Shown: one piece after another, positions 1 to 64,000 of the stretch | Position numbering within the stretch: position 1 is the stretch's first letter | How the letters are laid out: each line of letters begins with the position of its first letter | Assembly (NCBI GenBank): GCA_945869825.1 | Contig: CAMBQF010000001.1 | Span: forward strand, 18,372 to 82,371 | DNA: 64,000 nucleotides | Reading direction: 5' to 3' | Origin: Chitinophaga pinensis | GTDB lineage: Bacteria > Bacteroidota > Bacteroidia > CAMBQF01 | Position numbers and translations under genes: made by a program | Notes under the pieces: generated by a model | The model's input: only the letters and a program-made list of their open reading frames with translations | Told to the model about the DNA's origin: nothing | Databases searched by the model: none

Positions 1-450
1 AATAAAAAAGTTGACAACCTGAATAGTAAAATACAAACAGGTGCGGTTTTAAGCATTGCTTTTATTAAAGCCGACGCCATACAGGTGAAAAGTGGAAATG
101 AGATTAGTGTAACCAAAGCGCGCAAAACCGATAAACTGCGTTGCTGCTTTACCGTTAGTAAAAACACACTGGCGGCGGCAGGTTATAAAGACTTTTATTT
201 GCGTGTTATCGACCCATCGGGCACGGTAATACAAAACGATGCTAATTTAGGTGGATCGGGTGAGATAAAGATAAAAGAAGGCACTACGGTAAGTTATACC
301 ACTAAAGCCAGCGTGCTATATGAAAATGAAAACGTAGAAACCTGCGTTTATACATACGGAAAATCAAAAAATTACGACAAAGGCAATTATAAATTTGAGA
401 TATTTTACGAAAACCAGAAAGTTGCCTCTACCAGTATTGCGCTTAAGTAA
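1..450 (+). CDS. hypothetical protein, 5'-partial (open at window edge); C-terminal ~110 aa domain paralogous to C-terminus of next gene
   Basis: Frame 1 open from base 1 through stop at 450; C-terminal domain (KLRCCFTV...DPSGTV...C.Y.YGK...GNYKFEI) aligns with C-terminus of 517..1443 product. Confidence 0.5.
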   Translation, partial: NKKVDNLNSKIQTGAVLSIAFIKADAIQVKSGNEISVTKARKTDKLRCCFTVSKNTLAAAGYKDFYLRVIDPSGTVIQNDANLGGSGEIKIKEGTTVSYTTKASVLYENENVETCVYTYGKSKNYDKGNYKFEIFYENQKVASTSIALK

Positions 451-516
451 TATATAAGTAATATTGCGGCACAAAATTTGACAATTATTTAAGTTTAATT
501 TATAATTACTATTGAA

Positions 517-1443
517 ATGGAAACCTCAAATAATAACGACAATAAGTCGAACAACAAAACCCTGGTCATCATCCTTTTTGCTTTGGTTGGCGTGTTGGGC
601 GGTACTACCGCTTACTTTGGCTACCAGTTAACTCAAAAGCAAGACCAGATTACTGTTTTAACAGAAGAAAAAACGAAAGTAGTAGATGAGAAATCGGCGC
701 TTGAAGACAAGCTGAAAAAACAAATTGCCACATACGACTCTTTATTTGCAGTAAACGCAGATGCGCAGGCTCTTTTAGGCGATGAGCGCGCTAAAGTAGA
801 AGACCTGCTTAAAAAAGTATCAAGCTTACAGGGTAATGCAGGTGCAATGAAAAAATACAAAGCCGAAGCTGAGAAATTGCGCAAAGACCAGGTAGACCTG
901 TTGAAACAGATAAAAGATTTGCAAGACCAAAATGTTGACCTGACAGCAGCTAACGTTACCCTGCACAAAGACCTTACCGAAACCAAGACAGAAAATGCCG
1001 CTTTGGGTACAGAGAATAAACGGTTAAATACTACTGTTGATGTGGGTTCGCGCTTGCGTGCCTATGAGGTTGTTTCTGAGGGCATTAAAGTATCGGGCTC
1101 TGGTAAAGAAAAATCTACCAGCAAGGCAAAGCGCTCTAACAAAATACGCACCTGCTTTACCTTGTTAGAAAATGCCATTGCCCAAAAAGGCAACCGCACA
1201 TTATACATGGTTGTTAAAGACCCATCGGGCCAGGTGCTGGCTACAGGCAATGAGAGTACCTTTACATCCAGCGATGGCAGCACTGTAGTATACTCAGCCA
1301 AAAAAGAGGTTGATTATGACAACGGCAAAGCAGTAGATATTTGTATGTATTTTGGTAAAGATGATATGCCCAAAGGCAAATACGCTGTAGATGTGTATTG
1401 CGATGGTTACGCTATTGGCTCATCAAGCTGCGAATTGAAATAA
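517..1443 (+). CDS. membrane-anchored coiled-coil protein with conserved Cys-containing C-terminal domain (hypothetical)
   Basis: N-terminal TM helix (LVIILFALVGVLGGTTAYFGY), long K/E/L/Q-rich heptad region, C-terminal domain homologous to preceding ORF (KIRTCFTL...DPSGQV...DICMYFGKD...YCDGY). Confidence 0.55.
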   Translation: METSNNNDNKSNNKTLVIILFALVGVLGGTTAYFGYQLTQKQDQITVLTEEKTKVVDEKSALEDKLKKQIATYDSLFAVNADAQALLGDERAKVEDLLKKVSSLQGNAGAMKKYKAEAEKLRKDQVDLLKQIKDLQDQNVDLTAANVTLHKDLTETKTENAALGTENKRLNTTVDVGSRLRAYEVVSEGIKVSGSGKEKSTSKAKRSNKIRTCFTLLENAIAQKGNRTLYMVVKDPSGQVLATGNESTFTSSDGSTVVYSAKKEVDYDNGKAVDICMYFGKDDMPKGKYAVDVYCDGYAIGSSSCELK

Positions 1444-1495
1444 TTGCACCCCTCCCTAAATCCCTCCCCCGGGGTAGAGCGACTTTAAAATACTG

Positions 1496-1530
1496 AAAAG
1501 CCCTTTCAAGAAATTGGAGGGGCTTTTTGT
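1496..1530 (+). terminator. rho-independent terminator after coiled-coil gene
   Basis: AGCCC...GGGGCT stem followed by TTTTTGTT. Confidence 0.45.
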
Positions 1531-1536
1531 TATGCA

Positions 1537-1968
1537 TTACTTAGTGTAGTTTTTTAATGCCATAAGGGTAACTGTAGCTGTGGCGCACAGCTTTTCGTCG
1601 GCGCCTGTTTTGGCAAATACATCAGCATTGCAAATAGTTAGCGTTTTGCCTGCTTTGATAACTCTGGCGCGAGCTATTAATACCTCTCCTTTAGCGGGAG
1701 CCAGCAGGTTTACTTTATACTCTACTGATAGAACAGAAGAGCCTTCTTCCATAGTGCTGAAACCGGCCATTCCTGCCGCGTTATCGGCTATTGTGCCTAC
1801 TATCCCGGCATGAAAGAATTTATTTTGCTGGGTAAGCTCATCGCGGTAGGGTATTTCCATCTCGCAAAGGCCATACTCCAAAGCCGTAATTTTTGCGCCT
1901 ATAAAATTTAGAAATGCTTGTTTTGCAAAGGTGTCGTGAATGACAGCTTTAAAATCGTAGTTGCTCAT
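1537..1968 (-). CDS. PaaI/YigI-family hotdog-fold acyl-CoA thioesterase
   Basis: ~140 aa, hotdog thioesterase-like sequence (HAGIVGTIADNAAG...VEYKVNLLAPA). Confidence 0.55.
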   Translation of the reverse strand: MSNYDFKAVIHDTFAKQAFLNFIGAKITALEYGLCEMEIPYRDELTQQNKFFHAGIVGTIADNAAGMAGFSTMEEGSSVLSVEYKVNLLAPAKGEVLIARARVIKAGKTLTICNADVFAKTGADEKLCATATVTLMALKNYTK

Positions 1969-1980
1969 GCTGCAAAAGTA

Positions 1981-2007
1981 AAGCCCCGCAAGTAATTTGC
2001 GGGGCTT
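1981..2007 (-). terminator. hairpin terminator (AAGCCCCGCAA / TTGCGGGGCTT) downstream of phosphatase-family gene
   Basis: perfect 11-bp inverted repeat with 5-nt loop directly after stop of 2037..3356. Confidence 0.45.
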
Positions 2008-2036
2008 TAATCTATTTTATTTTAATATATATATGC

Positions 2037-3356
2037 TTAGTGCTTACCGTTGCAATTGCTATGGTCGTGGTCTGGAGTAGCAACACCTTTAGGTGCTGTT
2101 TGGTTTATTAAAACCCTTTTGGTTACCTCGTTGCCACCAATATTTAATTTAATAAAGTATATACCATCGGCATTTCCTTCAAAATTAAGTGTAAGCTTGT
2201 TTTGCGATGTTATAACAGATGGCACGTTTACCAATTTGCCTTCGTTGGTATATACAGCATAGTTTACCCTGCTGTTTTTCTTATTTTCAAACCAAAGCGA
2301 AACTAAATCTGATGCAGGGTTAGGGTAAACTGAAACAGATAACTCGGCTGGCTTTTCTGCAACTGATGTAATTGTTTTTAGCCATGATTTACCGTCCAAA
2401 TCCCATGCGGTAACATCTTCAGGGTTAGTGCCTGTATCGTAAATAAGGTGGTGTAGTGCAGTAACGGCAATATCGGTTTGTACTGGTGTTTGGCGTAAAA
2501 TGGCAGTATCTACCGCTTCAACAAAGTAAGGAAAGCCTGTGTATTGGTAGCTGCCGGGGTCGGTACCGGTAATTGTTTGTTGTTGTATAGCATTACCACT
2601 GCCAATCCACCAAATATTGCGCTCAATATCAGTACCGCCACCATGGCCGGTGCCAATGCCACCGTGGTCTGTTGTTATAAGAATTATCCAATCTTCATTT
2701 GCGTAGTTTGGGCGTGCATACAAAGCATTTAAAACGGTTCCCAAATGTCCGTCTACCCCTTCAATAGCAGCCATGTAGCTTGGGTTAGATGGGTTAAATC
2801 CGCTGGCGTGGCCTGCTAAATCTACGGCATCAAAATAAACAAATAATGCATCAAGGTTTTCGTTTGCAAGAGCGGTAACGGCTGCTGCTGCTGTTGGGGT
2901 TCCAGCGCCATCAGGCACTTTAATTTTTTGATCCCAGCCATCATTACTTACCAGATCACTCATTGGGGCCCACTCTGTAACCTGCACGGCATATAGGCTA
3001 GGCTTTAGTTCTTTAGCCCGGGTAACAAAGTAAGGATATTGTGCATAATTGCTACCAGTGTAAGAGTTGCTGGTAACGCCATGTTTGTTTTCCCAAACAC
3101 CGCACATAATATCTGACCAAGATGGGCCAGATACAGTAATGCCACAATGCCAGGCATCAAAAGTATGAAGGCCATTGGCTAAAAGGCCATCAAGGTTAGG
3201 GGTGTTGGCTTGTTGTAAAGCATCAGAACGTGTACCGTCGATGCCAATAACCAATACTTTACGTGGCTGCGATGCAATTGCTGCAAACGAAACAACCAGT
3301 AAAAACGCTGAAAGAGAGAATTTGTATTTCATTTTAGATGTGTGTTTAAAAATCAA
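2037..3356 (-). CDS. alkaline phosphatase / nucleotide pyrophosphatase-phosphodiesterase family protein with C-terminal T9SS sorting domain
   Basis: Signal peptide; VLVIGIDGTRSDAL and ILITTDHGG motifs typical of AP superfamily; C-terminal ~80 aa Por_Secre_tail-like segment (VYPNPASDLVSL...GIYFIKL). Confidence 0.6.
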   Translation of the reverse strand: MIFKHTSKMKYKFSLSAFLLVVSFAAIASQPRKVLVIGIDGTRSDALQQANTPNLDGLLANGLHTFDAWHCGITVSGPSWSDIMCGVWENKHGVTSNSYTGSNYAQYPYFVTRAKELKPSLYAVQVTEWAPMSDLVSNDGWDQKIKVPDGAGTPTAAAAVTALANENLDALFVYFDAVDLAGHASGFNPSNPSYMAAIEGVDGHLGTVLNALYARPNYANEDWIILITTDHGGIGTGHGGGTDIERNIWWIGSGNAIQQQTITGTDPGSYQYTGFPYFVEAVDTAILRQTPVQTDIAVTALHHLIYDTGTNPEDVTAWDLDGKSWLKTITSVAEKPAELSVSVYPNPASDLVSLWFENKKNSRVNYAVYTNEGKLVNVPSVITSQNKLTLNFEGNADGIYFIKLNIGGNEVTKRVLINQTAPKGVATPDHDHSNCNGKH

Positions 3357-6291
3357 ATTTAAAGCCTATTTGTCCGCGCTGGCGGTAATATTCGGTGCGT
3401 ATGGGCCTTTCTTTTTGTCCACGGTAGGTTAAGTCAGGCCAATCAAGCAGATTCATTAACTCAACATATACTGTGTAATGCTTTTTAAAAGTGTACGAAC
3501 CTCCAAAATCAAGAGAATACATAGGGCCTTTAAAAATATCGAAATCGCTATTGTTGTGTATGTATATCAAGTTGCCATTAAGGTCTTTTACAGTAGCCAG
3601 GTTAAGGTCTTTTAAATAAGCACCGGTATAGTTAAATGCTATGCGGGCCTGTAGGTGGTCGTTTTCATAAAACAAAGCCACATTATACAAAAACGGGGTT
3701 TGCTCTGTCATAGCCTGTTTGTTGCTGCGCCCCGGTGCCTGCATACGCGATAAAGAATAGGTTAGATTAGCATTTAAGCCAAATCCACTTAATATGCCAG
3801 GCAAACCAGTAAATTTCCGCACAAATGCCCCTTCAAAACCATACACGAATGATTGATTTGCATTATCGTAACGTTTGGCTACAATACCAATTTGATCAAC
3901 ATACGATGTAGTGATGGCAAATATATGGTTTACAACATATTTATAGTAGCCCCCAACAGAAAACATGCCCTTGTTGCCCCAAAAATACTCATACGTTAAA
4001 TCAAAGTTGTATGAATAGGCCGGCTTAAGCCTGGAGTTTCCATAAGTAAGGTCAAGGTCGTCTATACAATAAGCGCCGGAGCCGGGTTTGGTTTCGGCAA
4101 AATTGGGCCTGTGCATGGTGCGAGAAAATGCACTGCGCAGGTTCATCTTGTCATTAATAGTCCATGTTGCGTTTATTGATGGAAGCACAGACAGGTATTT
4201 AAGGCTGGTGCGGCGTTGTTCAGGCACGTAGTAATAATTGCCTGTGGGCTGGTCAAATGCCAGTGAATCTAAAAGGGTGTCTGAAAGTTCTTGCAGATTG
4301 GTATATTCAAGGCGGGCGCCTGCTACCAGCTGTATCTTACCCAGCTTAACATCGGCCATGCCATAACCGGCATATACCCCTTCGGTATACGTATAGCGGT
4401 TGCCTGCCCAAAACCTGTATTCTGTATTTACAGGGTTCATTTCGTATGGCTTTAGTGTGTCGCCAAGGTTAGGCACAAAATTCAATAATTGGTCTTGGGG
4501 CAAAAACGGGAAAAAGCTGCCTGCATAAGGGCTGCCCAGCTCTCTTAAAAAGCCACCCCGCTCGTCTAATTGTACTGTATTAAAATCGGTAAGCAGGTAA
4601 GGTTGTGGTCGCAGTGGCACGTTTTGCCTCCACTCGTATAAACTTACAAGCCTGGCACCCTCTTTATAGCGGCCTTTAAAACCAAATTGTAGTTTTACAT
4701 CGTTATTTATAACATAATTAAGGTCTACCCGGGCAACAACAGGGTCTCGTTCCCAGGTATCGTTCAACTCTGACCATGAACGGTAAAACTCAAAATCGCC
4801 AGGCTGCAAAGGGTCTGTGCTTTGTGGGTTTATGGGTTGGGGTTGTATGTTGTTATAATCATCACCAGTACCATAGGGATTATCTACCCCTAATAATTTT
4901 GTAACAATTGGCGCAACAGTATTTGGCCCCACAGGGTCGCCATTAAATTCTACAGAATCAACATCTTTATAATACAACAGCGGGCTCATAAACTCTGTAA
5001 AAAAGTACCCGTTTCGGGGGTCTTTATTTTTAAACGGGCGGTTGCCATACCTAAAGCTGTTATGGTACGTAGCCACTTTGGCTGTTACGGTAATTTTGTC
5101 ATTGATTTTAAATTCGCCGTGTACATCGCCACCAAAAAGCTGGCGTATTAACATACCGCTTATGCTTTGCAGCCTTAACCTTGCGCCCGACCCATCGCTA
5201 TAATTAAAACGGGTTTTATATTGGTTTTTATCATCGCTTAAGCGGCCATAAAAAAAGCGGCCACCAATGGTTACTTTGTCGTTAGGCTTATACTCAAATG
5301 CTGCATTGGCACCAATGGTATTGCGCATACCCGAGTAGTCTTTAAGTTCGTAACTGGCAATGCCCTGGTTAAAATTGCTGGCATAAACTACCTTGTATGC
5401 CTGTGCCCCGTAGTAGCGCCCGTAGTACGAACCATCAAGCACATAAGAGAATTTTTTGTTTTTAGATACGTTGCCATACGTAACAGCTGCATTCATTAAA
5501 GGCTTTCCGGCCAGGGTGTTATAACCGCCCCCTATGTTTACTTTAAATGTCTTCTTCTCAACATTAGAGCGGGTTAAAAAATTAATAATCCCGCCAATAT
5601 TATCCGACTCCTGGTCGGGTGTTACTGTGCGCGCAACAACAATATAATCAATAAAATCAGAGGGTAACACTTCAAAATCAAAAGCACGGCTGGCATTTTC
5701 TTCGTCAGATGTTGGCAGCCTGTCGCCGTTTACCAATGTCGCTGTCCAATCTATAGGCGTACCCCTTAATGATACCAGGCTTCCCTCGCCTTTGTCGTTT
5801 TGTACAGATGTTCCTGCAATCCGTTTTACAGCTTCGGCGGCTGTTTTAGAGGGCAATTTAGCTATAGCCTCTGACGACATTACTGATACAACATGCGAAG
5901 ATGTTTTAACCATATTGATGGCCTTATCTTCGCTGCCAATTTTGTAGCTACCCGTTACCGATACTTCTTTTAGCGTTTTAGCATCGGGTTCTAGTTCAAT
6001 GTCGTGCAACTGGGTTGTTGTACCAGCTGTAATAACCACCTCTTTTTGCAAAGGTTTAAAGCCAAGGTAGGTTACTTTTATTATTTGCTTGCCTACAGGT
6101 ATATTGAATAATTGAAATGTACCATCAAAAGCTGTTGTAGTACCTAGCTTTGTAGCTTCAATTATTACTATAGCGCCCGGCAACGATTCTCCTTTACTAA
6201 TCAGCCTGCCAGATAGCGTGCCAGTTTGTGCAGACAATACAACAATACAAAAAGAAAATAGAAATAATATAGTGTACTTAACTTTCGCCAC
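3346..6291 (-). CDS. TonB-dependent outer-membrane receptor (carboxypeptidase-regulatory-like N-domain + plug + beta-barrel)
   Basis: 981 aa, signal peptide, N-terminal CarbopepD_reg-like (SGRLISKGESLPGAIV), plug-like region, C-terminal aromatic terminus (KFDF). Confidence 0.8.
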   Translation of the reverse strand: MAKVKYTILFLFSFCIVVLSAQTGTLSGRLISKGESLPGAIVIIEATKLGTTTAFDGTFQLFNIPVGKQIIKVTYLGFKPLQKEVVITAGTTTQLHDIELEPDAKTLKEVSVTGSYKIGSEDKAINMVKTSSHVVSVMSSEAIAKLPSKTAAEAVKRIAGTSVQNDKGEGSLVSLRGTPIDWTATLVNGDRLPTSDEENASRAFDFEVLPSDFIDYIVVARTVTPDQESDNIGGIINFLTRSNVEKKTFKVNIGGGYNTLAGKPLMNAAVTYGNVSKNKKFSYVLDGSYYGRYYGAQAYKVVYASNFNQGIASYELKDYSGMRNTIGANAAFEYKPNDKVTIGGRFFYGRLSDDKNQYKTRFNYSDGSGARLRLQSISGMLIRQLFGGDVHGEFKINDKITVTAKVATYHNSFRYGNRPFKNKDPRNGYFFTEFMSPLLYYKDVDSVEFNGDPVGPNTVAPIVTKLLGVDNPYGTGDDYNNIQPQPINPQSTDPLQPGDFEFYRSWSELNDTWERDPVVARVDLNYVINNDVKLQFGFKGRYKEGARLVSLYEWRQNVPLRPQPYLLTDFNTVQLDERGGFLRELGSPYAGSFFPFLPQDQLLNFVPNLGDTLKPYEMNPVNTEYRFWAGNRYTYTEGVYAGYGMADVKLGKIQLVAGARLEYTNLQELSDTLLDSLAFDQPTGNYYYVPEQRRTSLKYLSVLPSINATWTINDKMNLRSAFSRTMHRPNFAETKPGSGAYCIDDLDLTYGNSRLKPAYSYNFDLTYEYFWGNKGMFSVGGYYKYVVNHIFAITTSYVDQIGIVAKRYDNANQSFVYGFEGAFVRKFTGLPGILSGFGLNANLTYSLSRMQAPGRSNKQAMTEQTPFLYNVALFYENDHLQARIAFNYTGAYLKDLNLATVKDLNGNLIYIHNNSDFDIFKGPMYSLDFGGSYTFKKHYTVYVELMNLLDWPDLTYRGQKERPIRTEYYRQRGQIGFKFDF

Positions 6292-6587
6292 GTTTTGAGC
6301 TTTTAAAACGCACGAAAGTACCTATTAACTAACAACTTAACAGCAAACAAAGTTTACCGCATTGTTAAGTTATTATTAATCAAACGCTTGTGTAAATTTA
6401 GTTTCCTGTTATGTTTCGGCATTGTTTGCAAAACAATGCCTTTCTGTCACAATCACTATAAACAAGGCTTAAAACATTGATTCTGTTTAATTAATAGGTT
6501 GTGCGGTTAAGATGCAAATGCAGTAACCAAGAGCAAAGTGCATTAGCATTTTTAAAGATTAGTTTAACATTGTGAATTAGAACGCAA

Positions 6588-7262
6588 CTATTTGGCTTGT
6601 TTGTTAAACAGATACCTAAGGCCAATGCTATACATATAAGTGTTTGGAAAAGGGAAAGCGGTATGCGTAAATATGTTGCTTGCTGTTGCATGCTTATCAA
6701 TAAAAGCGTAGGTAAAAGCATAGGTAAATTTAAAATCGGCTTTAAAGTTGTTTCCTATTTTATAATCTAAACCAATACCAGAAAACACATCCATATGCCA
6801 AGCTTTGTTTGTAAATAAATACATACGGCCGCGGCTCATATCATTATCAAAGGCATCAAACTTAGCAACAACCGTATTGCACAAAAGAGTAGGCATTAAA
6901 CCAATTTGCAGATAGGGCCTTATTTTGCCCTTTAAAAAAGAAAATTTGTAAGCAACAGGTATAGCCAGGTAGTTTGTTTTTGTATCGGAATACGGGGCTT
7001 GCACACCAGATTCGCCTTCTTCAGCAAAGCGGTACCCCTTTTTTAAATACAAAACAGAAGCAGCAATACTACCGTGCTTTTTAAAATTATACTGATAGCT
7101 TATGCCTTGCTGAAGACCTGTTAGCTTTTTATAATATTGATTTAGGCCCGATTTTAAAAATGAAAATGTGTTTATACCCGCCTCAAGGCCCAACTCATAT
7201 TTTTGCGCTGTGGCAAACAAACAACTAATTGTAAATAAGAATATCAGGGCCATTTTTTTCAT
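6588..7262 (-). CDS. outer-membrane beta-barrel protein (porin-like, hypothetical)
   Basis: Signal peptide MKKMALIFLFTISCLFATAQ; alternating aromatic/hydrophilic beta-strand pattern. Confidence 0.45.
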   Translation of the reverse strand: MKKMALIFLFTISCLFATAQKYELGLEAGINTFSFLKSGLNQYYKKLTGLQQGISYQYNFKKHGSIAASVLYLKKGYRFAEEGESGVQAPYSDTKTNYLAIPVAYKFSFLKGKIRPYLQIGLMPTLLCNTVVAKFDAFDNDMSRGRMYLFTNKAWHMDVFSGIGLDYKIGNNFKADFKFTYAFTYAFIDKHATASNIFTHTAFPFPNTYMYSIGLRYLFNKQAK

Positions 7263-7561
7263 GCCGAAATATCAAAATAATTAAATCAAACACATATTGT
7301 TACTGATTATCGTTTTATCAAAACCGTATTATTAATTTGTAAATATTTTTTGATTGTAGTAAAAGTGCTATAAATAAAGAAAAGTAAAGATAATTCAGCC
7401 ATCTGTCGGTCAAAAAAAAAGTAGCACTACATTGTTAAAATGTAAATCCAATATCATCTTATTTTTAATTCATCACATTCATATAAAACATAAATAGCGA
7501 TGTTTATTAATTACAATACATTAGCTTAACAATAGTGTTATTATTAACTTCGTTTAGATAA

Positions 7562-8701
7562 ATGGCCAAAAGGAAAAAAATTTTAGTTGCTCCGCTAAAT
7601 TGGGGGCTTGGGCATGCAACACGATGCATACCAATAATTAAAAAACTTAAAGAAAAAGGCTACGAGGTTATAGTAGCAGCATCAGACAGGCCATACCATT
7701 TATTAAAAAAAGAATTTCCGGAGCTTACCCATATTTATTTCCCAAATTATGAGATTGATTACCCTGAAAAAGGGAAAATGGGTTGGCACATGTTCAAAAT
7801 GGCACCAGAGGTATTCAGGCAAACGGGTAAAGAGCACCGAAAATTAAAAAAGATAATAGGGCGGTATAAAATAAAAGGGGTTATATCAGACAACCGCTTT
7901 GGCTTATCAAGCAAACAGGTGCCCTGCATATTTATATCGCACCAGTTGCAGTTAGAAATGCCTAAGGGCTGGGGTGTTTTTAAGCGTTTGGTAAACTGGA
8001 TTAACTTAAGTTACATGAAAAGGTTTGACGCTATCTGGATTCCTGATTTTGAAGGAGAACACAACCTTTCGGGCAGCCTGTCTCATTTTAAACACATACC
8101 CCAAAACACTACTTATTTAGGCTTGCTATCGCGGTTTTCTGAATTGAGTGGTAAGGAAGTAAAAGAAACAGGAAGTTACGACCTACTAATCAGCATATCG
8201 GGGCCAGAACCCCAGCGGACTATTTTGGAAAACAGGCTTACAGAACAAGCGTTGAAACTGCCCTATAAAACACTAATGGTTGTTGGTAAAACAGAGGATG
8301 GAAAAGACAGTGTTGATATAACCGATAAATTTAAAAAAGTAGCCCACCTAAATGCAGAGCGGATGTATAGTGCCATGAGGGATGCCAAATACATTATATG
8401 CCGGTCTGGCTATTCTACCGTAATGGATCTTGCGGCAATTGGCCAAAAGGCTGCTTTTATTCCTACGCCGGGGCAATCTGAACAAGAGTACCTTGCTGAA
8501 AAATATAAAAACGAGGGACTGGCTAATTTTATGGCCCAGGATGTTGTGAGTATAGAACAGCTTATTGCCGAATATGAAAATTATAAGGGTTTTGGCGGAT
8601 TTGATGCAGGGCCTGCTATATTAGATAATTGCCTTGACGTATTTTTGCAGAGGGTAGAAACACATACCCCAATTAAGTATAGCAAAAACAGCGGGTTGTA
8701 A
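7562..8701 (+). CDS. glycosyltransferase, GT1/GT28 (MGT/MurG-like) family
   Basis: N-terminal LVAPLNWGLGHATRCIP motif characteristic of GT-B UDP-glycosyltransferases; ~380 aa. Confidence 0.55.
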   Translation: MAKRKKILVAPLNWGLGHATRCIPIIKKLKEKGYEVIVAASDRPYHLLKKEFPELTHIYFPNYEIDYPEKGKMGWHMFKMAPEVFRQTGKEHRKLKKIIGRYKIKGVISDNRFGLSSKQVPCIFISHQLQLEMPKGWGVFKRLVNWINLSYMKRFDAIWIPDFEGEHNLSGSLSHFKHIPQNTTYLGLLSRFSELSGKEVKETGSYDLLISISGPEPQRTILENRLTEQALKLPYKTLMVVGKTEDGKDSVDITDKFKKVAHLNAERMYSAMRDAKYIICRSGYSTVMDLAAIGQKAAFIPTPGQSEQEYLAEKYKNEGLANFMAQDVVSIEQLIAEYENYKGFGGFDAGPAILDNCLDVFLQRVETHTPIKYSKNSGL

Positions 8702-8725
8702 TTTTCTAATAACGTAATTAATAGG

Positions 8726-9862
8726 ATGACAGGGTACGATATTGCCATTGTAGGAGGTGGGATAAATGGGCTGGCACATGCTTACGCCGCCGCAAAGCGC
8801 GGATTAAAAACCATTGTAATAGAGCAGAATAGCAAACCGCTGGGCGCATCGGTACGTAATTTTGGGCTACAGTTGCCATTGGCACAACCACCGGGAGCCA
8901 ATTATGCATTAGCCCTGAAAAGCCAGGCTATTTGGAGAGATGTTGCGAAGGAGTTTTCTTTTTGGTCTAAACCCAACGGGTTGCTTGTTTTAAGCCTGTC
9001 TGACCTGGAAAATACAGTAATGCATGAGTTTATTTTGCAAGCCGGGGCCATGGGTTATAACGGGCTAAAATTTATCAGTAAAGAAGATTTAAAGTTAGCC
9101 ACAACAAGCAGCCTAAACTATAACACCATTGCAGGGGCTTTATTTAGTGCCGATGAAACTACCATAAACCCTGCCGAAGCTCTGCAAAAAATAGCCTTGG
9201 GGTTGAAAGAAAAATACAGCGTTGACTTTAAGTACAACTGCACGGTACAAAAAATAAGGGGCAGCGTAATTGAGACTAATTTAGGAGAAATTAATGCAGA
9301 ACGGATAATACTATGCACCGGAACAGCCTATACCCAATTTTACCCTGAAGCATTTGCTGATTTAAAGCTTAAAAAATGTAAGCTACAGGTTATGAAGCTG
9401 GAAATAACAGACCCCGCGTGGCATATTAACGAAGCTATAGCCTCGGGCATTTCTATGCTTCATTACAGCTCATTTAGCATGGCCCCCTCTATTAACAAAC
9501 TAAAATTGTTTTACGAAACCCATTACCCGGAGCTTAAAAAATACGGCATCCATATACTGGCTGTTGAAAATAATAACAGAGAACTTATTGTTGGAGACTC
9601 TCACGAATATGACGAGTATGACTTTAACCCCGGAATAAAAACAGAAATAAACGATATTATTTTAGACTGGGCCAACAAGTACCTAAACATAGCCTCTTTT
9701 AAGGTAAAAGAAACATGGACCGGCCAGTATTTGAAAAACATGGGCGGCGATATTTATTGCAGGTTAGCACCCGCAAATAATTTGCGCATAGTAAATGCTG
9801 TTGGGGGGCAAGGCATGACAATATCTTTTGGCCTTGCCGAAGAAACCTTTAACCAGTGGTAA
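8726..9862 (+). CDS. FAD-dependent oxidoreductase (DAO family)
   Basis: N-terminal Rossmann dinucleotide motif DIAIVGGGINGLAHAY. Confidence 0.7.
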   Translation: MTGYDIAIVGGGINGLAHAYAAAKRGLKTIVIEQNSKPLGASVRNFGLQLPLAQPPGANYALALKSQAIWRDVAKEFSFWSKPNGLLVLSLSDLENTVMHEFILQAGAMGYNGLKFISKEDLKLATTSSLNYNTIAGALFSADETTINPAEALQKIALGLKEKYSVDFKYNCTVQKIRGSVIETNLGEINAERIILCTGTAYTQFYPEAFADLKLKKCKLQVMKLEITDPAWHINEAIASGISMLHYSSFSMAPSINKLKLFYETHYPELKKYGIHILAVENNNRELIVGDSHEYDEYDFNPGIKTEINDIILDWANKYLNIASFKVKETWTGQYLKNMGGDIYCRLAPANNLRIVNAVGGQGMTISFGLAEETFNQW

Positions 9863-9864
9863 TA

Positions 9865-11070
9865 TTACTCTACAATTACTTTGGTGCTGTAACTGCCCTC
9901 GCCTGCGCTTAGGTTTAGCAGGTACATACCGGGGGTTAAATGCGGAATGGTAAATGGCATGCTGCCTTTTGGCGATGCTGTTTTAGTATCGCTGGCTACC
10001 TCGCGGCCGGCAAGGTCGTACAGCTTAATGCTAATGGCTTTATTTGCCAGTGCTATTGCCGTAACCTGTATCATATTGCCACCGGCAGCAGGGTTTGGAG
10101 AGCAGCTCATATTTGCATCGGTTAGGGTTTCGCCAACGCTTTCAGGGGTTACAGTTGGGCTACCAATTTGGCCAATAATAAAGGCCCCCAGGTTTAATTG
10201 TGGTTGGGTATAAGAACGGCTTATTGTAAAAGGCTCGTTACCTGTAACGTTACCCAGGTTTTGTAAAAGATTCCAGCTACTATTAATATCGCTATAGTTA
10301 ACAATACCAGCAGAAGCCCCGGTAAAATTAGCCCGTTGGTGACTTTGGTTCCACTGCAGCGTAATGGCAGGAATGCTTCCACCATCAACATCTTCCTGAA
10401 TATCCCAGGTACGGTTTACAAGGTAATCATCTGCCAAAGGAGCGCCTGATAGTCCGTTTTGCAACACATTATTAAATACCTGTGCGCTAAAATTATCTTC
10501 TGTTCCGCTGTTTACAAGCCATGCGGGGTTATAGTTGCCTACAGAGTAACCAATAGGGAAGAAAGCGGTATCGCCTGTGCCAACGTTATTGTATTTAAGC
10601 AAGCCATTATCGCCACAAACTAAAAAACGGTTGTTGCTTGCGCCCAAAACAGCGTTATTAACCGTAGTCATAGTTAGGGTGTTAGGCCCTGATATAATAT
10701 GCCCGTTGATAAAATTAAGGCTGTTTACCCCGTTAACATCGCTCTGCAATTCAAGGCCCAGGGGATTATCCAGTTCAATGCTGCTTATTTCGCCCGTGCC
10801 GATAGTTAACATTTGTGGGTTATTGGTACCATTAAAACGGTATATGCCAGTACCTGTTTGGTTGCTGGCATCGGCAGCCTCAAAATTGCCTGCCACCTCT
10901 AGCGTGCCCTGGTTGTTTACATTGCCTGCGTTTAGGTTGTTAAAGTTTGATGTAAGGGAAATAGTGGCCCCTGCGGCAATATTTATTGTACCCCCATCGT
11001 TTATAAGGTTTTGCGCGTATGCTGAAAAGCCCAGGAAACAAAGGGCGGGTAGTATGTACAATTTTTTCAT
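9865..11070 (-). CDS. T9SS-secreted protein (hypothetical) with C-terminal sorting domain
   Basis: Likely start MKKLYILPALCFLGFSAYAQ (signal peptide); Gly/Asn-rich repetitive beta-rich body; C-terminal T9SS CTD-like segment (CSPNPAAG...KLYDLAGREV...GMYLLNL). Confidence 0.55.
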   Translation of the reverse strand: MKKLYILPALCFLGFSAYAQNLINDGGTINIAAGATISLTSNFNNLNAGNVNNQGTLEVAGNFEAADASNQTGTGIYRFNGTNNPQMLTIGTGEISSIELDNPLGLELQSDVNGVNSLNFINGHIISGPNTLTMTTVNNAVLGASNNRFLVCGDNGLLKYNNVGTGDTAFFPIGYSVGNYNPAWLVNSGTEDNFSAQVFNNVLQNGLSGAPLADDYLVNRTWDIQEDVDGGSIPAITLQWNQSHQRANFTGASAGIVNYSDINSSWNLLQNLGNVTGNEPFTISRSYTQPQLNLGAFIIGQIGSPTVTPESVGETLTDANMSCSPNPAAGGNMIQVTAIALANKAISIKLYDLAGREVASDTKTASPKGSMPFTIPHLTPGMYLLNLSAGEGSYSTKVIVE

Positions 11071-11146
11071 GGCTGTTATACTTTGGCAGTAAACCAAAGT
11101 TACAAAACAAACAGGCATAAAAACAGCCTCGGAACTAACTTTTCAA

Positions 11147-11776
11147 CTATAACCCTATTAAAAACCCAAAGCGGAATAATGGGTTGTTAAACGGGTAGCG
11201 GGGATCGTCGTTAAAATTCCATAATACCGAAAGGGTGGTAAACGCCCTGCGCCCTATGGCCTGCTGGTAGCCCAGGCCTGCAATGTAGCCCGGTACGTTT
11301 ACCCGTTTTTTAATTACACTGCTTGATGCAAAATCCTCCAAATTGAGCACCTCATACTCGCCATGCACAAAAAAGGCATCGCCATTAGAAAACACGTTGC
11401 GGGCAGGCAGCAGACGCACAAAAGCGCGGCCCCCGTAAGTATTAGTTTCAAAAATATAGCTTGATGCGCCATTACTAAGGCGTACCCTGTTGTAAAGGTA
11501 GGTAAAGCCAATACCGCCCATAAACACCTTGCCAACCTCGTAGCAAACCATTGGCGAAAGGTCTATAACCGTATAGGTGCCAAACTGAAGCCCCAAGCCG
11601 CCGCCAACGTAGGTATGGTCGAACCATTTAGGGCGTACAAACTTCTTTTTTTGCGGTTCTGCTTTGTTGGGCTTGGTAGTGCCCGTACTGTCGCTGTCAT
11701 CATATTTAGGCAATTGTGCCATAGCAGATGAGGCAAAAACCACAAGTATGATAAATGTCAATGTTTTTTTAAGCAT
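11147..11776 (-). CDS. hypothetical secreted/outer-membrane protein
   Basis: Signal peptide MLKKTLTFIILVVFASSAMAQ; beta-strand-like C-terminal half. Confidence 0.4.
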   Translation of the reverse strand: MLKKTLTFIILVVFASSAMAQLPKYDDSDSTGTTKPNKAEPQKKKFVRPKWFDHTYVGGGLGLQFGTYTVIDLSPMVCYEVGKVFMGGIGFTYLYNRVRLSNGASSYIFETNTYGGRAFVRLLPARNVFSNGDAFFVHGEYEVLNLEDFASSSVIKKRVNVPGYIAGLGYQQAIGRRAFTTLSVLWNFNDDPRYPFNNPLFRFGFLIGL

Positions 11777-11808
11777 GCAAAACTACTTTTGACAATGTTA
11801 CGCAAAAA

Positions 11809-13659
11809 TTGCACCAATTTGACAGAAAACCCGCTATGAATGCTATGTATAAGCCAAAATTTAATAAATTAGCACAAGAAAATGCCCGGGACCGTTTGAT
11901 GATTGAATACAATGAGGTGATTGATAAACTGCCTCCACATTTAAAGCAGTTTATTGTGGATCAGGATTATAGCCACTATACGCCAATTGACCAGGCGGTA
12001 TGGCGATATGTTATGCGCCAAAATTACTGCTACCTAAGCAAGGTTGCCCACGGCAGCTATGTAGAGGGCCTTCAAAAAACAGGTATTGGTATCGACCACA
12101 TCTCTCAAATGTATGGCATGAACCGCATTCTAAAAGAGATTGGTTGGGCGGCTGTTGCGGTTGACGGGTTTATTCCCCCATCGGCATTTATGGAATTTCA
12201 GGCGTATAAAATTTTGGTAATAGCGGCCGACATAAGGCAGCTGGAACATATACAATACACCCCGGCGCCTGATATTATTCACGAAGCAGCAGGCCATGCC
12301 CCCATTATTGCCGACCCTGAATATGCTGAGTACCTGCGCCTGTTTGGCGAGATTGGCAGCAAGGCATTTTCATCGGCCCAGGATTATGATTTGTACGAGG
12401 CAGTCAGGCATCTTTCTATTATAAAAGAATTCCCTAATGCTACAGCAGAAGAGATTGCTGAGGCTGAACAACGGTTGGAACAGGTATCGGCCAATATGGG
12501 CGAGCCCAGCGAAATGGCGCGTATACGCAACCTGCACTGGTGGACTGTTGAGTATGGTTTGATAGGCAAGCCCGAAGATTGTAAAATTTATGGTGCAGGC
12601 TTATTATCATCTATTGGCGAGAGTGTAAGCTGTATGCAACCCGATGTGAAGAAGATACCTTACACCATAGCAGCAGCAGATACCAGCTTTGATATTACCA
12701 AGCAACAACCCCAATTGTTTGTTACCCCATCGTTTAAACAACTGGTAGAGGTGCTGGAAGATTTTGCTGAAAGCCTTGCCCTGCGCCGTGGTGGTTTGTA
12801 TGGGCTGGAAGTGGCTATAAAATCGAAGAATGTAGGCACGGCAGTATATAGCTCGGGCTTGCAGGTGAGCGGGGTATTTGACGAAGCGATTACCGATAAA
12901 AACAACAACCTGATTTATATACATACCACAGGGCCTACATCATTAGCCTATAAAAATAAAGAGCTTGACGGGCATGGTAAAGTTTACCATGCAGAGGGTT
13001 TTGGGTCGCCGGTAGGAAAGCTAAAAGGCACCAACAAGCCTCTGGAACAACTTACCGAAGTAGAACTGGTGATGATGGGGATTGTAAACGGTTTGCCCTG
13101 CCACCTTGAGTTTGAAAGTGGTGTTGTAGTAGATGGTGTTTTGAGGGAAAAGGAGCAGGTATCGGGCGGAAAAAGCCTGATTTTTGTGTTTGATGATTGC
13201 ACCGTAACTTATGGCGACCGACTTTTGTACGACCCTGACTGGGGCACGTATGATATGGCTGTGGGCGAGAGTATAGTGTCTGTATTTAGTGGTGCTGCAG
13301 ATGTTGAGGCATACAAGCCTACATCGAGGGTGCCGCACGAGTTGACCAAGAAAATTGTATACACCCCTGAACAATTGCGCTTGCAAAAATTATATGGCCA
13401 AGTGCGGGAGATACGCGATACCAAAGGCGACTACAACGCATTGCCAGGAGTATTCAGCATATTAAAAACTGATTTTACCAATGACTGGCTGCTGTGTGTA
13501 GAGTTGTATGAGATATTGAAGGACAGCAACCTATACCCCAACCAAACAGCAGAAATAAAGGCTTATTTAGAGGAGATGAAAACCCGTAAGCCAGAATATA
13601 AAAAGCTTATTGAAGACGGTATACGTCTTACTGATGAGCTTGAACTTACCCACTCGTAA
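11809..13659 (+). CDS. biopterin-dependent aromatic amino acid hydroxylase family protein (phenylalanine-4-monooxygenase-like) with ~270-aa C-terminal extension
   Basis: YTPAPDIIHEAAGHAPIIADPEYAEY and YGAGLLSSIGE match the iron-binding motifs of PAH/TH/TPH catalytic domains (PEPDxxHELLGHVPLL...FGAGLLSS); total 616 aa is about twice a bacterial PhhA. Confidence 0.6.
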   Translation: MHQFDRKPAMNAMYKPKFNKLAQENARDRLMIEYNEVIDKLPPHLKQFIVDQDYSHYTPIDQAVWRYVMRQNYCYLSKVAHGSYVEGLQKTGIGIDHISQMYGMNRILKEIGWAAVAVDGFIPPSAFMEFQAYKILVIAADIRQLEHIQYTPAPDIIHEAAGHAPIIADPEYAEYLRLFGEIGSKAFSSAQDYDLYEAVRHLSIIKEFPNATAEEIAEAEQRLEQVSANMGEPSEMARIRNLHWWTVEYGLIGKPEDCKIYGAGLLSSIGESVSCMQPDVKKIPYTIAAADTSFDITKQQPQLFVTPSFKQLVEVLEDFAESLALRRGGLYGLEVAIKSKNVGTAVYSSGLQVSGVFDEAITDKNNNLIYIHTTGPTSLAYKNKELDGHGKVYHAEGFGSPVGKLKGTNKPLEQLTEVELVMMGIVNGLPCHLEFESGVVVDGVLREKEQVSGGKSLIFVFDDCTVTYGDRLLYDPDWGTYDMAVGESIVSVFSGAADVEAYKPTSRVPHELTKKIVYTPEQLRLQKLYGQVREIRDTKGDYNALPGVFSILKTDFTNDWLLCVELYEILKDSNLYPNQTAEIKAYLEEMKTRKPEYKKLIEDGIRLTDELELTHS

Positions 13660-14339
13660 TGAATATTTTGATAACCGGCGCAGGCCGCGGTATTGGTTTA
13701 GCATGTGTAAAGCAACTGGCTGCCAATGCCAACTATAATGTTGTTGCCGTTTCGCGGAATATAGGTGCTATTGAGGGGCTGGCGTTGCCTAATGTACATG
13801 CTATAGCTGCTGATATTACCCATGCGGAAAACGTAGACGCGCTGGTAAACACCATAACCAACCGTTACGGCAAAATTGATGTGTTGGTAAACAACGCGGG
13901 TCTGCTGGTAAACAGGCCGTTTACTGATTTTACTAATGATGATGCCCGACGCATTTTCGAGGTTAATTTTTTTGCGCCTGCCCGCTTAGTGCAAGTGCTT
14001 ACGCCCCACATAAACCGTGGCGGGCATATAGTAAACATAGGCAGTATGGGTGGCTACCAGGGTAGCCAAAAGTTTGCAGGGCTGGCCTACTACAGCGCAT
14101 CGAAGGCGGCGCTGGCGGTGCTTACTGAATGCTTAGCCGAGGAGCTAAAAGATGCTGGCATACGCATAAATTGCCTGGCGCTGGGCAGCGTGCAAACAGA
14201 GATGTTGCAAGAGGCTTTTCCGGGTTACCAATCGCCGACGGGGGTGGAAGAGATGGCCCACTTTATTACCGACTTTGCCCTGCATAGTGGAAAGCTGTTT
14301 AATGGCAAGGTTTTGCCGGTGAGTGTGACTACTCCGTAG
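13659..14339 (+). CDS. SDR-family short-chain dehydrogenase/reductase (possible pteridine/dihydropteridine reductase)
   Basis: TGAGRGIG Rossmann motif, YxxxK (YYSASK) catalytic motif; start overlaps stop of hydroxylase gene (TAATG), indicating translational coupling. Confidence 0.75.
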   Translation: MNILITGAGRGIGLACVKQLAANANYNVVAVSRNIGAIEGLALPNVHAIAADITHAENVDALVNTITNRYGKIDVLVNNAGLLVNRPFTDFTNDDARRIFEVNFFAPARLVQVLTPHINRGGHIVNIGSMGGYQGSQKFAGLAYYSASKAALAVLTECLAEELKDAGIRINCLALGSVQTEMLQEAFPGYQSPTGVEEMAHFITDFALHSGKLFNGKVLPVSVTTP

Positions 14340-14456
14340 CTTATAGCTTATAGCGTTTAGCTTTATTTTGTTGATTTAGTGTATGTTAAATATAAATCAA
14401 TCAAAAAAAAGAACACGTTCATCAAACAAAACGTAAAGCGGTAGTGTTCTATATTG

Positions 14457-15098
14457 CTATTTCTTATCAGTTTCGGCCTGCTCCTTTTTCAACTTATCAA
14501 TATCGTTGATAAGGGTGGCTATTTCGGTATCTGATGTACCATCGTAATACCCTCGGATGTGGTGGAATTTATCTACCAAAACAAACATTTGGGTATGGAT
14601 AAAATCGTCTTCAATTTTCTGGGTAATGGTGGTATCGGTGCTAAGTAAATAGCTTTCGCGGGCCATATCGTATAAGGCACGTTTATCGCCGGTTAAAAAG
14701 TACCATTGTGTGTTATCGGCATTGTGGCGTTTGGCATACTCCATTAACGCAGGTACTGAGTCTTCCTCAGGCTTAACGGTATGCGACAGGATTTTAAAGC
14801 CTTTATCCCCTTTTATTTTATCTGATACCTTCATCATGTTTTTATTCATAATAGGGCATATAGACTTGCAGGTGGTAAAGAAATATTCAACCACATAGTT
14901 GGTACCCTCTACGCTTTTATCGGTAATGGTATCGCCCAGCTGGTTAACAAACTTAAATGGCTTTACCGAGTGGAATAAGGTATCGCCACGGGTGGTTAAT
15001 TCTTTATCGCCATAAATAGGCAAATAACGTACTTCCTTTTTGTTGGGGGTGCAGGCTGCAAATAATACCACAACAAAAGCAAAAAATAATACTCTCAT
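14457..15098 (-). CDS. SCO1/SenC family copper chaperone
   Basis: Lipoprotein signal, thioredoxin-like CxxxC (CKSICP) and downstream His typical of SCO family. Confidence 0.7.
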   Translation of the reverse strand: MRVLFFAFVVVLFAACTPNKKEVRYLPIYGDKELTTRGDTLFHSVKPFKFVNQLGDTITDKSVEGTNYVVEYFFTTCKSICPIMNKNMMKVSDKIKGDKGFKILSHTVKPEEDSVPALMEYAKRHNADNTQWYFLTGDKRALYDMARESYLLSTDTTITQKIEDDFIHTQMFVLVDKFHHIRGYYDGTSDTEIATLINDIDKLKKEQAETDKK

Positions 15099-15100
15099 TA

Positions 15101-15397
15101 TTACTTAATAAAATCAGTTGGTTTTTTTACAAACTCTTCTTTACAGCCGGTGCCGCAAAAACCATATAGTTTGCCTTTGTAGCTTGCTGTATCTGCAACG
15201 CCTGATGTTATATCCATTTCGCAAACAGGGTCAATTTTAGAGGCTAGTAAAGCCATATCAACAGCCAGTTTACCATCTTCTTTAGGCATAGGTGGTTTTT
15301 GCCCTTCAATTTTTTGGTTTTCGCCTGCTTTAGGCTCTGTTTTTTGGCCGCAGCTTACTATGATAAAACAGGCGGCTATAAATGCTAATGCTTTCAT
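15101..15397 (-). CDS. YHS-domain (TRASH) metal-binding lipoprotein
   Basis: Lipoprotein signal (VSCGQ); C-terminal YGFCGTGCKEEF YHS-domain motif; 3-nt gap to SCO1 gene. Confidence 0.6.
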   Translation of the reverse strand: MKALAFIAACFIIVSCGQKTEPKAGENQKIEGQKPPMPKEDGKLAVDMALLASKIDPVCEMDITSGVADTASYKGKLYGFCGTGCKEEFVKKPTDFIK

Positions 15398-15530
15398 GAA
15401 AAATAATTATGGTGCAAAGGTACTCTATAACTCTATAGCTATCAAAAAAAACAGGTAGCCTCTACATTCAATTTTTTCACTTTTTAGTTTTTCACTTTTA
15501 GTTTTCGCATACCTTTGCGTCAACTTTAAT

Positions 15531-15610
15531 ACAGGGGTGTCCGCCGTTTGGCGAACTGAGAGAGTCCCTTTGAACCTGATCAGGTTAGTACCTGCGATAG
15601 GGAGTATTAG
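15531..15610 (+). promoter_or_regulatory. TPP (thiamine pyrophosphate) riboswitch, THI element
   Basis: ACAGGGGTGTCC...CTGAGAGAGTCCCTTTGAACCTGATCAGGTTAGTACCTGCGATAGGGAG matches THI-box consensus (GGGGUGC...CUGAGA...ACCUGAUCUGGAUAAUGCCAGCGUAGGGA); lies directly 5' of TonB-dependent receptor gene. Confidence 0.85.
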
Positions 15611-15696
15611 GAAGCGCTTACGCACATTCTGTGCGTGTAGTCCTTAGTCCGTATACTACGGATATTCCTGTATTAAGGCAACAAATACAGGCTATC

Positions 15697-17877
15697 ATGA
15701 AAAATCAATTCAAAATTCAGAATGCAAAATGCATAATTGTGCTTGCAATGGCTATTTCAAACTTTGCTATTGCGCAAACGCCGATGAGTAAAACAATCAG
15801 CGACTCGGTAATAGTAGCGGCTACGCGTACCGATGGTAAACAGGGTGTGGCCTATACCCAGGTGAGTAAAGAGGATTTGAAGAAGCAAAACCTTGGGCAG
15901 GATATTCCGGTATTGCTAAACCTAACCCCATCGGTGGTGGTAAGCTCTGATGCAGGTAATGGCGTTGGCTACACAGGCATACGCATACGCGGCAGCGATG
16001 CTACCCGTATAAATGTTACCGTAAATGGTATACCTATGAACGATGCCGAAAGCCATGGTTTGTTTTGGGTTAACATGCCCGATCTTGCATCATCAGTAAA
16101 CTCTATACAAATACAACGCGGGGCGGGCACCTCTACCAATGGGGCGGGGGCTTTTGGTGCCAGTATAAACATACAAAGCAATGTGCTGAATGCAGAACCG
16201 TATGCAGAGGTTAACTCATCGGCCGGGTCGTTCAACACGTTTAAAAATACGGTAATGGTGGGCTCGGGACTTGTTGGTGGCAAATTTACTTTTGATGCAA
16301 GGCTTTCTAAAATAACATCAGACGGGTTTGTAGACCGTGCCGCATCAGACTTAAAATCATTCTTTGTATCAGGAGGATATTATGGCACAAAGACGATTAT
16401 AAGGGCTAATGTGTTTTCGGGCAAAGAACGTACGTACCAGTCGTGGTATGGCATACCCGAAGCGGCGTTGGATACCAACCGCACCTACAACTACTACACC
16501 TATGCCAACCAAACCGATAACTACCAGCAAGACCATTACCAGCTTATTGGCTCGCACAGTATGAACAACAACTGGAACCTCAACCTGGCGCTGCACTATA
16601 CCCGGGGCAAAGGCTATTATGAAGAGTACAGAGGGCAGGATGATTTTGCCAACTACGGCTTGCCCAATTTTCAACTTTCGCAAGATACCATTCCGCCTAT
16701 AACTGTAAGCACAACAGACCTTGTGCGCCAACGCTGGTTAGATAACCATTTTTACGGGCTTACCTACTCTGTAAACTACAAAAGCTACAACCGCTTAAGC
16801 TTTATTTTAGGCGGGGGAGCAAACCAATACCGTGGAGCCCATTATGGCAATATTATCTGGATGCAATATGCCGGCAGCATTCCTAAAGATTACCGTTATT
16901 ATGATAACGATGCAGTTAAAACTGACATTAATGTATATGGCAAAGCCAACTACCATTTTGGCGCGGGCATTAATGCTTTTATCGATTTACAATACCGCCA
17001 CGTAGGCTACTCATTTTTAGGGTTTGATAATAACCTGCAAAATGTGCAGCAAGATGTAAACCTTAACTTTTTTAATCCTAAGGCAGGCATTAACGTGGAG
17101 CTGCCAAGCGATCAGCAGTTATACCTATCAGCAAGCGTAGCGCACCGCGAACCCACGCGCGATGATTTTACCCAAAGCACACCTGCCAGCAGGCCTAAGG
17201 CAGAGCGGATGATAGATACCGAACTGGGTTATAAAAAGCATTGGAAAAACACTATGGTTGGAGCAAACGGTTATTTTATGTATTACCAAAACCAGCTGGT
17301 ATTAACAGGGAGAATTAATGATGTTGGCGCATATATACGCAGCAACATAGACCAAAGCTACCGCGCTGGTATAGAGCTGGAGGGAGCTGTAAACATTGGC
17401 AAAAAAGTGAAGCTTGCAGGTAACTTTACCTTTAGTCAGAACAAGGTGATAGACTTTGCCGAATATATTGACGATTACGACAATGGTGGGCAGGTGGTTA
17501 ACCGTTACAAAAGTACCGATATATCATTCTCGCCAAACATGGTGGGGGCGGCAACCCTTAGCTACGAGCCTGTAAAAAAGCTTGTATTTAGTTTGATTAA
17601 TAAATATGTTAGTCGCCAATACCTTGATAATACGAGCAACAAGGCACGGTCATTAAACCCTTATACCACGCAAGACTTACGCATAAATTACAACTTTAGC
17701 GCAGGTTCAGCAAAAGACATTTCGCTAATATTATCAGTAAACAACCTGCTGAATGCTAAATATGAGCCTAATGGCTATACGTTTAGCTATATATATGGAG
17801 GGCAACAAACCACAGAAAACTACTACTACCCGCAAGCGGGCATAAACGTAATGGGTGGCATAGGCGTAAGGTTTTAG
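15697..17877 (+). CDS. TonB-dependent outer-membrane receptor (riboswitch-controlled; probable thiamine/precursor uptake)
   Basis: Preferred start MKNQFKIQNAKCIIVLAMAISNFAIAQ (signal peptide); plug-like N-terminal region, beta-barrel, C-terminal GIGVRF. Confidence 0.8.
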   Translation: MKNQFKIQNAKCIIVLAMAISNFAIAQTPMSKTISDSVIVAATRTDGKQGVAYTQVSKEDLKKQNLGQDIPVLLNLTPSVVVSSDAGNGVGYTGIRIRGSDATRINVTVNGIPMNDAESHGLFWVNMPDLASSVNSIQIQRGAGTSTNGAGAFGASINIQSNVLNAEPYAEVNSSAGSFNTFKNTVMVGSGLVGGKFTFDARLSKITSDGFVDRAASDLKSFFVSGGYYGTKTIIRANVFSGKERTYQSWYGIPEAALDTNRTYNYYTYANQTDNYQQDHYQLIGSHSMNNNWNLNLALHYTRGKGYYEEYRGQDDFANYGLPNFQLSQDTIPPITVSTTDLVRQRWLDNHFYGLTYSVNYKSYNRLSFILGGGANQYRGAHYGNIIWMQYAGSIPKDYRYYDNDAVKTDINVYGKANYHFGAGINAFIDLQYRHVGYSFLGFDNNLQNVQQDVNLNFFNPKAGINVELPSDQQLYLSASVAHREPTRDDFTQSTPASRPKAERMIDTELGYKKHWKNTMVGANGYFMYYQNQLVLTGRINDVGAYIRSNIDQSYRAGIELEGAVNIGKKVKLAGNFTFSQNKVIDFAEYIDDYDNGGQVVNRYKSTDISFSPNMVGAATLSYEPVKKLVFSLINKYVSRQYLDNTSNKARSLNPYTTQDLRINYNFSAGSAKDISLILSVNNLLNAKYEPNGYTFSYIYGGQQTTENYYYPQAGINVMGGIGVRF

Positions 17878-18042
17878 GGACCTTACCCCTTTTAAGTAAG
17901 GTGGGGGAGGAGTTGGTTATGCGCATATTGTCTTGGCAAAAACTTTGTTTATATTGCCACAGCATTAACTAATACCTATGGAGATACACCGTTTTTTGTA
18001 TAAAAGCGACAAAGCAACCACCTAAATGTTATAGCTTACATA

Positions 18043-18471
18043 TTGGTGTTTATAGCCTTTGTGGCGGGTGTTGAGAGTATACTAACATCAATCATACTGT
18101 TGTTTGCCGCGGCGGTACTGTTTTTATTTCAACGGGGTATAGAGCTTGATTTACGCGATGGAACCTATCGTTTTATTATGGCAGTAGGACCTGTGCGCAT
18201 TGGTAGTTGGGGTAAACTACCTGCGCTAAAATCAATATCGGTATTTAGCACCAATAAAGTCTCTACACTTACCAGCAGGGCTAATAATGAATCGGAATTT
18301 AAAAACAGGGTAATACAGGTAAACCTGATAACAGAGCGCAACCAAAAGATAAAAATACTGGAGGTGGAAAGCAAAGAGCCCGCTTTTTTGCTGGCTAAAG
18401 CTGTTGCTCGCAAGTTGGATGTAAATGTATGGGACGCAACAGAACGCGAAGGCAACTGGGTAGAATTATAA
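18043..18471 (+). CDS. hypothetical membrane protein
   Basis: ORF only; N-terminal TM helix. Confidence 0.3.
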   Translation: MVFIAFVAGVESILTSIILLFAAAVLFLFQRGIELDLRDGTYRFIMAVGPVRIGSWGKLPALKSISVFSTNKVSTLTSRANNESEFKNRVIQVNLITERNQKIKILEVESKEPAFLLAKAVARKLDVNVWDATEREGNWVEL

Positions 18472-18573
18472 GTTTAGAGCGGGACATGTAAAAATATCCT
18501 GTAAAAAGTAACCTAAGTGCTGTTTTTGCGGCTGCAAGGTGCGTATATTTGTATATATAGTAAATAGATAAAC

Positions 18574-18963
18574 ATGAAGCACATAATATTTTCGTTGCTG
18601 GTAATAGCGGCGGTAGCCCTGGGTGGATGCAGGTATGACAAAGCGGATGAACTATACGTGGCCACGCCATGCGACACTTCGGTTTCAATCACATTTTCAG
18701 CATATGTTACGGGTGTTGTAAACGATAATTGCATTAGTTGCCATAGCAACGCCAATAATGTGAGCCTTGGCGGCAGCATAAACCTTGAAGGTTATGATAA
18801 CCTGATAAACTACGTTAATGACGGCCCTGACGGCGGTAGCTTTATGGGTGCCATTACCCACAACCCTAACTACCTTGCTATGCCCCAAAACGAAGCCAAG
18901 TTGGATGACTGTACCATTTTAAAATTGCAGAAGTGGGTTAACAACGGCGCACAGAACAACTAA
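18574..18963 (+). CDS. small lipoprotein with single CXXCH heme-binding motif (putative c-type cytochrome-like)
   Basis: Lipoprotein signal LGGC; NDNCISCHSN motif. Confidence 0.4.
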   Translation: MKHIIFSLLVIAAVALGGCRYDKADELYVATPCDTSVSITFSAYVTGVVNDNCISCHSNANNVSLGGSINLEGYDNLINYVNDGPDGGSFMGAITHNPNYLAMPQNEAKLDDCTILKLQKWVNNGAQNN

Positions 18964-18967
18964 AACG

Positions 18968-19900
18968 ATGAAGAAGATTTTACTATCAATATTTACCGGC
19001 ATTGCCAGTGTTGCTATAGCCCAACCGCCTGCCGACACAACGAATAAAGCTGTTGATTTTGACTCGTTGTTAAACATGGTTGAAGATAGCCAGCCAAAGG
19101 AAAAGCCATTGGTAACAGCTACGTTCAAATCGTCAAGAATAATAAACGGACACTCTGTTGAGTTGGCAAAACCAAAGCATTTAGAGTTCCGTCTATCTCA
19201 CCGTTTTAGCAGCGTGCGCGATGGGCTGGATGGTTTTTTTGGCCTTGATAATGCCAGCACCCGTATAGCCTTGGAATATGGCATAAACGACTTTATGATG
19301 GTTGGCCTGGGTCGTAGTGGTGCCTATAGCAAATCTGTAGATGCATTTTACAAAGCCAAGGTGTTGCGCCAACGCGAAGGCGGTATGCCTATAACGCTTA
19401 CCTTGTTTGGATCGGCGGTGATAAGTACCATAAAAAATAATATCCCTGACTACCGTTTCGACTCGAGGCTAACCTATACCGTACAGGCTATAATTGCATC
19501 AAAAATAAGCGAGAAGCTATCGTTGCAACTATCGCCAACCCTGGTACACCGCAACCTGGTACCCACGGCAGTTTACCCTAACGATTTGATTGCTATTGGT
19601 GTTGGGGGCCGCTTAAAACTATCGCGCAGAATATCATTAAATGCTGAGTACTTTTACCGTGTATTATCATCAGACTACCGCAAGGTAGACCCATACCATA
19701 ACGCACTTGCTATAGGGTTTGATTTTGATACCGGCGGCCATATTTTCTCGCTGCACTTTACCAACTCGCGTCCGCAGATAGAGCCCGGCTTTATTGGCGA
19801 AACCAGCTACAACTGGCTTAAGGGCGACTTTAGCTTTGGCTTTAACATTACCCGCCAGTTTTATTTGGGTAAAAAGAGCAAAGCGCCGCAAGGCTGGTAG
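18968..19900 (+). CDS. outer-membrane beta-barrel protein (hypothetical), co-oriented 5 nt downstream of heme-motif lipoprotein
   Basis: Signal peptide MKKILLSIFTGIASVAIAQ; beta-strand periodicity. Confidence 0.45.
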   Translation: MKKILLSIFTGIASVAIAQPPADTTNKAVDFDSLLNMVEDSQPKEKPLVTATFKSSRIINGHSVELAKPKHLEFRLSHRFSSVRDGLDGFFGLDNASTRIALEYGINDFMMVGLGRSGAYSKSVDAFYKAKVLRQREGGMPITLTLFGSAVISTIKNNIPDYRFDSRLTYTVQAIIASKISEKLSLQLSPTLVHRNLVPTAVYPNDLIAIGVGGRLKLSRRISLNAEYFYRVLSSDYRKVDPYHNALAIGFDFDTGGHIFSLHFTNSRPQIEPGFIGETSYNWLKGDFSFGFNITRQFYLGKKSKAPQGW

Positions 19901-19946
19901 TTACCCCACCCCCTAAAGAGTAAAAATTTGTGTACCTTTAGGTACC

Positions 19947-20813
19947 ATGAAACAGCTCTTACTAATCCTTTTTGGCATTAGCGCATTGGGTGCTTTTGCG
20001 CAGCCCGATACTACAGAGATAAAGAAACTGAAGTACACCAACGTTAAGTTTTATTTAGGGCAGAAGAAGATATTAAAGAACGTACTATCGTACGATATGT
20101 GGTCCATTGGCAAGCTGGATATTTACCCGCCTGTTGCAGACAGCCTGGCTAATTTTTTATTACTGAGAAAGAACATAGTTATTGAGCTGGGCGGCCATAG
20201 CGATTGTGCTAATGCCAAAGAGCCGGGTACAAATGCTGCCAAAGCGGTTAAAGACTACCTGCTAACCAAAGGCGTGCCGGCCGACCGTATACAAACCCGT
20301 GGATATGGAAACGCACTACCTTTAGTAAAATGCCCAGGGGCGGGCGAACCTACAAGTGATACGTATGCAAACCGCCGTGTAGAGGCGCGTATTGTAAACT
20401 TTGTAAAGCCCAATTTTACCTATCAGGATAGCGTTTTGCATAGTGGGCAGGTGATGGTGTTGCGTGATATGCTTTCGTTATTAGTGACAAAAAACAGTTC
20501 GCGAACACACATATTGGAATCAAAGGCAGATACTCTGGCGGTTTTTTTAAATATCTATAAGGGTATTAAAATAGAGGTCGGGGTTCATACGAGTACCGAC
20601 GGGCCGGACGATGTAAACAAAAGGGTTTCTGAAGCAGATGCCAAACTAATTGCCGACTACCTTATTTCTAAAGGAGTTTCCTCAAATAGGGTTGTTCCCG
20701 TTGGCTATGGAGAATCTATGCCAATGGTGCCATGCCCTTCCGATATAAAATGCACCGAAGAACAGCACAATAAAAACCGCAGGGTAGAGTTTAAAATACT
20801 AAGTACTGAGTGA
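19947..20813 (+). CDS. OmpA-family protein with two OmpA-like (peptidoglycan-associating) domains
   Basis: Two copies of OmpA C-terminal signature (NRRVEARIV; NRRVEFKIL), signal peptide. Confidence 0.55.
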   Translation: MKQLLLILFGISALGAFAQPDTTEIKKLKYTNVKFYLGQKKILKNVLSYDMWSIGKLDIYPPVADSLANFLLLRKNIVIELGGHSDCANAKEPGTNAAKAVKDYLLTKGVPADRIQTRGYGNALPLVKCPGAGEPTSDTYANRRVEARIVNFVKPNFTYQDSVLHSGQVMVLRDMLSLLVTKNSSRTHILESKADTLAVFLNIYKGIKIEVGVHTSTDGPDDVNKRVSEADAKLIADYLISKGVSSNRVVPVGYGESMPMVPCPSDIKCTEEQHNKNRRVEFKILSTE

Positions 20814-21560
20814 TTTTTCCACCGCATGGCTTTTGTGTGGCAGAGCCAGTATAGCCTGCATATACAAGCCCATGTAATAAGCCCCTATACCACTGGCTAC
20901 ATGCCATAAAAAGTGGGTGCCCATGGGCAGAATAGCTGTAACGTCTTTATCAATGGTGCGGAATACCAACGCAGCAATCATTAACCCAATGGCTAAAAAA
21001 AGGTAAGTGCTTTTGTATAATCTGCTTTGTACTAAAAAAATAAGGCAGGGGAGGAATATTGTTAAGCCAGCAATAAAGTAAGATATATTGATTATAGCCT
21101 GATTGGTAAGCCGGAAGTACTCTTGCTGCCAGTAGGGTATTGCACGCAGGGCCATTAAGCCCAAAAGCACTATAGATGCTAAGGTCCAGCTTTTTAGCAC
21201 CTTTTGCCAAAACAAAAGGGCTATGGCTAATGATACAATGATAATGGGCATAAAGTCCATAAACACCAGCCAGTATGATGTGCGCAAGCCGTGAAACAAC
21301 GTACTGCCCAACCCGCCAACCAATAGCATAGTAGCACAGAAATAAATAAAAGCTGCGCCTTTATCGCTGCGCTTGGTTTTAAAAAAGAAAAGAAAACCTG
21401 CACCGGCTATAAATAGCGATGATAGAGAGTTCCAGGGCTCGTAAAAAGGTGGGTGGCCGGTTAGCGTTTCGGCATACACAGGGCCATTATCTAAAATCTG
21501 TAATAACATAGTAGTATGCCTTTTAACCAAAAACTGTGCTAATTGTTTGTATAATTGCAA
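20799..21560 (-). CDS. polytopic membrane protein, possibly ceramidase/PAQR-like 7TM hydrolase family
   Basis: EPWNSLSSLF and HFLWH motifs reminiscent of alkaline ceramidase family; ~7 predicted TM segments. Confidence 0.35.
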   Translation of the reverse strand: MQLYKQLAQFLVKRHTTMLLQILDNGPVYAETLTGHPPFYEPWNSLSSLFIAGAGFLFFFKTKRSDKGAAFIYFCATMLLVGGLGSTLFHGLRTSYWLVFMDFMPIIIVSLAIALLFWQKVLKSWTLASIVLLGLMALRAIPYWQQEYFRLTNQAIINISYFIAGLTIFLPCLIFLVQSRLYKSTYLFLAIGLMIAALVFRTIDKDVTAILPMGTHFLWHVASGIGAYYMGLYMQAILALPHKSHAVEKSLST

Positions 21561-21963
21561 TATGAAGTATGTAAAGCCATTACCGTTACTTATTGCATTG
21601 CTTGGTATTGTTTTGGCTTCGCACCTTATAGGCGCATTGGTTAAAATACAACATTGGGTAAAAATAGATAACCTGCTATTCTACAACACTATTCTGCTAA
21701 CTGTTTTGTTTGTTGCTATCTCATTTCTTAGTTCTTACTCTAAAGCTAAACTGCTCTTAAGTAAGCCCTATGCCGCAATGCCCCGTATGCTAAAACGCAT
21801 ATTAAGGGCGGTAATAGCCATTACTATTGTAGGGGCATTATTTAAAATAATGCATTGGAAAGGAGCAGATATGAGCCTTATAATAGGCCTGACATCAGCA
21901 GCCATAGTAATGCTACTTTGGGCAATATGGATAGCTGACAAGGTAAAAAAGATAGACGGGTAA
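21547..21963 (+). CDS. hypothetical membrane protein with internally duplicated 2-TM module
   Basis: Repeats ...ALVKIQHWVKIDN... and ...ALFKIMHWKGADM... each flanked by TM helices. Confidence 0.35.
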   Translation: MYNCNMKYVKPLPLLIALLGIVLASHLIGALVKIQHWVKIDNLLFYNTILLTVLFVAISFLSSYSKAKLLLSKPYAAMPRMLKRILRAVIAITIVGALFKIMHWKGADMSLIIGLTSAAIVMLLWAIWIADKVKKIDG

Positions 21964-22656
21964 TTACGCAGTAACCAACTGCAAAATGCTCTCGAATATA
22001 GCGCGGCCATCGGTGTTGCTAAGCTCTTCGTCAGCGGCACGCTCGGGGTGGGGCATCATACCAAATACATTTTTGCCTGCATTGCACACACCGGCAATAT
22101 TGTCTAACGCACCGTTAGGGTTGCTCTCGGGGGTAATATTACCAGCTGCATCGCAGTAGCGAAAAAGCACCTGCCCATTGTCGTTCAGACGTTTTAGCTC
22201 ATCATTACTAGTGTAAAAACGGCCTTCGCCATGGGCAATAGGTATTTTAAGGGCCTTATCAGGATTCAAACCACGGGTTACCAAGGTGTCCGTGCTTTGC
22301 GGTTTCATGTATATATTTTTGCAAATAAACTTATGGCTGGCATTGTGTAATAAGGCACCGGGGGTAAGGCCTGCTTCGCATAAAATCTGGAAACCGTTGC
22401 AAACACCCATCAAGTAACCTCCACGGTTAGCGTGGTTTATCACCTCATTCATAATAGGCGAAAAACGGGCAATAGCGCCCGAACGTAAATAATCGCCGTA
22501 CGAAAACCCTCCGGGCAGCACTATAAAATCGCAGCCTTTAAGGTCGTGGTCTTTATGCCATAAGCGCTCTACTTTTTGCCCCATAAGGGTTTCAAGCACA
22601 TAAATCATGTCGTGGTCGCAATTAGAGCCGGGGAATGTTACAACGCCAAATTTCAT
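21964..22656 (-). CDS. purQ: phosphoribosylformylglycinamidine synthase subunit PurQ (glutaminase)
   Basis: MKFGVVTFPGSNCDHD...GVCNGFQIL class-I amidotransferase motifs; ~230 aa. Confidence 0.85.
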   Translation of the reverse strand: MKFGVVTFPGSNCDHDMIYVLETLMGQKVERLWHKDHDLKGCDFIVLPGGFSYGDYLRSGAIARFSPIMNEVINHANRGGYLMGVCNGFQILCEAGLTPGALLHNASHKFICKNIYMKPQSTDTLVTRGLNPDKALKIPIAHGEGRFYTSNDELKRLNDNGQVLFRYCDAAGNITPESNPNGALDNIAGVCNAGKNVFGMMPHPERAADEELSNTDGRAIFESILQLVTA

Positions 22657-22735
22657 AATGCAAAGATACAAAATTTAGCCCTTTTCCGCAGCCATAAACA
22701 GCAATATTATGCAGGCTTTGCTGTTTTAACTATAC

Positions 22736-24076
22736 TTGCAAAACCAATTGCCACACAATCAAGACATGAAGATAAAGTCGTTGCCGGGAGTTAAGTTTAG
22801 TTTGATGGCAATTACTGTTATTCTGCTTTACATTTTTACCAATATACGTGCGGGCCAGGCTGGCGACTGGCGCAATACCATACATAACGACGCCAAAGGC
22901 TACTACGCATACCTGCCCGGCGTTTTTATTTACCAGCAACTCAATTTCAACTTTTTTGTATATGCCGACAGCGCACTGCAACTAAACAAAAGCATTTGCG
23001 ACTATAGATTTACTGTTGCCCCGGGTCAAAGGGTTAATAAATACTACGCCGGCACTGCTGTTGCCCAAATACCCTTTTTTATTGTTGCCCACCTGTATGC
23101 CCTTGCCGACCCTGAAACCCGCGCTGACGGTTACTCTTACCCCTATATGTATGGTATTGGCCTTGCTGCCATTTTTTACTGCATACTCGGATTGTTTTAC
23201 CTTGATAAAATACTGCAACACTACAACATAAGCACTGCCAACCGCATTATTACCCTTTGGGCCACCGCATTTGGCACCAATGTGTTTGCCTATACCATAG
23301 CAGAGCCGGGCATGTCGCACGTGTACTCTTTTGCCTTTGTAGCCATATTTGCATACCACCTGCTGCAATGGTTTAAAAACTATGGCACGTTCAACCTTTT
23401 GTATGCCGCTGCCGCATTGGGTATAATACTGCTTATACGCCCTGTAAACATAATAGTAATATTCTTTATCCCCTTTTTGGCGGGTTCTGCAAACAACCTT
23501 ACAACAGCAGCAAAGCTCTGGGCAGCAAACCCGCGCGCCATTGGTATTACCCTCTTACTTCCATTGGCTATCATATCTATACAAATGGTGCTATACGGAA
23601 TTTCAACCAATAATTTTTTTATATACTCTTATGGTAACGAGGGCTTCAACTTTCTCAACCCTAAGGTTTTTGCCATCCTCTTTAGCTATAAAAAAGGGTT
23701 GTTTTTATACACTCCTATAGCATTGGTTGCCCTGTTAGGCACTCTCGTATTTGCCAGGCAAAGTCTGTACAAAGGCCTCAGCTTTTTTATTGCTTTTTCG
23801 GGTATAACCTACGTGCTTTCCTCGTGGTGGTGCTGGTGGTATGGTGGTAGCTTCTCGGGCCGTGCGTTTATAGAGTATTACCCTTTACTTATGATAGGCC
23901 TGGCTACCTTATTAAACACATTGAAAACAAAAATGGCAATTACTGCTGTAATTATTGTTTTACTAACCTTTGTTGCCCAAAACCAGATACAAACATGGCA
24001 ATACAGGCATAGTATATTGCATTGGGACAATATGACGAAAGAGCAGTATTGGCGAACTTTTTTAAAGCTTAAATAA
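22736..24076 (+). CDS. large polytopic membrane protein (possible GT-C-type glycosyltransferase; hypothetical)
   Basis: >10 predicted TM helices; no soluble catalytic domain recognised. Confidence 0.4.
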   Translation: MQNQLPHNQDMKIKSLPGVKFSLMAITVILLYIFTNIRAGQAGDWRNTIHNDAKGYYAYLPGVFIYQQLNFNFFVYADSALQLNKSICDYRFTVAPGQRVNKYYAGTAVAQIPFFIVAHLYALADPETRADGYSYPYMYGIGLAAIFYCILGLFYLDKILQHYNISTANRIITLWATAFGTNVFAYTIAEPGMSHVYSFAFVAIFAYHLLQWFKNYGTFNLLYAAAALGIILLIRPVNIIVIFFIPFLAGSANNLTTAAKLWAANPRAIGITLLLPLAIISIQMVLYGISTNNFFIYSYGNEGFNFLNPKVFAILFSYKKGLFLYTPIALVALLGTLVFARQSLYKGLSFFIAFSGITYVLSSWWCWWYGGSFSGRAFIEYYPLLMIGLATLLNTLKTKMAITAVIIVLLTFVAQNQIQTWQYRHSILHWDNMTKEQYWRTFLKLK

Positions 24077-25091
24077 TGTTCACCTCGCGCTCCAGCTCTA
24101 CCCCAAACTTCTCTTTTACTGATTGCAGCACCTTTTCAGATAAAGCATAAACCTCGTTACCCTTGGCATTGCCGTAGTTTACCAATACTAACGCCTGGTT
24201 TTTATGCACACCGGTATCGCCCTCGCGATAGCCTTTCCAACCACACTGCTCTATCAGCCAACCGGCGGCCAGCTTGTGGCTCTCGCCCGACGGGTATGCC
24301 GGCATATCAGGGTATTGGGCTTTCAGTTCGGCCACCTTTTCAGCACTTACCACAGGGTTTTTAAAAAAGCTGCCCGCATTGCCAATTTGGGCAGGGTCGG
24401 GCAATTTGCTTTGGCGAATATGCACCACCGCATCGCTCACCTCTTTAATGCCCGCATCAGCTTTATCAATGCCCATAGCGTTTAGCTCTGTTTCTATAGC
24501 CCCGTACGATGTGTTTAGCACCGGCTTTTTGCTCAGCTTAAAGCTAACGTGGGTAATAATATACTGGCCCTTTACATCGCGCTTAAAAATACTCTCGCGG
24601 TAGCCAAAGCGGCACTCTTCTTTACCAAATGTGCGGGTTTGCAAAGTCTCAATATGCAAGGCCTCCAGCGATTGGAACGTTTCTTTAATCTCTACCCCAT
24701 ACGCCCCAATATTCTGCATAGGCGCGGCGCCCACACTGCCCGGTATCAGCGACAGGTTTTCTACTCCACCATAGCCGTGCTCAATAGCATACAGCACAAA
24801 TTGGTGCCATGCCTCGCCTGCCCCAACGCGCACAATTACATGCTCATCATTCTCCTCAACTACAGTAAAGCCCTTTATTTTTATATTCAGCACCAGGCCA
24901 TTAAAATCCTGCGTAAGCAGCATGTTGCTACCCCCGCCCATTACCAGCAAGGGCAAGCCTTTTATGGTGGAGTTACTTAAAATCTCTTTTACACCCTCCA
25001 CACTTTCAGCCACCGCATAATATGCTGCCGTAGCCTCTATGCCAAAGGTGTTAAAAGGTTTTAACTGTATGTTTTGTTTTAATTCAATCAT
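24069..25091 (-). CDS. murB: UDP-N-acetylmuramate dehydrogenase (MurB)
   Basis: Start MIELKQN...; FAD-binding PCMH-type domain (LLVMGGGSNMLL). Confidence 0.85.
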   Translation of the reverse strand: MIELKQNIQLKPFNTFGIEATAAYYAVAESVEGVKEILSNSTIKGLPLLVMGGGSNMLLTQDFNGLVLNIKIKGFTVVEENDEHVIVRVGAGEAWHQFVLYAIEHGYGGVENLSLIPGSVGAAPMQNIGAYGVEIKETFQSLEALHIETLQTRTFGKEECRFGYRESIFKRDVKGQYIITHVSFKLSKKPVLNTSYGAIETELNAMGIDKADAGIKEVSDAVVHIRQSKLPDPAQIGNAGSFFKNPVVSAEKVAELKAQYPDMPAYPSGESHKLAAGWLIEQCGWKGYREGDTGVHKNQALVLVNYGNAKGNEVYALSEKVLQSVKEKFGVELEREVNII

Positions 25092-25104
25092 ATTGAAATG
25101 CCTG

Positions 25105-26316
25105 CTATTGCCCCAACTTCGTATCCCACAGTGTTTGGTAAGGGTAACGCTCCATATGCATCCGTTTAGCTTCAATATAAAGCACCTGTTTCAGGTCTTC
25201 TATATTGTCTTTTTCAGTAGCTGATATAAATATCGTAGGACTGTTAAACTTAGCCATATAGCTTTTGCGCAGCTCTTCCAAGGTATAGTTCTCGCGGATG
25301 ATGGGTGTTACCAAATCGGTCTCGTCGCGTTCTACGTGTTGGTAAGCATCAATCTTGTTAAACACCAAAAGCATAGGTTTATCAAGCGCCTTAATGTCTT
25401 TCAGGGTTTGGTTTACAACGCCTATATGCTCTTCAAATGCCGGGTGCGATATATCGACCACATGCATCAAAATATCAGCCTCGCGTACCTCATCCAGGGT
25501 CGATTTAAACGACTCTACCAGGTTGGTGGGCAGCTTACGGATAAACCCTACGGTGTCCGATAGCAGAAAAGGCAAATCCTGTATCACCACCTTGCGTACC
25601 GTGGTGTCTAACGTAGCAAACAGTTTATTCTCGGCAAACACCTCGCTTTTAGCCAGCAGGTTCATCAGGGTAGATTTGCCTACGTTGGTATACCCAACCA
25701 GTGCCACGCGGATAAGCTCGCCGCGGTTTTTACGCTGCGTTTGCATCTGCTTATCAATCAGTTTCAGGCGGTCTTTTAGTAACGATATTTTGTCGCGTAC
25801 AATACGGCGGTCGGTCTCAATCTCTTTCTCGCCGGGGCCTTTCATACCAATACCACCACGTTGTTTTTCTAAGTGGGTCCATAGGCCCGAAAGGCGCGGT
25901 AATAAATATTGGTACTGTGCCAGTTCTACCTGCGTTTTAGCGTGTGCCGTTTGGGCACGGGCAGCAAAAATGTCAAGAATAAGCAATGTCCTGTCCAGCA
26001 CCTTGCACTTAAGCTCGCGCTCAATATTACGTTGCTGCGATGGCGATAGCTCATCATCAAAAATAGCCAGGTCAACCTCGTGTTCCTTTATGTATTCTGC
26101 CACCTGCTGTATCTTGCCCGAACCCATAAAGGTTTTAGAGTCGGGCCTGCTTAGCTTTTGGGTAAAAGTGGCAACAGGGCGTGCCCCTGCCGTCTCGGCT
26201 AAAAAGGCCAGTTCATCTAAATATTCCACCAGCTGTTCGTCGGTCTGCATGCCGGTACTTAAACCAACAAGCACACAGGTTTCGTCTTTTTTAGCTGCGC
26301 TTTTTCTTTCAATCAT
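25105..26316 (-). CDS. hflX: GTPase HflX
   Basis: HflX N-domain plus G-domain (VALVGYTNVGKSTLMN, DTVGF). Confidence 0.85.
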   Translation of the reverse strand: MIERKSAAKKDETCVLVGLSTGMQTDEQLVEYLDELAFLAETAGARPVATFTQKLSRPDSKTFMGSGKIQQVAEYIKEHEVDLAIFDDELSPSQQRNIERELKCKVLDRTLLILDIFAARAQTAHAKTQVELAQYQYLLPRLSGLWTHLEKQRGGIGMKGPGEKEIETDRRIVRDKISLLKDRLKLIDKQMQTQRKNRGELIRVALVGYTNVGKSTLMNLLAKSEVFAENKLFATLDTTVRKVVIQDLPFLLSDTVGFIRKLPTNLVESFKSTLDEVREADILMHVVDISHPAFEEHIGVVNQTLKDIKALDKPMLLVFNKIDAYQHVERDETDLVTPIIRENYTLEELRKSYMAKFNSPTIFISATEKDNIEDLKQVLYIEAKRMHMERYPYQTLWDTKLGQ

Positions 26317-26993
26317 TATTTTTTCAAACTCAGCACAAACTCAGCAAGGGCATCGTATTCTGCAGGCTGTAAGCTGCCGTAGGGGGGCATTTTACCACCG
26401 TTTTGCCCGTTTTTAATAGCCGATTTTATTCCTTCTTTATCAAGGGTTGTTATACTTAAATCTTTGGCGCCACCTATCATGGCTTTGCCGTCTGCCCCAT
26501 GGCAGCTTTTGCAGGGTACCCCGCTAATGTTGTTGTATACATATTCGCCGTGTTTAACAGCATTGTAGCCGGCAGCGGCAGGGTCTGTAACAACGTCACG
26601 TGTTGCTTCAACAGTTGCCTTTAGGGCTGCTTTCTTTTTGTTAGCCTTGTTCATTTCGGCAAGGCCGTATGCGCCAATAATAAAAAGCAGCGCGGTAACA
26701 GCCATGGCTTTGTTGCTCTTTTTAAAACCTATAATGGCTATAGGAATAGACAATGCAACCAGCGTAAACTTAATTATTTGCAATGTGCTTGGGCTGCCTT
26801 TTTCTACCATTAACCAGACGCCCGTAAATAAAAATAAAACGCTGATTATCATTTCAAGAACCTTAGTGCCGGCGGTATATTTTTTAAGCGCTTCGGGCTT
26901 GTTTATCAGTAGTAAAAACGTTTTTATAACGTAGTGTAATAAAAAGATAATTACGGCAACCTTATGGGTAGGAAGGAGTAATGATTGTATCAT
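26316..26993 (-). CDS. membrane-anchored class I c-type cytochrome
   Basis: N-terminal TM helices then CKSCH heme motif and downstream MPPY Met ligand region. Confidence 0.6.
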   Translation of the reverse strand: MIQSLLLPTHKVAVIIFLLHYVIKTFLLLINKPEALKKYTAGTKVLEMIISVLFLFTGVWLMVEKGSPSTLQIIKFTLVALSIPIAIIGFKKSNKAMAVTALLFIIGAYGLAEMNKANKKKAALKATVEATRDVVTDPAAAGYNAVKHGEYVYNNISGVPCKSCHGADGKAMIGGAKDLSITTLDKEGIKSAIKNGQNGGKMPPYGSLQPAEYDALAEFVLSLKK

Positions 26994-27237
26994 AATAGTA
27001 TAATCTGTTGTTGTTGGGCAAAGATAACTGTTTTAAAGGATAAAAGGTTTTACAATGTCTGCCGACGGCGTTCATTTCTTTGCTTGTCCAAAGAAACGAA
27101 CCAAAGAAAAGACACCACGCGCACCAACCTTCATTTTTTAAGCCGCCCCACCGCGGGTCCCAGCGCACAGCCCTGCGGCTAAAAATTCAGGCTCGCACAG
27201 CGCGTGGACAGCCCACCGCACTCTTTAGAGAAGATTA

Positions 27238-27702
27238 TTAGTTGCGAACAAAAGCAACCAATAGTTTCAATTTATAAAACAGGTTAGAAAACTGCAATGG
27301 CACATTCATGGTGGTAATGCCCTCCAGCGTTCCATTCATTTTTTTAAGGCCTTTCAACTCTTCTATTTTATCGGCAATGTTGATGAAAAGCCACTCGCAG
27401 TCTTCGCCAATGTAGCGTTTGTTGCGGGGGTCTTTAATGTGGCTTTCTTTTATTTTGCCTGGCTTTATTGTGCTGAAGATAAACGCCGCTTCGCGGGCTT
27501 TGGTAATACGTTGGTTAGATAGTACCTCTATCAGCTGGTCGTACGTAGCCTTGGTTTTATAGGCGTTTTGAAACTGCTTCAGGTTTAACTCAACCTCGCT
27601 AAGCAACAGCTTTTTGGTAGCATTGCTCTTGGTTACCAGCCCGCCAATATCTTTAAAAAGGCCTGAAACCTCTTTAACAGCAGCAAACCAGGTGATAGCC
27701 AT
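27238..27702 (-). CDS. hypothetical protein
   Basis: ORF only, 154 aa, no recognisable motif. Confidence 0.35.
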   Translation of the reverse strand: MAITWFAAVKEVSGLFKDIGGLVTKSNATKKLLLSEVELNLKQFQNAYKTKATYDQLIEVLSNQRITKAREAAFIFSTIKPGKIKESHIKDPRNKRYIGEDCEWLFINIADKIEELKGLKKMNGTLEGITTMNVPLQFSNLFYKLKLLVAFVRN

Positions 27703-27714
27703 AGGTGGAGATTA

Positions 27715-28743
27715 TTACAACAGGGCGCTTTTAAACTGGCCTAAAAAGCGTACATCGTTTTCCGAATACAGGCGCAAGTCTTTTACCTGGAATTTAAGCT
27801 GGGCTATACGCTCCACACCCATACCAAAGGCAAAACCGCTGTATTTTTTACTGTCTATATCGCAATTTTCTAACACGGCAGGGTCTACCATGCCGCAGCC
27901 CAAAATCTCTACCCAGCCGCTGTATTTGCATATGTTGCAGCCCTTGCCGCCACAAATGGTGCACGATATATCCATCTCGGCACTAGGCTCAGTAAACGGA
28001 AAGTACGATGGGCGTAAACGGATTTTAGTCTCCTCGCCAAACATCTCTTTGGCAAAGTATAGCAGCGTTTGCTTAAGGTCGGCAAACGATACATTTTCAT
28101 CAATATACAACCCCTCTACCTGGTGGAAAAAGCAATGCGCACGGGCCGAAATTGCTTCGTTGCGGTACACCCTGCCCGGCATAATAGCACGGATGGGTGG
28201 CTTTTGGGTTTGCATTATTTTTACCTGCACGGTTGATGTATGCGTGCGTAGCAGCATTTTCTCTTCACCTTCAACAAAAAAGGTATCCTGCATATCACGC
28301 GCAGGGTGCTCTTCGGCAAAATTAAGTGCCGTAAAGTTGTGCCAGTCGTCAACAATTTCGGGGCCTTCTTCTACCGTAAAACCAATATGCGAGAATATCT
28401 CTGAAATACGGTTAAGGATGATAGAAAGCGGGTGCCTTGCGCCGGGCGCAATAGGGTCGGCGGGGCGACTAAGGTCTAAGCCTGCGCCCACGGTACCACC
28501 GGTAGCTTCTACAGCCTCTTTAAGGGCGTTTATCTTTTCGGTAGCCTTGTTTTTAAGCTGATTAAGGTGCTGGCCAACCTCGCGTTTTACTTCGGGGGCA
28601 ACCGTCTTAAACTCATCAAACAAAACCGATATTGAGCCTTTTTTTGATAAATATTTTATGCGTAATTCCTCAGCCTGTTCAGCGGTTTGGGCTGCCAGGG
28701 TATCAATCTCTGCCAATAACTGGTCAATCTTCTCTTTCATCAC
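27715..28743 (-). CDS. pheS: phenylalanine--tRNA ligase alpha subunit
   Basis: Class II aaRS motifs (FRPSYFPFTEPSAEMD, GMGVERIA). Confidence 0.9.
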   Translation of the reverse strand: MMKEKIDQLLAEIDTLAAQTAEQAEELRIKYLSKKGSISVLFDEFKTVAPEVKREVGQHLNQLKNKATEKINALKEAVEATGGTVGAGLDLSRPADPIAPGARHPLSIILNRISEIFSHIGFTVEEGPEIVDDWHNFTALNFAEEHPARDMQDTFFVEGEEKMLLRTHTSTVQVKIMQTQKPPIRAIMPGRVYRNEAISARAHCFFHQVEGLYIDENVSFADLKQTLLYFAKEMFGEETKIRLRPSYFPFTEPSAEMDISCTICGGKGCNICKYSGWVEILGCGMVDPAVLENCDIDSKKYSGFAFGMGVERIAQLKFQVKDLRLYSENDVRFLGQFKSALL

Positions 28744-28766
28744 TCAAACGCCCTGTTGGGCCAACA

Positions 28767-29471
28767 TTATTTTTTATCGGCATACGGCTTGGTAGGGCAT
28801 GTTTTGCCCTGTAGCTTTTTAGCCGCAGCAATACGCTTTTTCAGTTTCTTAACTTTTACAATGTCTATCGACTTTATCATCTGGTCCTCATCGGGCCTGT
28901 CCATGCGGTTACGCTTTTGGCTGATGATTTTGTCTACCACATCCAATCCGCCGGTTACCTCGCCAAAAATAGAGTGTTTGTTATCTAACCACGGGGTAGC
29001 TACAGCGGTAATAAAAAACTGGCTGCCGTTGGTGTTAGGGCCGCTGTTTGCCATAGATAAAAGTCCTTTTTTATCGTGCTTTAGCGATGCGTCAAACTCA
29101 TCTTCAAACGTATAGCCCGGGCCAGCAGTTCCCAATGGCACTCCGGCTTTAGCGCCTTTAGAAAGAGGGTCGCCGCCTTGTATCATAAAGTTAGGTATCA
29201 CACGGTGGAACAATGTGCTATCAAAAAAGTGGGTTTCGCAAAGGCTAACAAAGCTTCCTACGGTGCAAGGCACTTTTTCGGCATATAGCTTAATCATAAT
29301 ATCGCCCTGGGTGGTGTGCATAATAAGGTCGGGGCCAGTGTCTTTAGCAGGCTTGGCCTTTTTTTCTTTCTTTGCTTTTGCTACTGGTGCTTTTCCGGCA
29401 TCTTGTGCAAAACCAACGCTTGTAAATGCCAATAAGGCAAGGGCAATAAAAGAGTATTTAATACTTTTCAT
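28767..29471 (-). CDS. peptidyl-prolyl cis-trans isomerase, cyclophilin type (secreted)
   Basis: [14 protein letters not shown]...[17 protein letters not shown] cyclophilin signature; signal peptide; Lys-rich termini. Confidence 0.85.
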
Positions 29472-29518
29472 AGAAGTGTTTTATTTGAAAAACATGCAAT
29501 TATACGATTTTTAGCCTT

Positions 29519-30394
29519 TTATAGCAATTTTGATACCGCTTGTTTAAGGCTTGCGCGCCAATGCGGAATTTCAATGCCCAGTGCCGCCTTTACCTTACCT
29601 TTATTCAACAGGCTGTAAGCAGGCCTTGCCGATGCGGTAGGGTATTCTTTGGTAAGTATGGGCATAATTTTGCATTTAAGCCCCGCCAGTTCTACAATAG
29701 CCTGGGCAAAATCGTACCAGCTGGTTACCCCCTCGTTACTAAAGTGGTAAATGCCTGTAGGCACTTTTTGTTTATTGTTTAAGGCTGTTATTAGGGTAAA
29801 AATGGCTTTTACCAAATCATCGGCCAGGGTGGGTGTACCTACCTGGTCGTACACCATGTTCAGGGTTTCGCGCTCGGCACCCAAACGTAAAATAGTTTTT
29901 AAAAAATTGTGCCCGTGCACCGAGTATAACCACGAGGTGCGGAACACATACCCATCGCAACCCGAAAGCATCAGGGCCTCTTCGCCCTCGCATTTGGTAA
30001 GGCCATACACCCCCAGCGGATTGGTAAAGTCAGTCTCTACATACGGTACGCTGGCAATGCCATCAAAAACATAATCAGTAGAAACCTGGATAAACTTTGT
30101 TTTGTGCATTTTGCACTCCATAGCCATTAGCTCTACAGCCTTAGCATTTATCAGGCGGGCCAGGGCAGGCTCGCTCTCTGCTTTATCTACGGCAGTGTAG
30201 GCCGAGCAGTTAATAAGGTATTTAGGGGCATGCAGGTTAAAAAAGTATTTCAGGTCGGCAGGTTTGGTAATATCCAAATCGGCCACATCAGTAAACACAA
30301 AATTAAAGCCGGGCATGGTGTGTGCCAGTTCTTGCATTACTGTTCCTAATTGCCCATTGGCGCCTGTTACCGCTATTGTTTTTGCTTTTGCCAT
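29519..30394 (-). CDS. rfbD: dTDP-4-dehydrorhamnose reductase
   Basis: TGANGQLG NAD-binding motif, RmlD-like length and YxxxK. Confidence 0.8.
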   Translation of the reverse strand: MAKAKTIAVTGANGQLGTVMQELAHTMPGFNFVFTDVADLDITKPADLKYFFNLHAPKYLINCSAYTAVDKAESEPALARLINAKAVELMAMECKMHKTKFIQVSTDYVFDGIASVPYVETDFTNPLGVYGLTKCEGEEALMLSGCDGYVFRTSWLYSVHGHNFLKTILRLGAERETLNMVYDQVGTPTLADDLVKAIFTLITALNNKQKVPTGIYHFSNEGVTSWYDFAQAIVELAGLKCKIMPILTKEYPTASARPAYSLLNKGKVKAALGIEIPHWRASLKQAVSKLL

Positions 30395-30788
30395 GTCCTT
30401 TTTTAACCAAATATGGGGGCAAAAATAGTGTTTTTACCCCACTACAATGTGGCAAAAAAACTACTACCTGTTTAACGCGCCAAATAATATGCTTAGTATT
30501 TCATAGCTTACCGTCTTCACTATCTGCTGTACAATTTTATACTTATTGCAAAGCAACAGCCTTGATAGTTCTACTTGTCTCATGCTTTTTTCTGCAGCTC
30601 TAAACCTTATCGTGGTTTATAGTATAACGTATTGGGTTTTCTGATGTGTTGTTTTCACTAATTGTAATTGTTGGCCAACGGAGTACTTATCATTATTTAG
30701 TTGGCTAAATAAATATTTTATATATTCTTAAAACATTTTTAGAGAGCATCTGTTTAACAAAACGTACACAAACTTTAAACAAAAAATT

Positions 30789-31508
30789 ATGGAACATTTA
30801 AAAATTGCAAGCGATAACTATGTCGCATTTACGTTCTTTATCGGAACAATGGCTATGATGGCAGCCTCAGTATTCTTCTTTTTTGAGTTAAACAACACTT
30901 CTCAAAAGTGGCGAACATCGGTGTTGGTATCAGGCCTTATTACATTTATTGCAGCGGTGCATTACTATTACATGAGGGGCTATAACTTGGAAACAGGCGA
31001 GTCTCCTACATTTTTCCGCTATGTTGACTGGATTTTAACTGTTCCGTTAATGTGTGTAGAGTTTTATTTAATTACCAAAAAGGCAGGTGCTAAAATTCAG
31101 TTGCTTTGGAAATTAATATTTGCCTCGTTAGTGATGCTGGTGACAGGTTACTTTGGAGAAACTATTGACAGAGGCAATAGTGTACTTTGGGGTGTAATTT
31201 CTGGTGCTGCTTATTTTTACATTGCTTACCTGATATGGTTTGGTGAAGTTGCCAAATTGGCTCAAACTGCAGGAACACAGGTAGCTAAAGCTACACGCAT
31301 ACTTGCGTGGTTTGTACTAGTTGGCTGGGCAATTTATCCTTTAGGTTATATTTTAGGAACTCCAGGTGGCTTGTTTGGTATGCAATTAGTTAGCGACCCT
31401 GCAGCTGCATCTCATGCAATGGATATTGTATATAACATTGCCGACGCTATCAATAAAATTGGTTTTGGACTGGTAATTTATGCCTTGAGCAGAAGCTCTG
31501 AAGATTAA
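30789..31508 (+). CDS. microbial (type I) rhodopsin, proteorhodopsin/xanthorhodopsin-like proton pump (DTE motif)
   Basis: 7TM; helix C RYVDWILTVPLMCVE (Asp-Thr...Glu at BR85/89/96 equivalents); helix G retinal Lys in DAINKIGFGL. Confidence 0.85.
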   Translation: MEHLKIASDNYVAFTFFIGTMAMMAASVFFFFELNNTSQKWRTSVLVSGLITFIAAVHYYYMRGYNLETGESPTFFRYVDWILTVPLMCVEFYLITKKAGAKIQLLWKLIFASLVMLVTGYFGETIDRGNSVLWGVISGAAYFYIAYLIWFGEVAKLAQTAGTQVAKATRILAWFVLVGWAIYPLGYILGTPGGLFGMQLVSDPAAASHAMDIVYNIADAINKIGFGLVIYALSRSSED

Positions 31509-31592
31509 TATTACTAAGAACAAGAAAAAAACGGGGTGGTATATTTAATAATATGTCACCCTTTTTTATTGCTTTAACCTAAAAGGCATTCC

Positions 31593-33602
31593 ATGAAAAT
31601 ATCAGCAAAAAATCCAGCCTTGCCATTTGATTTTATTTTTATAGGATTAGGTGCTGCAAATTGCTTGTTGCTTTTAAGGCTGCATGATAATGGCTTGCTT
31701 ACAGGTAAAACCATTGCTATTGTTGAACCGGATAGTAAATCAGCTAATGATAGGACTTTTTGTTTTTGGGCTACAGAAGATGATGTAACAAACTTACATG
31801 TAAAACCTTTGGTTAGCAACAGTTGGGACTTTGTAGAAATTGGTGGTATTGCCAAGCAACAAATTAATCCACTGCGCTATTTTCATGTAAAAGGTATCGA
31901 TATTTATAACCAAACAAAAAGTATTCTTAGTGTTAATAATGTTACATTTTTTAACACTCTTTTTAAAGAAAACCCGGAAGTAAAATCAACGTATTATGAA
32001 GTTAGACTGGCTAACGAAACACTTTATGGTTATAAAGTATTTGATAGTCGCCCGCCAATTTTTTTGCCCCCGAAAAAAAACCAAAGCCATTTATACCAAT
32101 CTTTTTATGGCTTAAAAATAAAACTCGCTACAAAAACATTTGATACTTCAGTAATGGTAATGATGGATTTTAACGTCCCTCAAAACAATTTCACACAGTT
32201 TGTTTATGTGTTGCCTTTTTCTGAAGATACGGCATTAATAGAGTTAACACGCTTTGGTACTGAAAAATTGACACAACAGGAAGCTACGCCAATTCTTAAT
32301 GAATACATAGATAGACTGGGAGTTTCTTTTGATATTTTAGAGGAAGAAAGAGGGGTAATACCTATGTCATCATCCGCTTTAAAAAGTGAAGATTTTGGCA
32401 CAAATTGGATAAACATGGGGGCTAGGGCAAATATGATTAAATGCTCTACAGGATATGCTTTTCATGCAATGGCAGAAGATGCCATAACGCAAATGGAAGC
32501 CATTAAAAATAATGTGTTTCCAAAAAGAAAAATGAAAGGGCAAAGGTTTGCTTTTTACGACCGGTTGCTATTAAAAATATTAGATGAAAGTCCTGAGTAC
32601 GGCAAAGTAATTTTTGAAACACTATTTAAAAAAGTACCTATTGTAAAAGTGTTACGTTTTTTAGGAGAGAAAACAAGCCTATCAGAAGAAATTATAATTT
32701 TTTCAAAATTGCCCAAGCGTATATTTATTACAAGCGCTGCAAAAGATATTTTGCAACAGTTTTATACTTTACCTGTGTTAGCGTTGCCTTTTCTGTTCAC
32801 TATTATTACCCTCTTTCTAACGCTTGTCAATCTTCAATATATTTCTTGGGGCATTTTAGGCTTGGGGTTTTTATCGGTTGGCCTGTCTCATGGCGCATTA
32901 GACCACCTAACAGCAAAACCAATCATCAATAAAAAACAACTACTAGGTTTTATTATACGGTATTTGTTTAAGGCCATTGTTTTAGGCCTGGTTTGGTTAT
33001 TTTACCCTGACTTGGCGCTACTTCTATTTATAGCTTACTCTGCCTGGCATTTTGGCCAAGCCGATTTTAAAGAATGGCAATTAAAACAAGGGTGGCAATC
33101 TTTATGCTGGGGCACTATTGCTTTAATGATTATTTTATTCTCTCATTTTGAAGAATTAAATTTAATTCTTTTACAAATACCCAATTTAGAATTTGTAAAC
33201 ACGTTAAAGAATCTTTCTGATAATATAATATGGGCTTTGAATATCCTTTTTATTGTAGGAGGAATTTTATTAGCTGTAATAAATAAATCAAAGCACATAC
33301 TTTTTACTTTAACATATTTATTGCTCTGTAGTATGTTGCCTTTACTTCTTTCATTTGGTATCTATTTTGTTGGCCAACACAGTTTACATGGTTGGCGTCA
33401 TCTTTCTTTAGGTTTGAATGAATCTTCATCACGATTATGGCTAAAGTCTCTCCCTTTTAGTATTGGGGGCGCATTGGTTATTTTATATTTTTTGCTTCTC
33501 TCAAGCTCAAATTATGTAGGTATTTTTTTTATCATTTTATCTTGTTTAAGCATACCCCATGTCTTTAGTATGCATCATTTTTATTCTAAGTTAAAACTAT
33601 AA
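31593..33602 (+). CDS. fusion protein: lycopene beta-cyclase (CrtY-type, FAD) N-terminal domain + Brp/Blh beta-carotene 15,15'-dioxygenase C-terminal membrane domain
   Basis: N-term FIGLGAANCLLLLRL dinucleotide fold and ~380 aa CrtY-like region; C-term polytopic region with Blh His motifs (GLSHGALDHL, WHFGQADF, GQHSLHGWRH, LSIPHVFSMHH). Confidence 0.7.
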   Translation: MKISAKNPALPFDFIFIGLGAANCLLLLRLHDNGLLTGKTIAIVEPDSKSANDRTFCFWATEDDVTNLHVKPLVSNSWDFVEIGGIAKQQINPLRYFHVKGIDIYNQTKSILSVNNVTFFNTLFKENPEVKSTYYEVRLANETLYGYKVFDSRPPIFLPPKKNQSHLYQSFYGLKIKLATKTFDTSVMVMMDFNVPQNNFTQFVYVLPFSEDTALIELTRFGTEKLTQQEATPILNEYIDRLGVSFDILEEERGVIPMSSSALKSEDFGTNWINMGARANMIKCSTGYAFHAMAEDAITQMEAIKNNVFPKRKMKGQRFAFYDRLLLKILDESPEYGKVIFETLFKKVPIVKVLRFLGEKTSLSEEIIIFSKLPKRIFITSAAKDILQQFYTLPVLALPFLFTIITLFLTLVNLQYISWGILGLGFLSVGLSHGALDHLTAKPIINKKQLLGFIIRYLFKAIVLGLVWLFYPDLALLLFIAYSAWHFGQADFKEWQLKQGWQSLCWGTIALMIILFSHFEELNLILLQIPNLEFVNTLKNLSDNIIWALNILFIVGGILLAVINKSKHILFTLTYLLLCSMLPLLLSFGIYFVGQHSLHGWRHLSLGLNESSSRLWLKSLPFSIGGALVILYFLLLSSSNYVGIFFIILSCLSIPHVFSMHHFYSKLKL

Positions 33603-34034
33603 TTGGCCAAGATAATTTTATATAACCGTTTTGTGGTTAAAGCATTGCCTTAATACACCCCGTGTATTTGTATTAAAAATGTTGGACTAAAAATGTGTAT
33701 ATTGCTTGTAACAATGGTAGTTTTAGCCATAGAGCTGTATATGTCTTTTTATTCTTTTACTTTTATTAGTAAACAGCCCCGATTTTTTAATTTTAAAAGA
33801 GTAGAATTGGCGGTGAATTCGGTAGACATTTTAAAACGAGTACTTTATCTTACAGCCACATGGGTTTTGACATAATTCAATGTAAGATTACCAAAAAACC
33901 GATAAATGAGGTTTTACCCACAATAAAACTTTATTTCCAACGTTAGCAGGCATTACAGCGCGCCCGCTTGACAAAGGGGGTATGGATGTTGTATATTCGC
34001 ACTCTTTTAATTTTTACTTATACTCAGATACTTA

Positions 34035-35084
34035 ATGAAATTATCACAATTTAAGTTTCGCGTTCCGCCCGAGTTAGTTGCTGAGCGTCCGGCAAAAAAC
34101 CGTGAAGATGCCCGTTTGATGGTTATTGACCGTAAAACAAAAAAAATAGAACACAAAAAATTTAGCGACGTTTTAGATTATTTTGAAGACGGCGACTGCA
34201 TGATTGTTAACAACACCCGTGTGTTCCCCGCCCGCCTGTATGGCAATAAAGAAAAAACCGGTGCCCAGATAGAGGTTTTCCTTTTACGCGAACTTAACCG
34301 CGAAAGCCGCCTTTGGGATGTTTTGGTTGACCCTGCCCGTAAAATACGTATTGGCAACAAGCTGTATTTTGGCGATAACGACGAGTTGGTGGCCGAGGTA
34401 ATTGACAACACCACATCGCGCGGTCGTACCCTTCGTTTTTTGTTTGATGGCAGCTACGAAGAGTTTAAGCAAACCGTATACGAACTGGGCGAAACCCCAA
34501 TACCTAAATTTATAAAGCGCACCCCCGATGCTGCCGATGCCGAGCGTTACCAAACGGTATTTGCCAAGCACGAAGGTGCCGTTGCCGCCCCAACAGCGGG
34601 CATGCACTTTAGCAAAACGCTAATGAAGCGTTTAGAGATTAAAGGCGTAAACTTTGCCGAGATTACTTTGCACGTGGGCTTAGGTACCTTCCGCACGGTA
34701 GAGGTGGAAGACCTTACCAAACATAAGGTAGACTCTGAAGAGATGGAGATTGACGAAACGGCTGTTAAAATAGTTAACAAAGCCCGCGACGAGCGTAAGC
34801 GTGTCTGTGCTGTAGGTACTACTACCATGCGTGCCATAGAAACATCGGTAACTACCAATGGCCACCTAAAACCGTACAAAGGCTGGACAAATAAATTTAT
34901 TCTTCCGCCGCACGATTTTCAGGTTGCCAACTGTATGATAACCAACTTCCACATGCCACAAACGGTATTGGTAATGATGGTTTCTGCCTTTGCAGGCCAC
35001 GACTTTTTAATGGAAGCCTACAAGCAAGCTGTAAAAGAGAAGTACCGCTTTTTTACCTATGGCGATGCGATGTTGATTTTGTAA
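34035..35084 (+). CDS. queA: S-adenosylmethionine:tRNA ribosyltransferase-isomerase
   Basis: QueA-like sequence throughout ([15 protein letters not shown]...). Confidence 0.9.
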
Positions 35085-35147
35085 TTACAACCCCGTTGTT
35101 AAAATATAAACCCCTGACGAAGAAACGGCAGGGGTTTTTTAATTAAT

Positions 35148-35822
35148 TTGGCGGATATGAACCACGTTGTTATAGTTGCTGGAGGTATGGGTACGCGTAT
35201 GAAGAGCGATACCCCTAAACAGTTTATGCAACTGGCAGGCAAGCCTGTGGCATTTTATTCAATAGAGCGTTTTTACGCCTTTGATAACACCATCAACATA
35301 ATACTTGTGTTGCCAGAGAAGCATGTAAGCGAGTGGAAAGAGCTTTGCGCACAGCACAACTTTACGATACCGCATACCATTGCCCTGGGCGGGCCTACGC
35401 GTTTCCACTCGGTAAAAAGCGGGCTGCATTCTATTGCTGGCACAGAGGGCATTGTGGGCATACACGATGGCGCCAGGCCATTAATCAACCCTGTATTGAT
35501 AAAAGAAGCGTATGCCGTTGCTGAGAAGCATGGCAATGCCGTACCGGCTGTAGCCCCTGCTGAAACGGTACGCGAGTTGCATGGTGCCCAAAGCAAACAG
35601 CTAAACCGCGACCACCTGCGGCTGATACAAACCCCCCAGTGCTTTAAGCTTAGCACCTTAAAACGCGCCTACGATGCCCCGTATAACGAAGTGTTTACTG
35701 ATGACGCATCGGTAGCGGAAGATATGGGCGAGCGCATTCATTTAATTGAGGGCGACAGGGCCAACCTGAAAATTACTACACCTGCTGATTTAACCATTGC
35801 CGAAGCCTTGTTAAACGCATAG
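35148..35822 (+). CDS. ispD: 2-C-methyl-D-erythritol 4-phosphate cytidylyltransferase
   Basis: VVIVAGGMGTRM nucleotidyltransferase motif, IspD length. Confidence 0.85.
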   Translation: MADMNHVVIVAGGMGTRMKSDTPKQFMQLAGKPVAFYSIERFYAFDNTINIILVLPEKHVSEWKELCAQHNFTIPHTIALGGPTRFHSVKSGLHSIAGTEGIVGIHDGARPLINPVLIKEAYAVAEKHGNAVPAVAPAETVRELHGAQSKQLNRDHLRLIQTPQCFKLSTLKRAYDAPYNEVFTDDASVAEDMGERIHLIEGDRANLKITTPADLTIAEALLNA

Positions 35823-35910
35823 TACTTACTTATAATAAACCCAAAAGGCGGCCATTGCTGACCGCCCGCTGGGCATTGTTGCCTATATATTGATTACTCG
35901 CTTTCTGTGG

Positions 35911-36792
35911 TTAGAATAAGAGTGATACACCCATAGTTAAGGGGTACAATTCAGGGCCCTGGTCTTTTAAAAACATTGAGTTTAACGCATAGTTGGCATA
36001 CACACCAATCTTTTTATAACCCATGCGTGCCATGGCAGTAAAACGGAAGGGGCTGGTGTTAAAGCTATCGAAAGTTTTTGGCTTGTTTTTGTCGCCATCT
36101 TCGTAATACACCATTTTTTGGTGAGTACGGTATTTAAAGCCCACCATAGCCCCCAAACTTAGGTGGAAAGCGTTTTTGCCTTTTTTGTCGTTAGCAGCCA
36201 CGGTAAACAACAGGGGTACATTTAGGTAAGCCAGCGCTAGTTTGTTTTTGGTGTAGTTGCGGGTAGTGTCGTAAGTTACAGCCAGCGGGTTCGATTTTGG
36301 GTCCAGCTTAACGCTGGTATCATCAAAACGGAAGTTGTTAAACTCTAAGCCAAAACCAGTAGACATGTAGAAGTTGTTCTTTACAATGGGTAGCTTATAC
36401 TCATAAAGGTTTAAGCCTATAGATACTGACTTGGCGTAATTAAGGCTGTAAGGTGCATCGGCTCCGGTTAACGAGAAGTTACGTTCTGAATTTAACAGGG
36501 TGTTTATACCAATTTCTATACCTGCCCAGGCGTTGGCTGGTTTCTTTTTGCGTTTAGATGGGGTAAATTCACCATTTGGCATACTGTCTAACTCAACAAC
36601 AATGGTAGTATCAGACAATACGGTAACGGTTTTATTGTCGCCTTTTTTCTCTTCTATAATGGTAATGCGGGTATTGCCTAAGTTAATGTTGGTAGTGTCT
36701 TTATTACCTTTAGGTAAAGTATCGTTTTGTGCTTTAGCGCTAATCCCTGCTAAACTTAAAAAGGCGGCTAAAAATATTGCTGAAGCTTTCAT
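35911..36792 (-). CDS. outer-membrane beta-barrel protein (hypothetical)
   Basis: Signal peptide MKASAIFLAAFLSLAGISAKAQ; C-terminal aromatic residue; beta periodicity. Confidence 0.45.
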   Translation of the reverse strand: MKASAIFLAAFLSLAGISAKAQNDTLPKGNKDTTNINLGNTRITIIEEKKGDNKTVTVLSDTTIVVELDSMPNGEFTPSKRKKKPANAWAGIEIGINTLLNSERNFSLTGADAPYSLNYAKSVSIGLNLYEYKLPIVKNNFYMSTGFGLEFNNFRFDDTSVKLDPKSNPLAVTYDTTRNYTKNKLALAYLNVPLLFTVAANDKKGKNAFHLSLGAMVGFKYRTHQKMVYYEDGDKNKPKTFDSFNTSPFRFTAMARMGYKKIGVYANYALNSMFLKDQGPELYPLTMGVSLLF

Positions 36793-36902
36793 AATAAAAC
36801 TGTATTAGGTGTTGCGTTTTCTTTTTAACTGTGTTGTTTGATAGTAAGATGGTTTGGGGTATTAAAAAGTTACAGCAACGTGTAAATTTTTTTAATTTTT
36901 TT

Positions 36903-37973
36903 CTACTCGCCGCGTTTGGGGCGGGTTGTAACAATGGTATAACGGCCAATGCTAAGCGATGAAACTTCGTTATCATTCTTCTCTACACGGCGGAAGTTGG
37001 GTTTAAAACCGGTAATTTTTTCGAAGCCTTTGCTGCCTAAAAAAGCAAGGTCGCTAAGTTCTGGGCCGCGTTTGGTAATAGTATCAAGCCTGTGGGCCAG
37101 TTCCTCATCTTTTACGCCCTCACCAATGTTTTTGCGCAGGCCGGCCATAAGGGTATTAAGCAGGGTTGGTTTCTTTCCCTGTACATCAATGTACGGTACT
37201 GCCATGTATAACGCTACGGGCTGGTCGGTATCTAATGCGGTTGGCTCAAACGGCACCTGCGCCTGTGCATGACTTATATACAACGGCTCGCTCTTGGCGT
37301 AATCAGGGGTATTATTATCAGAGATAATGGTATTGTTTTTAAATGGTGTAATGGTTTTTCTCGGGGCTTGTACCTGTGCAAAAGTATCCAACTGTTCTAT
37401 ATCGCCTTTTACCTTCGGATTTATTGTGATAGTAGGCGTAGTTTTACCATTAATTAGCGCGTTGGCAAATTCAGCAGGCTGTTTGCCGCTGTTTTGCTGG
37501 TATAACCAAAAGCCACCCACCAGCAACGCCACTGCGGCAGCGGCACTCAGGCTTACATACCACAATGGGCGCACAACCGCGCCCTGCTTTAATTTTTCTT
37601 TTCCGGCAAATACAATAGACGTATCAGCAACTAAAACTGTTTGCGCAAAAGCGGCTAGCTCTTTAGTATACTTTTTGTTTGATGCTACAATGGCATCAAG
37701 CTCTTGCTGTTCAGCGGCGGTAAGGCCTTCTTCCAGCTGTTTAACGGCTAAAACATCAAAGCGCGAGGCTTCGGTTTTTTTTAAATTTTCTTTATGGGGA
37801 AATGATATTCCTTCATCATCAAGGGTGGCAAACTCAAGCCCGTCAAGGTCCATGTCCAGTTCGGGGTGTGTAGCCATAAACAGCATCAACTCCTCACGGT
37901 CGGCAGCGCTAATGGTACCCTCTACCATGTCTAGCAGAAAAGCCTCGTAATTATCGTGGTTAATGCGGTTCAT
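36903..37973 (-). CDS. putative anti-sigma factor (membrane-spanning), partner of ECF sigma
   Basis: Immediately downstream of, and overlapping by 1 nt with, ECF sigma gene; single central TM (LWYVSLSAAAAVALLVGGFWLY); N-terminal acidic cytoplasmic domain. Confidence 0.4.
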   Translation of the reverse strand: MNRINHDNYEAFLLDMVEGTISAADREELMLFMATHPELDMDLDGLEFATLDDEGISFPHKENLKKTEASRFDVLAVKQLEEGLTAAEQQELDAIVASNKKYTKELAAFAQTVLVADTSIVFAGKEKLKQGAVVRPLWYVSLSAAAAVALLVGGFWLYQQNSGKQPAEFANALINGKTTPTITINPKVKGDIEQLDTFAQVQAPRKTITPFKNNTIISDNNTPDYAKSEPLYISHAQAQVPFEPTALDTDQPVALYMAVPYIDVQGKKPTLLNTLMAGLRKNIGEGVKDEELAHRLDTITKRGPELSDLAFLGSKGFEKITGFKPNFRRVEKNDNEVSSLSIGRYTIVTTRPKRGE

Positions 37974-38521
37974 TATAATACGTTATCTATACTAACTAAA
38001 TACTCTTTTAAAAAAACGCGTGCCCTGAAGATGTATACCTTCACCTGGCTTTCGCTAAGGCCGGTAATCTCTCCAATGGCAGCATAATCATACCCTTCAT
38101 AATCGCGCAGCATAAGTACGCTGCGTTGCATATCGGGCAGGCGTTGCAGGGCATCACTCAAGGCTTCGTTAGCGCCCGTATATTGCCCGCTATGGGTTTG
38201 GGTGCTTAGGTCGGCCTCGTCTAAATTGGTGCTGCGGTTGCGGCGTATCTTCTCCAGCATGGTATGGTAGGCCGTAGTAAACATATACGACTTTGCCTTT
38301 TCATACTGAATGTTATCAACTTTAACCCAAACTTTTTCAAAAGTGTCTTGTACAACGTCGTGTGCATCGTCTTCATCGCGCATATTTTTAAGCACGAAAC
38401 GATATAAGCCATCGGCATACATATCTACACATTTATTGTATTCAGCGCGGGTCAATGTTAGGGCATTTTGAACATAAGATGGTTTTGCCCACCCAAAAGT
38501 TACAGCATAATAGTAAAACAA
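37973..38521 (-). CDS. RNA polymerase ECF-type sigma-70 factor
   Basis: Region 2 (DAHDVVQDTF) and region 4 HTH (LRDYEGYDYAAIGEITGLSESQVKVYIFRAR). Confidence 0.7.
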   Translation of the reverse strand: MFYYYAVTFGWAKPSYVQNALTLTRAEYNKCVDMYADGLYRFVLKNMRDEDDAHDVVQDTFEKVWVKVDNIQYEKAKSYMFTTAYHTMLEKIRRNRSTNLDEADLSTQTHSGQYTGANEALSDALQRLPDMQRSVLMLRDYEGYDYAAIGEITGLSESQVKVYIFRARVFLKEYLVSIDNVL

Positions 38522-38575
38522 CCATTTAAATATGTAATTGGCTGATTATCAAAACTAATTTTTAACCTTTCGTTT

Positions 38576-40087
38576 TTAGTTTTTCTCTAAAGAAAGCACC
38601 TCTTCCAACATAACACGGTCGTTGTTTAAGCGGGGTACTTTGTGCTGCCCACCCAGTTTGCCTTTAAACTTAAGCCAGTTGTAGAACGTTCCCTCGGGCA
38701 TTACGCGGACAATAGGGTCTTTCAGGGCCATATCTTTATAGCGCTTAGCCTCGTAGTCAGAGTTTACAGACTTTAAAGCGTTATCTAAACACTCACCAAA
38801 ATATTCGGGATTTTCCGGGTGCTTTTCAAACTCAATCAACCACTCGTGCGCACCACTTCCATGGTCGCCCATAAACACGGGGGCGGCAGTATATTCACGA
38901 ATAATAGCCCCTGTTTTTTGGCAGGCAACCGCCAGGGCTTTGTCGGCATTATCCACCATCAGCTCTTCGCCAAAGGCATTGATAAAGCTTTTGGTGCGGC
39001 CCGTTATTTTTATCCGGTAAGGGCTAAGCGATGTAAACATAATGGTATCGCCAATTTTGTAGCGCCACAAACCCGCGTTGGTGGTAATAATAAGGGCATA
39101 GTTGGTATTCAGTTTCACCTCGTGCAGTTGCAGGGTTTTAGGATTATCGCTGGTCAGCTCTTCCATAGGCATAAACTCATAGTACACGCCATAGTCCAGC
39201 ATCAGCAGCAAATCGCCGTTTTTTGTAGTATCCTGTATGCCAAAAAACCCTTCCGATGCATTGTAGGTTTCCAGGTAGTTCATCCCCTCAGGAATTAGCT
39301 TTTTAAACTGCTCGCGGTAGGGGTTAAAGTTTATACCCCCGTGAAAGAATACTTCTAGGTTGGGCCAAACTTCATTTATATTGCTTTTGCCGCTTTTTTC
39401 CAGCACATATTTCAGCAATACCAGCGTCCACGATGGTACACCGGCAATGTTGGTTACATCCTCGTTTATAGTAGCGTTAGATATGGCGTCAATCTTGCTC
39501 TCCCACTCATCCATAAGGGCTATTGAAAGGTCGGGCGTGCGGATGATGTGCACCCAAAATGGCAGGTTCTCCATAAGGATAGCCGATAAATCGCCGTAGT
39601 AGCTAGAGTTTTCAAACTCGCCCATCTGGTGTGTACCGCCAAGAGTAAGGCCTTTTCCACTAAATATATTGGTTTCGGGGTAGTTGTTGCAATAGATGGA
39701 AAGCATGTCTTTGCCGCCTTTAAAATGGCATTCGGCAAGGCTTTCGGCACTTACGGGTATAAACTTGCTTTTATCGCCGGTGGTGCCGCTGCTTTTGGCA
39801 AACCACTTAATATCGGTAGGCCAAAAAACATTTTGCTCGCCCAGGCGCACACGCTCTATATCATCGCGTATATCATCGTAATTGCTAACGGGTACACGGT
39901 TTTTAAAATCGTCGACAGATACAATACTTTTATAATCGTAACGCTGGCCCCAATTGGTATCGCGCCCCGCCTCCATCAGTTTTTTAAACCAATCGGCCTG
40001 CACATCGTGCGGGTATTTCATAAACAGCTCCATCTGGTGGATGCGCTGTTTCATTATCCAAGCTACTACAGAGTTTAATAAGCCCAT
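38576..40087 (-). CDS. GH3 auxin-responsive promoter family protein (acyl-adenylate-forming superfamily)
   Basis: N-terminal region and SSGTTGDKSKFIPV adenylation motif typical of bacterial GH3-family proteins. Confidence 0.65.
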   Translation of the reverse strand: MGLLNSVVAWIMKQRIHQMELFMKYPHDVQADWFKKLMEAGRDTNWGQRYDYKSIVSVDDFKNRVPVSNYDDIRDDIERVRLGEQNVFWPTDIKWFAKSSGTTGDKSKFIPVSAESLAECHFKGGKDMLSIYCNNYPETNIFSGKGLTLGGTHQMGEFENSSYYGDLSAILMENLPFWVHIIRTPDLSIALMDEWESKIDAISNATINEDVTNIAGVPSWTLVLLKYVLEKSGKSNINEVWPNLEVFFHGGINFNPYREQFKKLIPEGMNYLETYNASEGFFGIQDTTKNGDLLLMLDYGVYYEFMPMEELTSDNPKTLQLHEVKLNTNYALIITTNAGLWRYKIGDTIMFTSLSPYRIKITGRTKSFINAFGEELMVDNADKALAVACQKTGAIIREYTAAPVFMGDHGSGAHEWLIEFEKHPENPEYFGECLDNALKSVNSDYEAKRYKDMALKDPIVRVMPEGTFYNWLKFKGKLGGQHKVPRLNNDRVMLEEVLSLEKN

Positions 40088-40278
40088 GCGGCAAATATAG
40101 TTTTATAGGGGATAGGGGGTAGCGCATAGGGGATAGAAATTATCTCTGAATGAATACTTCGCCCAATACTTTAAGAGTTAATATTGCGGGTTTCTTACTT
40201 ACATAAATAGCGTATAACAATAATTTGTTGGGTGTTGACGTTTAATATTTTTGTATATTTGAAATTAGATTTTGTAGC

Positions 40279-41118
40279 ATGAAAAAGTTTTTGCCATTAG
40301 TAGCTGCCGTTTTGCTTTTTGCAGCCTGCGATAAAATAGAAGGCCCATACTCTGAAAAGCCCACGGGCAACGGTAACGATACAGGTGCTGTGCGCCGTAT
40401 TTTGATAGAAGATTTTACCGGTCAAAAGTGTGGCAACTGTCCACGCGCTGCCGAAACTATAGAAAGCCTTCACAATATTTATGGTGCGCAGATTGTTAGC
40501 TATGGCGTGCATGCAGGCTTTTTTGCCGAGCCTAATGTAGCAGGCAGCAAATTTTTGACTGATTATCGCACCCCCGTTGGCGATGAGCTGGACCAGTTTT
40601 TTGGTAACAGCGCGGCAGGCCTGCCTAATGGCATGGTAAACCGTGTGCAAAATGGTGGCAACTATATACAAAGCTATAGCAATTGGGGCACTGTGTTAGG
40701 TCAGCTAATAAACGCGGCACCAGATGCTAAAATAAAAATTACCAATAGCTACAATGCTGCTACCCGCCAGGTAAACACTACGGTAAACACCACCATTCTT
40801 AACGATTTATCAGGCAACTACAAGCTATGTGTTTATGTTACTGAAGACAGCATTGTAAGCTGGCAAAAAGACTACCAGCTTAGCCCACAGGATATTGAAT
40901 TTTATACTCACCGCCATTTGCTGCGCGGGTCTATGAATACCACCTGGGGTACAGCAGTTGGCAGCGGCAGCCTTGTTGCCGGCGATGCCTTTGCTGGCAA
41001 CTTTAGCATGACACTTGATGCCGGCTGGAATGATGCCCATTGCAGTGTGGTGGCTTACCTGTACAATACAGCTACTAAAGAAGTGGTGCAGGTAGAAGAA
41101 AAAAAGATTACACAATAA
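40279..41118 (+). CDS. lipoprotein with thioredoxin-like CxxC motif (Omp28-related family, tentative)
   Basis: Lipoprotein signal (LLFAACD); CGNC motif. Confidence 0.4.
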   Translation: MKKFLPLVAAVLLFAACDKIEGPYSEKPTGNGNDTGAVRRILIEDFTGQKCGNCPRAAETIESLHNIYGAQIVSYGVHAGFFAEPNVAGSKFLTDYRTPVGDELDQFFGNSAAGLPNGMVNRVQNGGNYIQSYSNWGTVLGQLINAAPDAKIKITNSYNAATRQVNTTVNTTILNDLSGNYKLCVYVTEDSIVSWQKDYQLSPQDIEFYTHRHLLRGSMNTTWGTAVGSGSLVAGDAFAGNFSMTLDAGWNDAHCSVVAYLYNTATKEVVQVEEKKITQ

Positions 41119-41122
41119 GCAA

Positions 41123-41740
41123 ATGAGGTTTTTTTTAGTTGTCTGCTGTTTGTTGCTAAGTCTTTTGCTTAGTGGCCAAAGCCGCTTTGGCGGCGGTGCG
41201 TCTTTAGGTTTTACCACCAGCCAGATAACCGGAGACAACCTTACGGGCTTTAACCGTCCGGGTGTTATGGCAGGCGTTTTTGGCACCTATGCCTTTAACC
41301 AGAAAAACTGGTTTGTGGGCGAACTTAATTTTATTCAAAAAGGCAGCTACCAAGGGCCGCGTAAAGATGGTTTTACCAAATACAGCCTTTGCCTAAACTA
41401 TGTTGAGTTGCCATTGCTGTATAGGTTTATGCCACTGGGCAACCACTTTTTGTTTGAGGTAGGTCCCACTTTAGGATATTTGGTAAACTATACCGAACGC
41501 AGCGAACTGGGCGATATAAACCAGGTGGTAAAATTTAGAAAGTATGAACTGGGCATATTGGGCGGCATAAACTATAAAATTGGTAACGGCTGGTTGGTCA
41601 ACTTTAGGGCACAACAATCGGTACTGGCGGTAAGGCCGCACCAGGGCGATGCCACATTCAGGCTAAACGCAGGGCAGTATAATATTTTGCTAAGCCTAAA
41701 CCTGCGTTACGATTTTGGCCTGCGCACCAAAACAGAATAG
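41123..41740 (+). CDS. small outer-membrane beta-barrel protein (OmpW/porin-like)
   Basis: Signal peptide; 8-strand-like beta periodicity; C-terminal aromatic region. Confidence 0.45.
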   Translation: MRFFLVVCCLLLSLLLSGQSRFGGGASLGFTTSQITGDNLTGFNRPGVMAGVFGTYAFNQKNWFVGELNFIQKGSYQGPRKDGFTKYSLCLNYVELPLLYRFMPLGNHFLFEVGPTLGYLVNYTERSELGDINQVVKFRKYELGILGGINYKIGNGWLVNFRAQQSVLAVRPHQGDATFRLNAGQYNILLSLNLRYDFGLRTKTE

Positions 41741-41764
41741 GCAGTTGCCTGTTTGTATATCAAC

Positions 41765-42325
41765 ATGAAGAAACGTATTGCTATAGCCGTAACAGGAGCC
41801 AGTGGTTCTATTTACGCCAAAGTGTTGTTTGATAAGCTGATAAAACTGGGAGACCAGGTTGATGAGGTAGGTGTGGTAATGAGCAAAAACGCCAAAGATG
41901 TATGGCAGTATGAGCTTGGCAATACCGACTATGATAAAACCCCATTTAAGTTTTTTGAAAAGACCGATTTTTTTGCCCCATTTGCGTCGGGCTCATCAAG
42001 CTATAGTGCATTAATTATTTGCCCATGCTCTATGGGCACATTGGGAAGGATAGCCGCAGGGGTGTCTGACGATTTGGTTACCCGCGCTGCCGATGTAATG
42101 CTGAAAGAACGCCGCCGCCTGCTTATGGTAATACGCGATACGCCGTACAACCTTATCCACATAAACAATATGAAAACGCTAACCGAAGCAGGAGGTATTA
42201 TTTGCCCTGCATCGCCATCGTTTTACAGCAGGCCACAAAGCTTTGAAGAGCTGGCCAGCACCGTGGTAGACCGTGTTATAGACCTTGCCGGGTTGAAGCA
42301 GGATACCTACAGGTGGAGCGAGTAG
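41765..42325 (+). CDS. ubiX: UbiX-family flavin prenyltransferase
   Basis: MKKRIAIAVTGASGSIYA flavoprotein motif; ~190 aa. Confidence 0.8.
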   Translation: MKKRIAIAVTGASGSIYAKVLFDKLIKLGDQVDEVGVVMSKNAKDVWQYELGNTDYDKTPFKFFEKTDFFAPFASGSSSYSALIICPCSMGTLGRIAAGVSDDLVTRAADVMLKERRRLLMVIRDTPYNLIHINNMKTLTEAGGIICPASPSFYSRPQSFEELASTVVDRVIDLAGLKQDTYRWSE

Positions 42326-42361
42326 GCCCCCATTCTATAATTTTCTTCTATATTTGGGTTA

Positions 42362-42706
42362 ATGAAAACCTATACACCCATAGTTTTAGCGCTGGTGTTT
42401 GCCACAACAGTTTTAACTTTTAGCGCCTGCCATAACAAGAATAAAGATGTTATAGTTAAGAAAAACTATACTGAATTTAAGGTAGAACGTGGTGTGCTGG
42501 TAGATAACTCTACTTTAGACGGTTGTAAGTGGATGATAAAGCTTGATAACGGCGCCATGCTTAACCCTACCAATTTGGATGCTATGGCCGGAGATAAACT
42601 AGTTGATGGCCGCAGGGTTGCTATACAATATGATGTGATGGATGGCGTTATGACAACTTGCATGAGTGGCAAGGTAGTTAACTTAACTTTTTTGAAAATA
42701 GACTAA
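42362..42706 (+). CDS. hypothetical lipoprotein
   Basis: Signal peptide + Cys (TFSAC). Confidence 0.35.
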   Translation: MKTYTPIVLALVFATTVLTFSACHNKNKDVIVKKNYTEFKVERGVLVDNSTLDGCKWMIKLDNGAMLNPTNLDAMAGDKLVDGRRVAIQYDVMDGVMTTCMSGKVVNLTFLKID

Positions 42707-42710
42707 AACC

Positions 42711-43202
42711 ATGGCCGAAGATAAATTTAAAACATCGTTAGAAGAGGGTAACCACCATATGCTAAACCAACTGGCAGGGCAATGGGCAGGCAATACCAAA
42801 GTATGGTTTGAACCTGGTAAAATAGGCGATGAAAGCACCTACGAAGGTTCTATAAAACCCATTTTAGGCGGTCGCTTTGTGTTGCTGGAATACACAGGCA
42901 GCTTTATGGGCAAGCCTACAGAAGGTATGATGTGGATTGGCTTTAACATTGCCGAACAAAAATATCAAAGTGCATGGATTGATACTGGCCATATGGGTAC
43001 GGGCATTATGCTGTCTGAAGGCGATAACGGCCCTGCCTTTAATGTGTTGGGCAGCTATGGCTACCTGGGCATGGAGCACCGTTGGGGCTGGCGCACAACC
43101 ATAGAGCTTAAAGATGCCAATACGCTGGTAATAACCGCATATAACATAGAACACGGTCAAACTGAACAGCTTGCGCTTGAAACTGTTTATACCCGCAGGT
43201 AG
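42711..43202 (+). CDS. DUF1579-like protein (hypothetical)
   Basis: sequence resemblance only (LAGQWAGNTKVWFEPG...). Confidence 0.35.
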   Translation: MAEDKFKTSLEEGNHHMLNQLAGQWAGNTKVWFEPGKIGDESTYEGSIKPILGGRFVLLEYTGSFMGKPTEGMMWIGFNIAEQKYQSAWIDTGHMGTGIMLSEGDNGPAFNVLGSYGYLGMEHRWGWRTTIELKDANTLVITAYNIEHGQTEQLALETVYTRR

Positions 43203-43302
43203 TTTTAAAACCACGTATGTTGATATACGGGCAACATAACGTATTAAATAAGGCAAGGTAATTGTACTTTTACGCTAATTAAACACCAACAGGCACTATA
43301 CG

Positions 43303-44418
43303 TTGAAAAAGCTATCGCTGGGAAATAAAATAATGCTCTTTCTCAACATAGCAGCGGCTATAGCGCTATTACTATCTTATTTAGCAGCCCGCTACAGCCC
43401 CGCCGACTATTGGCTTTTGGCATTTTTTGGCCTGGGCTACCCCGTTATTTTACTGGTAAACATATTATTTGTGCTGTATTGGTCGGTATTTCTGCGTGCG
43501 CAGGTGCTTATATCGCTTATTACTATATTGATAGGGTTTAGAACCTTTGATAATTTTTACCACGTACAAATTTTTAGTAATAAAAAAACCCAGGCCGAAC
43601 TGGCCGAGCAGCCCGATTCGGTATACAAAATAATGTCGTACAACGTGCGGTTGTTCGATTTGTATAACTGGACCAAAAATACCAAAACCCGCGACCAGAT
43701 ATTTAAGTTGCTGGCAGAAGAATCGCCGGATATTGTGTGTTTTCAAGAGTTTTATTACGAGGATGGGGGCACGTTTAACTCGCTTGATACCATGCAGGGC
43801 TTTATGAAAGCCAAAAACCTGCATGTAGAAATTACCAATACGGTGCAAAAAACCAACCACTTTGGGCTGGCTACGTTTACCCGCTTCCCCATACTTAACC
43901 AAGGCAAAATAACGTTTGATAAAACATCGAATCGGTGTATTTATACTGATATGTTGATAGGGGGCGATACGGTAAGGGTGTACAATATGCACCTGCAATC
44001 TATCCGCTTTGGTAAGGAGGATTACAAGTTTATAGAAGACCTGTCGAACGATAAGCAGGTGGATGAGCTAGAGGGCGCCAAAAACCTTTTATCGCGCATG
44101 AAGAGGGCTTTTATACGCCGGGCGTGGCAGGCCGAGGTTATATCATCGCACATACGGAACTGCCCTTATAAAGTAATGGTGTGTGGCGATTTTAACGACC
44201 CTCCTACATCATACACCTATACCACCATTACACATGGCCTTTATGATGCGTTTAAAATTAGCGGCTCGGGTCTTGGGCGTACGTTTATAGACAGGTTTCC
44301 ATCATTCCGCATAGATTATATTTTGCATAGCAAAGACATTAAGAGCGCCGACTTTGAAACCATTGCCCGCGAGCTTAGCGACCATTACCCTATTACGTGT
44401 TCGTTTAAGGTGCGGTAG
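43303..44418 (+). CDS. endonuclease/exonuclease/phosphatase (EEP) family protein, membrane-anchored
   Basis: N-terminal TM helices; MSYNVRLFD, VCGDFND, LSDHYPI EEP motifs. Confidence 0.65.
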   Translation: MKKLSLGNKIMLFLNIAAAIALLLSYLAARYSPADYWLLAFFGLGYPVILLVNILFVLYWSVFLRAQVLISLITILIGFRTFDNFYHVQIFSNKKTQAELAEQPDSVYKIMSYNVRLFDLYNWTKNTKTRDQIFKLLAEESPDIVCFQEFYYEDGGTFNSLDTMQGFMKAKNLHVEITNTVQKTNHFGLATFTRFPILNQGKITFDKTSNRCIYTDMLIGGDTVRVYNMHLQSIRFGKEDYKFIEDLSNDKQVDELEGAKNLLSRMKRAFIRRAWQAEVISSHIRNCPYKVMVCGDFNDPPTSYTYTTITHGLYDAFKISGSGLGRTFIDRFPSFRIDYILHSKDIKSADFETIARELSDHYPITCSFKVR

Positions 44419-44421
44419 ATA

Positions 44422-44467
44422 ATGAACAGATAAAAAATGGACGCAGCAAACAGGATTGTTCATTTTT
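44422..44467 (+). terminator. hairpin + T6 terminator after EEP gene
   Basis: ATGAACA...TGTTCAT stem followed by TTTTTT. Confidence 0.35.
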
Positions 44468-44543
44468 TATCTTTTTAGTTTTTTAATTAAACCAAATGGG
44501 CAGGTGGTTGTTTATTTGCCCAAACTTATAAAGCACAAATACT

Positions 44544-45005
44544 ATGTCTAAACTTAAGGTAGGCGACAAAGCCCCTGAGATTAATGCGAACGACCATAAC
44601 GGCAAACCTTACTCGCTAAAAAATGCAAAGGGCAAAAAAGTGATATTATACTTTTACCCAAAAGATGATACCCCTGGCTGCACTGCAGAAGCTTGCAACT
44701 TTAGGGATAACTACGCTGCCCTGCAAAAGAAAGGTTTTGAAGTGGTTGGCGTAAGTGTGGATGATGAAAAGAAACACAACAAGTTTATTGATAAATACGA
44801 ATTGCCTTTTACCCTTATTGCCGATACCGACAAAAAGGTGGTACAAGACTATGGCGTATGGGGCCTTAAAAAGTTTATGGGCCGAGAGTATATGGGCACC
44901 AGCCGTGTAACCTTTATTATAGGCGAAGACGGTAAAATAGAACACATAATTGATAAGGTAGAAACCAAAAACAGCACCCAGCAGGTGTTAGATTTGGTTG
45001 GCTAG
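44544..45005 (+). CDS. bcp: thioredoxin-dependent thiol peroxidase (peroxiredoxin Q/BCP)
   Basis: YFYPKDDTPGCTAEACNFRD peroxiredoxin active site. Confidence 0.85.
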   Translation: MSKLKVGDKAPEINANDHNGKPYSLKNAKGKKVILYFYPKDDTPGCTAEACNFRDNYAALQKKGFEVVGVSVDDEKKHNKFIDKYELPFTLIADTDKKVVQDYGVWGLKKFMGREYMGTSRVTFIIGEDGKIEHIIDKVETKNSTQQVLDLVG

Positions 45006-46139
45006 TTTACCCACACCATTACTTAGCTGGCAATCGTAAAACGATGCCTGCAAACCGGTAGCCGCATTGTATTTTGCGGCTACTGTTGTTTTAAACAGTT
45101 CCATTTTAGGGGCATCAACCAGCGCTATTGCACAGCCGCCAAAGCCACCGCCCATCATACGGGCGGCAAGGCAGCCATCGGTTTGCATGGCGGCATTGTA
45201 CAGGCTGTCCAGCTCTATGCCCGTAACTTCATAATCGGTACGGAGCGATTGGTGCGAGCCCATTAGCTGCAAGGCGAATATGCTAAGGTTGTTGGTTTGC
45301 ATGGCATTGCAGGCCATAAGCACCCTGTTTTGTTCGGTAATGCAATGGGCGGCACGTTGTTTTAATATGCCGCTTAGTTCGGCTTGGGCTACATGCAAAG
45401 GCACTGCGCAAAGGTTGGCATAGTTATGCTCTTTGTTGATGATGGCCAGTGCCTCTTCGCACTCGGCTTTGCGTTGGTTATATGCCGAATGGATAAGTGA
45501 GCGCGGCTTGTTGGTGCTCATTATAACCAGTGTATAGTTGCCAAAATCAACGGGAATGTATTCATACTCCAGGGTTTCGCAATTTAGCTTAATGGCATGT
45601 CCTGCTTTGCCCATAGCCACGGCAAACTGGTCCATAATGCCGCAGTTCATCCCCACAAAATTGTTCTCTACCTGCTGGGCAAAAACGGCAATTTCCTCTT
45701 TAGTAAAGGTTGATATTCCAACTTCGGATAATAAGGCAAACAGCGTAAGCACCTCTACCGATGCGGACGATGAAAGGCCTGTGCCTATGGGCAAATTACT
45801 ATCAAACAATAAATTATACCCACCCAATTGAATGCCTTTTTGGCGAAGAAAATCAACACAGCCAATAACGTAGTTTGCCCAGGTATTCCCGGGGGTGTAA
45901 GTTTGCTCTTCGGCAGGGTTTATGGTAAAGGCCCCATCAAAGTTTTGCGACTGGATATTGATCAAGCTATCGGCTCGTTTGCTAATGTAAAGGGTGGTGC
46001 CTAAGCTAATGGCGGCTGGCAATACAAAGCCCCCGTTGTAGTCAATATGTTCGCCAATAAGGTTTATGCGGCCGGGGCAAAAATAGGTGTTGAAGGGCAG
46101 GCCTTTTTCTTCAAAACCTTTAACCAGACTATAAGACAT
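44988..46139 (-). CDS. galK: galactokinase
   Basis: PGRINLIGEHIDYNGG and GLSSSAS GHMP kinase motifs. Confidence 0.85.
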   Translation of the reverse strand: MSYSLVKGFEEKGLPFNTYFCPGRINLIGEHIDYNGGFVLPAAISLGTTLYISKRADSLINIQSQNFDGAFTINPAEEQTYTPGNTWANYVIGCVDFLRQKGIQLGGYNLLFDSNLPIGTGLSSSASVEVLTLFALLSEVGISTFTKEEIAVFAQQVENNFVGMNCGIMDQFAVAMGKAGHAIKLNCETLEYEYIPVDFGNYTLVIMSTNKPRSLIHSAYNQRKAECEEALAIINKEHNYANLCAVPLHVAQAELSGILKQRAAHCITEQNRVLMACNAMQTNNLSIFALQLMGSHQSLRTDYEVTGIELDSLYNAAMQTDGCLAARMMGGGFGGCAIALVDAPKMELFKTTVAAKYNAATGLQASFYDCQLSNGVGKLANQI

Positions 46140-47112
46140 TTTTAACTTCTTCTATTTTTTCGCGCAGCAAAGCGGCTGATTTTTCTAATGAATTGGGGTT
46201 TGTGGCAACGCCTACACCCATTTCTGACGAGGCATACCATTTAATTTTATCCTTATCGCGCAGGGGCGGGTAAAACTCTATATGAAAGCGGTAAAATTCG
46301 CGCGCAAACTCATCGCCACCTTTGTTTACCGGTGCCTGGTGGGTAACCATCATATAGGGGAATGGCCTGTCGTACACCTTGTCAAAAGCAGCGGTAATAA
46401 GCTTAAGCACTTCGGCCAGGCAGGCAACATGTTTAGGCGTAAAACCACTAAGGTTTACGGTTTGGTCTTTGGCTACTACAAATACCCCAAACGGATAATC
46501 AGTAAAGTAGGGCAGGTAAGCAATAAACAAATCATTTTCAAACAAAATGCGGCGGCCATCTTCGCGCTCTACCTTGGTAATAACATCAAAAAGGTTGTAC
46601 CCCTCGGTATGGAAATACTCTATGCAGTTTGATATTTCGAGCTCTATTTTTGGCGGCACCCAAGAGAAGGCATAGAGTTGGCCGTGGGGGTGGCTCATGG
46701 TAACACCTACCTCTTCGCCACGGTTTTCAAACGGAAAAACGTATTCTATTTTAGGGTCGGCGCTAAGGGCGTTGTTACGTTCTATCCACACATCAATAAT
46801 TTGGGCAATATGCGCTATGGTAAAGCTGCCAAAGGTGGCGTTGTGGCTAGGAGAGTAAAGTATTACCTCGGCCTTGCCATAGGCTTCTTTCTGTTTATAT
46901 AGGGGGTGTATGTAATACTCATCAACCGGCAAAGGATTTTCTTTAAGTACAGGAAAATCGTTGTCGTATACCAGAATGTTATAATTGTTGGGAACCTGCG
47001 CGCTACCGGGGCAAAAAGGGCACACACCTTTTGCCAGCGTAGGGCGGTTTTGCCTTGCTGCCGAGTGTATTACCCAGGTGTTTAGCAGTGGGTTATAGCG
47101 TAGTTCTGACAT
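46129..47112 (-). CDS. galT: galactose-1-phosphate uridylyltransferase
   Basis: CPFCPG zinc motif, HPHGQ active site region; overlaps galK start by 11 nt. Confidence 0.85.
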   Translation of the reverse strand: MSELRYNPLLNTWVIHSAARQNRPTLAKGVCPFCPGSAQVPNNYNILVYDNDFPVLKENPLPVDEYYIHPLYKQKEAYGKAEVILYSPSHNATFGSFTIAHIAQIIDVWIERNNALSADPKIEYVFPFENRGEEVGVTMSHPHGQLYAFSWVPPKIELEISNCIEYFHTEGYNLFDVITKVEREDGRRILFENDLFIAYLPYFTDYPFGVFVVAKDQTVNLSGFTPKHVACLAEVLKLITAAFDKVYDRPFPYMMVTHQAPVNKGGDEFAREFYRFHIEFYPPLRDKDKIKWYASSEMGVGVATNPNSLEKSAALLREKIEEVKNVL

Positions 47113-47163
47113 GGTTACAAATATAGTGGATAGCAGGTATTGAAAAAGTAATTATAAAGCTAA

Positions 47164-47574
47164 TTACGCGGCTACGGAGTCGCCAAAAATTTCGGCAAGC
47201 CTGGCCAAAGTCATGGGCTTTGCCATATAGTTTTTTACCAGGCCTGTTGCCATGGCGCGCTTAACGTCACGGTCGTCGGGCGATGAACTAACCATATATA
47301 TAATTACTTCTGCAGAAAGTGTGGGTTGTAGCTTTTCAAACTCATGTAAAAAATCCCACCCATCCATAACAGGCATATTAATATCCAGTAAAACAATTTG
47401 GGGCATGCCAAGGCCCGATACATTGGCATCTTTTAAGGCCTGTAGTGCATCAGCACCATTTGAGAACGAAATAACCTGATTGCAAAAACTGCGTAGGGCA
47501 ATCAGCTTTTTAATGCTGTATACATATATTGAATCATCATCAATAATGTAAGCCGTAGAGGCTATATCCATCAC
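47164..47574 (-). CDS. response regulator (receiver domain only)
   Basis: LLDINMPVMDGWDFL phospho-acceptor region; 136 aa. Confidence 0.7.
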   Translation of the reverse strand: MMDIASTAYIIDDDSIYVYSIKKLIALRSFCNQVISFSNGADALQALKDANVSGLGMPQIVLLDINMPVMDGWDFLHEFEKLQPTLSAEVIIYMVSSSPDDRDVKRAMATGLVKNYMAKPMTLARLAEIFGDSVAA

Positions 47575-47583
47575 AAAAAACAG

Positions 47584-49056
47584 CTAAAAAATAATTTTAA
47601 AAGTGGTACCCACGTTGGGTTCGCTTGATACTTTTATTTCTCCCCCCAGCGCCTCTACTTGATTTTTGGTAATAAACAAGCCAACCCCACGAGCATCGGG
47701 GTTGCCATGAAAGGTGTTGTACATACCAAACAACCTTTGGCCATATTTCTCCAGGTCTATACCGCGGCCATTATCTTTAATGATAAGTGTTGGCCGTCCA
47801 TCTTCTATATTGGTAATAATGTGAATAAACGGAGGCCTTTCGGGATGGCGGTACTTTATGGCGTTTGTGGTAAAGTTGAGCAAAATACTCTCCAGGTAAG
47901 GAGGCACCGACTCTATTGATTTACAATTAGAAAAATCAGTAATAATAGTGGTTTGTGTGGTTTGTATATCGTTTTGCAAAACGGTTACTATTTTTGAATA
48001 TACCTTGTCAAAATCTAACTTACTGCGGGTTAATTTTTGGCTGGTTTGTATTTGTACAATCTGGTTAAGGTTGGTAATGGTTTCGTACAGGGTATGGCCC
48101 AGCCTTTTAATGTAGCCTGTCATTTCAACCCGTTCTTCTTCTGTATCGGCATCTTCCAGTATTTCTGTAACCTTAATAAGGTTGCCGCTATGAGAGCGCA
48201 GGTTGTGGGTAACAATATGGGCAAAGTTTAGCAGGCGCTTGTTTTGCTCTTCAATAGTAGCATAGCTTTTGCGCAACTCTTCTTCTTTTTGCTTACGTTC
48301 TGTAATATCCTGTGTTACGCCCCTAACGCAAATAGTATTGCCATCTTTATCTAAAACAGGTTCGGCTCTTGCATATACCCATTTAACAGTACCATCGGCC
48401 AAAATAAGCCTGTGTTCCGTTTCACAAATTTTGCCATGGTAAAAACATTCTTCCAGCTTTGTAGTTATTTCGGCCCTTTCTTCTTCAGGAATCATTTCAT
48501 GCCTTATTTTAGCCGTAGGCAGGTTACCTTTTTCAAAGCCAAATATCTCATAGCCAGCATCACTCATATAAGAGGCATCGCAACCAGGGGTAAACTCCCA
48601 GGCGGCAATTTTTGCGATTTTTCCAGATTCGTTCAACAAATACTCAGACCGCTCCAACTCTTTACGAAGGGTAATTTTAGAGTGCCTATCGATAATAACA
48701 CCCGACATGTGGATGGCTTTGCCATTAATATCTCGCCTGGCAGAGCCAGAAGTTTCGAACCACTTATACTCCCCACCTTTGGTTTTAAGCCTTATTTCTA
48801 AAATGTAAGGGGTATTGTATTCAATATGGGCCTTAATGGCTTGTTGGATAGGCGCTCTGTCATCTGGGTGTACCAACCCATCTACAAAAGTCCCGAATGA
48901 AGGTTCAACCTCGTCGGGTTCGTAGCCCAACAACTCGTAATAGCTTGAAGACCACCAGGCTTTGCCTGTTTCAATATCCCAATCCCACACACCTGCAACA
49001 ACCCCCTTGGTAATAAGTGCTAATACGTCTTCTTTGTCGTATTGGATTGTATTCAT
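47584..49056 (-). CDS. PAS-domain sensor histidine kinase (cytoplasmic)
   Basis: Two PAS-like segments, HisKA H-box (AHIVTHNLRSH), HATPase_c (DNGRGID...GVGL). Confidence 0.75.
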   Translation of the reverse strand: MNTIQYDKEDVLALITKGVVAGVWDWDIETGKAWWSSSYYELLGYEPDEVEPSFGTFVDGLVHPDDRAPIQQAIKAHIEYNTPYILEIRLKTKGGEYKWFETSGSARRDINGKAIHMSGVIIDRHSKITLRKELERSEYLLNESGKIAKIAAWEFTPGCDASYMSDAGYEIFGFEKGNLPTAKIRHEMIPEEERAEITTKLEECFYHGKICETEHRLILADGTVKWVYARAEPVLDKDGNTICVRGVTQDITERKQKEEELRKSYATIEEQNKRLLNFAHIVTHNLRSHSGNLIKVTEILEDADTEEERVEMTGYIKRLGHTLYETITNLNQIVQIQTSQKLTRSKLDFDKVYSKIVTVLQNDIQTTQTTIITDFSNCKSIESVPPYLESILLNFTTNAIKYRHPERPPFIHIITNIEDGRPTLIIKDNGRGIDLEKYGQRLFGMYNTFHGNPDARGVGLFITKNQVEALGGEIKVSSEPNVGTTFKIIF

Positions 49057-49206
49057 TTAGAGTAAATTATATCGATTATATAGCAATAACAAAAATATAA
49101 GAGTTTTCCGAAATAAAAAACCTTGTTGTTTTTAAAAAATCAGAAAACAAGGGTCTTGAATGGCGTATGCAAAATATTATCTATCATTGCAATAAACCCC
49201 AAAAAG

Positions 49207-50859
49207 ATGCAATTAGGCTTTTTTGATTATGCCATTATAGTACTCTACTTTGTGTTTGTAATAGGTATAGGCTTTGTTATAAAACGCAAAATTAAAACCA
49301 GTGCCGATTTTTTATCGTCGGGCCGTAATATACCGTTGTGGATAACCAGCTTAGCATTTATATCGGCCAACCTGGGGGCACAAGAGGTGATAGGCATGGT
49401 GGCATCGGGCGCTAAGTATGGTATTATGACTGGCCATTTTTACTGGCTGGGCGCTATACCCGCCATGGTATTTTTAGGTGTATTTATGATGCCATTTTAC
49501 TATGGTAGCCTGGCACGGTCGGTACCCGAGTATTTAAAGCTGCGCTTTGACGAAAAGACAAGGGGTTTTAACGCATTATCATTTGCATTGATGACCATAT
49601 TTTCATCAGGTATATCGCTTTATGCATTGGCTATGCTGTTCCAGGCTATGTTGGGTTGGGAGTTCTCCTTCTCTATACTGATAGCCGCAGGTATAGTAAT
49701 GGCCTACACCTTTACGGGTGGGCTTACCAGCGCGGTGTATAACGAGACGTTGCAGTTTTTTTTGATAGTATTGGGCATAGCGCCAGTGGTGTTTATCGGG
49801 CTGCACGAAGTTGGCGGCTGGCAGGGCCTTGTGGCCAACCTGCCCGACAGTATGACCCACACCTGGAAACATATAGCCAGCGAGAGCGATAACGCTATGG
49901 GTGTAAACTGGTGGCAAATGGCTATGGGGCTTGGTTTTGTGCTGTCATTCGGCTACTGGTGTACCGACTTTTTGGTGGTACAGCGCGCCATGATAGCCCG
50001 CAACATGAACGAGGCCCAACGTACGCCTATTATTGCCGCATTGCCCAAAATGCTAATGCCGTTGATAGTAATATTGCCCGGCATGATAGCCGTGGCGCTG
50101 TTTAACTCAGGCTACGATTTGCCATTGCCGCTAAAGCCCGACGGAAGCACCAACTACGACCGTATACTGCCCGATATGATAGCCCATTTTTACCCCAACG
50201 GTTTGTTAGGTTTGGGGTTGACGGCCCTGCTGGCATCATTCATGAGCGGGATGGCAGGTAATGTTACCGCCTTTAATTCGGTGTTTACATTTGATATTTA
50301 TCAAGCCTACATAAAAAAAGGCGCCAGCGACGAGCACTACCTTAGGGTAGGTAAGCTTACTACTATTGTTGGTATTGTTTTATCAGTAGGAACAGCTTAC
50401 CTGGCGCAGCAGTTTAACAACATTATGGACTTTTTGCAGCTGGTGTTTGGCTTTGTAAACGCGCCACTGTTTGCCACCTTCTTTTTAGGCATGTTTTGGA
50501 AACGCACCACAGCCAACGGTGCTTTTTGGGGTTTGATAGCCGGCACTGCGGCTGCTGCCCTAACCCACGGCATAACGCTAGCCGAAAATAAAGGGGCGTG
50601 GCTGGGCAATGTTCACGAGTTTAAATCGACTATGGGGCAGGCATTTATGATTGCCATTGCCGCCTTTACGGTATGTTTTGTGTTTACTGCAGTAATAAGC
50701 CTCTTTACCAAGCCACGGGCCGAAGAGGAACTGAAAGGGCTGGTGTACAGCCTGACGCCCAAACAACAGTTTGAGGGGGTAACATGGTTGAAAAACCCGT
50801 TGATATTAGGTGCTATCATATTGTTTTTAACGCTGCTTATCAATATATTTTTGTTTTAA
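49207..50859 (+). CDS. sodium:solute symporter family transporter
   Basis: Start MQLGFFDY...; SSF signature region (GRNIPLWITSLAFISANLG), ~13 TM. Confidence 0.8.
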   Translation: MQLGFFDYAIIVLYFVFVIGIGFVIKRKIKTSADFLSSGRNIPLWITSLAFISANLGAQEVIGMVASGAKYGIMTGHFYWLGAIPAMVFLGVFMMPFYYGSLARSVPEYLKLRFDEKTRGFNALSFALMTIFSSGISLYALAMLFQAMLGWEFSFSILIAAGIVMAYTFTGGLTSAVYNETLQFFLIVLGIAPVVFIGLHEVGGWQGLVANLPDSMTHTWKHIASESDNAMGVNWWQMAMGLGFVLSFGYWCTDFLVVQRAMIARNMNEAQRTPIIAALPKMLMPLIVILPGMIAVALFNSGYDLPLPLKPDGSTNYDRILPDMIAHFYPNGLLGLGLTALLASFMSGMAGNVTAFNSVFTFDIYQAYIKKGASDEHYLRVGKLTTIVGIVLSVGTAYLAQQFNNIMDFLQLVFGFVNAPLFATFFLGMFWKRTTANGAFWGLIAGTAAAALTHGITLAENKGAWLGNVHEFKSTMGQAFMIAIAAFTVCFVFTAVISLFTKPRAEEELKGLVYSLTPKQQFEGVTWLKNPLILGAIILFLTLLINIFLF

Positions 50860-51056
50860 TGAACCGCTTTACAGACCTCCGTTTTGTTATAGGCCTATTT
50901 ATAGGCATAGTAGGCTTGATATTACTTGCAGCCTCGTTTATAGCGGCACCCCGCAACGATTGGGATAACCAAATGAACCTTTATTCAGGAATTTTTATCT
51001 TAATTGTATCGCTTGGCATGCTTTTAGCTGCATTCCGCCAAAAACAGGTTGAATAA
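50859..51056 (+). CDS. small 2-TM membrane protein translationally coupled to symporter
   Basis: ATG overlaps symporter stop (TAATG); 65 aa, two hydrophobic helices. Confidence 0.4.
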   Translation: MNRFTDLRFVIGLFIGIVGLILLAASFIAAPRNDWDNQMNLYSGIFILIVSLGMLLAAFRQKQVE

Positions 51057-51098
51057 TATCAACCTGAAACATTTATTTTTGCATCAAGTTATACAGGT

Positions 51099-51524
51099 AT
51101 GAAAAAGCACGCCCATTATTTATTTAAATCGAGCATTGTTGCTATTGTGGTAGCTATAACTCTAATATCTTGCGAAACAGGCGACCCCGTGGGCCCTACA
51201 GACGCCCGCGATAATTACCTTGGCCAATGGTTTTGTACTGAAACTCCAGTAAACCCATCGGGCAGCAACGTTACGTTTAACGTTAATATTACCAAAGACG
51301 TAAACGATACCACAAAAATCAAAATAAGCAATTTTAGTAGTTTAACAGGGTTTACGGTAGCAACAGTAAATGGCAACTCTATGTCTATAGCATCGCAAAA
51401 TGTTGATGGCAATACCGTATCGGGCAGCGGAAACTACAGCCCCGGTACTGATAAAATAAACCTGTCGTACGCTGTAAACAACGGGCTAACTAACCAAACG
51501 TATACAGCTGTTTACAGTAAATAA
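51099..51524 (+). CDS. hypothetical lipoprotein
   Basis: Signal + LISCETG lipobox-like. Confidence 0.35.
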   Translation: MKKHAHYLFKSSIVAIVVAITLISCETGDPVGPTDARDNYLGQWFCTETPVNPSGSNVTFNVNITKDVNDTTKIKISNFSSLTGFTVATVNGNSMSIASQNVDGNTVSGSGNYSPGTDKINLSYAVNNGLTNQTYTAVYSK

Positions 51525-51543
51525 TATTTTTTCAGTTCTTATT

Positions 51544-52989
51544 ATGGCAAAACGTTTATTTGCAGCAATTCTATTTTCGCTGGTTCTTACTTCGGCCTTT
51601 GCCCAAACAAAGGGGCATAACCTTACTTTTAAAGTAAAAGGAATTAAAGACAACTATGTGCGCCTGGCTTTTTACCTGGGCGATAAGCAGTATGTTGAAG
51701 ACAGCGCCAGGGCCGATGCCAACGGCGTGGTTAACTTTAAAGGCGATGCGGCATTAGAGCCCGGTATTTACATTTTGGCGTATACCAAAACCAACAAGTA
51801 TTTTGAACTGTTGGTGAACGAAAACGAACAGGAGTTTACCCTGGAAACCGATACGGTAGAGCCTATTAAGCGTATGAAAGTAAAAAACAGCAACGACAAC
51901 CGGCTGTTTTATGAATACCTGAACTTTGTGAACGGCAAGCAAGACCTTGTAAAGCCCTACCAAGATAAGTTTAAAACCTTTAAGGCAACCAATAAAGACT
52001 CTGCCGAGGTATACCGCAAAAAGCTGGCGCAAATAGATAAAGAAGTAAAAGAATATAAGATGCGCATAATGGCTACAGAGCCTAAAAGCTTTTTGGCAAC
52101 AATCTTTAGCGCATCGTGGGAGCCAGAGATACCCGATAACCCCAACCCGAAAGATTCAACATTTGCTTACCGCTACTACAAAGGCCATTTTTGGGATAAA
52201 TTCCCCTTTGCTGATAAGCGCGTGATACGCACACCGGTGCTGCAAAGCAAAATACGCCAGTACCTTGATAAGCTTACGCCCCAAACACCCGACTCTATTA
52301 ACTTATCAGTTAGTTTAGTAGGCGATAAATCGGAGGCTAATAAAGATGTGTTTCATTTTGTGGTTAACTACATGACCAACTACTACGAAACATCAAAAAC
52401 AATGGGCTTCGACGCGGTGTTTGTGCACCTGGCCAAGCGCTACTATTTAACCGGTAAGGCTGACTGGGTAGACTCTACCCAACGCGCTAATATTAAAGAG
52501 CGTGTAATAATATGGGAGCCGATACTTATTGGCAAACCGGCATTGGAACTAACCCTGCCCGATACAACAGGCAAAGAGATTAAGCTATCTACCGTTAAGG
52601 GCGATTTTACCATCCTGTTCTTTTGGGACCCTACCTGCGGGCATTGTAAAAAAGAGGCCCCTAAACTGGTTGACCTATACAAACGTGCAAAATCGCTGGG
52701 TGTTGAGGTGTATGGTATAGCATCGGGCGGAACGATGGAAGATTGGAAAAAGGAGATACGCACCTTTGGCATGAACTGGATAAACGTATACGATGATTTG
52801 GGCTACCGTAAGTATTATGATGTGCAAACCACACCTATGATTTACCTGCTGGATAAAGGTAAAATTATCCGCGCCAAAAAGCTGGATAGCCCGCAGTTGA
52901 ACGACTTTTTAGTGAAGCAATATAAGCTTAAGATACCCCCATCTACCCTGCCAAAAACCAAGGATGATGATGAGCATGAGGGGCACTAG
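51544..52989 (+). CDS. thioredoxin-fold TlpA/AhpC-TSA family thiol:disulfide oxidoreductase with N-terminal extension domain
   Basis: WDPTCGHCKKEAP CxxC motif in C-terminal ~150 aa; signal peptide. Confidence 0.6.
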   Translation: MAKRLFAAILFSLVLTSAFAQTKGHNLTFKVKGIKDNYVRLAFYLGDKQYVEDSARADANGVVNFKGDAALEPGIYILAYTKTNKYFELLVNENEQEFTLETDTVEPIKRMKVKNSNDNRLFYEYLNFVNGKQDLVKPYQDKFKTFKATNKDSAEVYRKKLAQIDKEVKEYKMRIMATEPKSFLATIFSASWEPEIPDNPNPKDSTFAYRYYKGHFWDKFPFADKRVIRTPVLQSKIRQYLDKLTPQTPDSINLSVSLVGDKSEANKDVFHFVVNYMTNYYETSKTMGFDAVFVHLAKRYYLTGKADWVDSTQRANIKERVIIWEPILIGKPALELTLPDTTGKEIKLSTVKGDFTILFFWDPTCGHCKKEAPKLVDLYKRAKSLGVEVYGIASGGTMEDWKKEIRTFGMNWINVYDDLGYRKYYDVQTTPMIYLLDKGKIIRAKKLDSPQLNDFLVKQYKLKIPPSTLPKTKDDDEHEGH

Positions 52990-53100
52990 GGAGTGAATAA
53001 GTGGCGTGTGGCGAAGTTAATGGCCTAAGATTGTTTAGAGATATAGTACAAAAATTAGCTAATTGGTAAATTCTGGTTAGCTATTTTTTTTTGGAATAAA

Positions 53101-53472
53101 CTACCGGCCGATTTTAGAAAAGCCTTGCTGGCGCTCTATATAGTTGGGGTTGTTTACTATAACGGCGAAGAATTTATCAAATTCAACCTCGCTTAAGCGG
53201 CGGGCGGTAGCATGTTGTACCATGTAAAACACCTGGCCATTGCGTATTTTTTTGCGGAAATAATAGGTGCGGCCCGTGCTGAAATCTTTATAATCCTTCA
53301 TGCAGCAAGCCTTAGGCAGGTGTGGAAAGGCCAGGCATAGCAATCCACCAATAAGAGGTGTTAACGCTATGCAAAGCAGCAGCGCAATAGGAAAACCTAT
53401 TTTACGTTCGTACCCTACCGCCACAGCGGTAATGATAGAAACCATAAGGTATATGGGGATAAGGAATTCCAT
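53101..53472 (-). CDS. hypothetical membrane protein
   Basis: ORF with 2–3 TM helices. Confidence 0.3.
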   Translation of the reverse strand: MEFLIPIYLMVSIITAVAVGYERKIGFPIALLLCIALTPLIGGLLCLAFPHLPKACCMKDYKDFSTGRTYYFRKKIRNGQVFYMVQHATARRLSEVEFDKFFAVIVNNPNYIERQQGFSKIGR

Positions 53473-53545
53473 TGGCTAAATATATAAACGCACGAGCCAA
53501 TAAAAAAGTTTAATTTTAAAAATGAACTTAGCCGGCTAAATTATC

Positions 53546-54106
53546 TTATTTTCTCTCAGGTAGAATTCGCTTAATTTTTTCAATATTGTCGGTAGATATA
53601 ATTGTTCCATCCATGAACTCCAATTCAATTCCTGTTATTTGCATATGAGTTATTGAGCTATTATACCAAATGCATTCCCAAGTAGTATCATATCCATAAA
53701 TAGCTCCGGGTTTAATTGGACCAGTAACCCTGACTATTTTATCTGTTTCATTACCTATTTCACTAGATACCATATCTTCTACTGCATTATACGGAGCAAT
53801 TGTAAATCTTGCATATTTAATTGTTTTATCAGATTTATTCTTCCAAATAATGTTTGCATCAACTCCTCCTGCTGAATTTGGTCGAGATGTAAAATATTTT
53901 ATGATGAAAATACTTGATGCTATTTTATCTGCATCTTCATTCTTTTCCTGTTCTACGATTTTTTTTAATTCATTGTAAATTGAATCATGTGTCGCGATAG
54001 AATCGGCTTTAGCTTTTAGATTATCTTCTTCTTTTGGTTTATCGTTTGGTTGGCATGCTATAAGCGTTAGAAATATAATAGAAAAAAATTGGGATAATTT
54101 TTTCAT
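53546..54106 (-). CDS. hypothetical lipoprotein (AT-rich gene)
   Basis: Signal + LIAC lipobox; markedly AT-rich codon usage relative to neighbours. Confidence 0.35.
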   Translation of the reverse strand: MKKLSQFFSIIFLTLIACQPNDKPKEEDNLKAKADSIATHDSIYNELKKIVEQEKNEDADKIASSIFIIKYFTSRPNSAGGVDANIIWKNKSDKTIKYARFTIAPYNAVEDMVSSEIGNETDKIVRVTGPIKPGAIYGYDTTWECIWYNSSITHMQITGIELEFMDGTIISTDNIEKIKRILPERK

Positions 54107-54208
54107 AGATTTAATTTTTGATCTTTAAAATTGTACTTTTCAAAAAATAGTTTGAATATAATTTGTAGATTTTATTAGGTAGTTGTTAATATACACTCAT
54201 GAATTAAT

Positions 54209-54847
54209 CTAAACAACCTTCTTTTTATACTGCTCAATTTCCAGAACTGCCTGGCAAAAGCCCGACTCCTCATCGTGCCTGTTGGAACACACCATAACCA
54301 AGCGGTTTTGCATTTGCGGCAATAGCAGGTTTTTAAACCATTCCACGCCTTTTTTATCCAGGTTGCTGCCGGGTTCGTCCAGCAACAGCAGGGGCGTGTC
54401 AGCCAAAATAGCCATAGCCAGTTTGGCGCGTTGCTTCATACCCGACGAATAGTATTTTAAGGCCTTATTAGCCGCTTTAGGCAACTCTATAAGCTCTATA
54501 ATATCTTTACTGGCAAGGCCGTTTACAAAGGGCTTAAACTTAGCCTGAAAGGCAATGGTCTCGGCCAGTGTAAAATCATCAAACAAACTTTGGTAAGGGG
54601 CACACAGCGATACCAAGCTGTACACAGCATCCTTATCAATCTTCTTCCCATTAAAGGTATAGTCCAATGTGCCTTCTGAGGCATACGAAGAGCCGGCAAC
54701 CATTTTTAAAAACGTAGACTTGCCCGACCCATTGCCACCCAACACCGCCAGCGACTGCCCGCTGGAGAGTTCAAGGCTTAGGCCACGAAAAATCCAATCG
54801 AAATTGTAGCTTTTGCCAACGTTGTTAAGGGTAAGCTGAAGTGCCAT
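54209..54847 (-). CDS. ABC transporter ATP-binding protein
   Basis: Walker A GGNGSGKST, signature-like YSSGMKQR, Walker B LLLDEP. Confidence 0.7.
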   Translation of the reverse strand: MALQLTLNNVGKSYNFDWIFRGLSLELSSGQSLAVLGGNGSGKSTFLKMVAGSSYASEGTLDYTFNGKKIDKDAVYSLVSLCAPYQSLFDDFTLAETIAFQAKFKPFVNGLASKDIIELIELPKAANKALKYYSSGMKQRAKLAMAILADTPLLLLDEPGSNLDKKGVEWFKNLLLPQMQNRLVMVCSNRHDEESGFCQAVLEIEQYKKKVV

Positions 54848-54850
54848 AAT

Positions 54851-55636
54851 CTATTCAGAGAAATAGCCTTTCATAATACCCCGCTTAGAGTTTTTGATAA
54901 ACTCCAGTATCTCGTCGCGCTCGGGTGTAACCAACACATCAGTTTCAATAACCTCAACTGCTTTGGTAACATTCAACCCCCGCACATACAGGTAGCGGTA
55001 TATATCCTGAATCTGGTTAATCTTTTCGGCACTATAGCCCCTGCGGCGCAGGCCTATAGAGTTTACCCCCGCATATTGCAGTGGGTGGCGCGCACCTTTA
55101 ACATAGGGCGGAACGTCTTTATCAATCAACGAGCCCCCTGAAATCATGGTATGCTGCCCGATGTTTACAAACTGGTGCAAGGCGCTAAGGCCGCCAATAA
55201 TGGCATAATCGCCAATAATAACGTGGCCCCCAAGGGTAACGCCGTTGGCTAAAATGGCGTTATCGCCCACAATACAATCGTGTGCAATGTGCACATAGGC
55301 CATAAGCAATACGTTGCTGCCTACTACTGTTTTCCAACGGTCTTTAGTGCCGCGGTTAACGGTAACAAACTCGCGTATAGTGGTATTGTCGCCAATAATG
55401 GCCAGGGTATCTTCGCCCTCAAATTTTAAATCTTGCGGAATGGCCGATATAACAGCCCCGGGGAATATACGGCAGTTTTTGCCAATGCGCGCCCCATCCA
55501 TAATGGTAACGTTAGAGCCTATCCATGTACCAGCACCAATCTCAACATTGCCATGTATAACCGCAAAGGGGTCAATAATAACGCTGGGCGCTATTTTAGC
55601 GGCAGGGTTGATGTATGCCAGGGGCTGTATGCTCAT
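54851..55636 (-). CDS. lpxA: acyl-ACP--UDP-N-acetylglucosamine O-acyltransferase
   Basis: Left-handed beta-helix hexapeptide repeats; LpxA-like N-terminus and length. Confidence 0.9.
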   Translation of the reverse strand: MSIQPLAYINPAAKIAPSVIIDPFAVIHGNVEIGAGTWIGSNVTIMDGARIGKNCRIFPGAVISAIPQDLKFEGEDTLAIIGDNTTIREFVTVNRGTKDRWKTVVGSNVLLMAYVHIAHDCIVGDNAILANGVTLGGHVIIGDYAIIGGLSALHQFVNIGQHTMISGGSLIDKDVPPYVKGARHPLQYAGVNSIGLRRRGYSAEKINQIQDIYRYLYVRGLNVTKAVEVIETDVLVTPERDEILEFIKNSKRGIMKGYFSE

Positions 55637-57045
55637 TATTTACCTGTATTTTTTTCTTTAGTTACCAGCGCCATAAGGTCAGCTTCCATTACCAGTTTAT
55701 TGCCCACAAAGGCTTCGCCGTGCATTTGAACGATACCGCGGCGTATAGGTTCTGTCAAAATCAACTTAAATACCAGCGTGTCGCCGGGCACTACTTTGTC
55801 TTTAAACTTAACTCCGTCTATCTTCAAAAAGTAGGTAGAGTAGTTTTCAGGGTCGGGCACGGTGCTAAGGGCAAGTATGCCACCAGCCTGCGCCATGGCT
55901 TCTATCTGCAATACACCGGGCATTACGGGGTTACCGGGAAAGTGGCCTTCAAAAAAAGGCTCGTTCATGGTAACACTTTTCACCCCCACCACATGGCTTT
56001 CGCCCATGTCAATAATCTTGTCTACCAACAAAAACGGCGGACGGTGCGGCAGTATAGCCATTATACGGTTTATATCGTACAACGGAGTCTCATTAGGGTT
56101 GTAAGCCGGGGCTTGCGTTTTTTGCTTGGCCTGCTTTTTCATTTCGGCCTTTACCAGCTTGGCGAACGATACGTTAGCCGCATGCCCCGGGCGTGTAGCA
56201 AAAACGTGGGCCTTAAGCCTTTTGCCAAGTAGGGCAAGGTCGCCAACAATATCAAGCAGTTTATGGCGGGCAGGCTCGTTATCAAAATGGGTGGTAACGT
56301 TGTTTATGTAGCCTTTGTTAACCTCAATATTAGCCATTTGTGGGAATGCCTTGTGCAGGTAGCCCATGTCGGCTTCGGCCAGGGGGCGGTCGGCAATTAC
56401 AAGGGCGTTGTTTACATCACCGCCTTTTATCAGGTTGTTCTCTATAAGGGCTTTAAGCTCGTGCAGAAAAACAAAGGTGCGGCAGGCCGAAACCTCCGTT
56501 TTAAAATCGGCCAGGTTGGTAAGGGTAGCATATTGCAGCCCCACCACCGGCGATTTATAATCTACCATAACCGTAAGGCGGAAGCTATCGGCCGGTATGG
56601 CCATAATCTCTACACCGCGCTCTGCATCAGTATACGTAATAGTTTCTTTTAGTTCGATGTATTGGCGGTCTGCGGCTTGTTCGGTTAACCCTGCTTTTTC
56701 AAACGCATCAACAAAAGGCTTAGAACTACCATCTAAAATAGGCACTTCCGGGCCGTTAATGTCAATTAGGGCATTATCAATACCTGTACCTGCCAGAGCC
56801 GCCATGCAATGCTCTATGGTAGATATTGACGCACCATCAATAGCAATGGTAGTGCTGCGCTCCAGTGCCGTTACAAAATCAACATCGGCTTTTACGGTAG
56901 GCTTGCCTTCAATATCGGTACGGCAAAAAACAATGCCGTGGTTTTCGGGTGCGGGGTTAAGGGTAATAGTAACCTCTTGCCCAGTATGCAGGCCTTTGCC
57001 GGTAAGGGTAACGGGTGCTGCCAGTGTATGTTGCTTATCGCTCAT
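55636..57045 (-). CDS. lpxC: bifunctional UDP-3-O-acyl-N-acetylglucosamine deacetylase / 3-hydroxyacyl-ACP dehydratase
   Basis: N-terminal LpxC fold (TLTGKGLHTGQ...), C-terminal FabZ hotdog domain (...GHFPGNPVMPGVL); fusion typical of Bacteroidetes. Confidence 0.9.
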   Translation of the reverse strand: MSDKQHTLAAPVTLTGKGLHTGQEVTITLNPAPENHGIVFCRTDIEGKPTVKADVDFVTALERSTTIAIDGASISTIEHCMAALAGTGIDNALIDINGPEVPILDGSSKPFVDAFEKAGLTEQAADRQYIELKETITYTDAERGVEIMAIPADSFRLTVMVDYKSPVVGLQYATLTNLADFKTEVSACRTFVFLHELKALIENNLIKGGDVNNALVIADRPLAEADMGYLHKAFPQMANIEVNKGYINNVTTHFDNEPARHKLLDIVGDLALLGKRLKAHVFATRPGHAANVSFAKLVKAEMKKQAKQKTQAPAYNPNETPLYDINRIMAILPHRPPFLLVDKIIDMGESHVVGVKSVTMNEPFFEGHFPGNPVMPGVLQIEAMAQAGGILALSTVPDPENYSTYFLKIDGVKFKDKVVPGDTLVFKLILTEPIRRGIVQMHGEAFVGNKLVMEADLMALVTKEKNTGK

Positions 57046-57051
57046 GTATCG

Positions 57052-58095
57052 TTATGCCGATTTTGCTTTAAGTTCTTTCAATTCTTTTTCCAGCAGTGCT
57101 ATGCGCTGCATTAAGTCGGGCAATTTACGGAAACCAACGTAAGCACGGCGGTATTCACCAACTGCAAATGCGGGCGAGCCCTGCATTATTTCCCCTTCCT
57201 TATCAATATTGTTGCCAATACCGCTTTGGGCGGCAATTTTAACACCATCGGCAATTACCAGGTGGCCTATTATGCCCACCTGCCCGCCTATCATGCAGTT
57301 TTTACCAATTTTGGTAGAGCCGGCTACGCCCGTTTGCGCAGCAATAACGGTGTTTTCGCCAATCTCTACGTTGTGGGCTATCTGTATCAGGTTATCCAGC
57401 TTTACGCCTTTGCGGATTATGGTAGACCCTAACGTTGCCCTGTCGATAGTGGTATTAGCGCCCACCTCTACATGGTCTTCTATAATTACGTTGCCTATTT
57501 GCGGCACCTTATTATAGTTATTTTCGCTGTTGGGGGCAAAGCCAAAGCCGTCGCCACCAATAATAACGCCTGAGTGCAGGGTAACATTAGCTCCAATTTT
57601 ACATTCGGCATAAACCTTTACGCCCGGGTACAGCACGGTATTATCGCCAATAACCACGTTGTTGCCCACGTAGCTGCCGGGGTATATTTTCACGTTTTTG
57701 CCCAGTTGGGCATTTTCGCCAATGTAGGCAAACGCGCCAAGGTAAAGCCCATCGCCAACGGTGGCGGTGGTAGCTATAAACGATGGCTGCTCTATAGCCG
57801 CCTGTGCCTGTTGGTGCTGGTTGTAAACCGCCAATAGCTTTGCAAACGCCTGGTAAGCATCGGGCACGCGGATTAGCGTTGTGCTAACCGGTTGCTCGGC
57901 CAAAAAATCGGCATTTACAATAACTACCGATGCCTTTGTGGTATAGATGTAATCGGCATACTTAGGGTTGGCAAGAAAGGATAGCGCACCTGGCGCACCC
58001 TCTTCAATTTTAGCAACGGTGCTAACCACAGCCGACGAATCGCCCTCAACGGTTCCTTGTATAAGCTTGGCTATATCGCCGGCGGTAAACTTCAT
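57052..58095 (-). CDS. lpxD: UDP-3-O-(3-hydroxyacyl)glucosamine N-acyltransferase
   Basis: LpxD N-domain + hexapeptide repeats. Confidence 0.85.
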   Translation of the reverse strand: MKFTAGDIAKLIQGTVEGDSSAVVSTVAKIEEGAPGALSFLANPKYADYIYTTKASVVIVNADFLAEQPVSTTLIRVPDAYQAFAKLLAVYNQHQQAQAAIEQPSFIATTATVGDGLYLGAFAYIGENAQLGKNVKIYPGSYVGNNVVIGDNTVLYPGVKVYAECKIGANVTLHSGVIIGGDGFGFAPNSENNYNKVPQIGNVIIEDHVEVGANTTIDRATLGSTIIRKGVKLDNLIQIAHNVEIGENTVIAAQTGVAGSTKIGKNCMIGGQVGIIGHLVIADGVKIAAQSGIGNNIDKEGEIMQGSPAFAVGEYRRAYVGFRKLPDLMQRIALLEKELKELKAKSA

Positions 58096-58173
58096 TAAAA
58101 GCAAAAGTATGAAAAATCAGGGAATAGGGCACAGGGGTTAGGGTGTAGTAAATTAGTAAGGCTAAATAAATAC

Positions 58174-59532
58174 CTAGCCAACAATACCCTCTTTGGGAAT
58201 GATAAGTTTAATGCGCTTGATGCGCCTGTTATCTACCGACTCTATTTTGAATTTATAACCGTTAAAGTCAATCTCCTGGCCACGTACGGGCATGCTACCT
58301 GTTATTTCCAGTATAAAGCCTGCAATGGTTTCGCTTTCGCCTTTGGCTTTGTCAAACTCATCAGACTCTATACCAGTTACACGGTAAATATCGTTTAGCA
58401 GGGTTTTGCCTTCAAAAACAAAGTTATGGTCGTCTAAGCGGGTGTAGGTAATATCTTCCTCGTCAAACTCGTCGTTTATTTCTCCTACAATTTCTTCAAT
58501 AATATCTTCAAACGTAACAATACCGCTGGTTCCGCCATACTCGTCAACCACTACGGCCATGTGTATTTTTTTTGCCTGAAAGTCTTTCAGCAGGTCGTCA
58601 ATCTTCTTATTCTCAGGCACAAAAAAAGGCTTGCGTAACAGGGTTAGCCAGTCAAAATCATCGTGGCGTTGCAGGTGGGGCAATAGGTCTTTTATGTGCA
58701 ATATGCCAATAAGCTGGTCGAAGGTTTCTTTGTAAATAGGCACGCGCGAGTAACCATAATCTTTTACCTGCGCCAGCATCTCATCAAACGATGCGGATGT
58801 TTCTATAGCCTTAACATCAATACGGGGGCGCATTACCTGGGTAACCTCTATATTGCCAAAGTTTACAATGCCCCGTAGTATGTTGTTTTCGTCCTGGTCA
58901 AGGCTGTTTTCGTTGGTCATTTCCAGGGCCTGCGAAAGCTCATCCACCGAGAGGCTGGTGTTTTGTTTTACACGCTTATCTAAAAAGCCAGTACCCTTTA
59001 CCATTAAATAGCTTAGCGGGTTGAATATTTTCTGTATTACAAACAATGGGTAAGCAAAAAAGCGGGCTGTTTTTAGTGGGTTTTGGGTGGCATACACCTT
59101 AGGCATAACTTCGCCCACAAGTAAAATTACAAACGTAACGGCAATAACCTGTATAATAAGCTTGACGGTTTCATTATGAAACTCAAACGAAAGCTCAATA
59201 AGGATGGTAGATAAAACGGCAATGCCTACGTTAACAATGTTGTTGCCAATAAGTATGGTGGCTAATAGCTTTTTGGGCCTTTCCAAAAGTTCTTTTATAA
59301 GGGTAGAGGTGCTACTATCATCATTGTCTAAACTATCAGTATCGGCCGGGCCTAAAGAGAAAAATGCGTTTTCTGAAGCAGAGAAAAACATAGACCCCAC
59401 CAGCAGCAATAGCATAATGAGCCCGATAATAATAATACCGTAAGAGAAGGGCTTAACAGATATTTGCAGTATAACTGCAAACAGGGTTTGATAGGGGTGG
59501 GCTGATAATATACTTATACTACTGTCTTCCAA
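58174..59532 (-). CDS. hemolysin-family protein (DUF21/CNNM TM + CBS pair + CorC_HlyC); GldE-like
   Basis: N-terminal 4 TM domain, tandem CBS-like region, C-terminal CorC/HlyC-like domain. Confidence 0.65.
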   Translation of the reverse strand: MEDSSISILSAHPYQTLFAVILQISVKPFSYGIIIIGLIMLLLLVGSMFFSASENAFFSLGPADTDSLDNDDSSTSTLIKELLERPKKLLATILIGNNIVNVGIAVLSTILIELSFEFHNETVKLIIQVIAVTFVILLVGEVMPKVYATQNPLKTARFFAYPLFVIQKIFNPLSYLMVKGTGFLDKRVKQNTSLSVDELSQALEMTNENSLDQDENNILRGIVNFGNIEVTQVMRPRIDVKAIETSASFDEMLAQVKDYGYSRVPIYKETFDQLIGILHIKDLLPHLQRHDDFDWLTLLRKPFFVPENKKIDDLLKDFQAKKIHMAVVVDEYGGTSGIVTFEDIIEEIVGEINDEFDEEDITYTRLDDHNFVFEGKTLLNDIYRVTGIESDEFDKAKGESETIAGFILEITGSMPVRGQEIDFNGYKFKIESVDNRRIKRIKLIIPKEGIVG

Positions 59533-59584
59533 AATTTAGTGAATTGTACCTAAACAAAGATATAGAAAATCTGCAGGGTGTAAA

Positions 59585-59630
59585 CCAAAACAAAAAAGCT
59601 TATCAAACAAATAATGTTTAATAAGCTTTT
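59585..59630 (-). terminator. rho-independent terminator of ssb
   Basis: 10-bp stem AAAAGCTTAT/ATAAGCTTTT, followed on minus strand by U-rich tract. Confidence 0.5.
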
Positions 59631-59651
59631 AAGTAATTATTTATCAGTGCC

Positions 59652-60098
59652 TTAAAATGGCAAATCGTCGGTAGGGCCTTCTATAGGCGGCGCAGGCTCA
59701 GATGTATTGGTACCAGCGTTGTAAGCAGGTTCTGCTGCTGCTCCACCTTGTTGGTCTTCGCGTCTTTGCAGGCCACCCAGCAGGGTAATATTATCGGCAA
59801 TAATTTCGGTAGTGTAGCGTTTGTTGCCGTCGCGGTCTTCCCAAGAGCGGGTGCGTAGTTTACCCTCAATATATAGTTGCTTGCCTTTGCGTATGTATTT
59901 TTCGGCCAGTTCGGCCAGGCCGCGCCATAAAACAATGTTGTGCCATTCTGTTTGTTCCATACGTTGGCCTTCTCGGTCGCGGTAGGTTTCGGTAGTTGCT
60001 AAAGGAAAAGTAGCCTTGCTTGTTCCATTCTCCATGTGGCGTATTTCAGGGTCTTTCCCAACGTTGCCAATTAAAATTACTTTATTAACTCCTGACAT
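59652..60098 (-). CDS. ssb: single-stranded DNA-binding protein
   Basis: OB-fold N-terminus (KVILIGNVGKDPE), Gly/Gln-rich linker, acidic C-terminal tail DDLPF. Confidence 0.9.
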   Translation of the reverse strand: MSGVNKVILIGNVGKDPEIRHMENGTSKATFPLATTETYRDREGQRMEQTEWHNIVLWRGLAELAEKYIRKGKQLYIEGKLRTRSWEDRDGNKRYTTEIIADNITLLGGLQRREDQQGGAAAEPAYNAGTNTSEPAPPIEGPTDDLPF

Positions 60099-60577
60099 TT
60101 TCTCGTAATTTTTTAATTCAATAAATTAAGCCTTTTGGTATGATATGAAACAAACGTACGGGAAAAAAATTAGCCTTGCAATATAGGGCAGGTAAATTTA
60201 TAAGTGTATATACAAGGGTTTGTAAATAAGCAATTTATAGTTTAAAATGATATTTGGTATTATTGTCCTATGCGGACAGCACTTCCTTTTTGCTTGATCA
60301 AAAAGGAAGCAAAAAATCAACGGCAGCATTTCTCAACGACCCGCTAAGAGGTCGTTCGCTAAACCGCGCAAACTCGTCCTGCGGACTCAAACAGCGCGCG
60401 CTTTGTCCCGCAAGGGCGGAACCGCTCACTTTCTCTGCGGGTCCCCGTTTCGAAACGCTAAGCCGGTCTCTGTCCGTAACCGGACAAAGGTTCTAAATCC
60501 GGGCATGGACAGACCAGCGCACAATGGACATCCCATAAGTTAATAGCCCGTGAAACAACTCTCCCTTTTAAAGGGAG

Positions 60578-60608
60578 TACCTCGCGTAGCGAGGGGAGGG
60601 ATTTTTTT
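60578..60608. terminator. hairpin (CCTCGC-GTA-GCGAGG) + T7; terminator-like on plus strand, immediately after kynU stop on minus strand
   Basis: perfect 6-bp stem with flanking second hairpin CTCCCTTTTAAAGGGAG; T-run on plus strand only. Confidence 0.35.
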
Positions 60609-61893
60609 AAATTACCTCAGAAACGATTTTGGCGAAACGGTAACAATCGCTAAACGAGTTGTACAATGGTACCGGCGCTATGCGGATAACGTTGGGGTTG
60701 CGCCAGTCGGCTATAACACCGTTTGCGGTTAGGGCATCAAACACCTCGCGCCCTTTGTCATTAAATAGCAACGACAGCTGGCAGCCACGCTCCGCAGGGT
60801 TGCTTGGGGTGATGATTTCAAACGCATTAGTAGCGTTTACCTGTTGTAAACAGAACTCCAAATAGGCGGTAAGCTGCTTGCTTTTGGCAGTTAGTGCATC
60901 CATGCCCGCCTCGGCAAATAGTGCTACAGATGCCCTGTGCGCTGCCATAGACAAGATAGGGGCGTTGCTTAGCTGCCAGCCTTCGGCGCTTTCTATCGGG
61001 TTAAAACCCGGCTCCATTTTAAAGCGGTTTTCTTTGTTATGGCCCCACCAACCGGCCATACGCGGCAGGTTAGATTTGTGGTGTTTTTCGTGTACAAAAG
61101 CTCCCGCCACACTGCCCGGCCCCGAGTTTAAGTACTTATAGCTGCACCAGCAGGCAAAGTCTACATTCCAGTTGTGGAGTTCTAAGGCTACGTTGCCGGC
61201 GGCATGTGCCAAATCGAAACCACAGAAAGCACCGGTTTTGTGGGTAGCTTCGGTAATGGTTTTCATATCGTACAATTGCCCATTGTAGTAGTTTACCCCG
61301 CCAATAATAACCACTGCCAACTCATTTGCGTGTTGGTTTATTGTGTCTATTATTTGTTGGGTAGCGGTATAGTAACCATCAGAATAATCAATCTCTATAA
61401 CCGCTTCTTTAGGGTCGAAACCATGCAACCGCGCTTGCGATTCAAAGGCATAACTATCACTAGGGAAAGGTTTTTTCTCGCAGATGATTTTGTAGCGGTC
61501 TTTAGTAGGGCGGTAAAAGCTGGTTAGCAGCAGGTGCAGGTTTACGGTAAGCTGGTTCATTACCACCACCTCGCTTGGCAAGGCACCCACAATGGCGCTT
61601 ACATCGGTAGCAAAGCGTTCGTGGTAGGGCATCCAGTTGCCGCTGGTAATGGTGGTGCCGTTGGCCAGGGTTTTCTCCCGGTTGGTAAAATGGCCTTCTA
61701 CTCCCAGCTCGGCCCAAACATCCAGTTCGGCCTGTATATACTCCCCTAAATTTTTAGGTTGAAGGCCTAACGAGTTGCCGCATAAATACACTGCCGGTTG
61801 CCCGTTGTGTTTAGGTAGTAAAAACTTATCGCGGAAGCTTTTTAGCTTATCGTTAGTGTCTTGTTGTTGGGCAAATTGCTCTGTAAACTCCAT
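60607..61893 (-). CDS. kynU: kynureninase
   Basis: 428 aa with kynureninase-like N-terminus and PLP-dependent aminotransferase class V region. Confidence 0.8.
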   Translation of the reverse strand: MEFTEQFAQQQDTNDKLKSFRDKFLLPKHNGQPAVYLCGNSLGLQPKNLGEYIQAELDVWAELGVEGHFTNREKTLANGTTITSGNWMPYHERFATDVSAIVGALPSEVVVMNQLTVNLHLLLTSFYRPTKDRYKIICEKKPFPSDSYAFESQARLHGFDPKEAVIEIDYSDGYYTATQQIIDTINQHANELAVVIIGGVNYYNGQLYDMKTITEATHKTGAFCGFDLAHAAGNVALELHNWNVDFACWCSYKYLNSGPGSVAGAFVHEKHHKSNLPRMAGWWGHNKENRFKMEPGFNPIESAEGWQLSNAPILSMAAHRASVALFAEAGMDALTAKSKQLTAYLEFCLQQVNATNAFEIITPSNPAERGCQLSLLFNDKGREVFDALTANGVIADWRNPNVIRIAPVPLYNSFSDCYRFAKIVSEVI

Positions 61894-61974
61894 TTTTCTG
61901 AGGTGCTAGCTTCTAGGTGTTAGGTGCTAGGAGCGACGATAAAATGCTAAAACCTAGAACCTAAAACCTAGAAC

Positions 61975-64000
61975 CTATTTTGGGTATTCTATCCTTGCGT
62001 GGTACATATTGCCCAGCATCTTTTTAAATATTTTGCGGGCGGTATCAATATCTTTTAGGGTAATGTCGCTCTCGTTAAACTGCTCGTCTTCAATCATCCG
62101 GTGTATAATGGAATCAACCAGGTTGTTTAACGATTCAGGGTCTTTAGACTTTAAGCTGCGCGAAGCCGCCTCTACCGAATCGGCCATCATAAGTACGGCG
62201 GTTTCTTTACTAAACGGCTTTGGGCCGGGGTAAGAGAACAGTTCTAAATCGACAGCACGATCAGGAAATTTTTTTATGTACGAGTTGTAGAAATACTGTA
62301 CCCGCGTGGTGCCGTGGTGGGTTTCTATAAAGTCGATAATTTGCTGGGGCAGCCTGTTGCGACTGGCAATTTCTACCCCCCGGGCTACATGGTTTACAAT
62401 AATATGGGCGCTTTGGTCAAACTCAATACTATCGTGTGGGTTTACGCCTTCTACCTGGTTCTCTATAAAGTACAGCGGCATCTCCATTTTACCAATATCG
62501 TGGTACAGTGCCCCAGTGCGCACCAGCATAGAGTTGCCACCAATTTTATCTACCGCAGCCTCGGCCAGGTTGGCAACCTGCAACGAGTGTTGGAAGGTAC
62601 CCGGGGCTTTTAGCGCCAGTTCTTTTAATAGCGGGCTATTGGTGTCGGCCAGTTCCAGCAAACGCACATCAGATGTGAAACCAAAAAGTTTCTCGAATAT
62701 GAATATAGACGGGTAGGCAAACAGCACTAACAAGCTGCTGCCAGCAAACCAAACGTAGGGTTTTAAGTAGATGTTGTCAAAGCTACCTTCGTGCAAAATT
62801 TCTATGCCTGTGTAGCCAAGGGCGTACATACCAAATATCATAGCGGCGGCAATAATAAGCTGGCCGCGCTTTTTAAGGCCTACAATGCTAAATAGCGCAA
62901 TAATGCCAGCCGCTAGTTGCAGGAATACAAACTCGAAGCTATTGGGTATGATAAAACCTACCACCAGCACCGTTATAAGGTGTGTATAGAGGGCCACGCG
63001 GGTATCAAAAAACGCCCTTATAATAATGGTAACAATACAGAATGGCACCAGGTAAATGTTCAGTTCATCAAACTGAAGCACTAACCAGCAGGTAAATACC
63101 ATAAGTACAATAATGAAGAAAAGAAACGAAAAGCGGGCATTGTCGCGCACCATCTCTTTACGGAAAAGCCATAAAAACAGCACCAGCAATATAAGGGCCA
63201 TAGATATGACCACGGCTTGCCCAATGCTTACTGCCCAGCTATTGTAATTATCGCCATATTGTTTTTCAGTTTCCAATCGCAGCGACTCCAGCTTCTGGAA
63301 CACCTCATTGTTTACAATATTGCCACGGCGCACAATTACTTCGTCTTTGCTAACAAGCCCCTGTGTTATAGAAATATCATCTTCTAAATCAGCTTTATAG
63401 TCCTGGCTTAGGTCGCTTTCGTAAAAAATATCGGGTTCCAGCTGCTTAGCAATAATGCCAACTACCTCTTGCGGCATATCGGGGTGGCGCCTTAACACCC
63501 AGGCATTTAAAGAGTCTTTTACGGCCTCCATTTTTATAAACGAAGCCAGGGGCCTTTCATCTGCATATTTACCCTCAACAATGGTAATTTCAAAATTGCC
63601 GCGCTTGCCTCTTAAAATGTCATTTTCAGCATAAATGCCGTAGCGGTAAATTTCGTCTATCAGCCTAAGGCCAATGCTCAGGTTTTCGGCTGTGTTAAGC
63701 ACCAGTTTTTCTTTAGAGCGGCGCATAACCATGCCGCTGTCTGCCTGTTCGGCACCCAGTTCTTTTTTAAAGCGGGTTTTAGCTTTATCGTGCACGCCAC
63801 GGCTTATGGTAAAAAAGGGCTTAAAACCCTTACGCACCCCTTCAAACTCATTATCAAGTTCAAGGGTTGATTTGAAGATTGGAAAGCTGAATGGAGCCTT
63901 TAAATCTTCGTATTGCCAGGGTTTGTTTTTTTGATACTCGTACTTAAACTTGCGGCTGTTCGGGAACATCCATACCACCAGCATTACCGTTAGTATAAAC
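61975..64000 (-). CDS. 7TM-receptor HDIG-domain phosphohydrolase (PgpH/YqfF-like), 5' end may extend past window
   Basis: Extracellular N-domain, 7TM block, C-terminal HD domain with LYHDIGKM motif. Confidence 0.7.
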   Translation of the reverse strand, partial: FILTVMLVVWMFPNSRKFKYEYQKNKPWQYEDLKAPFSFPIFKSTLELDNEFEGVRKGFKPFFTISRGVHDKAKTRFKKELGAEQADSGMVMRRSKEKLVLNTAENLSIGLRLIDEIYRYGIYAENDILRGKRGNFEITIVEGKYADERPLASFIKMEAVKDSLNAWVLRRHPDMPQEVVGIIAKQLEPDIFYESDLSQDYKADLEDDISITQGLVSKDEVIVRRGNIVNNEVFQKLESLRLETEKQYGDNYNSWAVSIGQAVVISMALILLVLFLWLFRKEMVRDNARFSFLFFIIVLMVFTCWLVLQFDELNIYLVPFCIVTIIIRAFFDTRVALYTHLITVLVVGFIIPNSFEFVFLQLAAGIIALFSIVGLKKRGQLIIAAAMIFGMYALGYTGIEILHEGSFDNIYLKPYVWFAGSSLLVLFAYPSIFIFEKLFGFTSDVRLLELADTNSPLLKELALKAPGTFQHSLQVANLAEAAVDKIGGNSMLVRTGALYHDIGKMEMPLYFIENQVEGVNPHDSIEFDQSAHIIVNHVARGVEIASRNRLPQQIIDFIETHHGTTRVQYFYNSYIKKFPDRAVDLELFSYPGPKPFSKETAVLMMADSVEAASRSLKSKDPESLNNLVDSIIHRMIEDEQFNESDITLKDIDTARKIFKKMLGNMYHARIEYPK

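Follow-up and report, generated by a model that had tools for sequence, protein, structure and literature searches.

A tandem pair of DUF8429 + DUF8428 paralogues in Bacteroidota with a predicted membrane anchor, helical stalk and Ig-like head

Two adjacent genes at the 5' end of a 64,000-nt stretch of Chitinophaga pinensis contig CAMBQF010000001.1 (GCA_945869825.1; hereafter, the window) encode paralogous members of the DUF8429 + DUF8428 family, each with a predicted N-terminal transmembrane (TM) helix, a helical stalk and a small C-terminal beta domain that we refer to as the head. We hold this architecture and the family assignment with good confidence. The account that best explains the observations as a whole, and which we consider modestly probable, is that these are bitopic, dimeric proteins acting as periplasmic tethers or adaptors and encoded by an old tandem pair; the tether or adaptor mechanism, taken alone, is tentative and possible rather than probable.

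Gene 1 (paralogue A) is represented in the window by its 3' part at 1..450 on the + strand (frame 1, 149 codons and a TAA), open at the 5' edge, and gene 2 (paralogue B) is complete at 517..1443 (+), encoding 308 aa followed by TAA. The initial annotation had described two such adjacent + strand genes with the first running off the window, and both open reading frames, 1-450 and 517-1443, were found as described. The two products are observed to share 33% identity and 57% positives over 145 aa in a BLASTP comparison (E 2e-21), a likeness far beyond chance, and on this sequence evidence they are paralogues. The full gene 1, of 316 aa, can be read in two related contigs: L001, a JGI metagenome contig, and L003, a MAG contig titled 'Bacteroidetes bacterium D1_MAG_00048', in which gene 2 is 99% and the gene 1 fragment 96% identical to the window. 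The layout of full-length gene 1 in L001 and L003 is that of gene 2, and the completed product aligns with that of gene 2 end to end at 34% identity over ~310 aa, so the paralogy is not limited to the head but takes in the anchor and stalk. A proper alignment had been named as what might overturn the proposed tandem paralogy, and that alignment upheld it.

We found no third copy in the 64-kb window by tblastn with both products as queries. Minus-strand open reading frames at 633-986 and 1062-1301 were rejected as unsupported; the + strand products have hundreds of homologues. A word-indexed protein search with the gene 1 fragment (1-447) gave zero matches despite the existence of homologues with ~90% identity (L001, P0123), which looks like a gap in the sensitivity of the tool and not like biology, and homologues beyond its reach were gathered with a profile search.

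Precomputed Pfam matches to PF28533 (DUF8429) and PF28532 (DUF8428) are present on every homologue, including P0001 (98% identical to gene 2), P0002-P0017 and both L001 genes, and homologues 92-98% identical to gene 2 carry the two together. Assigned through this annotation of their homologues, the window proteins belong to the family with near certainty. DUF8429 most probably corresponds to the anchor and stalk and DUF8428 to the head, as suggested by their order along the product and by one distant member in which DivIC replaces PF28533. The window proteins have the architecture shared by the family (~300 aa in which an N-terminal TM helix is followed by a helical region and a terminal beta domain) and come from the same phylum, and nothing about them is different in kind. 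Scoring of 8,000 candidates by profile search identified 915 proteins, and an exhaustive search with a two-head profile matched 2,547 clusters at 50% identity at E<=1e-3, of which 1,508 also pass E<=1e-10. Of the best 150 matches listed, nearly all are ~300 aa long and have the domain at the extreme C terminus. Matches with genome titles are from Bacteroidota, save for three evidently mislabelled MAG contigs, and include the Flavobacteriales families Crocinitomicaceae, Salibacteraceae, Vicingaceae and Cryomorphaceae, together with Aequorivita and Sphingobacteriaceae.

Other collections add little to this assignment. A copy of Pfam-A predating both DUF models returned only coiled-coil noise below threshold, none of it in the C-terminal domain, NCBIfam has no model of the family and gave matches consisting only of coiled-coil noise below cut-off, and searches of PADLOC, PHROGs and PDB sequence profiles gave sub-threshold coiled-coil noise or nothing; Rfam had no match in window 1-2200. 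We regard the labels 'FtsB', 'FliL', 'PqiB' and 'chromosome partitioning' carried by some homologues as coiled-coil artefacts. Literature searches for PF28532/PF28533, DUF8428/DUF8429 and Bacteroidota coiled-coil or divisome proteins found nothing relevant.

Almost all other loci of the family have one gene, whereas this clade has two tandem copies that have diverged to ~34% identity. Among 81 loci matching the family model, two copies are present only in L001 and L003, and 77 other loci are single-copy; the same tandem pair was located through gene 2 orthologues (50-67% identity) in L086, L087 and L088. In all five contigs (L001, L003, L086, L087 and L088) the order is constantly A-B; in the three more distant ones, L086, L087 and L088, the upstream copies group with gene 1 at 39-53% identity and the downstream copies with gene 2 at 50-67% identity. 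Because A copies cluster with A and B copies with B, we interpret the duplication as old, its order as fixed and A as the faster-evolving copy; on these comparisons, the tandem duplication is an old one that is kept in, and confined to, this clade.

The head of paralogue B spans aa 178-308 (1048..1440, +) and most probably corresponds to DUF8428, and that of paralogue A, aligned with it, lies at 40..447 (+). An AlphaFold2 run on full-length gene 2 product with an 80-sequence alignment gave a model with pLDDT 84.8 in which aa 182-307 form a beta domain, and a head-only model (aa 170-308) has pLDDT 94 and pTM 0.87. The confident all-beta model superposes significantly on Ig/FN3 domains, and the head as modelled is a generic Ig/FN3-like beta-sandwich. 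These models agree well with the suggestion, made from the letters alone, of a helical stalk tethered to the membrane and topped by a small globular head, although the proportions differ: the shared C-terminal domain is real but is ~130 aa long (aa 178-308) and not ~105 aa, and the helical region is present but covers ~140 aa (aa 37-177) and not ~250 aa. The view that the head could not be placed in a known family no longer holds, since both DUFs are annotated on its homologues and the fold is a generic one. As for the characterised families that had been raised as candidates, neither PEGA (PF08308) nor CarboxypepD_reg (PF13620) matches the head of the window proteins in Pfam-A at E<=1, and neither is among the 25 families listed for 80 members in a scan at E<=0.01, so that no characterised family of this kind is matched by sequence. 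The Ig-like domains of GH2/GH3 glycosidases, the Ig-like domain of AlkC and FN3 domains are 5-18% identical to the head and have no sequence-profile relationship to it; they are internal modules of enzymes or receptors, whereas the head tops a membrane stalk.

Several head residues are close to invariant in an alignment of 271 sequences, with N219 present in 271/271, G287 and Y289 each in 270/271, and P236, G225, Y267 and G196 near-invariant; the head of paralogue A keeps all of the family-invariant residues, as does that of paralogue B. The head also has a conserved basic stretch from K193 to K/R211, its median pI is 8.8 (81% of heads are above pI 8), and the stalk pI is 6.0. A basic face with an invariant Asn and Tyr is a likely candidate for a binding site.

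Cysteines of the head occur in two alternative arrangements. In the 271 sequences C213 and C276, whose codons in gene 2 are at 1153..1155 and 1342..1344 (+), are always jointly present (136/136, both window paralogues included), and C182 and C279 are jointly present in 120 of the 124 sequences having either; the two patterns are mutually exclusive, mixed in only one sequence, and 10/271 have neither. The aligned pair of gene 1 is encoded at 145-147 and 343-345 (+). C213-C276 is also the strongest MI-APC coupling (0.513, the next being 0.347), and we predict that these residues form a disulfide. Both alternative pairs use a single beta strand, 272-279, and the two groups look like a disulfide relocated within one fold. 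The initial annotation had noted conserved Cys positions, and the two common to both paralogues (C213 and C276) are indeed shared, but across the family there are alternative pairs and neither is invariant. The disulfide staple appears dispensable, given the 10 of 271 sequences that have neither head pair and the loss of the pair in the A copy of L087. Paired gain and loss of Cys is what a disulfide would be expected to give and argues that the head sits in the oxidising periplasm.

The putative anchor is a TM signal-anchor helix at aa 16-36 (562..624, +), identified by hydropathy and by a positive-inside count in 80 homologues, and predicted to be N-in/C-out. The mean number of K+R residues is 4.5 in the N-terminal flank and 2.5 in the C-terminal flank, a bias from which we infer that the N terminus is inside and which agrees with a periplasmic head. 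The median 19-residue hydropathy of 2.1 fits an uncleaved anchor; alternatively, signal peptidase may cut the anchor at T-T-A (aa 30-32). The AlphaFold2 helix is unbroken over aa 13-79, with the TM helix included. The A copies have an additional Cys just past the TM helix (aa 45 in L003, aa 47 in L086, aa 46 in L088, and aa 48-49 in L087), and B copies are mostly without it, with the exception of that of L087, which has a Cys at aa 39. The Cys of the A copies could form an intermolecular disulfide within a dimer.

The predicted periplasmic stalk comprises aa 37-177 (625..1047, +), and is modelled by AlphaFold2 as helices 13-79 (TM included), 81-102 and 108-177. Its start is likely to be a short antiparallel three-helix bundle in the model, and a helical bundle is also hinted at by MI-APC couplings among positions 73, 97/101/105 and 114, although these are confounded by phylogeny and count as weak evidence. 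The remainder, aa 111-177 (847..1047, +), reads as a leucine zipper from per-column conservation in 271 sequences. In the window protein its d positions are occupied by L121, L128, L135, L142, L149, T156, L163 and L170, and in the alignment d positions are hydrophobic in 87-99% of sequences; family-wide, Tyr predominates at 128, Val at 149 and Glu at 156. At the a positions, Asn139 is near-invariant (243/268 sequences), and 146, 160 and 167 are filled by Asn or Lys. Asn at an a position of a coiled coil, as with Asn16 of GCN4, is a signature of parallel, in-register dimers. By this rule, the combination of Leu at d and near-invariant Asn at a favours a parallel, in-register dimer, and it is from this that we infer dimerisation. 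The full-length AlphaFold2 model is of a monomer and has a pTM of 0.52. Comparison by eye of the g and e charges of the A and B zippers reveals no preference between heterodimer and homodimer.

The paralogues are separated by a 66-bp spacer (451..516), which includes a perfect 12/12 match to the sigma-70 consensus, TTGACA-17-TATAAT, at 478-506 (+); this is an E. coli-type sequence. The Bacteroidota promoter consensus differs from that of E. coli sigma-70, and since the match is also not conserved in L001 or L003 we consider it probably to be a chance occurrence and do not count it as a functional promoter. Downstream of gene 2 a hairpin at 1494-1529 (16 bp, GAAA loop, with an A run and a U run; MFE -29.9 kcal/mol, z -3.1), missed by a rule-based terminator scan, looks like a bidirectional intrinsic terminator common to gene 2 and to a convergent 4HBT thioesterase gene at 1537-1968 (-), in accord with the terminator predicted after the second gene. 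Beyond lie a phosphodiesterase-like gene (2037-3356, -) and, sharing 11 nt at its end with it, a gene at 3346-6291 (-) for a 981-aa protein whose sequence resembles that of a TonB-dependent receptor. In L001 the set of genes beyond the thioesterase differs from that of the window; the L001 counterpart of the phosphodiesterase-like protein carries a T9SS Por_Secre_tail, as does a giant 4,282-aa protein whose end is encoded near the locus at 1-2753 (-).

Upstream, extension through the relatives' contigs L001 and L003 completes gene 1 and runs into a divergent ComF-like gene. The gene directly upstream of the pair is such a divergent ComF-like gene, whose product joins a Cys-rich N terminus to a phosphoribosyltransferase domain, in all of L001 (8197-8835), L003, L086, L087 and L088, and a divergent ComF-like gene is also present in L083 (7255-7917). 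In L087 the paralogues are parted by a strong terminator hairpin at 4907-4935, which has 11 bp and a U run after it and scores -19.3 kcal/mol and z -4.3; this points to separate transcripts there, and co-transcription of the pair is thus not a conserved property. A few kb downstream of the L087 pair, at 8208-9701, is a gene with the phage-tail-like domains PTL_trimer and GP38. The idea that the two genes form an operon with whatever lies upstream is contradicted by the divergent neighbour in five relatives and by the L087 terminator that splits the pair; judged by its gene context, the pair is an autonomous unit between a divergent ComF-like gene and the putative bidirectional terminator. Across the 81 loci, the divergent block includes a ComF-like protein, encoded directly upstream, in 35, a GAF protein in 22 and a Big_5 protein in 21, the Big_5/CarboxypepD_reg and GAF proteins often coming next after the ComF-like gene. 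This ComF/GAF/Big_5 block is kept from Aequorivita to this clade, a synteny on the scale of the phylum, and at loci without it the family gene stands alone between unrelated genes. Neighbourhood clustering of the 81 loci identified no recurrent same-strand partner.

These features can be drawn together in a model in which a 15-aa cytoplasmic tail and a single TM helix would anchor the protein in the inner membrane, N-in, with ~140 aa of helix extending into the periplasm, first as a three-helix bundle and then as a leucine zipper of ~55 residues. The zipper would dimerise the protein, so that most Bacteroidota would have a homodimer and this clade possibly an A/B heterodimer, and the dimer would raise its two heads some 13-17 nm from the inner membrane. 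The 130-aa heads, each with one disulfide, may bind a ligand of anionic or glycan nature, or else a protein of the envelope, and the role would be that of a periplasmic tether or adaptor and not of an enzyme. A bolder version, which we think unlikely, is of a Bacteroidota-specific tether or ruler spanning the periplasm with its heads touching peptidoglycan or the outer membrane or, given the ComF-like neighbour, of a part for DNA uptake, with A and B forming an obligate heterodimer here.

A different use of the zipper is proposed if the protein is an accessory division or elongation factor akin to FtsB, DivIC or FtsL, in which the zipper pairs with a divisome partner and the Ig-like head is an extra. 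The likeness in design lies in a predicted N-in bitopic topology and in polar residues, Asn among them, at the a positions of a periplasmic leucine zipper, as in FtsB and FtsL, and the adjacent paralogues are reminiscent of FtsB and FtsL as partners; moreover, JGI calls two close homologues 'cell division protein FtsB', the distant member P0020 has a precomputed match to PF04977 (DivIC), and one family member matches DivIC at E 4.5e-6. However, neither window protein matches DivIC in Pfam at E<=1, FtsB/DivIC (PF04977) proteins are ~100 aa and lack a beta head whereas the 308-aa window protein is three times the length of FtsB and has a conserved 130-aa head, and no dcw or division genes are present in any of more than 80 neighbourhoods. 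Bacteroidota also have a separate FtsB of roughly 100 aa, and we rate this explanation as quite improbable. A cytoplasmic coiled coil of the SMC, chromosome-partition or YabA type, tethered by its N-terminal helix to the inner face of the inner membrane, is suggested by weak matches to SMC, YabA, JetC and LmuB and by the UniRef name 'Chromosome partitioning protein', but these matches are confined to the helical region and far under curated cut-offs (17.9 bits against a cut-off of 567 for TIGR02168), as is typical of coiled-coil noise. The co-varying Cys pairs of the head argue for an oxidising compartment and the charge bias places the N terminus inside, and we give this possibility very little credence.

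The basic head and the ComF-family neighbour could instead reflect a component of Bacteroidota DNA uptake (natural competence), with the head binding incoming DNA and cooperating with the ComF-like protein. The support is limited to the divergent ComF synteny and the basic head, and the adjacency is divergent, not operonic, and missing from more than half of the loci; furthermore, the structural match to AlkC is no better than those to dozens of unrelated Ig domains, and a basic patch suits binding of lipid or glycan equally. A published screen in R. anatipestifer reports no gene of this kind, but its 3,000 mutants fell far short of saturation (PMC8459023). We regard a role in competence as very doubtful, and prefer the dimeric tether or adaptor as the working model.

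Proteins of comparable layout are known from other envelope systems. MreC and TolA likewise have an anchor, a helical spacer and a C-terminal globular domain, but the only match to MreC is in its coiled-coil region (E 0.035, 13.4 bits against a cut-off of 336), with none to the MreC beta-barrel or the TolA C-terminal domain and no mreBCD or tolQR context in the annotated neighbourhoods, and the His-containing TM motif of TolA is not in the TM helix of the window protein. PilN/PilO and GspL/GspM offer an analogy: these inner-membrane proteins, paralogues encoded side by side, are bitopic and join a periplasmic coiled coil to a small globular domain at the C terminus. Their globular domains have ferredoxin-like alpha/beta folds, unlike the Ig-like window head. 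Neither sequence nor fold comparison matched the window proteins to them, and no pilus or secretion genes lie near the pair.

The head domain is already catalogued as a DUF within a large family, and what is new here are the exclusive Cys pairs, the near-invariant zipper Asn139, the conserved basic patch and the old, clade-confined tandem duplication. As it stands this is a well-described conserved hypothetical protein and not a surprise. The family is nonetheless abundant, with thousands of sequence clusters in many Bacteroidota lineages, a nearly fixed architecture and invariant residues, and it offers testable handles in the predicted periplasmic topology with its alternative disulfides, the GCN4-like zipper that points to a parallel dimer, and the basic face. 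If it proved to be a tether or ruler, its role would be like that of Lpp-type, TolA-type or other envelope connectors in Proteobacteria, and if the ComF-linked reading were true, it would supply a missing periplasmic part of the unusual DNA-uptake machinery of Bacteroidota. In either role, as envelope tether or as competence factor, it would give Bacteroidota envelope biology a component specific to the phylum.

Follow-up and report, generated by a model that had tools for sequence, protein, structure and literature searches.

A long-form aromatic amino acid hydroxylase and its coupling to an SDR gene in Chitinophaga pinensis

The two-gene unit and its surroundings

The window, i.e., the whole stretch of 64,000 nucleotides from Chitinophaga pinensis that was analysed, carries a gene for an aromatic amino acid hydroxylase followed by a gene for an SDR on the same strand. 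The elements of this locus are the following:

11147..11776, minus strand: gene for a 209-aa signal-peptide protein, the divergent neighbour, which forms a conserved backbone with the SDR gene
11784..11791, plus strand: TACTTTTG, a weak candidate for a Bacteroidota -7 promoter (TAnnTTTG), 45 nt upstream of the ATG
11836..13659, plus strand: gene for a long-form aromatic amino acid hydroxylase of 607 aa (NF010657, 7VGM and a near-identical public protein)
13657..13661, plus strand: TAATG junction, in which the hydroxylase stop and the SDR start overlap, read from the sequence
13659..14339, plus strand: gene for a classical SDR of 226 aa, probably of NADPH type (PF00106; best PDB relatives generic SDRs)

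The hydroxylase open frame extends over 11809..13659 of the plus strand and corresponds to 616 aa when counted from the TTG at 11809, while the ATG at 11836, the start used by near-identical public proteins, gives 607 aa. Because public proteins with 99% (P0001) and 90% identity have 607 and 621 aa, respectively, ATG 11836 is the likely start. The TAA of the hydroxylase (13657-13659) and the ATG of the SDR (13659-13661) have one base in common, in agreement with the overlap reported in the preliminary description of this DNA. Since the pair is flanked by a divergent gene on its upstream side and by a convergent SCO1 gene on its downstream side, hydroxylase and SDR would constitute a bicistronic unit at most. 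A scan for sigma-70 promoters and terminators gave counts at chance, and sigma-70 models do not cover Bacteroidota promoters. The TAnnTTTG motif was likewise found at chance across the window (79 occurrences against 87 expected), so that TACTTTTG is only a candidate.

The 209-aa protein was assigned to no family in Pfam. No PCD motif was found in the window, tblastn returned nothing better than E 3.6, and PF01329 was absent from the scanned ORFs, which comprised nearly all those of at least 150 aa. Genes for QDPR, for other pterin or pterin-synthesis functions, or for the homogentisate pathway were not found in the window either. A kynureninase gene (60607..61893, minus strand; PF22580, KYNU_C) is encoded, as had been pointed out in connection with aromatic amino acid catabolism; it lies on the opposite strand, about 46 kb from the hydroxylase and among unrelated housekeeping genes, and it was rejected as context for this enzyme, being too distant and unrelated.

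The hydroxylase family and its C-terminal module

Within the hydroxylase, the following parts can be distinguished:

11923..12780, plus strand: catalytic Biopterin_H core, residues ~30-315 (PF00351)
12280-12282, 12295-12297 and 12550-12552, plus strand: iron ligands H149, H154 and E239, respectively, invariant in 88 of 88 sequences
12370..12519, plus strand: insertion of ~50 residues in the core, residues ~179-228, relative to short-form bacterial PAHs
12781..13320, plus strand: beta-rich half of the C-terminal module, residues 316-495 (AF2 model, conservation)
13366..13653, plus strand: five-helix bundle at the C-terminus, residues 511-606 (AF2 model)

In Pfam, the protein matched PF00351 alone, in its N-terminal part, with 102.7 bits against a cut-off of 22.7 (E 2.7e-29). 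The iron ligands sit in HEAAGH (H149 and H154) and WWTVEYG (E239), and both the ligands and the surrounding motifs are invariant among the 88 aligned family members. With the domain score and the 2-His-1-carboxylate triad both present, the protein can be placed in the PF00351 superfamily, and the earlier assignment as a biopterin/iron hydroxylase, for which two motifs had been quoted, both of them present, is upheld. The alignment with the C. violaceum PAH falls into two query blocks, 37-178 and 229-311, and the Pfam and TIGR01267 matches are broken into two stretches in the same way. Regarding the substrate, W235 (in HWWTVEYG) is presumably equivalent to W326 of human PAH, according to a by-eye alignment to the motif of that enzyme. 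At this position PAH and TyrH have Trp and TPH has Phe. Considering this residue and the name given to 7VGM by its depositors, phenylalanine would be the most likely substrate, and tyrosine the product.

The curated NCBIfam equivalog NF010657 (PRK14056), a profile of 580 positions named "aromatic amino acid hydroxylase", matched the whole protein at 809.1 bits against a cut-off of 346, with residues 30-601 aligned to profile positions 5-576. Over almost the same length (residues 31-598, E 7.5e-157), the protein aligned with the PDB chain 7VGM_A (592 aa), released in 2022, whose title, obtained via Foldseek, is "Phenylalanine hydroxylase from Bacillus cereus ATCC 14579". The database contains at least 8000 proteins that match the hydroxylase; the best 120 are all 573-621 aa long, with a query coverage of 93% or more. 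Relatives are encoded at no fewer than 586 genome loci, mainly in Flavobacteriaceae, and also in Bacteroidales, Balneolaceae and others. The short-form equivalogs were not reached, the scores being 155.8 against 264.75 for TIGR01267 and 176.3 against 247 for NF008877. Judged by its NF010657 score and by a C-terminal module homologous to that of 7VGM, the window protein is assigned to the long form, and thus to a family that is already catalogued, structurally solved and widespread. As NF010657, 7VGM and the same-length relatives cover the whole protein, the extension is the standard C-terminal half of this family. The preliminary description had seen in it a large and unexplained addition with no recognisable motif. 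The last point holds as far as Pfam is concerned, since residues 316-607 scanned alone gave zero matches even at E<=10, whereas the architecture itself is neither unusual nor unexplained, being that of NF010657, of a solved structure and of thousands of proteins of the same length.

An AF2 model of residues 316-607, built with a 30-sequence alignment, reached a pLDDT of 90.5 and consists of a beta-rich module and a five-helix bundle. In the beta module, 41 of 180 positions are at least 95% conserved, including the motifs GFGSPxG and WGxYDMAxG; conservation in the helix bundle is lower. Fold matches other than 7VGM were weak Sm/LSm-like barrels and generic helical repeats. The C-terminal fragment used as query matched the representatives of 869 clusters built at 50% identity, with E<=1e-10 in 581 cases, and among the representatives listed every match of about 545 aa or longer aligns at roughly residues 290-600.

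In the 7VGM structure, R32 and D62 form a hydrogen-bond network with R494, E530 and E533 (10.1101/2022.11.21.517405, where 7VGM was used as a benchmark). These five residues map exactly to R57, D87, R524, E556 and E559 of the window protein, and the positions are conserved in 86, 66 (D/E/N), 86, 88 and 88 of 88 sequences, respectively. Because the network residues map onto conserved residues, the C-terminal module is predicted to be docked on the catalytic domain and to be no loose appendage, which suggests that it belongs to the enzyme as an integral structural or regulatory element and is not a recent acquisition.

Short representatives in discrete classes of ~290, ~330 and ~375 aa had prompted the idea of a stand-alone version of the module. 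This idea was rejected, as the short proteins are truncated gene calls: every class starts at a Met conserved within the full-length protein (TMAFRxGG, CMQPxVKKIPY, SEMA or MNWW), and the cluster records consist of singletons from contigs of 1-5.4 kb (below 2.3 kb in most cases), among them several with the name phenylalanine-4-hydroxylase. Two short proteins co-cluster with full-length proteins of 581-608 aa; in one such cluster, a Bdellovibrionales MAG carries the hydroxylase gene split into two parts.

Conservation of the module extends over hundreds of sequence clusters, and the literature search found no paper on the function of the module, either for 7VGM or for the window protein; for the biochemistry of 7VGM or of long-form PAHs, only benchmark uses of the structure were found. 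A possible, although on balance doubtful, reading is that the module acts as an allosteric sensor, which binds the amino acid substrate or another metabolite and gates the active site, in a role analogous to that of the N-terminal ACT domain in animal PAH. Such a role would be compatible with the best explanation given below. The glycine-rich stretches GFGSPxG and WGxYDMAxG resemble those of binding sites, a rigid tether links the module to the N-terminal segment of the catalytic domain, and the module was never met apart from that domain. However, its fold is not that of ACT, to judge from the weak matches outside the family, the literature search found no ligand or kinetic data, and the strong conservation of the beta module may equally reflect folding or oligomerisation.

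The SDR and its association with the hydroxylase

The SDR matched PF00106 with 163.6 bits (E 4.9e-48), and its translation contains TGAGRGIG (T6-G13), NNAG (N78-G81), N103, S129 and the pair Y145-x3-K149. By this match and the complete set of catalytic residues, it is classified as a classical SDR, the class already named in the preliminary description. In SDRs, the use of NADPH goes with basic residues located within the glycine motif and just behind strand 2; the presence of such residues in TGAGRGIG and VSRN indicates that this enzyme is probably NADPH-using.

The best PDB relatives (3M1A, FabG and 17beta-HSD14, 73-107 bits) are generic, comprising FabG-like, 17beta-HSD14-like and "putative dehydrogenase" SDRs. 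With human QDPR, whose query sequence was verified against 1HDR, the score was 25.0 bits at 21% identity, and QDPR is absent from the best 60 PDB matches. With human sepiapterin reductase (SPR), likewise with a verified query sequence, 41.6 bits over 161 residues were obtained. The NCBIfam search gave 234 matches; the best 25, each below its own cut-off, include no pterin-reductase model, FolM and PTR1 being likewise absent from them. By sequence, the SDR therefore lies outside the QDPR and SPR families, and the suggested comparison with these enzymes places it with generic ketoreductases instead. Its relatives, 7320 matches at E<=1e-20, make up a large Bacteroidota family of ~225-235 aa, whose members are all named "SDR family oxidoreductase" or similar.

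The pairing of the two genes was surveyed from both sides. An SDR orthologue lies directly downstream in 4 of 80 hydroxylase-centred loci (L001, L002, L003 and L012), and in the other 76 none is present within 6 kb. In those 76, the recurrent neighbours are genes for a lipoprotein, two uncharacterised proteins, alanyl-tRNA synthetase, urocanase and a rhodanese-like ORF; across all 80, no pterin-related neighbour recurs, housekeeping or uncharacterised genes being the only ones that do. Further look-ups found the pair at L081, L084, L093 and L094, and a close relative (L082/L083) without the SDR. Starting from the SDR, the hydroxylase is upstream in 5 of 69 informative metagenome loci at 46-68% identity (L098, L129, L142, L153 and L166) and missing in 64, and six more SDR homologues inspected singly were all unlinked to a hydroxylase. 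The usual SDR neighbours are SprT-like, mannose-1-phosphate guanylyltransferase, pyruvate dehydrogenase subunit, acyl-CoA dehydrogenase and SnoaL genes.

Where the pair occurs, the junction is tight. The overlap of the window is also present in L002 and L084, and the gap is 3-6 nt in L001, L003 and L081, so that the two genes overlap or are separated by 3-6 nt in five of the six loci examined; in L012 the gap is ~50 nt. Overlapping junctions were also seen in L129, L142 and L166. Within the clade of at least 70% identity the locus is syntenic (T9SS protein, ~208-aa gene, hydroxylase, SDR, SCO1, YHS), and a tight junction persists where the flanks differ, namely in Acidiluteibacter, L003, L012 and the marine contigs L129, L142 and L166. 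This recurrence exceeds simple inherited synteny and hints at selection for co-expression. In neighbour-joining trees, which carry no support values, the hydroxylase-linked SDRs do not form a clade, and the SDR-linked hydroxylases are spread over several branches that diverge early in the Bacteroidota radiation; these trees would be equally compatible with an ancient pairing followed by repeated losses and with a repeated juxtaposition. The pairing is thus tight and recurrent in several lineages, yet it is the minority state.

The more usual partner of this SDR is the divergent gene. At least 15 loci without hydroxylase encode a homologue of the 209-aa protein (26-32% identity, E 1e-12 to 1e-21) upstream of the SDR and in divergent orientation, which argues that the conserved backbone consists of the 209-aa gene and the SDR, with the hydroxylase between them only in some lineages. 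Such a homologue is also present in L001 and in L012, the latter having the same trio as the window, and a gene of like size and position was seen in L081, L093 and L094. Since the hydroxylase is inserted in this backbone only in some lineages, the operon would be lineage-restricted and not a family-wide functional unit.

These data bear on the proposal of the preliminary description, in which hydroxylase and SDR form a pair for catalysis and pterin recycling. Here the SDR would be a dedicated pterin reductase, which regenerates the tetrahydropterin from quinonoid dihydropterin or completes the cofactor in the manner of sepiapterin reductase, giving a self-contained unit in which QDPR/FolM is replaced by a non-orthologous enzyme in Bacteroidota. 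In its favour are the tight junctions listed above for the window, L001, L002, L003, L081, L084, L129, L142 and L166, the maintenance of the pairing where the flanking genes differ, and a window without PCD, QDPR or another pterin gene for the task. Moreover, QDPR and SPR are themselves SDR-fold enzymes, and the basic residues in TGAGRGIG and VSRN suggest NADPH, as in pterin reductases. Against it stand the scores of 25 and 41.6 bits for QDPR and SPR compared with 73-107 bits for generic ketoreductases, the NCBIfam result, the adjacency in only 4/80 and 5/69 loci, the usual SDR neighbours (among them SprT-like, PDH, GMP-transferase and SnoaL genes) and the scattering of the hydroxylase-linked SDRs over the tree. 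As neither homology nor general co-conservation favours pterin recycling, it is unsupported, and what stands of the proposal is the tight and recurrent junction, because of which it is retained as a rather unlikely idea. A recurrent minority operon with a small NADPH-type SDR nevertheless provides a cheap, testable pterin-recycling candidate for the Bacteroidota that bear the hydroxylase. In a wider and still unlikely version, the SDR family of ~225-235 aa would be the missing dihydropterin reductase of Bacteroidota and serve the long-form hydroxylase wherever both occur; if true, the operons of the window's clade, of Acidiluteibacter and of several marine lineages would be surviving traces of that partnership.

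Interpretation and comparison with known systems

The best explanation, which we regard as probable, is that of an ordinary long-form hydroxylase with a family-defining C-terminal module, located in a lineage-restricted operon with a generic SDR. The enzyme would be a mono-oxygenase that depends on Fe(II) and tetrahydropterin and most likely forms tyrosine from phenylalanine, as suggested by its sequence. Its C-terminal ~290 residues, a beta-rich module and a five-helix bundle, would be held in place by the conserved salt-bridge network, and its gene would be co-transcribed with that of a classical, probably NADPH-using SDR of a large Bacteroidota family, whose usual partner appears to be the divergent 209-aa gene. 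That the hydroxylase acts on tryptophan, tyrosine or some non-protein aromatic compound in place of phenylalanine, with the SDR processing the product in a small specialised pathway, is very unlikely: the non-committal NCBI family name, the scores under the cut-offs of the phenylalanine-specific TIGR01267 and NF008877 and the tight coupling of the two genes would agree with it, but W235 is of the PAH/TyrH type and not the Phe of TPH (by the same by-eye alignment), 7VGM was deposited as a phenylalanine hydroxylase, and most family members adjoin housekeeping genes and no pathway.

As an ordinary long-form enzyme, the window hydroxylase has its closest counterpart in the Bacillus cereus protein 7VGM and the family NF010657, with the difference that the former comes from Bacillota and the window gene from Bacteroidota, and that the coupling to an SDR is a feature of the window gene. 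The short-form PhhA enzymes of Chromobacterium violaceum (1LTU), Colwellia (2V27) and Legionella (4BPT) have the Biopterin_H fold and the 2-His-1-Glu iron site in common with it, and short-form PDB entries matched it with E-values of 1e-24 to 1e-31; these bacterial PAHs of ~270-300 aa are devoid of the ~290-aa C-terminal module and of the ~50-aa insertion at 179-228. Animal PAH, TH and TPH have the same catalytic core and iron ligands, to which a regulatory ACT domain is added at the N-terminus and a short tetramerisation helix at the C-terminus (PMC9048412; PMC1173090). Both of these elements are missing from the window hydroxylase, which has an unrelated C-terminal module instead. The classic operon phhA-phhB-phhC includes a carbinolamine dehydratase (PMC1173090); an operon of the phhA-phhB(-phhC) type is absent here, as no PCD gene adjoins the window hydroxylase. 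Finally, QDPR (1HDR) and SPR (1Z6Z/6USN) have the Rossmann SDR fold, the Tyr-x3-Lys pair and the small size in common with the window SDR.

Neighbours of the hydroxylase and SDR genes

The short-chain dehydrogenase/reductase (SDR), whose start overlaps the stop of the long-form hydroxylase, belongs to a family with several recurring neighbours. Homologues of the following gene are its most consistent divergent neighbour across Bacteroidota, and this neighbourhood is kept both with and without a hydroxylase in between.

11147-11776 (-): 209-aa signal-peptide protein without a Pfam family

Downstream of the long-form hydroxylase, and on the same strand, an ORF of ~102 aa was found at 18 of 80 loci, at a median distance of 37 bp; it is called rhodanese-like on the basis of a CRSGxR motif recognised by eye.

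L069 7912-8220 (same strand as the hydroxylase): rhodanese-like ORF, an example, with 17 more Flavobacteriaceae loci

At three further loci, the stop of a SnoaL-like gene (143-145 aa) is overlapped by an SDR of the same family, with ribonucleotide reductase genes located upstream of the pair. Besides the hydroxylase, the SDR family has in the SnoaL-like gene another partner that recurs in tight coupling with it.

SnoaL-like gene and SDR, overlapping at the SnoaL-like stop: L091 4563-5684; L096 3570-4681; L097 3558-4669

The hydroxylase-SDR pair is also adjoined by a copper-related cluster.

14457-19900 (mixed strands): copper-related cluster

On the minus strand this cluster holds SCO1/SenC and a YHS-domain protein, and on the plus strand a TonB-dependent receptor and a DUF5777 gene; a small cytochrome-c-like ORF also belongs to it. 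SCO1-YHS likewise follows the SDR at loci L093 and L094, and DUF5777 together with an ORF of ~123 aa lies close to the hydroxylase at L082/L083 and close to an SDR without an adjoining hydroxylase at L089/L090.

Other genes of the window

30789-33602 (+): microbial rhodopsin gene (PF01036, 2.8e-42), then a 669-aa ORF
38576-40087 (-): GH3-family protein
55636-57045 (-): LpxC-FabZ fusion protein
2037-3356 and 9865-11118: T9SS-sorted proteins

The 669-aa single ORF fuses a lycopene cyclase (PF05834) to the beta-carotene 15,15'-dioxygenase Blh (PF15461), which gives a retinal-making partner in one protein. The GH3-family protein, from a family best known for plant auxin and jasmonate amido synthetases, carries all three domains (PF03321, PF23571 and PF23572). 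LpxA and LpxD on either side of LpxC-FabZ (54851-55636 and 57052-58104) complete a lipid A gene cluster. The T9SS-sorted proteins are consistent with a Bacteroidota origin.

Split gene and core insertion of the hydroxylase

On a 4815-bp contig of a Bdellovibrionales MAG, one long-form hydroxylase is present as two neighbouring gene calls of 298 and 303 aa (NCBI MCB0361484.1 and MCB0361485.1; P0314 and P0392 among our related proteins), and the break point coincides with the domain boundary. The cluster holding this split protein also contains an intact relative of 608 aa, and the division is probably a frameshift or an assembly error. The split gene shows that the long-form family reaches into Bdellovibrionota.

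12370-12519 (+): insertion in the hydroxylase catalytic core, residues ~179-228, about 50 residues, predicted helical

Long-form hydroxylases have two family-specific features, namely the C-terminal module and this core insertion of ~50 residues, the latter being absent from the short-form bacterial PAHs.

Follow-up and report, generated by a model that had tools for sequence, protein, structure and literature searches.

The RNA located 5' of a TonB-dependent receptor gene is, judging by its sequence, a genuine TPP riboswitch that is predicted to sense TPP, and we propose, with a probability of about 0.6, that it controls the start site of the receptor at translation initiation. In this model, three elements would be involved: the 5' strand of the aptamer, a downstream switch strand that can pair with it, and a short copy of the aptamer strand, AAUACAGG, located just before the start codon. 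The window (the whole stretch of DNA analysed, 64,000 nucleotides) contains a single Rfam match, which is the aptamer itself (RF00059; 66.0 bits, E 9.9e-11, with the gathering score at 54.3), and this match covers the full model (positions 1-105). The motifs that the preliminary description had read as a THI element (CTGAGA, ACCTGATC, GGTTAGTACC and GCGATAGGGA) were all found. All the ligand-contacting segments are present in the Rfam alignment, namely CUGAGA for the pyrimidine sensor and ACCUGAUC...GCG-AGGGA for the pyrophosphate sensor, the latter carrying an extra A (GCGaUAGGGA) that is common to all 10 clade members. As read from the alignment and folds, the arms of P3 seem to vary within the clade while still pairing (CGCC/GGCG, CCGG/CCGG and GUUUCG/CGAGAC). 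The gathering score was also exceeded by the aptamers of 9/9 close relatives and of 10 further loci. The positions of the features are listed in Table 1.

Table 1. Features of the receptor leader, in window coordinates
Feature	Position	Strand	Basis
Imperfect T-rich tandem repeat (TTTTTCACTTTTTAG / TTTTTCACTTTTAG / TTTT), upstream promoter part	15473..15505	+	TRF
Putative -7 promoter box TACCTTTG (TAnnTTTG), Bacteroidota-type	15510..15517	+	sequence; kept in all 10 clade members
TPP riboswitch aptamer (RF00059)	15523..15620	+	Rfam score
Aptamer 5' strand (P1, P2, start of P3); also partner of the switch strand in the ligand-free fold	15524..15542	+	MFE folds
P1 of aptamer	15525-32 with 15604-11		
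P2 5' strand of aptamer	15533-37		
CUGAGA of aptamer	15556-61		
Spacer hairpin 1 (hairpin of the preliminary description), core ACGCACA/UGUGCGU at 15620-26 and 15630-36	15612..15645	+	folding
Spacer hairpin 2 (GUCCGUA-UAC-UACGGAU)	15647..15663	+	folding, relatives
Candidate switch strand, invariant core CCUGUAUU at 15667-74; pairs with 15524-42 or 15684-91	15660..15678	+	conservation, folding
AAUACAGG, 3' arm of the candidate sequestor hairpin, ends 5 nt before AUG (-13 to -6)	15684..15691	+	conservation, folding
TonB-dependent receptor gene, 726 aa, Plug + beta-barrel, regulated gene	15697..17877	+	domain matches, homologues

The product of the regulated gene matched PF07715 (3e-13) and PF00593 (4.7e-22), has the Plug plus 22-strand barrel architecture and starts with a signal-peptide-like N-terminus (MKNQFKIQNAKCIIVLAMAISNFAIAQ). 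Its ATG at 15697, already suspected to be the real start, lies 77 nt past the end of the Rfam match and 85 nt past the end of P1. This assignment held. The codon opens the receptor frame, and the upstream extension of the ORF is not conserved, an in-frame stop being found 4-11 codons (12-33 nt) upstream of the ATG in 7/9 close relatives. The codon at 15631, previously taken for the first in-frame ATG, is a non-conserved GTG. The GTG-extended ORF and a minus-strand ORF (15425-15625, 66 aa) were both rejected as coding, given their overlap with the riboswitch and their lack of conservation.

Downstream of the receptor are genes for a hypothetical protein, a CxxCH lipoprotein, a DUF5777 protein and OmpA. 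These neighbours differ between relatives, and an operon running into them was rejected as a conserved unit on that ground. No pnuT or tnr3 gene was found downstream of the receptor, nor any clear terminator after its stop codon. A PDB search with the receptor sequence returned no relative, and an NCBIfam search no model specific for the receptor subfamily. Public sources label the protein "iron complex outer membrane receptor".

The aptamer and the receptor travel together well beyond the window. The aptamer model R1 matched upstream and on the same strand at 76/80 homologous receptor loci across Bacteroidota, the other four being contigs without upstream sequence, and an Rfam re-check of homologous loci placed 26/37 above the gathering score. 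The family includes Bacteroidales members (L039, L045 and L076) whose receptors share 49-50 % identity with the window protein, and an aptamer match was likewise present upstream of the receptors P0030 and P0086 (loci L090 and L091; 58 % and 60 % identical). On these sequence matches, the pairing is family-wide, essentially throughout Bacteroidota. It is already known there as OMthi (BT2390) of Bacteroides, a case studied by experiment, with a TPP riboswitch located directly before a TonB-dependent receptor that functions in thiamine uptake and is translationally repressed by thiamine (PMC5613172; bioRxiv 10.1101/867226). The match to this system supports the earlier proposal that the riboswitch controls the receptor and that import of thiamine or a precursor is implied. 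The likeness rests on architecture and riboswitch linkage: in both cases a TPP riboswitch directly precedes a TonB-dependent receptor of ~730-740 aa in Bacteroidota. The receptor is most likely an importer of thiamine or one of its precursors, and its public label would give way to that of a probable thiamine/precursor importer of an uncultured Sphingobacteriales lineage.

The two systems also differ. The B. thetaiotaomicron aptamer ends <5 nt from the start codon, whereas here a spacer of 77-85 nt, two hairpins and a separate putative sequestor intervene. In most gut Bacteroidetes the receptor belongs to an operon with pnuT and tnr3 (split in B. thetaiotaomicron), an arrangement not seen here, and the window comes from an environmental Sphingobacteriales bacterium rather than from a gut Bacteroides. 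A more distant parallel is the cobalamin riboswitch that represses BtuB, the outer-membrane TonB-dependent receptor for the same vitamin: a vitamin riboswitch again precedes such a receptor, but with a different ligand and with other aptamer and receptor families.

The spacer was analysed by comparing 10 leaders from the clade, the receptors being 74-98 % identical. The linker sequence differs strongly from leader to leader, but UCCUGUAUU and AUACAGG are invariant or nearly so, and AUACAGG is always located 0-5 nt before the ATG (10/10 leaders). No Shine-Dalgarno sequence was found upstream of 15697. The copy AAUACAGG reproduces exactly the P1/P2 5' strand of the aptamer at 15528-35, and its complement is the invariant core of the switch strand. 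In silico only, this strand was seen to alternate between two mutually exclusive pairings, of which one is with a strand of the aptamer. Folding without constraints gave an MFE structure with a long-range helix in 10/10 leaders, and enforcing P1 yielded the pre-start hairpin (15667-91) in each. The helix joins the switch strand to the aptamer 5' strand over 19 bp, ~125 nt apart, and leaves the start open. On P1 enforcement, the probability that positions -16 to -1 are unpaired dropped in 10/10 leaders; in the window it went from 0.93 to 0.45.

The duplex between the 5' strand and the linker has an energy of -19.1 kcal/mol, a value reached by 0/200 shuffles, with z-scores of -2.4 to -8.0 across the clade. 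By pair counts, 80 % of the cells were paired, versus 34-59 % in slid controls, a comparison that is biased because the tested structure was derived from those same sequences. At 8 positions of the long-range helix, only one strand varies, and the change is from one standard pair to another (G-U, A-U and G-C). Compensatory double changes were found in neither alternative helix of the clade alignment and a column-shuffle control was not significant, as the clade shows no variation in the aptamer 5' strand. When the growing transcript was folded, the aptamer was the MFE state for 3' ends from 15612 to 15666 and was displaced by the long-range helix at 15672-78. The ligand-free ensemble exceeds the P1-enforced one in stability by 5-11 kcal/mol, so TPP binding must either act kinetically or contribute about 5-11 kcal/mol.

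The linker between the aptamer and these elements folds into two hairpins in 10/10 relatives (z = -4.3 for the window linker). The first had been described as ACGCAC-ATTCTG-GTGCGT: the stem (15620-25 with 15631-36) is real, and the loop is in fact the 5-nt ATTCT. A hairpin occupies this position in 10/10 relatives despite sequence differences, and on this evidence it is a spacer conserved in structure and variable in sequence.

The folds and the conservation pattern suggest the following sequence of events. The mRNA would start essentially at the 5' end of the aptamer, from a promoter with the -7 box, and the aptamer would control the one receptor gene. With TPP bound, P1 and P2 would hold the aptamer 5' strand, leaving the switch strand, located 125 nt downstream, to pair with the pre-start copy. 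The region upstream of the start codon, which is the unstructured stretch presumed to be needed by Shine-Dalgarno-less Bacteroidota ribosomes, would then be occluded and the gene off. Without TPP, the switch strand would invade the aptamer, form the 19-bp helix and leave the start region single-stranded, with the gene on. The two spacer hairpins would be static, probably providing a ~55-nt delay for TPP sensing. In Bacteroidota, mRNA structure rather than a Shine-Dalgarno sequence tunes the initiation of translation (PMC6847099), and the TPP riboswitches in front of the thiamine transporters of B. thetaiotaomicron exert their control at translation (bioRxiv 10.1101/867226).

The preliminary description had suggested a sequestering role for the hairpin at 15620-36, which would mask an upstream in-frame start at 15631. 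The hairpin is real, and all relatives keep one there, but the masked codon is the non-conserved GTG, the extension it would open is closed by the in-frame stops mentioned above, and the conserved ATG lies 61 nt further downstream. Moreover, the sequence of the hairpin is not conserved, and since it formed both in the ligand-free folds and with P1 enforced, it does not act as a switch; we regard this role as highly improbable. A different possibility is that the pre-start hairpin is constitutive, serving for example mRNA stability or processing, that its likeness to the aptamer is coincidental and that the riboswitch acts by another route. This would fit the lack of compensatory double changes in either helix and the fact that the three-element design was undetectable in most distant family members. 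Against coincidence, an exact 8-mer of the P1/P2 5' strand within ~15 nt by the AUG is expected in only ~2 in 10,000 cases, and positions 15660-66 and 15675-78, which would lie outside this hairpin or in its loop, vary among the relatives yet keep their complementarity to the aptamer 5' strand. A constitutive hairpin seems to us improbable.

Control could also be exerted mainly on the transcript: within the 77-nt spacer, TPP would bring about mRNA decay or premature termination (Rho-dependent or at a non-canonical terminator), and start occlusion would be secondary or the trigger. In Bacteroides, riboswitches located >40-50 nt from the start codon lowered mRNA, including that of a B. uniformis transport operon, and the aptamer-to-start distance of 77-85 nt falls in the class tied to transcript-level control by Costliow et al. 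For E. coli thiC, a coupling of translational repression with termination by Rho is known. The leader resembles the transcript-level TPP riboswitches of the Bacteroides thiS operons and of the B. uniformis transport operon in having an aptamer >50 nt from the start codon. It differs from them in lacking a terminator-like hairpin with a U-run, and its conserved elements abut the start codon and do not form a terminator. No terminator-like site was found on the + strand of 15400-15800, and in the 10 relatives no U-tract comes after any of the three hairpins. An intrinsic terminator platform was rejected, no G+C-rich hairpin with a U-run being present between the aptamer and the start codon. Control mainly at the transcript level is unlikely in our estimation, and start-site control through the three elements remains the preferred reading.

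The proposed arrangement has a counterpart in E. coli thiM, for which Winkler, Nahvi and Breaker reportedly described in 2002 a TPP translational platform with an anti-SD and an anti-anti-SD. Both would use three elements, with one strand having two mutually exclusive partners, one in the aptamer and locked by TPP, the other at the ribosome-binding region. Unlike in thiM, there is no Shine-Dalgarno sequence here, and the element predicted to be masked is AAUACAGG, itself a copy of the aptamer 5' strand. The competing aptamer strand would also form the very start of the mRNA, and the ligand-free helix is long-range.

The design appears to be specific to the clade. When the linker segment pairing best with the aptamer 5' strand was blocked in silico, the start region opened in only 7/60 distant loci; the three-element design was therefore considered clade-specific, and its generalisation to distant loci was rejected. 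In almost all members of the receptor family in Bacteroidota, the linker contains a CCCCU-type box (anti-P2) that is complementary to the P2 5' strand of the aptamer. The leader of L090 carries such a linker in place of the platform of the window clade, and L090 was rejected as a relative of intermediate distance sharing that platform. We put at a little under even odds the broader proposal that the Sphingobacteriales clade of the window has a previously undescribed Shine-Dalgarno-independent TPP platform, in which an exact copy of the aptamer 5' strand at the start codon competes with the aptamer for the switch strand across a two-hairpin spacer, and that the anti-P2 CCCCU box could define a phylum-specific riboswitch output. 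Riboswitch output is poorly understood in the Shine-Dalgarno-less Bacteroidota, and the leader offers a clean hypothesis for mutagenesis. Beyond the re-labelling of the receptor and this platform hypothesis, the locus is ordinary.

Upstream of the aptamer, the -7 motif noted earlier at ~15510 was confirmed and its position is conserved, 53/62 independent homologous loci having TAnnTTTG in the 45 nt that precede P2, versus 2.8 % of control windows. We infer that transcription starts at ~15521-15525. The -20 to -50 region of this promoter is occupied by the tandem repeat (TRF: period 14-15, 2.3 copies, 94 % matches). What had been described as a 15-nt tandem duplication is thus a real repeat and not an exact one, since its copies are 15 and 14 nt long. 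The first unit ends in TTAG, which is TTTG in a 98 % relative, and the repeat may therefore supply a -33-like element. The repeat unit was not found above chance elsewhere in the window. A role as a dispersed or functional element was rejected, as the repeat is local and kept only in the nearest relatives (L081, L082, L085 and, in part, L084). A tandem repeat of opposite sense was observed in L083.

A near-consensus THI element had been described directly 5' of a TonB-dependent receptor gene, and an Rfam search bears this out. The TPP riboswitch model RF00059 matched positions 15523-15620 (+) over its whole length with 66.0 bits (E 9.9e-11; gathering score 54.3 bits), and the quoted motifs are present. 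This was the only match over the gathering score in a window-wide search; the optional P3a stem is absent from the aptamer. Translation of the ORF from ATG 15697 gives 726 aa, with a Plug domain and a TonB-dependent-receptor barrel domain. The N-terminus is signal-peptide-like, as had been supposed for this start, and an N-terminal extension is ruled out in seven of nine close relatives because an in-frame stop lies 4-11 codons before the ATG. Neither a specific NCBIfam model nor a PDB relative by sequence was found for the receptor. Its 90 % cluster, which includes a protein from a "Sphingobacteriales bacterium" MAG, carries only the public names "TonB-dependent receptor" or "iron complex outer membrane receptor". 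The iron label on 15697-17877 is probably a generic mis-annotation; a thiamine-related substrate is suggested by the TPP riboswitch upstream. Such riboswitches ahead of TonB-dependent receptors are well documented in Bacteroidota (PMC5613172; bioRxiv 10.1101/867226). The OMthi receptor of B. thetaiotaomicron (BT2390) contributes to thiamine uptake (PMC5613172) and is repressed by thiamine at the translation level, and in 114 Bacteroidetes genomes OMthi follows 85 of the 97 transport-associated TPP riboswitches (bioRxiv 10.1101/867226). The riboswitch-receptor pairing in the window is confirmed and ordinary.

The pairing of TPP aptamer and receptor runs through the whole receptor family. A homologue survey of species-representative genomes gave 80 loci, with receptors 47-59 % identical, from Cytophagales, Sphingobacteriales, Chitinophagales, Flavobacteriales, Bacteroidales and Balneolales, among others. 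Our covariance model R1, partly circular in that it was trained on 34 of the 80 homologous leaders, found an aptamer upstream and on the same strand as the receptor in 76/80; the other four contigs have almost no sequence upstream. Because of this circularity, 37 loci were re-checked against Rfam, and RF00059 exceeded its gathering score in 26, including 9/9 close relatives.

Aptamer variants with long insertions in Pedobacter and Mucilaginibacter fall under that score. At ~2470-2700 of Pedobacter, Mucilaginibacter and Sphingobacteriaceae loci (L023, L024, L025, L027, L037, L040, L071 and L038), R1 gives two adjacent weak matches or one long match, all of them under the Rfam gathering score. 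Large insertions in the aptamer may be the cause, or the sites may be degenerate tandem copies; standard annotation would miss them. Tandem TPP aptamers (2441-2535 and 2605-2701; 63.6 and 57.6 bits, both over the gathering score) precede the homologue in a Marivirga sp. MAG (L030). In L034, the TPP riboswitch (1558-1654) is preceded on its own strand, at a distance of ~70 nt, by a Flavo-1 RNA motif (RF01705, 53.4 bits; 1405-1487). A Cytophagales MAG (L006) has a group I intron (RF00028, 58.9 bits; 5220-5507, minus strand), adjoining a tRNA match (5528-5600, minus strand), shortly downstream of its receptor gene.

Features in and around the receptor leader, with linker examples from distant loci in their own coordinates
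Feature	Position	Strand	Remarks
T-rich tandem repeat	15473-15505		copies of 15, 14 and 4 nt; roughly -20 to -50
-7 box TACCTTTG	15510-17		fits Bacteroidota consensus TAnnTTTG
P1	UUUAAUAC 15525-32 paired with GUAUUAGG 15604-11	+	Rfam alignment, sequence
CUGAGA	15556-61	+	Rfam alignment, sequence
616-aa protein	11809-13659	+	sole Pfam match, partial biopterin-dependent aromatic amino-acid hydroxylase domain
YHS-domain and SCO1/SenC genes (copper-handling types)	14457-15397	-	upstream of and divergent from receptor
Genes downstream of receptor			hypothetical membrane protein; small CxxCH lipoprotein; DUF5777 barrel; OmpA-family protein
Three-gene cluster	18574-20813	+	129-aa CxxCH lipoprotein; DUF5777 beta-barrel protein; double OmpA-family protein
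CCCCU-box linker, L033	285-338
CCCCU-box linker, L056	2681-2736
CCCCU-box linker, L008	2686-2751

The -7 motif proposed at ~15510 was supported by its position. TAnnTTTG by itself is too common to be informative; its conserved placement is the evidence. Of 62 independent loci, 53 have the motif no more than 45 nt ahead of P2; the rate in random control windows is 2.8 %. Box and P2 are mostly 10-20 nt apart (16 nt in the window), and the box is kept in 10/10 clade members. Given this conservation, transcription probably starts at ~15521-25, at the foot of P1. The tandem duplication reported further upstream is present, with units that depart from an exact 15-nt doubling. Its first unit ends in TTAG, with TTTG at the same place in the 98 % relative, and this site is a possible -33-like element. 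Relatives below ~80 % identity have lost the repeat, and it occurs nowhere else in the window above chance; no separate function could be assigned to it.

For the expression platform, we took the contigs that carry nine receptors with 74-98 % identity to that of the window and aligned their leaders with the window leader. The aptamer is almost invariant in this clade, and the ~55 nt 3' of it are highly divergent in sequence. [quoted passage not shown] Moreover, AAUACAGG at 15684-91 is an exact copy of the aptamer P1/P2 5' strand (15528-35), and CCUGUAUU is its complement. In 10/10 leaders, the aptamer 5' strand and the switch strand are partners in the unconstrained minimum free energy (MFE) fold (15524-42 with 15660-78 in the window, 19 bp), and the start region stays open. 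The TPP-bound state was approximated by enforcing P1; CCUGUAUU then pairs with AAUACAGG beside the AUG, and the mean unpaired probability over -16 to -1 drops in 10/10 leaders (0.93 to 0.45 in the window). Enforcing P1 costs the ensemble 5-11 kcal/mol, about the size of the TPP binding energy. The duplex of 5' strand and linker reaches -19.1 kcal/mol in the window, matched by 0/200 dinucleotide shuffles (clade z-scores -2.4 to -8.0). In growing transcripts, the aptamer is the MFE state for 3' ends from 15612 to 15666 and the long-range helix replaces it after synthesis of 15672-78, giving a sensing window of ~55 nt.

Both alternative helices have 80 % of cells paired versus 34-59 % with the partner slid, a flattering control in that the structures derive from the very sequences tested. 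In the long-range helix, eight positions show one-sided variation among standard pairs (G-U, A-U, G-C). No compensatory double change occurs in either helix among the ten clade leaders, because the aptamer strand is invariant; a column-shuffle control is uninformative for the same reason. From folding and conservation we infer a start-sequestration platform, better supported than the one proposed earlier. With TPP bound and P1 formed, CCUGUAUU would pair with the pre-start AAUACAGG and occlude the start region; without ligand, the switch strand would hold the aptamer 5' strand and leave the start region single-stranded. The proposed switching follows the logic of E. coli thiM. Here it would be adapted to a phylum in which ribosomes pay no heed to Shine-Dalgarno sequences and mRNA structure tunes initiation (PMC6847099). 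The locus differs from B. thetaiotaomicron OMthi in its long structured spacer, in a separate putative sequestor that copies the aptamer strand, and in the absence of pnuT and tnr3.

The preliminary description had put forward another hairpin as a plausible sequestering element. Its stem is real (ACGCAC, 15620-25; GTGCGT, 15631-36), with a loop of five bases, ATTCT, rather than six, and the supposed in-frame ATG at 15631 reads GTG. The hairpin belongs to a larger stem (15612-45), a second hairpin comes next (15647-63), and the linker folds into two hairpins in 10/10 leaders although the sequences differ (z -4.3 in the window, -0.5 to -4.5 across leaders). It forms in both folding states, its sequence is not conserved, and it lies 61 nt upstream of the conserved ATG, overlapping only the non-conserved GTG. 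We therefore rejected it as the sequestor and favour reading it as a static spacer.

Control at the transcript level, including coupled Rho-dependent termination, is possible. In Bacteroides, Costliow et al. found lower mRNA levels as the effect of riboswitches >40-50 nt from the start and an effect on translation for start-abutting ones (bioRxiv 10.1101/867226), and the aptamer-to-start distance of 77-85 nt here exceeds that range. However, no hairpin followed by a U-run occurs in the window leader or in its relatives, and the conserved elements are located at the start codon. A constitutive pre-start hairpin with no link to the riboswitch is unlikely: the aptamer strand is matched exactly over an 8-mer and the switch-strand flanks stay complementary to the aptamer, neither of which such a hairpin would explain.

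In the distant loci (L001-L080), almost every linker has a CCCCU-like box 30-55 nt upstream of the ATG; the box is complementary to the conserved AGGGG of P2 and often lies within a hairpin bordered by GGUUAAAC...GUUUAAACC. Blocking the box in silico opened the start region in only 7/60 loci, and three-element start sequestration was rejected for these family members; on these predictions, simple start-codon occlusion is no explanation of the box. In three Chitinophagales loci (L053, L070, L074), GUUCCCAAA in the linker is complementary to uuugggaac at +10 to +20 of the coding sequence (codons 4-7), which suggests a different sequestration design masking the early coding region. A Bacteroidota-specific class of Shine-Dalgarno-independent riboswitch outputs, CCCCU box included, is a tentative proposal to which we give slightly less than even odds.

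In relatives, the places downstream of the receptor are taken by murB, an Omp85 gene, a flavodoxin-like gene and others, so the conserved regulated unit is the receptor gene alone. The cluster at 18574-20813, whose lipoprotein has a weak cytochrome c551 match below the cut-off, was found in the 98 % relative and is absent from the others. The upstream YHS and SCO1/SenC neighbourhood is kept in five loci (L081, L082, L083, L085, L088), sometimes with a GldM_1st-domain gene inserted between the two. Finally, the best hydroxylase-domain stretch of the 616-aa protein covers residues 214-323 between long flanks without assignment, and its gene adjoins an SDR gene, an adjacency conserved in relatives.

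Follow-up and report, generated by a model that had tools for sequence, protein, structure and literature searches.

Layout of the rfbD-queA locus

We analyzed a contiguous stretch of 64,000 nucleotides (nt), referred to below as the window. Between rfbD and queA it carries two genes on the plus strand, a rhodopsin gene and a gene with lycopene-cyclase and Blh domains. This is the order given in a preliminary description of the locus, and our ORF calls agree with it. The features below were delimited by comparison with a related genome in which the rfbD-queA junction is empty (L094), a closer sister lineage (L100/L104), and an outgroup (L090).

29519-30394, minus strand: rfbD/rmlD (dTDP-4-dehydrorhamnose reductase), left flank (PF04321, E=2.6e-93; TIGR01214, 300.8 bits against a cut-off of 224)
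30395-30465, no strand: ancestral rfbD-proximal piece of the divergent intergenic region, aligning to the L094 empty-site spacer and to L100/L104
30466-33920, no strand: putative inserted island of ~3.46 kb, absent from L094, at the same site in L100/L104, low in GC
30789-31508, plus strand: proteorhodopsin-type rhodopsin, 239 aa (PF01036, E=2.8e-42)
31533-31569, plus strand: terminator-like hairpin with a 13-bp stem and a T-run, in the gap between the rhodopsin and fusion genes (terminator scan)
31593-33602, plus strand: CrtY-like/Blh fusion protein, 669 aa (PF05834, E=7.3e-46; PF15461, E=6.2e-28)
31629-32720, plus strand: N-terminal CrtY-like lycopene cyclase domain of the fusion, aa 13-376 (PF05834)
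32868-33569, plus strand: C-terminal polytopic Blh/Brp beta-carotene 15,15'-dioxygenase domain of the fusion, aa 426-659 (PF15461)
33603-33920, no strand: island-specific non-coding tail; the L104 alignment stops after 33677
33921-34034, plus strand: ancestral queA-proximal promoter region, common to L094, L104, and L090
34035-35084, plus strand: queA, right flank (PF02547, E=1.7e-134; NF001140, 453 bits)

The spacers on either side of the two genes (394 and 432 nt) both rank in the top four of the window's intergenic gaps by length. The preliminary description had counted them, at ~390 and ~430 nt, as long AT-rich parts of the island. The lengths hold, but the outer parts are ancestral and lie outside the insert. 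The first 71 nt beside rfbD and the last 114 nt beside queA are common to the empty site, and the insert was therefore placed at about 30466-33920. On the rfbD side, the alignment with L094 and L100/L104 runs to about 30462-30465 and includes a conserved hairpin at 30415-30440 (terminator/hairpin scan). The right border is fuzzy by ~60 nt (33857-33920). On the queA side, a promoter-like match, TTGACA-18-TATATT, was found at 33968-33997 (score 11/12). An Rfam scan of the spacers at E<=1 returned nothing apart from a spurious lncRNA match, and none of the loci looked at had a Bacteroidota -7 box (TAnnTTTG) in the 200 nt preceding the opsin gene. A 60-aa ORF at 33693-33875 that gene calling on Logan contigs had picked up was rejected as a gene; it has no Pfam match, is not conserved in L104, and yielded no homologue outside its own lineage.

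The rhodopsin and its fused partner gene

The rhodopsin matched PF01036 over residues 13-233 (145.2 bits against a cut-off of 24.6) and contains seven hydrophobic segments. Its key residues are H58, R77, D80, T84, M88, E91, G135, D219, and K223. They were assigned by alignment with the BR and GPR sequences: D80/T84/E91 correspond to BR D85/T89/D96 and GPR D97/T101/E108, M88 to GPR L105, and K223, in the helix-G segment ADAINKIGFGL, to the Schiff-base lysine (BR K216, GPR K231). H58 aligns with the H75 partner of GPR, R77 and D219 with the counterion-complex Arg and Asp, and G135 with the fenestration position in TM5 (BR W138, XR G156). The helix-C D/T/E triad, the Met at the tuning position, and the Schiff-base Lys in DAINKIGFGL all align as stated in the preliminary description, and the HMM search bears out its identification of the protein.

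When PDB entries were ranked by E value, NM-R1 (9JOV/9JOU) came first at 2e-91, with an identity of roughly 70%. Other PRs followed at about 1e-52 to 1e-44, GR/XR at 6e-28 to 3e-25, and NaR and BR at about 1e-11. This similarity ranking supports assignment to the Bacteroidota proteorhodopsin clade and not to the xanthorhodopsin clade. The earlier label "proteorhodopsin/xanthorhodopsin type" is thus retained for its first half (NM-R1, 2e-91) and dropped for its second (3e-25). Judged from its residues, the rhodopsin would bind retinal at K223 and, in the light, pump protons outward with D80 as acceptor and E91 as donor, which would add to the proton-motive force. The Met at GPR position 105 would make it green-tuned. 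With a Gly at the fenestration position, it may, like NM-R1, also take up a hydroxylated carotenoid as antenna.

The gene after the rhodopsin had been described as a carotenoid cyclase/Blh gene. Both domains are present, and they lie in one fused protein. The N-terminal half matched PF05834 (Lycopene_cycl) with 157.4 bits against a cut-off of 23.4 over model positions 1-373 of 380. Residues from about 421 to 659 matched PF15461 (98.6 against a cut-off of 28) and TIGR03753 (121.6 against 95.25), and the hydrophobic segments of the protein fall in aa 389-661. The cyclase half scored below both NCBIfam thresholds (TIGR01790, 91.9 against 209.5; the CrtY equivalog TIGR01789, 57.7 against 215.2) and is therefore referred to as a lycopene-cyclase-family domain rather than a CrtY equivalog. 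In 17 homologues, the dinucleotide-binding motif D13...G18-L-G20-A-A-N23 (GLGAAN) is invariant, as are H433, H486, H518, H596, H603, and H656, candidate ligands of the catalytic iron. The dN/dS of the fusion gene is about 0.13, indicating purifying selection.

The fused architecture is common in Bacteroidota data, with 1435 matches. The best 120 of these all have both domains and, except for two apparently truncated ones, are ~660-750 aa long. One match, from a Pedobacter sp., is named [quoted passage not shown] by NCBI. Among the 150 best cluster representatives at 50% identity, most of the ~645-700-aa matches keep the cyclase domain, which suggests that selection maintains it for a catalytic function linked to Blh.

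From its domains, the fusion protein probably makes the retinal cofactor of the rhodopsin. The N-terminal half, as a flavin-type CrtY-like cyclase, would turn host lycopene into beta-carotene, and the C-terminal half, as a membrane-embedded Blh dioxygenase, would split beta-carotene into two retinals. Alternatively, the N-terminal domain could serve to bind or deliver carotenoids, or it could be another flavoenzyme acting on them, with the fusion performing the Blh step alone and a host CrtY making beta-carotene. The sub-threshold NCBIfam scores would suit this alternative. No solved relative was found by sequence, and our literature search found no paper describing or testing a CrtY-Blh fusion. 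The AlphaFold model of the fusion (pLDDT 64, pTM 0.36) retrieved generic FAD monooxygenases and geranylgeranyl reductases in Foldseek at TM below 0.33, and this low-confidence model gives weak support at best. Against the alternative stand the almost full-length Lycopene_cycl match (E=7e-46), the invariance of D-x4-G-x-G-A-A-N and many other positions among fusions that are just 51-89% identical, and the retention of the cyclase domain among the cluster representatives. We consider it unlikely that the domain is something other than a lycopene beta-cyclase, and we prefer the two-step reading.

No crtE, crtB, or crtI gene was found in the insert or elsewhere in the 64-kb window. The cassette is thus not self-sufficient and depends on host lycopene, and the preliminary term "complete photoheterotrophy module" does not apply.

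The hairpin between the two genes folds at -19.1 kcal/mol (z -2.6). All seven of the cassette variants examined have a corresponding hairpin with a U-tract, although their spacers are not alignable, and z falls to as low as -6.9. By its structure, this element would act as a terminator that probably ends most transcripts after the rhodopsin gene. Termination at this point would give much structural protein and little enzyme. A broader proposal, which we put forward tentatively and at somewhat less than even confidence, is that the fusion is bifunctional and channels substrate from lycopene to retinal. The opsin, this enzyme, and a conserved terminator fixing the ratio of the two would then make up a minimal two-gene "plug-and-play" cassette able to make any lycopene-producing Bacteroidota phototrophic and to integrate without mobility genes of its own.

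Composition, empty site, and origin of the island

The island had been described as visibly more AT-rich than its flanks, and segment GC and GC3 checks confirmed this. The GC content of 30466-33920 is 0.338, the lowest of any 3.5-kb segment in the 64-kb window. Non-overlapping 3455-nt segments have a mean of 0.436 (sd 0.020, minimum 0.372), which puts the island ~4.9 sd below the other 3.5-kb segments. GC3 is 0.343 in the rhodopsin gene and 0.263 in the fusion gene, against a mean of 0.460 (sd 0.070) over 62 window ORFs and against 0.498 and 0.496 in the flanking rfbD and queA. After correction for amino-acid composition, deficits of -0.123 (rhodopsin) and -0.180 (fusion) remain, and the sole window ORF that exceeds the cassette genes in deviation is 53546-54106. 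In four other host lineages, the cassette genes are host-like in GC3 (0.22/0.16 against 0.19 in L084, 0.37/0.36 against 0.35 in L085, 0.32/0.33 against 0.34 in L095, and 0.22/0.26 against 0.24 in L097), showing that low GC is not intrinsic to them.

The empty rfbD-queA junction anticipated in the preliminary description is present in the related genome L094 (QueA 98% identical at the aa level, flanks 79-91% nt). There, the two genes are adjacent across a 235-bp spacer that lacks the cassette. At the insert position L094 has 55 unrelated bases, and homology ends at about 30465 and 33921. In the closer sister lineage L100/L104, whose flanks are 92-96% identical at the nt level, the cassette lies at the same junctions and has similarly low GC3. 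Between the window and L100, dS is 0.28-0.38 for the cassette and 0.17-0.39 for the flanks. These values are equal: the cassette has co-diverged with its flanks. Composition, the empty site, and the same-site cassette in L100/L104 together support the horizontal acquisition suggested earlier.

The reading we favor is that a two-gene phototrophy cassette from a lower-GC Bacteroidota donor was inserted horizontally between rfbD and queA, in the region holding their divergent promoters. The gain would have occurred in the common ancestor of the window species and L100/L104, after the L094 lineage had split off, with vertical inheritance since then. The direction of the event, gain and not loss, draws on composition and the three-taxon pattern. 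The opposite direction would have the cassette ancestral to the whole group and deleted in the L094 lineage, its low GC stemming from a cause other than foreign origin, such as gene-specific codon preference or membrane-protein amino-acid composition. With three related lineages, a single loss is as parsimonious as a single gain, and the further outgroups cannot polarize the event, because the rfbD-queA junction is not conserved in L090, which has an ABC transporter upstream of queA, or in L092. Neither an insertion scar nor a mobility gene was detected at the borders. Against a loss, the GC3 deficit persists after amino-acid correction, the cassette genes match their hosts in the four other lineages, and a long-resident cassette would have ameliorated. 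Moreover, the deviation is larger in the enzyme gene, whose expression is presumably low, than in the rhodopsin gene, the reverse of expression-linked codon bias. Loss in L094 is thus rather improbable. What may be a remnant of the L094 hairpin, at the right end of the island in L104, was marginal (99 of 2000 shuffles), would fit gain or loss, and was not used as evidence.

ORF calls and Pfam searches revealed no integrase or transposase, and no tRNA was found in the window. At the island borders, no significant terminal repeat or target-site duplication was detected by repeat search and by Smith-Waterman comparison with shuffles, and the short repeat families at the junctions were at chance level. 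Two candidate border repeats were rejected by Smith-Waterman score: the likeness of GTTTTTACCCCAC...CAAT (left) to GGTTTTACCCACAAT (right), matched or beaten by 320 of 2000 shuffles, and GGCAAAAA(G)ACT, matched or beaten by 1050 of 2000. A vector search of viral contigs, phage records, and plasmids yielded no close relatives of the cassette. Outside the lineage, the searches turned up no donor with more than 71% fusion identity or more than 82% rhodopsin nucleotide identity. The nearest outside cassette is that of L101-103 (fusion 71% aa, rhodopsin 81% nt).

The rhodopsin is 92-95% identical at the aa level across many lineages. We rejected this as a sign of recent transfer, because nucleotide identity stands at only about 80%, dS has reached saturation, and dN/dS lies near 0.02 (0.016-0.03 for the window gene); purifying selection accounts for the identity. 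A QueA scan of genome contigs returned 80 loci at <=79% identity, none with rfbD or a rhodopsin gene within 10 kb. These loci are too distant for synteny, and differing cassette contexts across deep lineages are therefore not by themselves evidence of mobility.

Overall, a DTE proteorhodopsin and CrtY-like/Blh cassette gained horizontally at rfbD-queA is the best explanation of the locus, and we regard it as likely. As an example of phototrophy gained by horizontal transfer, it is clean but ordinary. That proteorhodopsin phototrophy exists and spreads laterally is already established, and the general picture is unchanged. The locus does provide a natural before/after set, with L094 empty, two diverged sister lineages occupied, borders defined within tens of bases, and no mobile-element machinery, which can be used for studying cassette integration and amelioration. 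It also draws attention to a very widespread but, as far as our search found, unpublished CrtY-like/Blh fusion and to a structurally conserved putative terminator between opsin and enzyme. If the predicted activity of the fusion is true, a compact one-gene lycopene-to-retinal module could become possible for optogenetic and synthetic-biology hosts.

Comparison with known systems

NM-R1 of Nonlabens marinus S1-08 is an experimentally shown outward H+ pump; it is pentameric, and a TM5 glycine opens the fenestration through which it binds myxol/zeaxanthin (bioRxiv 10.1101/2024.11.08.622755). The window rhodopsin has the DTE motif, the His partner, and the tuning-site Met in common with it, as well as the Gly in TM5. 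It differs in a loop before helix G that is 7 residues longer (GLFGMQLVSDPAAASHA region) and in its host, an uncultured and apparently non-marine Bacteroidota lineage. It is highly improbable that the protein acts as a sensor, moves a different ion, or pumps in the opposite direction: some database sources do name close homologues "sensory rhodopsin," but these names are automatic, whereas the full DTE motif and His partner are those of GPR and NM-R1, similarity to the proven pump NM-R1 is ~70%, no transducer gene is adjacent at the locus, and NQ/NTQ-type pumps align far more poorly (about 1e-11).

The antenna rhodopsins xanthorhodopsin and Kin4B8 are likewise DTE-type pumps with a Gly at XR G156/BR W138. 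Similarity to them is nevertheless weak (XR 3ddl, E=2.8e-25; Kin4B8 7ytb, 1.1e-22), and the window protein falls outside their clade. With GPR (eBAC31A08), it shares D97/T101/E108, H75, and K231 as D80/T84/E91, H58, and K223. Protein identity to GPR is 44%, the tuning residue is Met and not Leu/Gln, and the fenestration position holds Gly where GPR has a bulky residue.

In marine Flavobacteriia, the opsin is accompanied by a stand-alone blh, whereas here the partner is fused. The six-gene PR photosystem of marine Proteobacteria (PR-crtEIBY-blh) resembles the window in linking an opsin with retinal-synthesis genes and in its lateral spread, a linkage and transfer reported by Frigaard 2006, McCarren & DeLong 2007, and Martinez 2007. 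The window cassette has two genes only, with crtY and blh fused and without crtE/I/B. Compared with the known Blh/Brp (PF15461, TIGR03753) and CrtY (PF05834) proteins, its domains are covalently joined, the CrtY-like domain preceding Blh.

Layout and base composition of the rfbD-queA island

The gap between rfbD and queA spans exactly 30395-34034 and contains two plus-strand open reading frames (ORFs), which are separated from each other by 84 nt and flanked by spacers of 394 and 432 nt. The position, the two genes and the long spacers agree with the preliminary description. The features of the locus are:

29519-30394, minus strand: rfbD (PF04321, E=2.6e-93; TIGR01214 above cut-off)
30789-31508, plus strand: rhodopsin, 239 amino acids (aa) (Bac_rhodopsin PF01036, E=2.8e-42)
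31533-31569, between the rhodopsin and fusion genes: terminator-like hairpin of 13 bp, then a T-run
31593-33602, plus strand: cyclase/Blh fusion, 669 aa (Lycopene_cycl and Blh/BCD domains)
34035-35084, plus strand: queA (PF02547, E=1.7e-134)

On the rfbD-leader side, 20-45 nt upstream of the rfbD start codon, the hairpin GGGGGCAAAAATAGTGTTTTTACCCC (window 30415-30440) is kept in the window, in the cassette-free related locus L094 (9785-9810) and in the cassette-bearing sister loci L100 and L104.

The AT-richness noted earlier was borne out. The 3455-nt core has a GC of 0.338, compared with a mean of 0.436 (sd 0.020, minimum 0.372) for nonoverlapping 3455-nt segments of the rest of the window. 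GC3 is 0.343 for the rhodopsin gene and 0.263 for the fusion gene vs. a mean of 0.460 (sd 0.070) across 62 window ORFs, and deficits of 0.123 and 0.180, respectively, were left after correction for amino acid composition. The two-gene cassette has a host-like GC3 in each of four other host lineages, so the low GC of the window cassette is not a gene-intrinsic property.

The sole window ORF with a more extreme GC3 deviation than the cassette genes is 53546-54106 (minus strand, 186 aa; GC 0.305; GC3 0.188, 0.24 under expectation), the most deviant in the window. It has no Pfam match and very AT-rich spacers on both sides, and could likewise be of foreign origin. A second low-GC block (6292-7561) contains an OMP beta-barrel ORF (6588-7262; GC 0.359, GC3 0.344) between spacers of 296 nt and 299 nt (GC 0.32 and 0.23). 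Separately, a TPP riboswitch (RF00059; 15523-15620, plus strand; 66 bits vs. a gathering score of 54.3) directly precedes the gene for a TonB-dependent receptor (15631-17877), suggesting thiamine-regulated outer-membrane uptake.

Rhodopsin and cyclase/Blh fusion

The PF01036 match identified the first gene product as a rhodopsin. In an alignment to bacteriorhodopsin (BR) and green proteorhodopsin (GPR), D80/T84/E91 correspond to BR D85/T89/D96 and GPR D97/T101/E108, M88 aligns with GPR L105 (the spectral tuning site), H58 with GPR H75 and G135 with BR W138. The counterion complex also includes R77 and D219, and K223 is the Schiff-base lysine; the previously named D/T/E motif, methionine and lysine were all recovered. 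Among solved structures, 9JOV/9JOU were the best matches by far (E=2e-91), followed by other proteorhodopsins (4e-52 to 1e-44), Gloeobacter rhodopsin and xanthorhodopsin (XR) (6e-28 to 3e-25), and sodium pumps and BR (~1e-11). Both structures are of NM-R1 from Nonlabens marinus, which carries a DTE motif and pumps protons outward in the light (bioRxiv 10.1101/2024.11.08.622755). This ranking, together with the motif alignment, places the window rhodopsin in the Bacteroidota proteorhodopsin clade. A proton pump of proteorhodopsin or XR type had been proposed; by similarity, the proteorhodopsin type holds and the XR type does not. The protein very likely absorbs green light and pumps H+ outward; with methionine at the tuning site, an absorption maximum of ~520-535 nm would be expected. 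NM-R1 takes myxol or zeaxanthin via a fenestration that needs a TM5 glycine, equivalent to XR Gly156 and BR Trp138 (bioRxiv 10.1101/2024.11.08.622755), and G135 is the residue predicted to permit a carotenoid antenna in the window rhodopsin.

The best 120 of ~8000 database matches to the rhodopsin were all at least 89% identical. Recent transfer was rejected as the reason for this identity in favour of constraint, as the same homologues share only ~80% of their nucleotides with the window gene, with saturated dS and a dN/dS of 0.016-0.03. Between the window and the loci of other cassette hosts (L084, L085, L095, L097, and L101), rhodopsin protein identity is 92-95%, compared with only 35-71% for the fusion. 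The pair of genes differs markedly in evolutionary rate, with dN/dS of ~0.02 for the rhodopsin and ~0.13 for the fusion. Since the latter value recurred in every comparison, the fusion gene is functional, with no particular relaxation in the window lineage. In three marine contigs (L087, L088, and L089; TARA and others), a 92%-identical rhodopsin (L087 10001-10735) has neither a CrtY-Blh fusion nor blh within 10 kb, showing that the linkage is common but not universal.

The second gene had been described as a cyclase/Blh gene. Both domains are indeed present, and they reside in one fused protein. Residues 13-376 match Lycopene_cycl (E=7.3e-46) and residues 426-659 the Blh/BCD family (E=6.2e-28; TIGR03753 121.6 vs. 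a cut-off of 95.25). A dinucleotide-binding motif, DFxFIGLGAAN, lies in the N-terminal half, where many other positions are also invariant. With hydrophobic segments in residues 389-661, the C-terminal half is polytopic; six of its histidines are invariant (H433, H486, H518, H596, H603, and H656).

This architecture is common. A database search with the fusion gave 1435 matches; among the best 120 listed, both Pfam domains were present in 120/120, and the length was ~660-750 aa in all but two, which are apparently truncated. Their sources were Pedobacter, Crocinitomicaceae, Vicingaceae, and Flavobacteriales, and one match is named by NCBI 'Brp/Blh family beta-carotene 15,15'-monooxygenase/lycopene cyclase-like protein'. 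When the Blh half alone was searched against 1.84 billion cluster representatives, the best 150 matches were mostly 645-700-aa proteins matched at their C-terminus, with stand-alone proteins of 280-315 aa interleaved.

The cyclase half scored below the NCBIfam CrtY thresholds (91.9 vs. 209.5; 57.7 vs. 215.2), a sequence search found no solved relative, and the low-confidence AlphaFold model of the fusion (pLDDT 64) matched only generic FAD monooxygenase and geranylgeranyl-reductase folds. We therefore refer to it as a lycopene-cyclase-family domain rather than a proven CrtY. In the most likely mechanism, this half would turn lycopene into beta-carotene, and membrane cleavage of beta-carotene by the Blh half would yield retinal. 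The 64-kb window contains no crtE, crtB, crtI, or crtZ. Thus, the module called complete in the preliminary description combines an opsin with a putative retinal-synthesis gene but falls short of a full pathway and relies on host lycopene.

Gain versus loss of the cassette

The window species is rare in public data. QueA homologue identities fall from 98% to 91%, 87%, and then ≤80%, and the best species-representative genome has a QueA of 79%. The contig with the 98%-identical QueA is L094 (Logan SRR31616097). It keeps the order hflX, cytochrome c, 154-aa ORF, pheS, ppiase, and rfbD, and queA follows directly after a 235-bp spacer: the empty junction that was to be sought in relatives exists. 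Homology between L094 and the window ends on the left at ~30462-30465 and restarts on the right at 33921; at the insert site, L094 has 55 unrelated bases, including the hairpin CCCCCTCTTAGAGGGGG. Elsewhere in L094, a DUF5777 gene block (L094 3263-4641; window 18495-19876) is inverted and moved beside hflX, which indicates a rearrangement of ~5 kb between the two lineages.

The sister loci L100 (GCA_027483285.1) and L104 (JGI 3300042882, Ga0453127_0000065) are closer to the window in their flanks (92-96% nucleotide identity vs. 79-91% for L094). In both, the cassette sits at the same junctions as in the window and shares its low GC3 (0.32 and 0.23 vs. 0.45-0.54 in the flanks). Between the window and L100, dS of the cassette (0.28-0.38) is the same as that of the flanks (0.17-0.39). 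The shared junctions and equal dS show that the cassette was already in the common ancestor of the window, L100 and L104. A second small presence/absence difference from the sister lineage is a ParE-toxin gene with an 86-aa partner between ispD and an OMP gene (L104 14284-14822), where the window has only an 88-nt spacer (35823-35910).

A less likely alternative is that the cassette was lost in L094 rather than gained. The next relatives do not polarise the event, as their rfbD-queA junction is not conserved; L090 (QueA 91%) has an ABC transporter there. Homology between L090 and the window begins at 33912, which fits the right border of the insert. Taken together, the empty site, the presence in the sister lineage and the intrinsic-composition control favour a single gain from a lower-GC Bacteroidota donor, with amelioration still incomplete; the gain would fall between the branching of the L094 lineage and the separation of the window from L100. 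The earlier proposal of horizontal acquisition is thus favoured, with the insert narrowed to ~30466-33920 and no mobility signature: no integrase, transposase or tRNA was found, and no significant inverted or direct repeats were detected at the insert borders.

Searches outside the lineage revealed no homologues of the island-specific noncoding parts, and IMG/VR contigs, phage records and plasmids held no close cassette relatives. Any donor lies outside what has been sampled, since the nearest outside cassette (L101-103) has a fusion only 71% identical and a rhodopsin of 81% nucleotide identity. In other genomes, the cassette occurs in at least six distinct gene contexts; this carries little weight because the queA neighbourhood is equally unconserved at those distances.

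Probable inter-gene terminator, opsin leader and known systems

In six other cassette variants, the spacer equivalent to that between the rhodopsin and fusion genes (75-91 nt) is unalignable by sequence, and a strong hairpin followed by a U-tract was found in 6/6 (z-scores -2.6 to -6.9). The recurrence suggests selection for partial termination downstream of the opsin gene, which would plausibly keep the enzyme scarce relative to the opsin.

Upstream of the opsin gene, the motif CCGAAAAGCC-N(2-5)-AGAGTAGG occurs 22-42 nt before the rhodopsin start in three otherwise unalignable cassette lineages and nowhere else in 104 loci. This candidate leader or regulatory element has the following sites (locus-internal coordinates):

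L085, 9959-9979
L086, 9959-9979
L095, 3119-3139
L096, 2977-2997
L097, 8172-8192
L098, 4064-4084
L099, 4122-4142

The window, L100 and L101 are without this motif and have in common TCTGTTTAA ~40 nt upstream of the rhodopsin start.

That opsin genes are linked to blh and crt genes and spread laterally is textbook proteorhodopsin biology; examples were reportedly described by Frigaard (2006), McCarren and DeLong (2007), Martinez (2007), and Gomez-Consarnau (2007). Structures are now available for Bacteroidota proteorhodopsins with a carotenoid fenestration (bioRxiv 10.1101/2024.11.08.622755). The searched literature contained no description of a bacterial CrtY-like/Blh fusion, here a widespread enzyme with a conserved probable terminator between the genes, and the rfbD-queA junction provides a well-resolved pair of empty and occupied sites.
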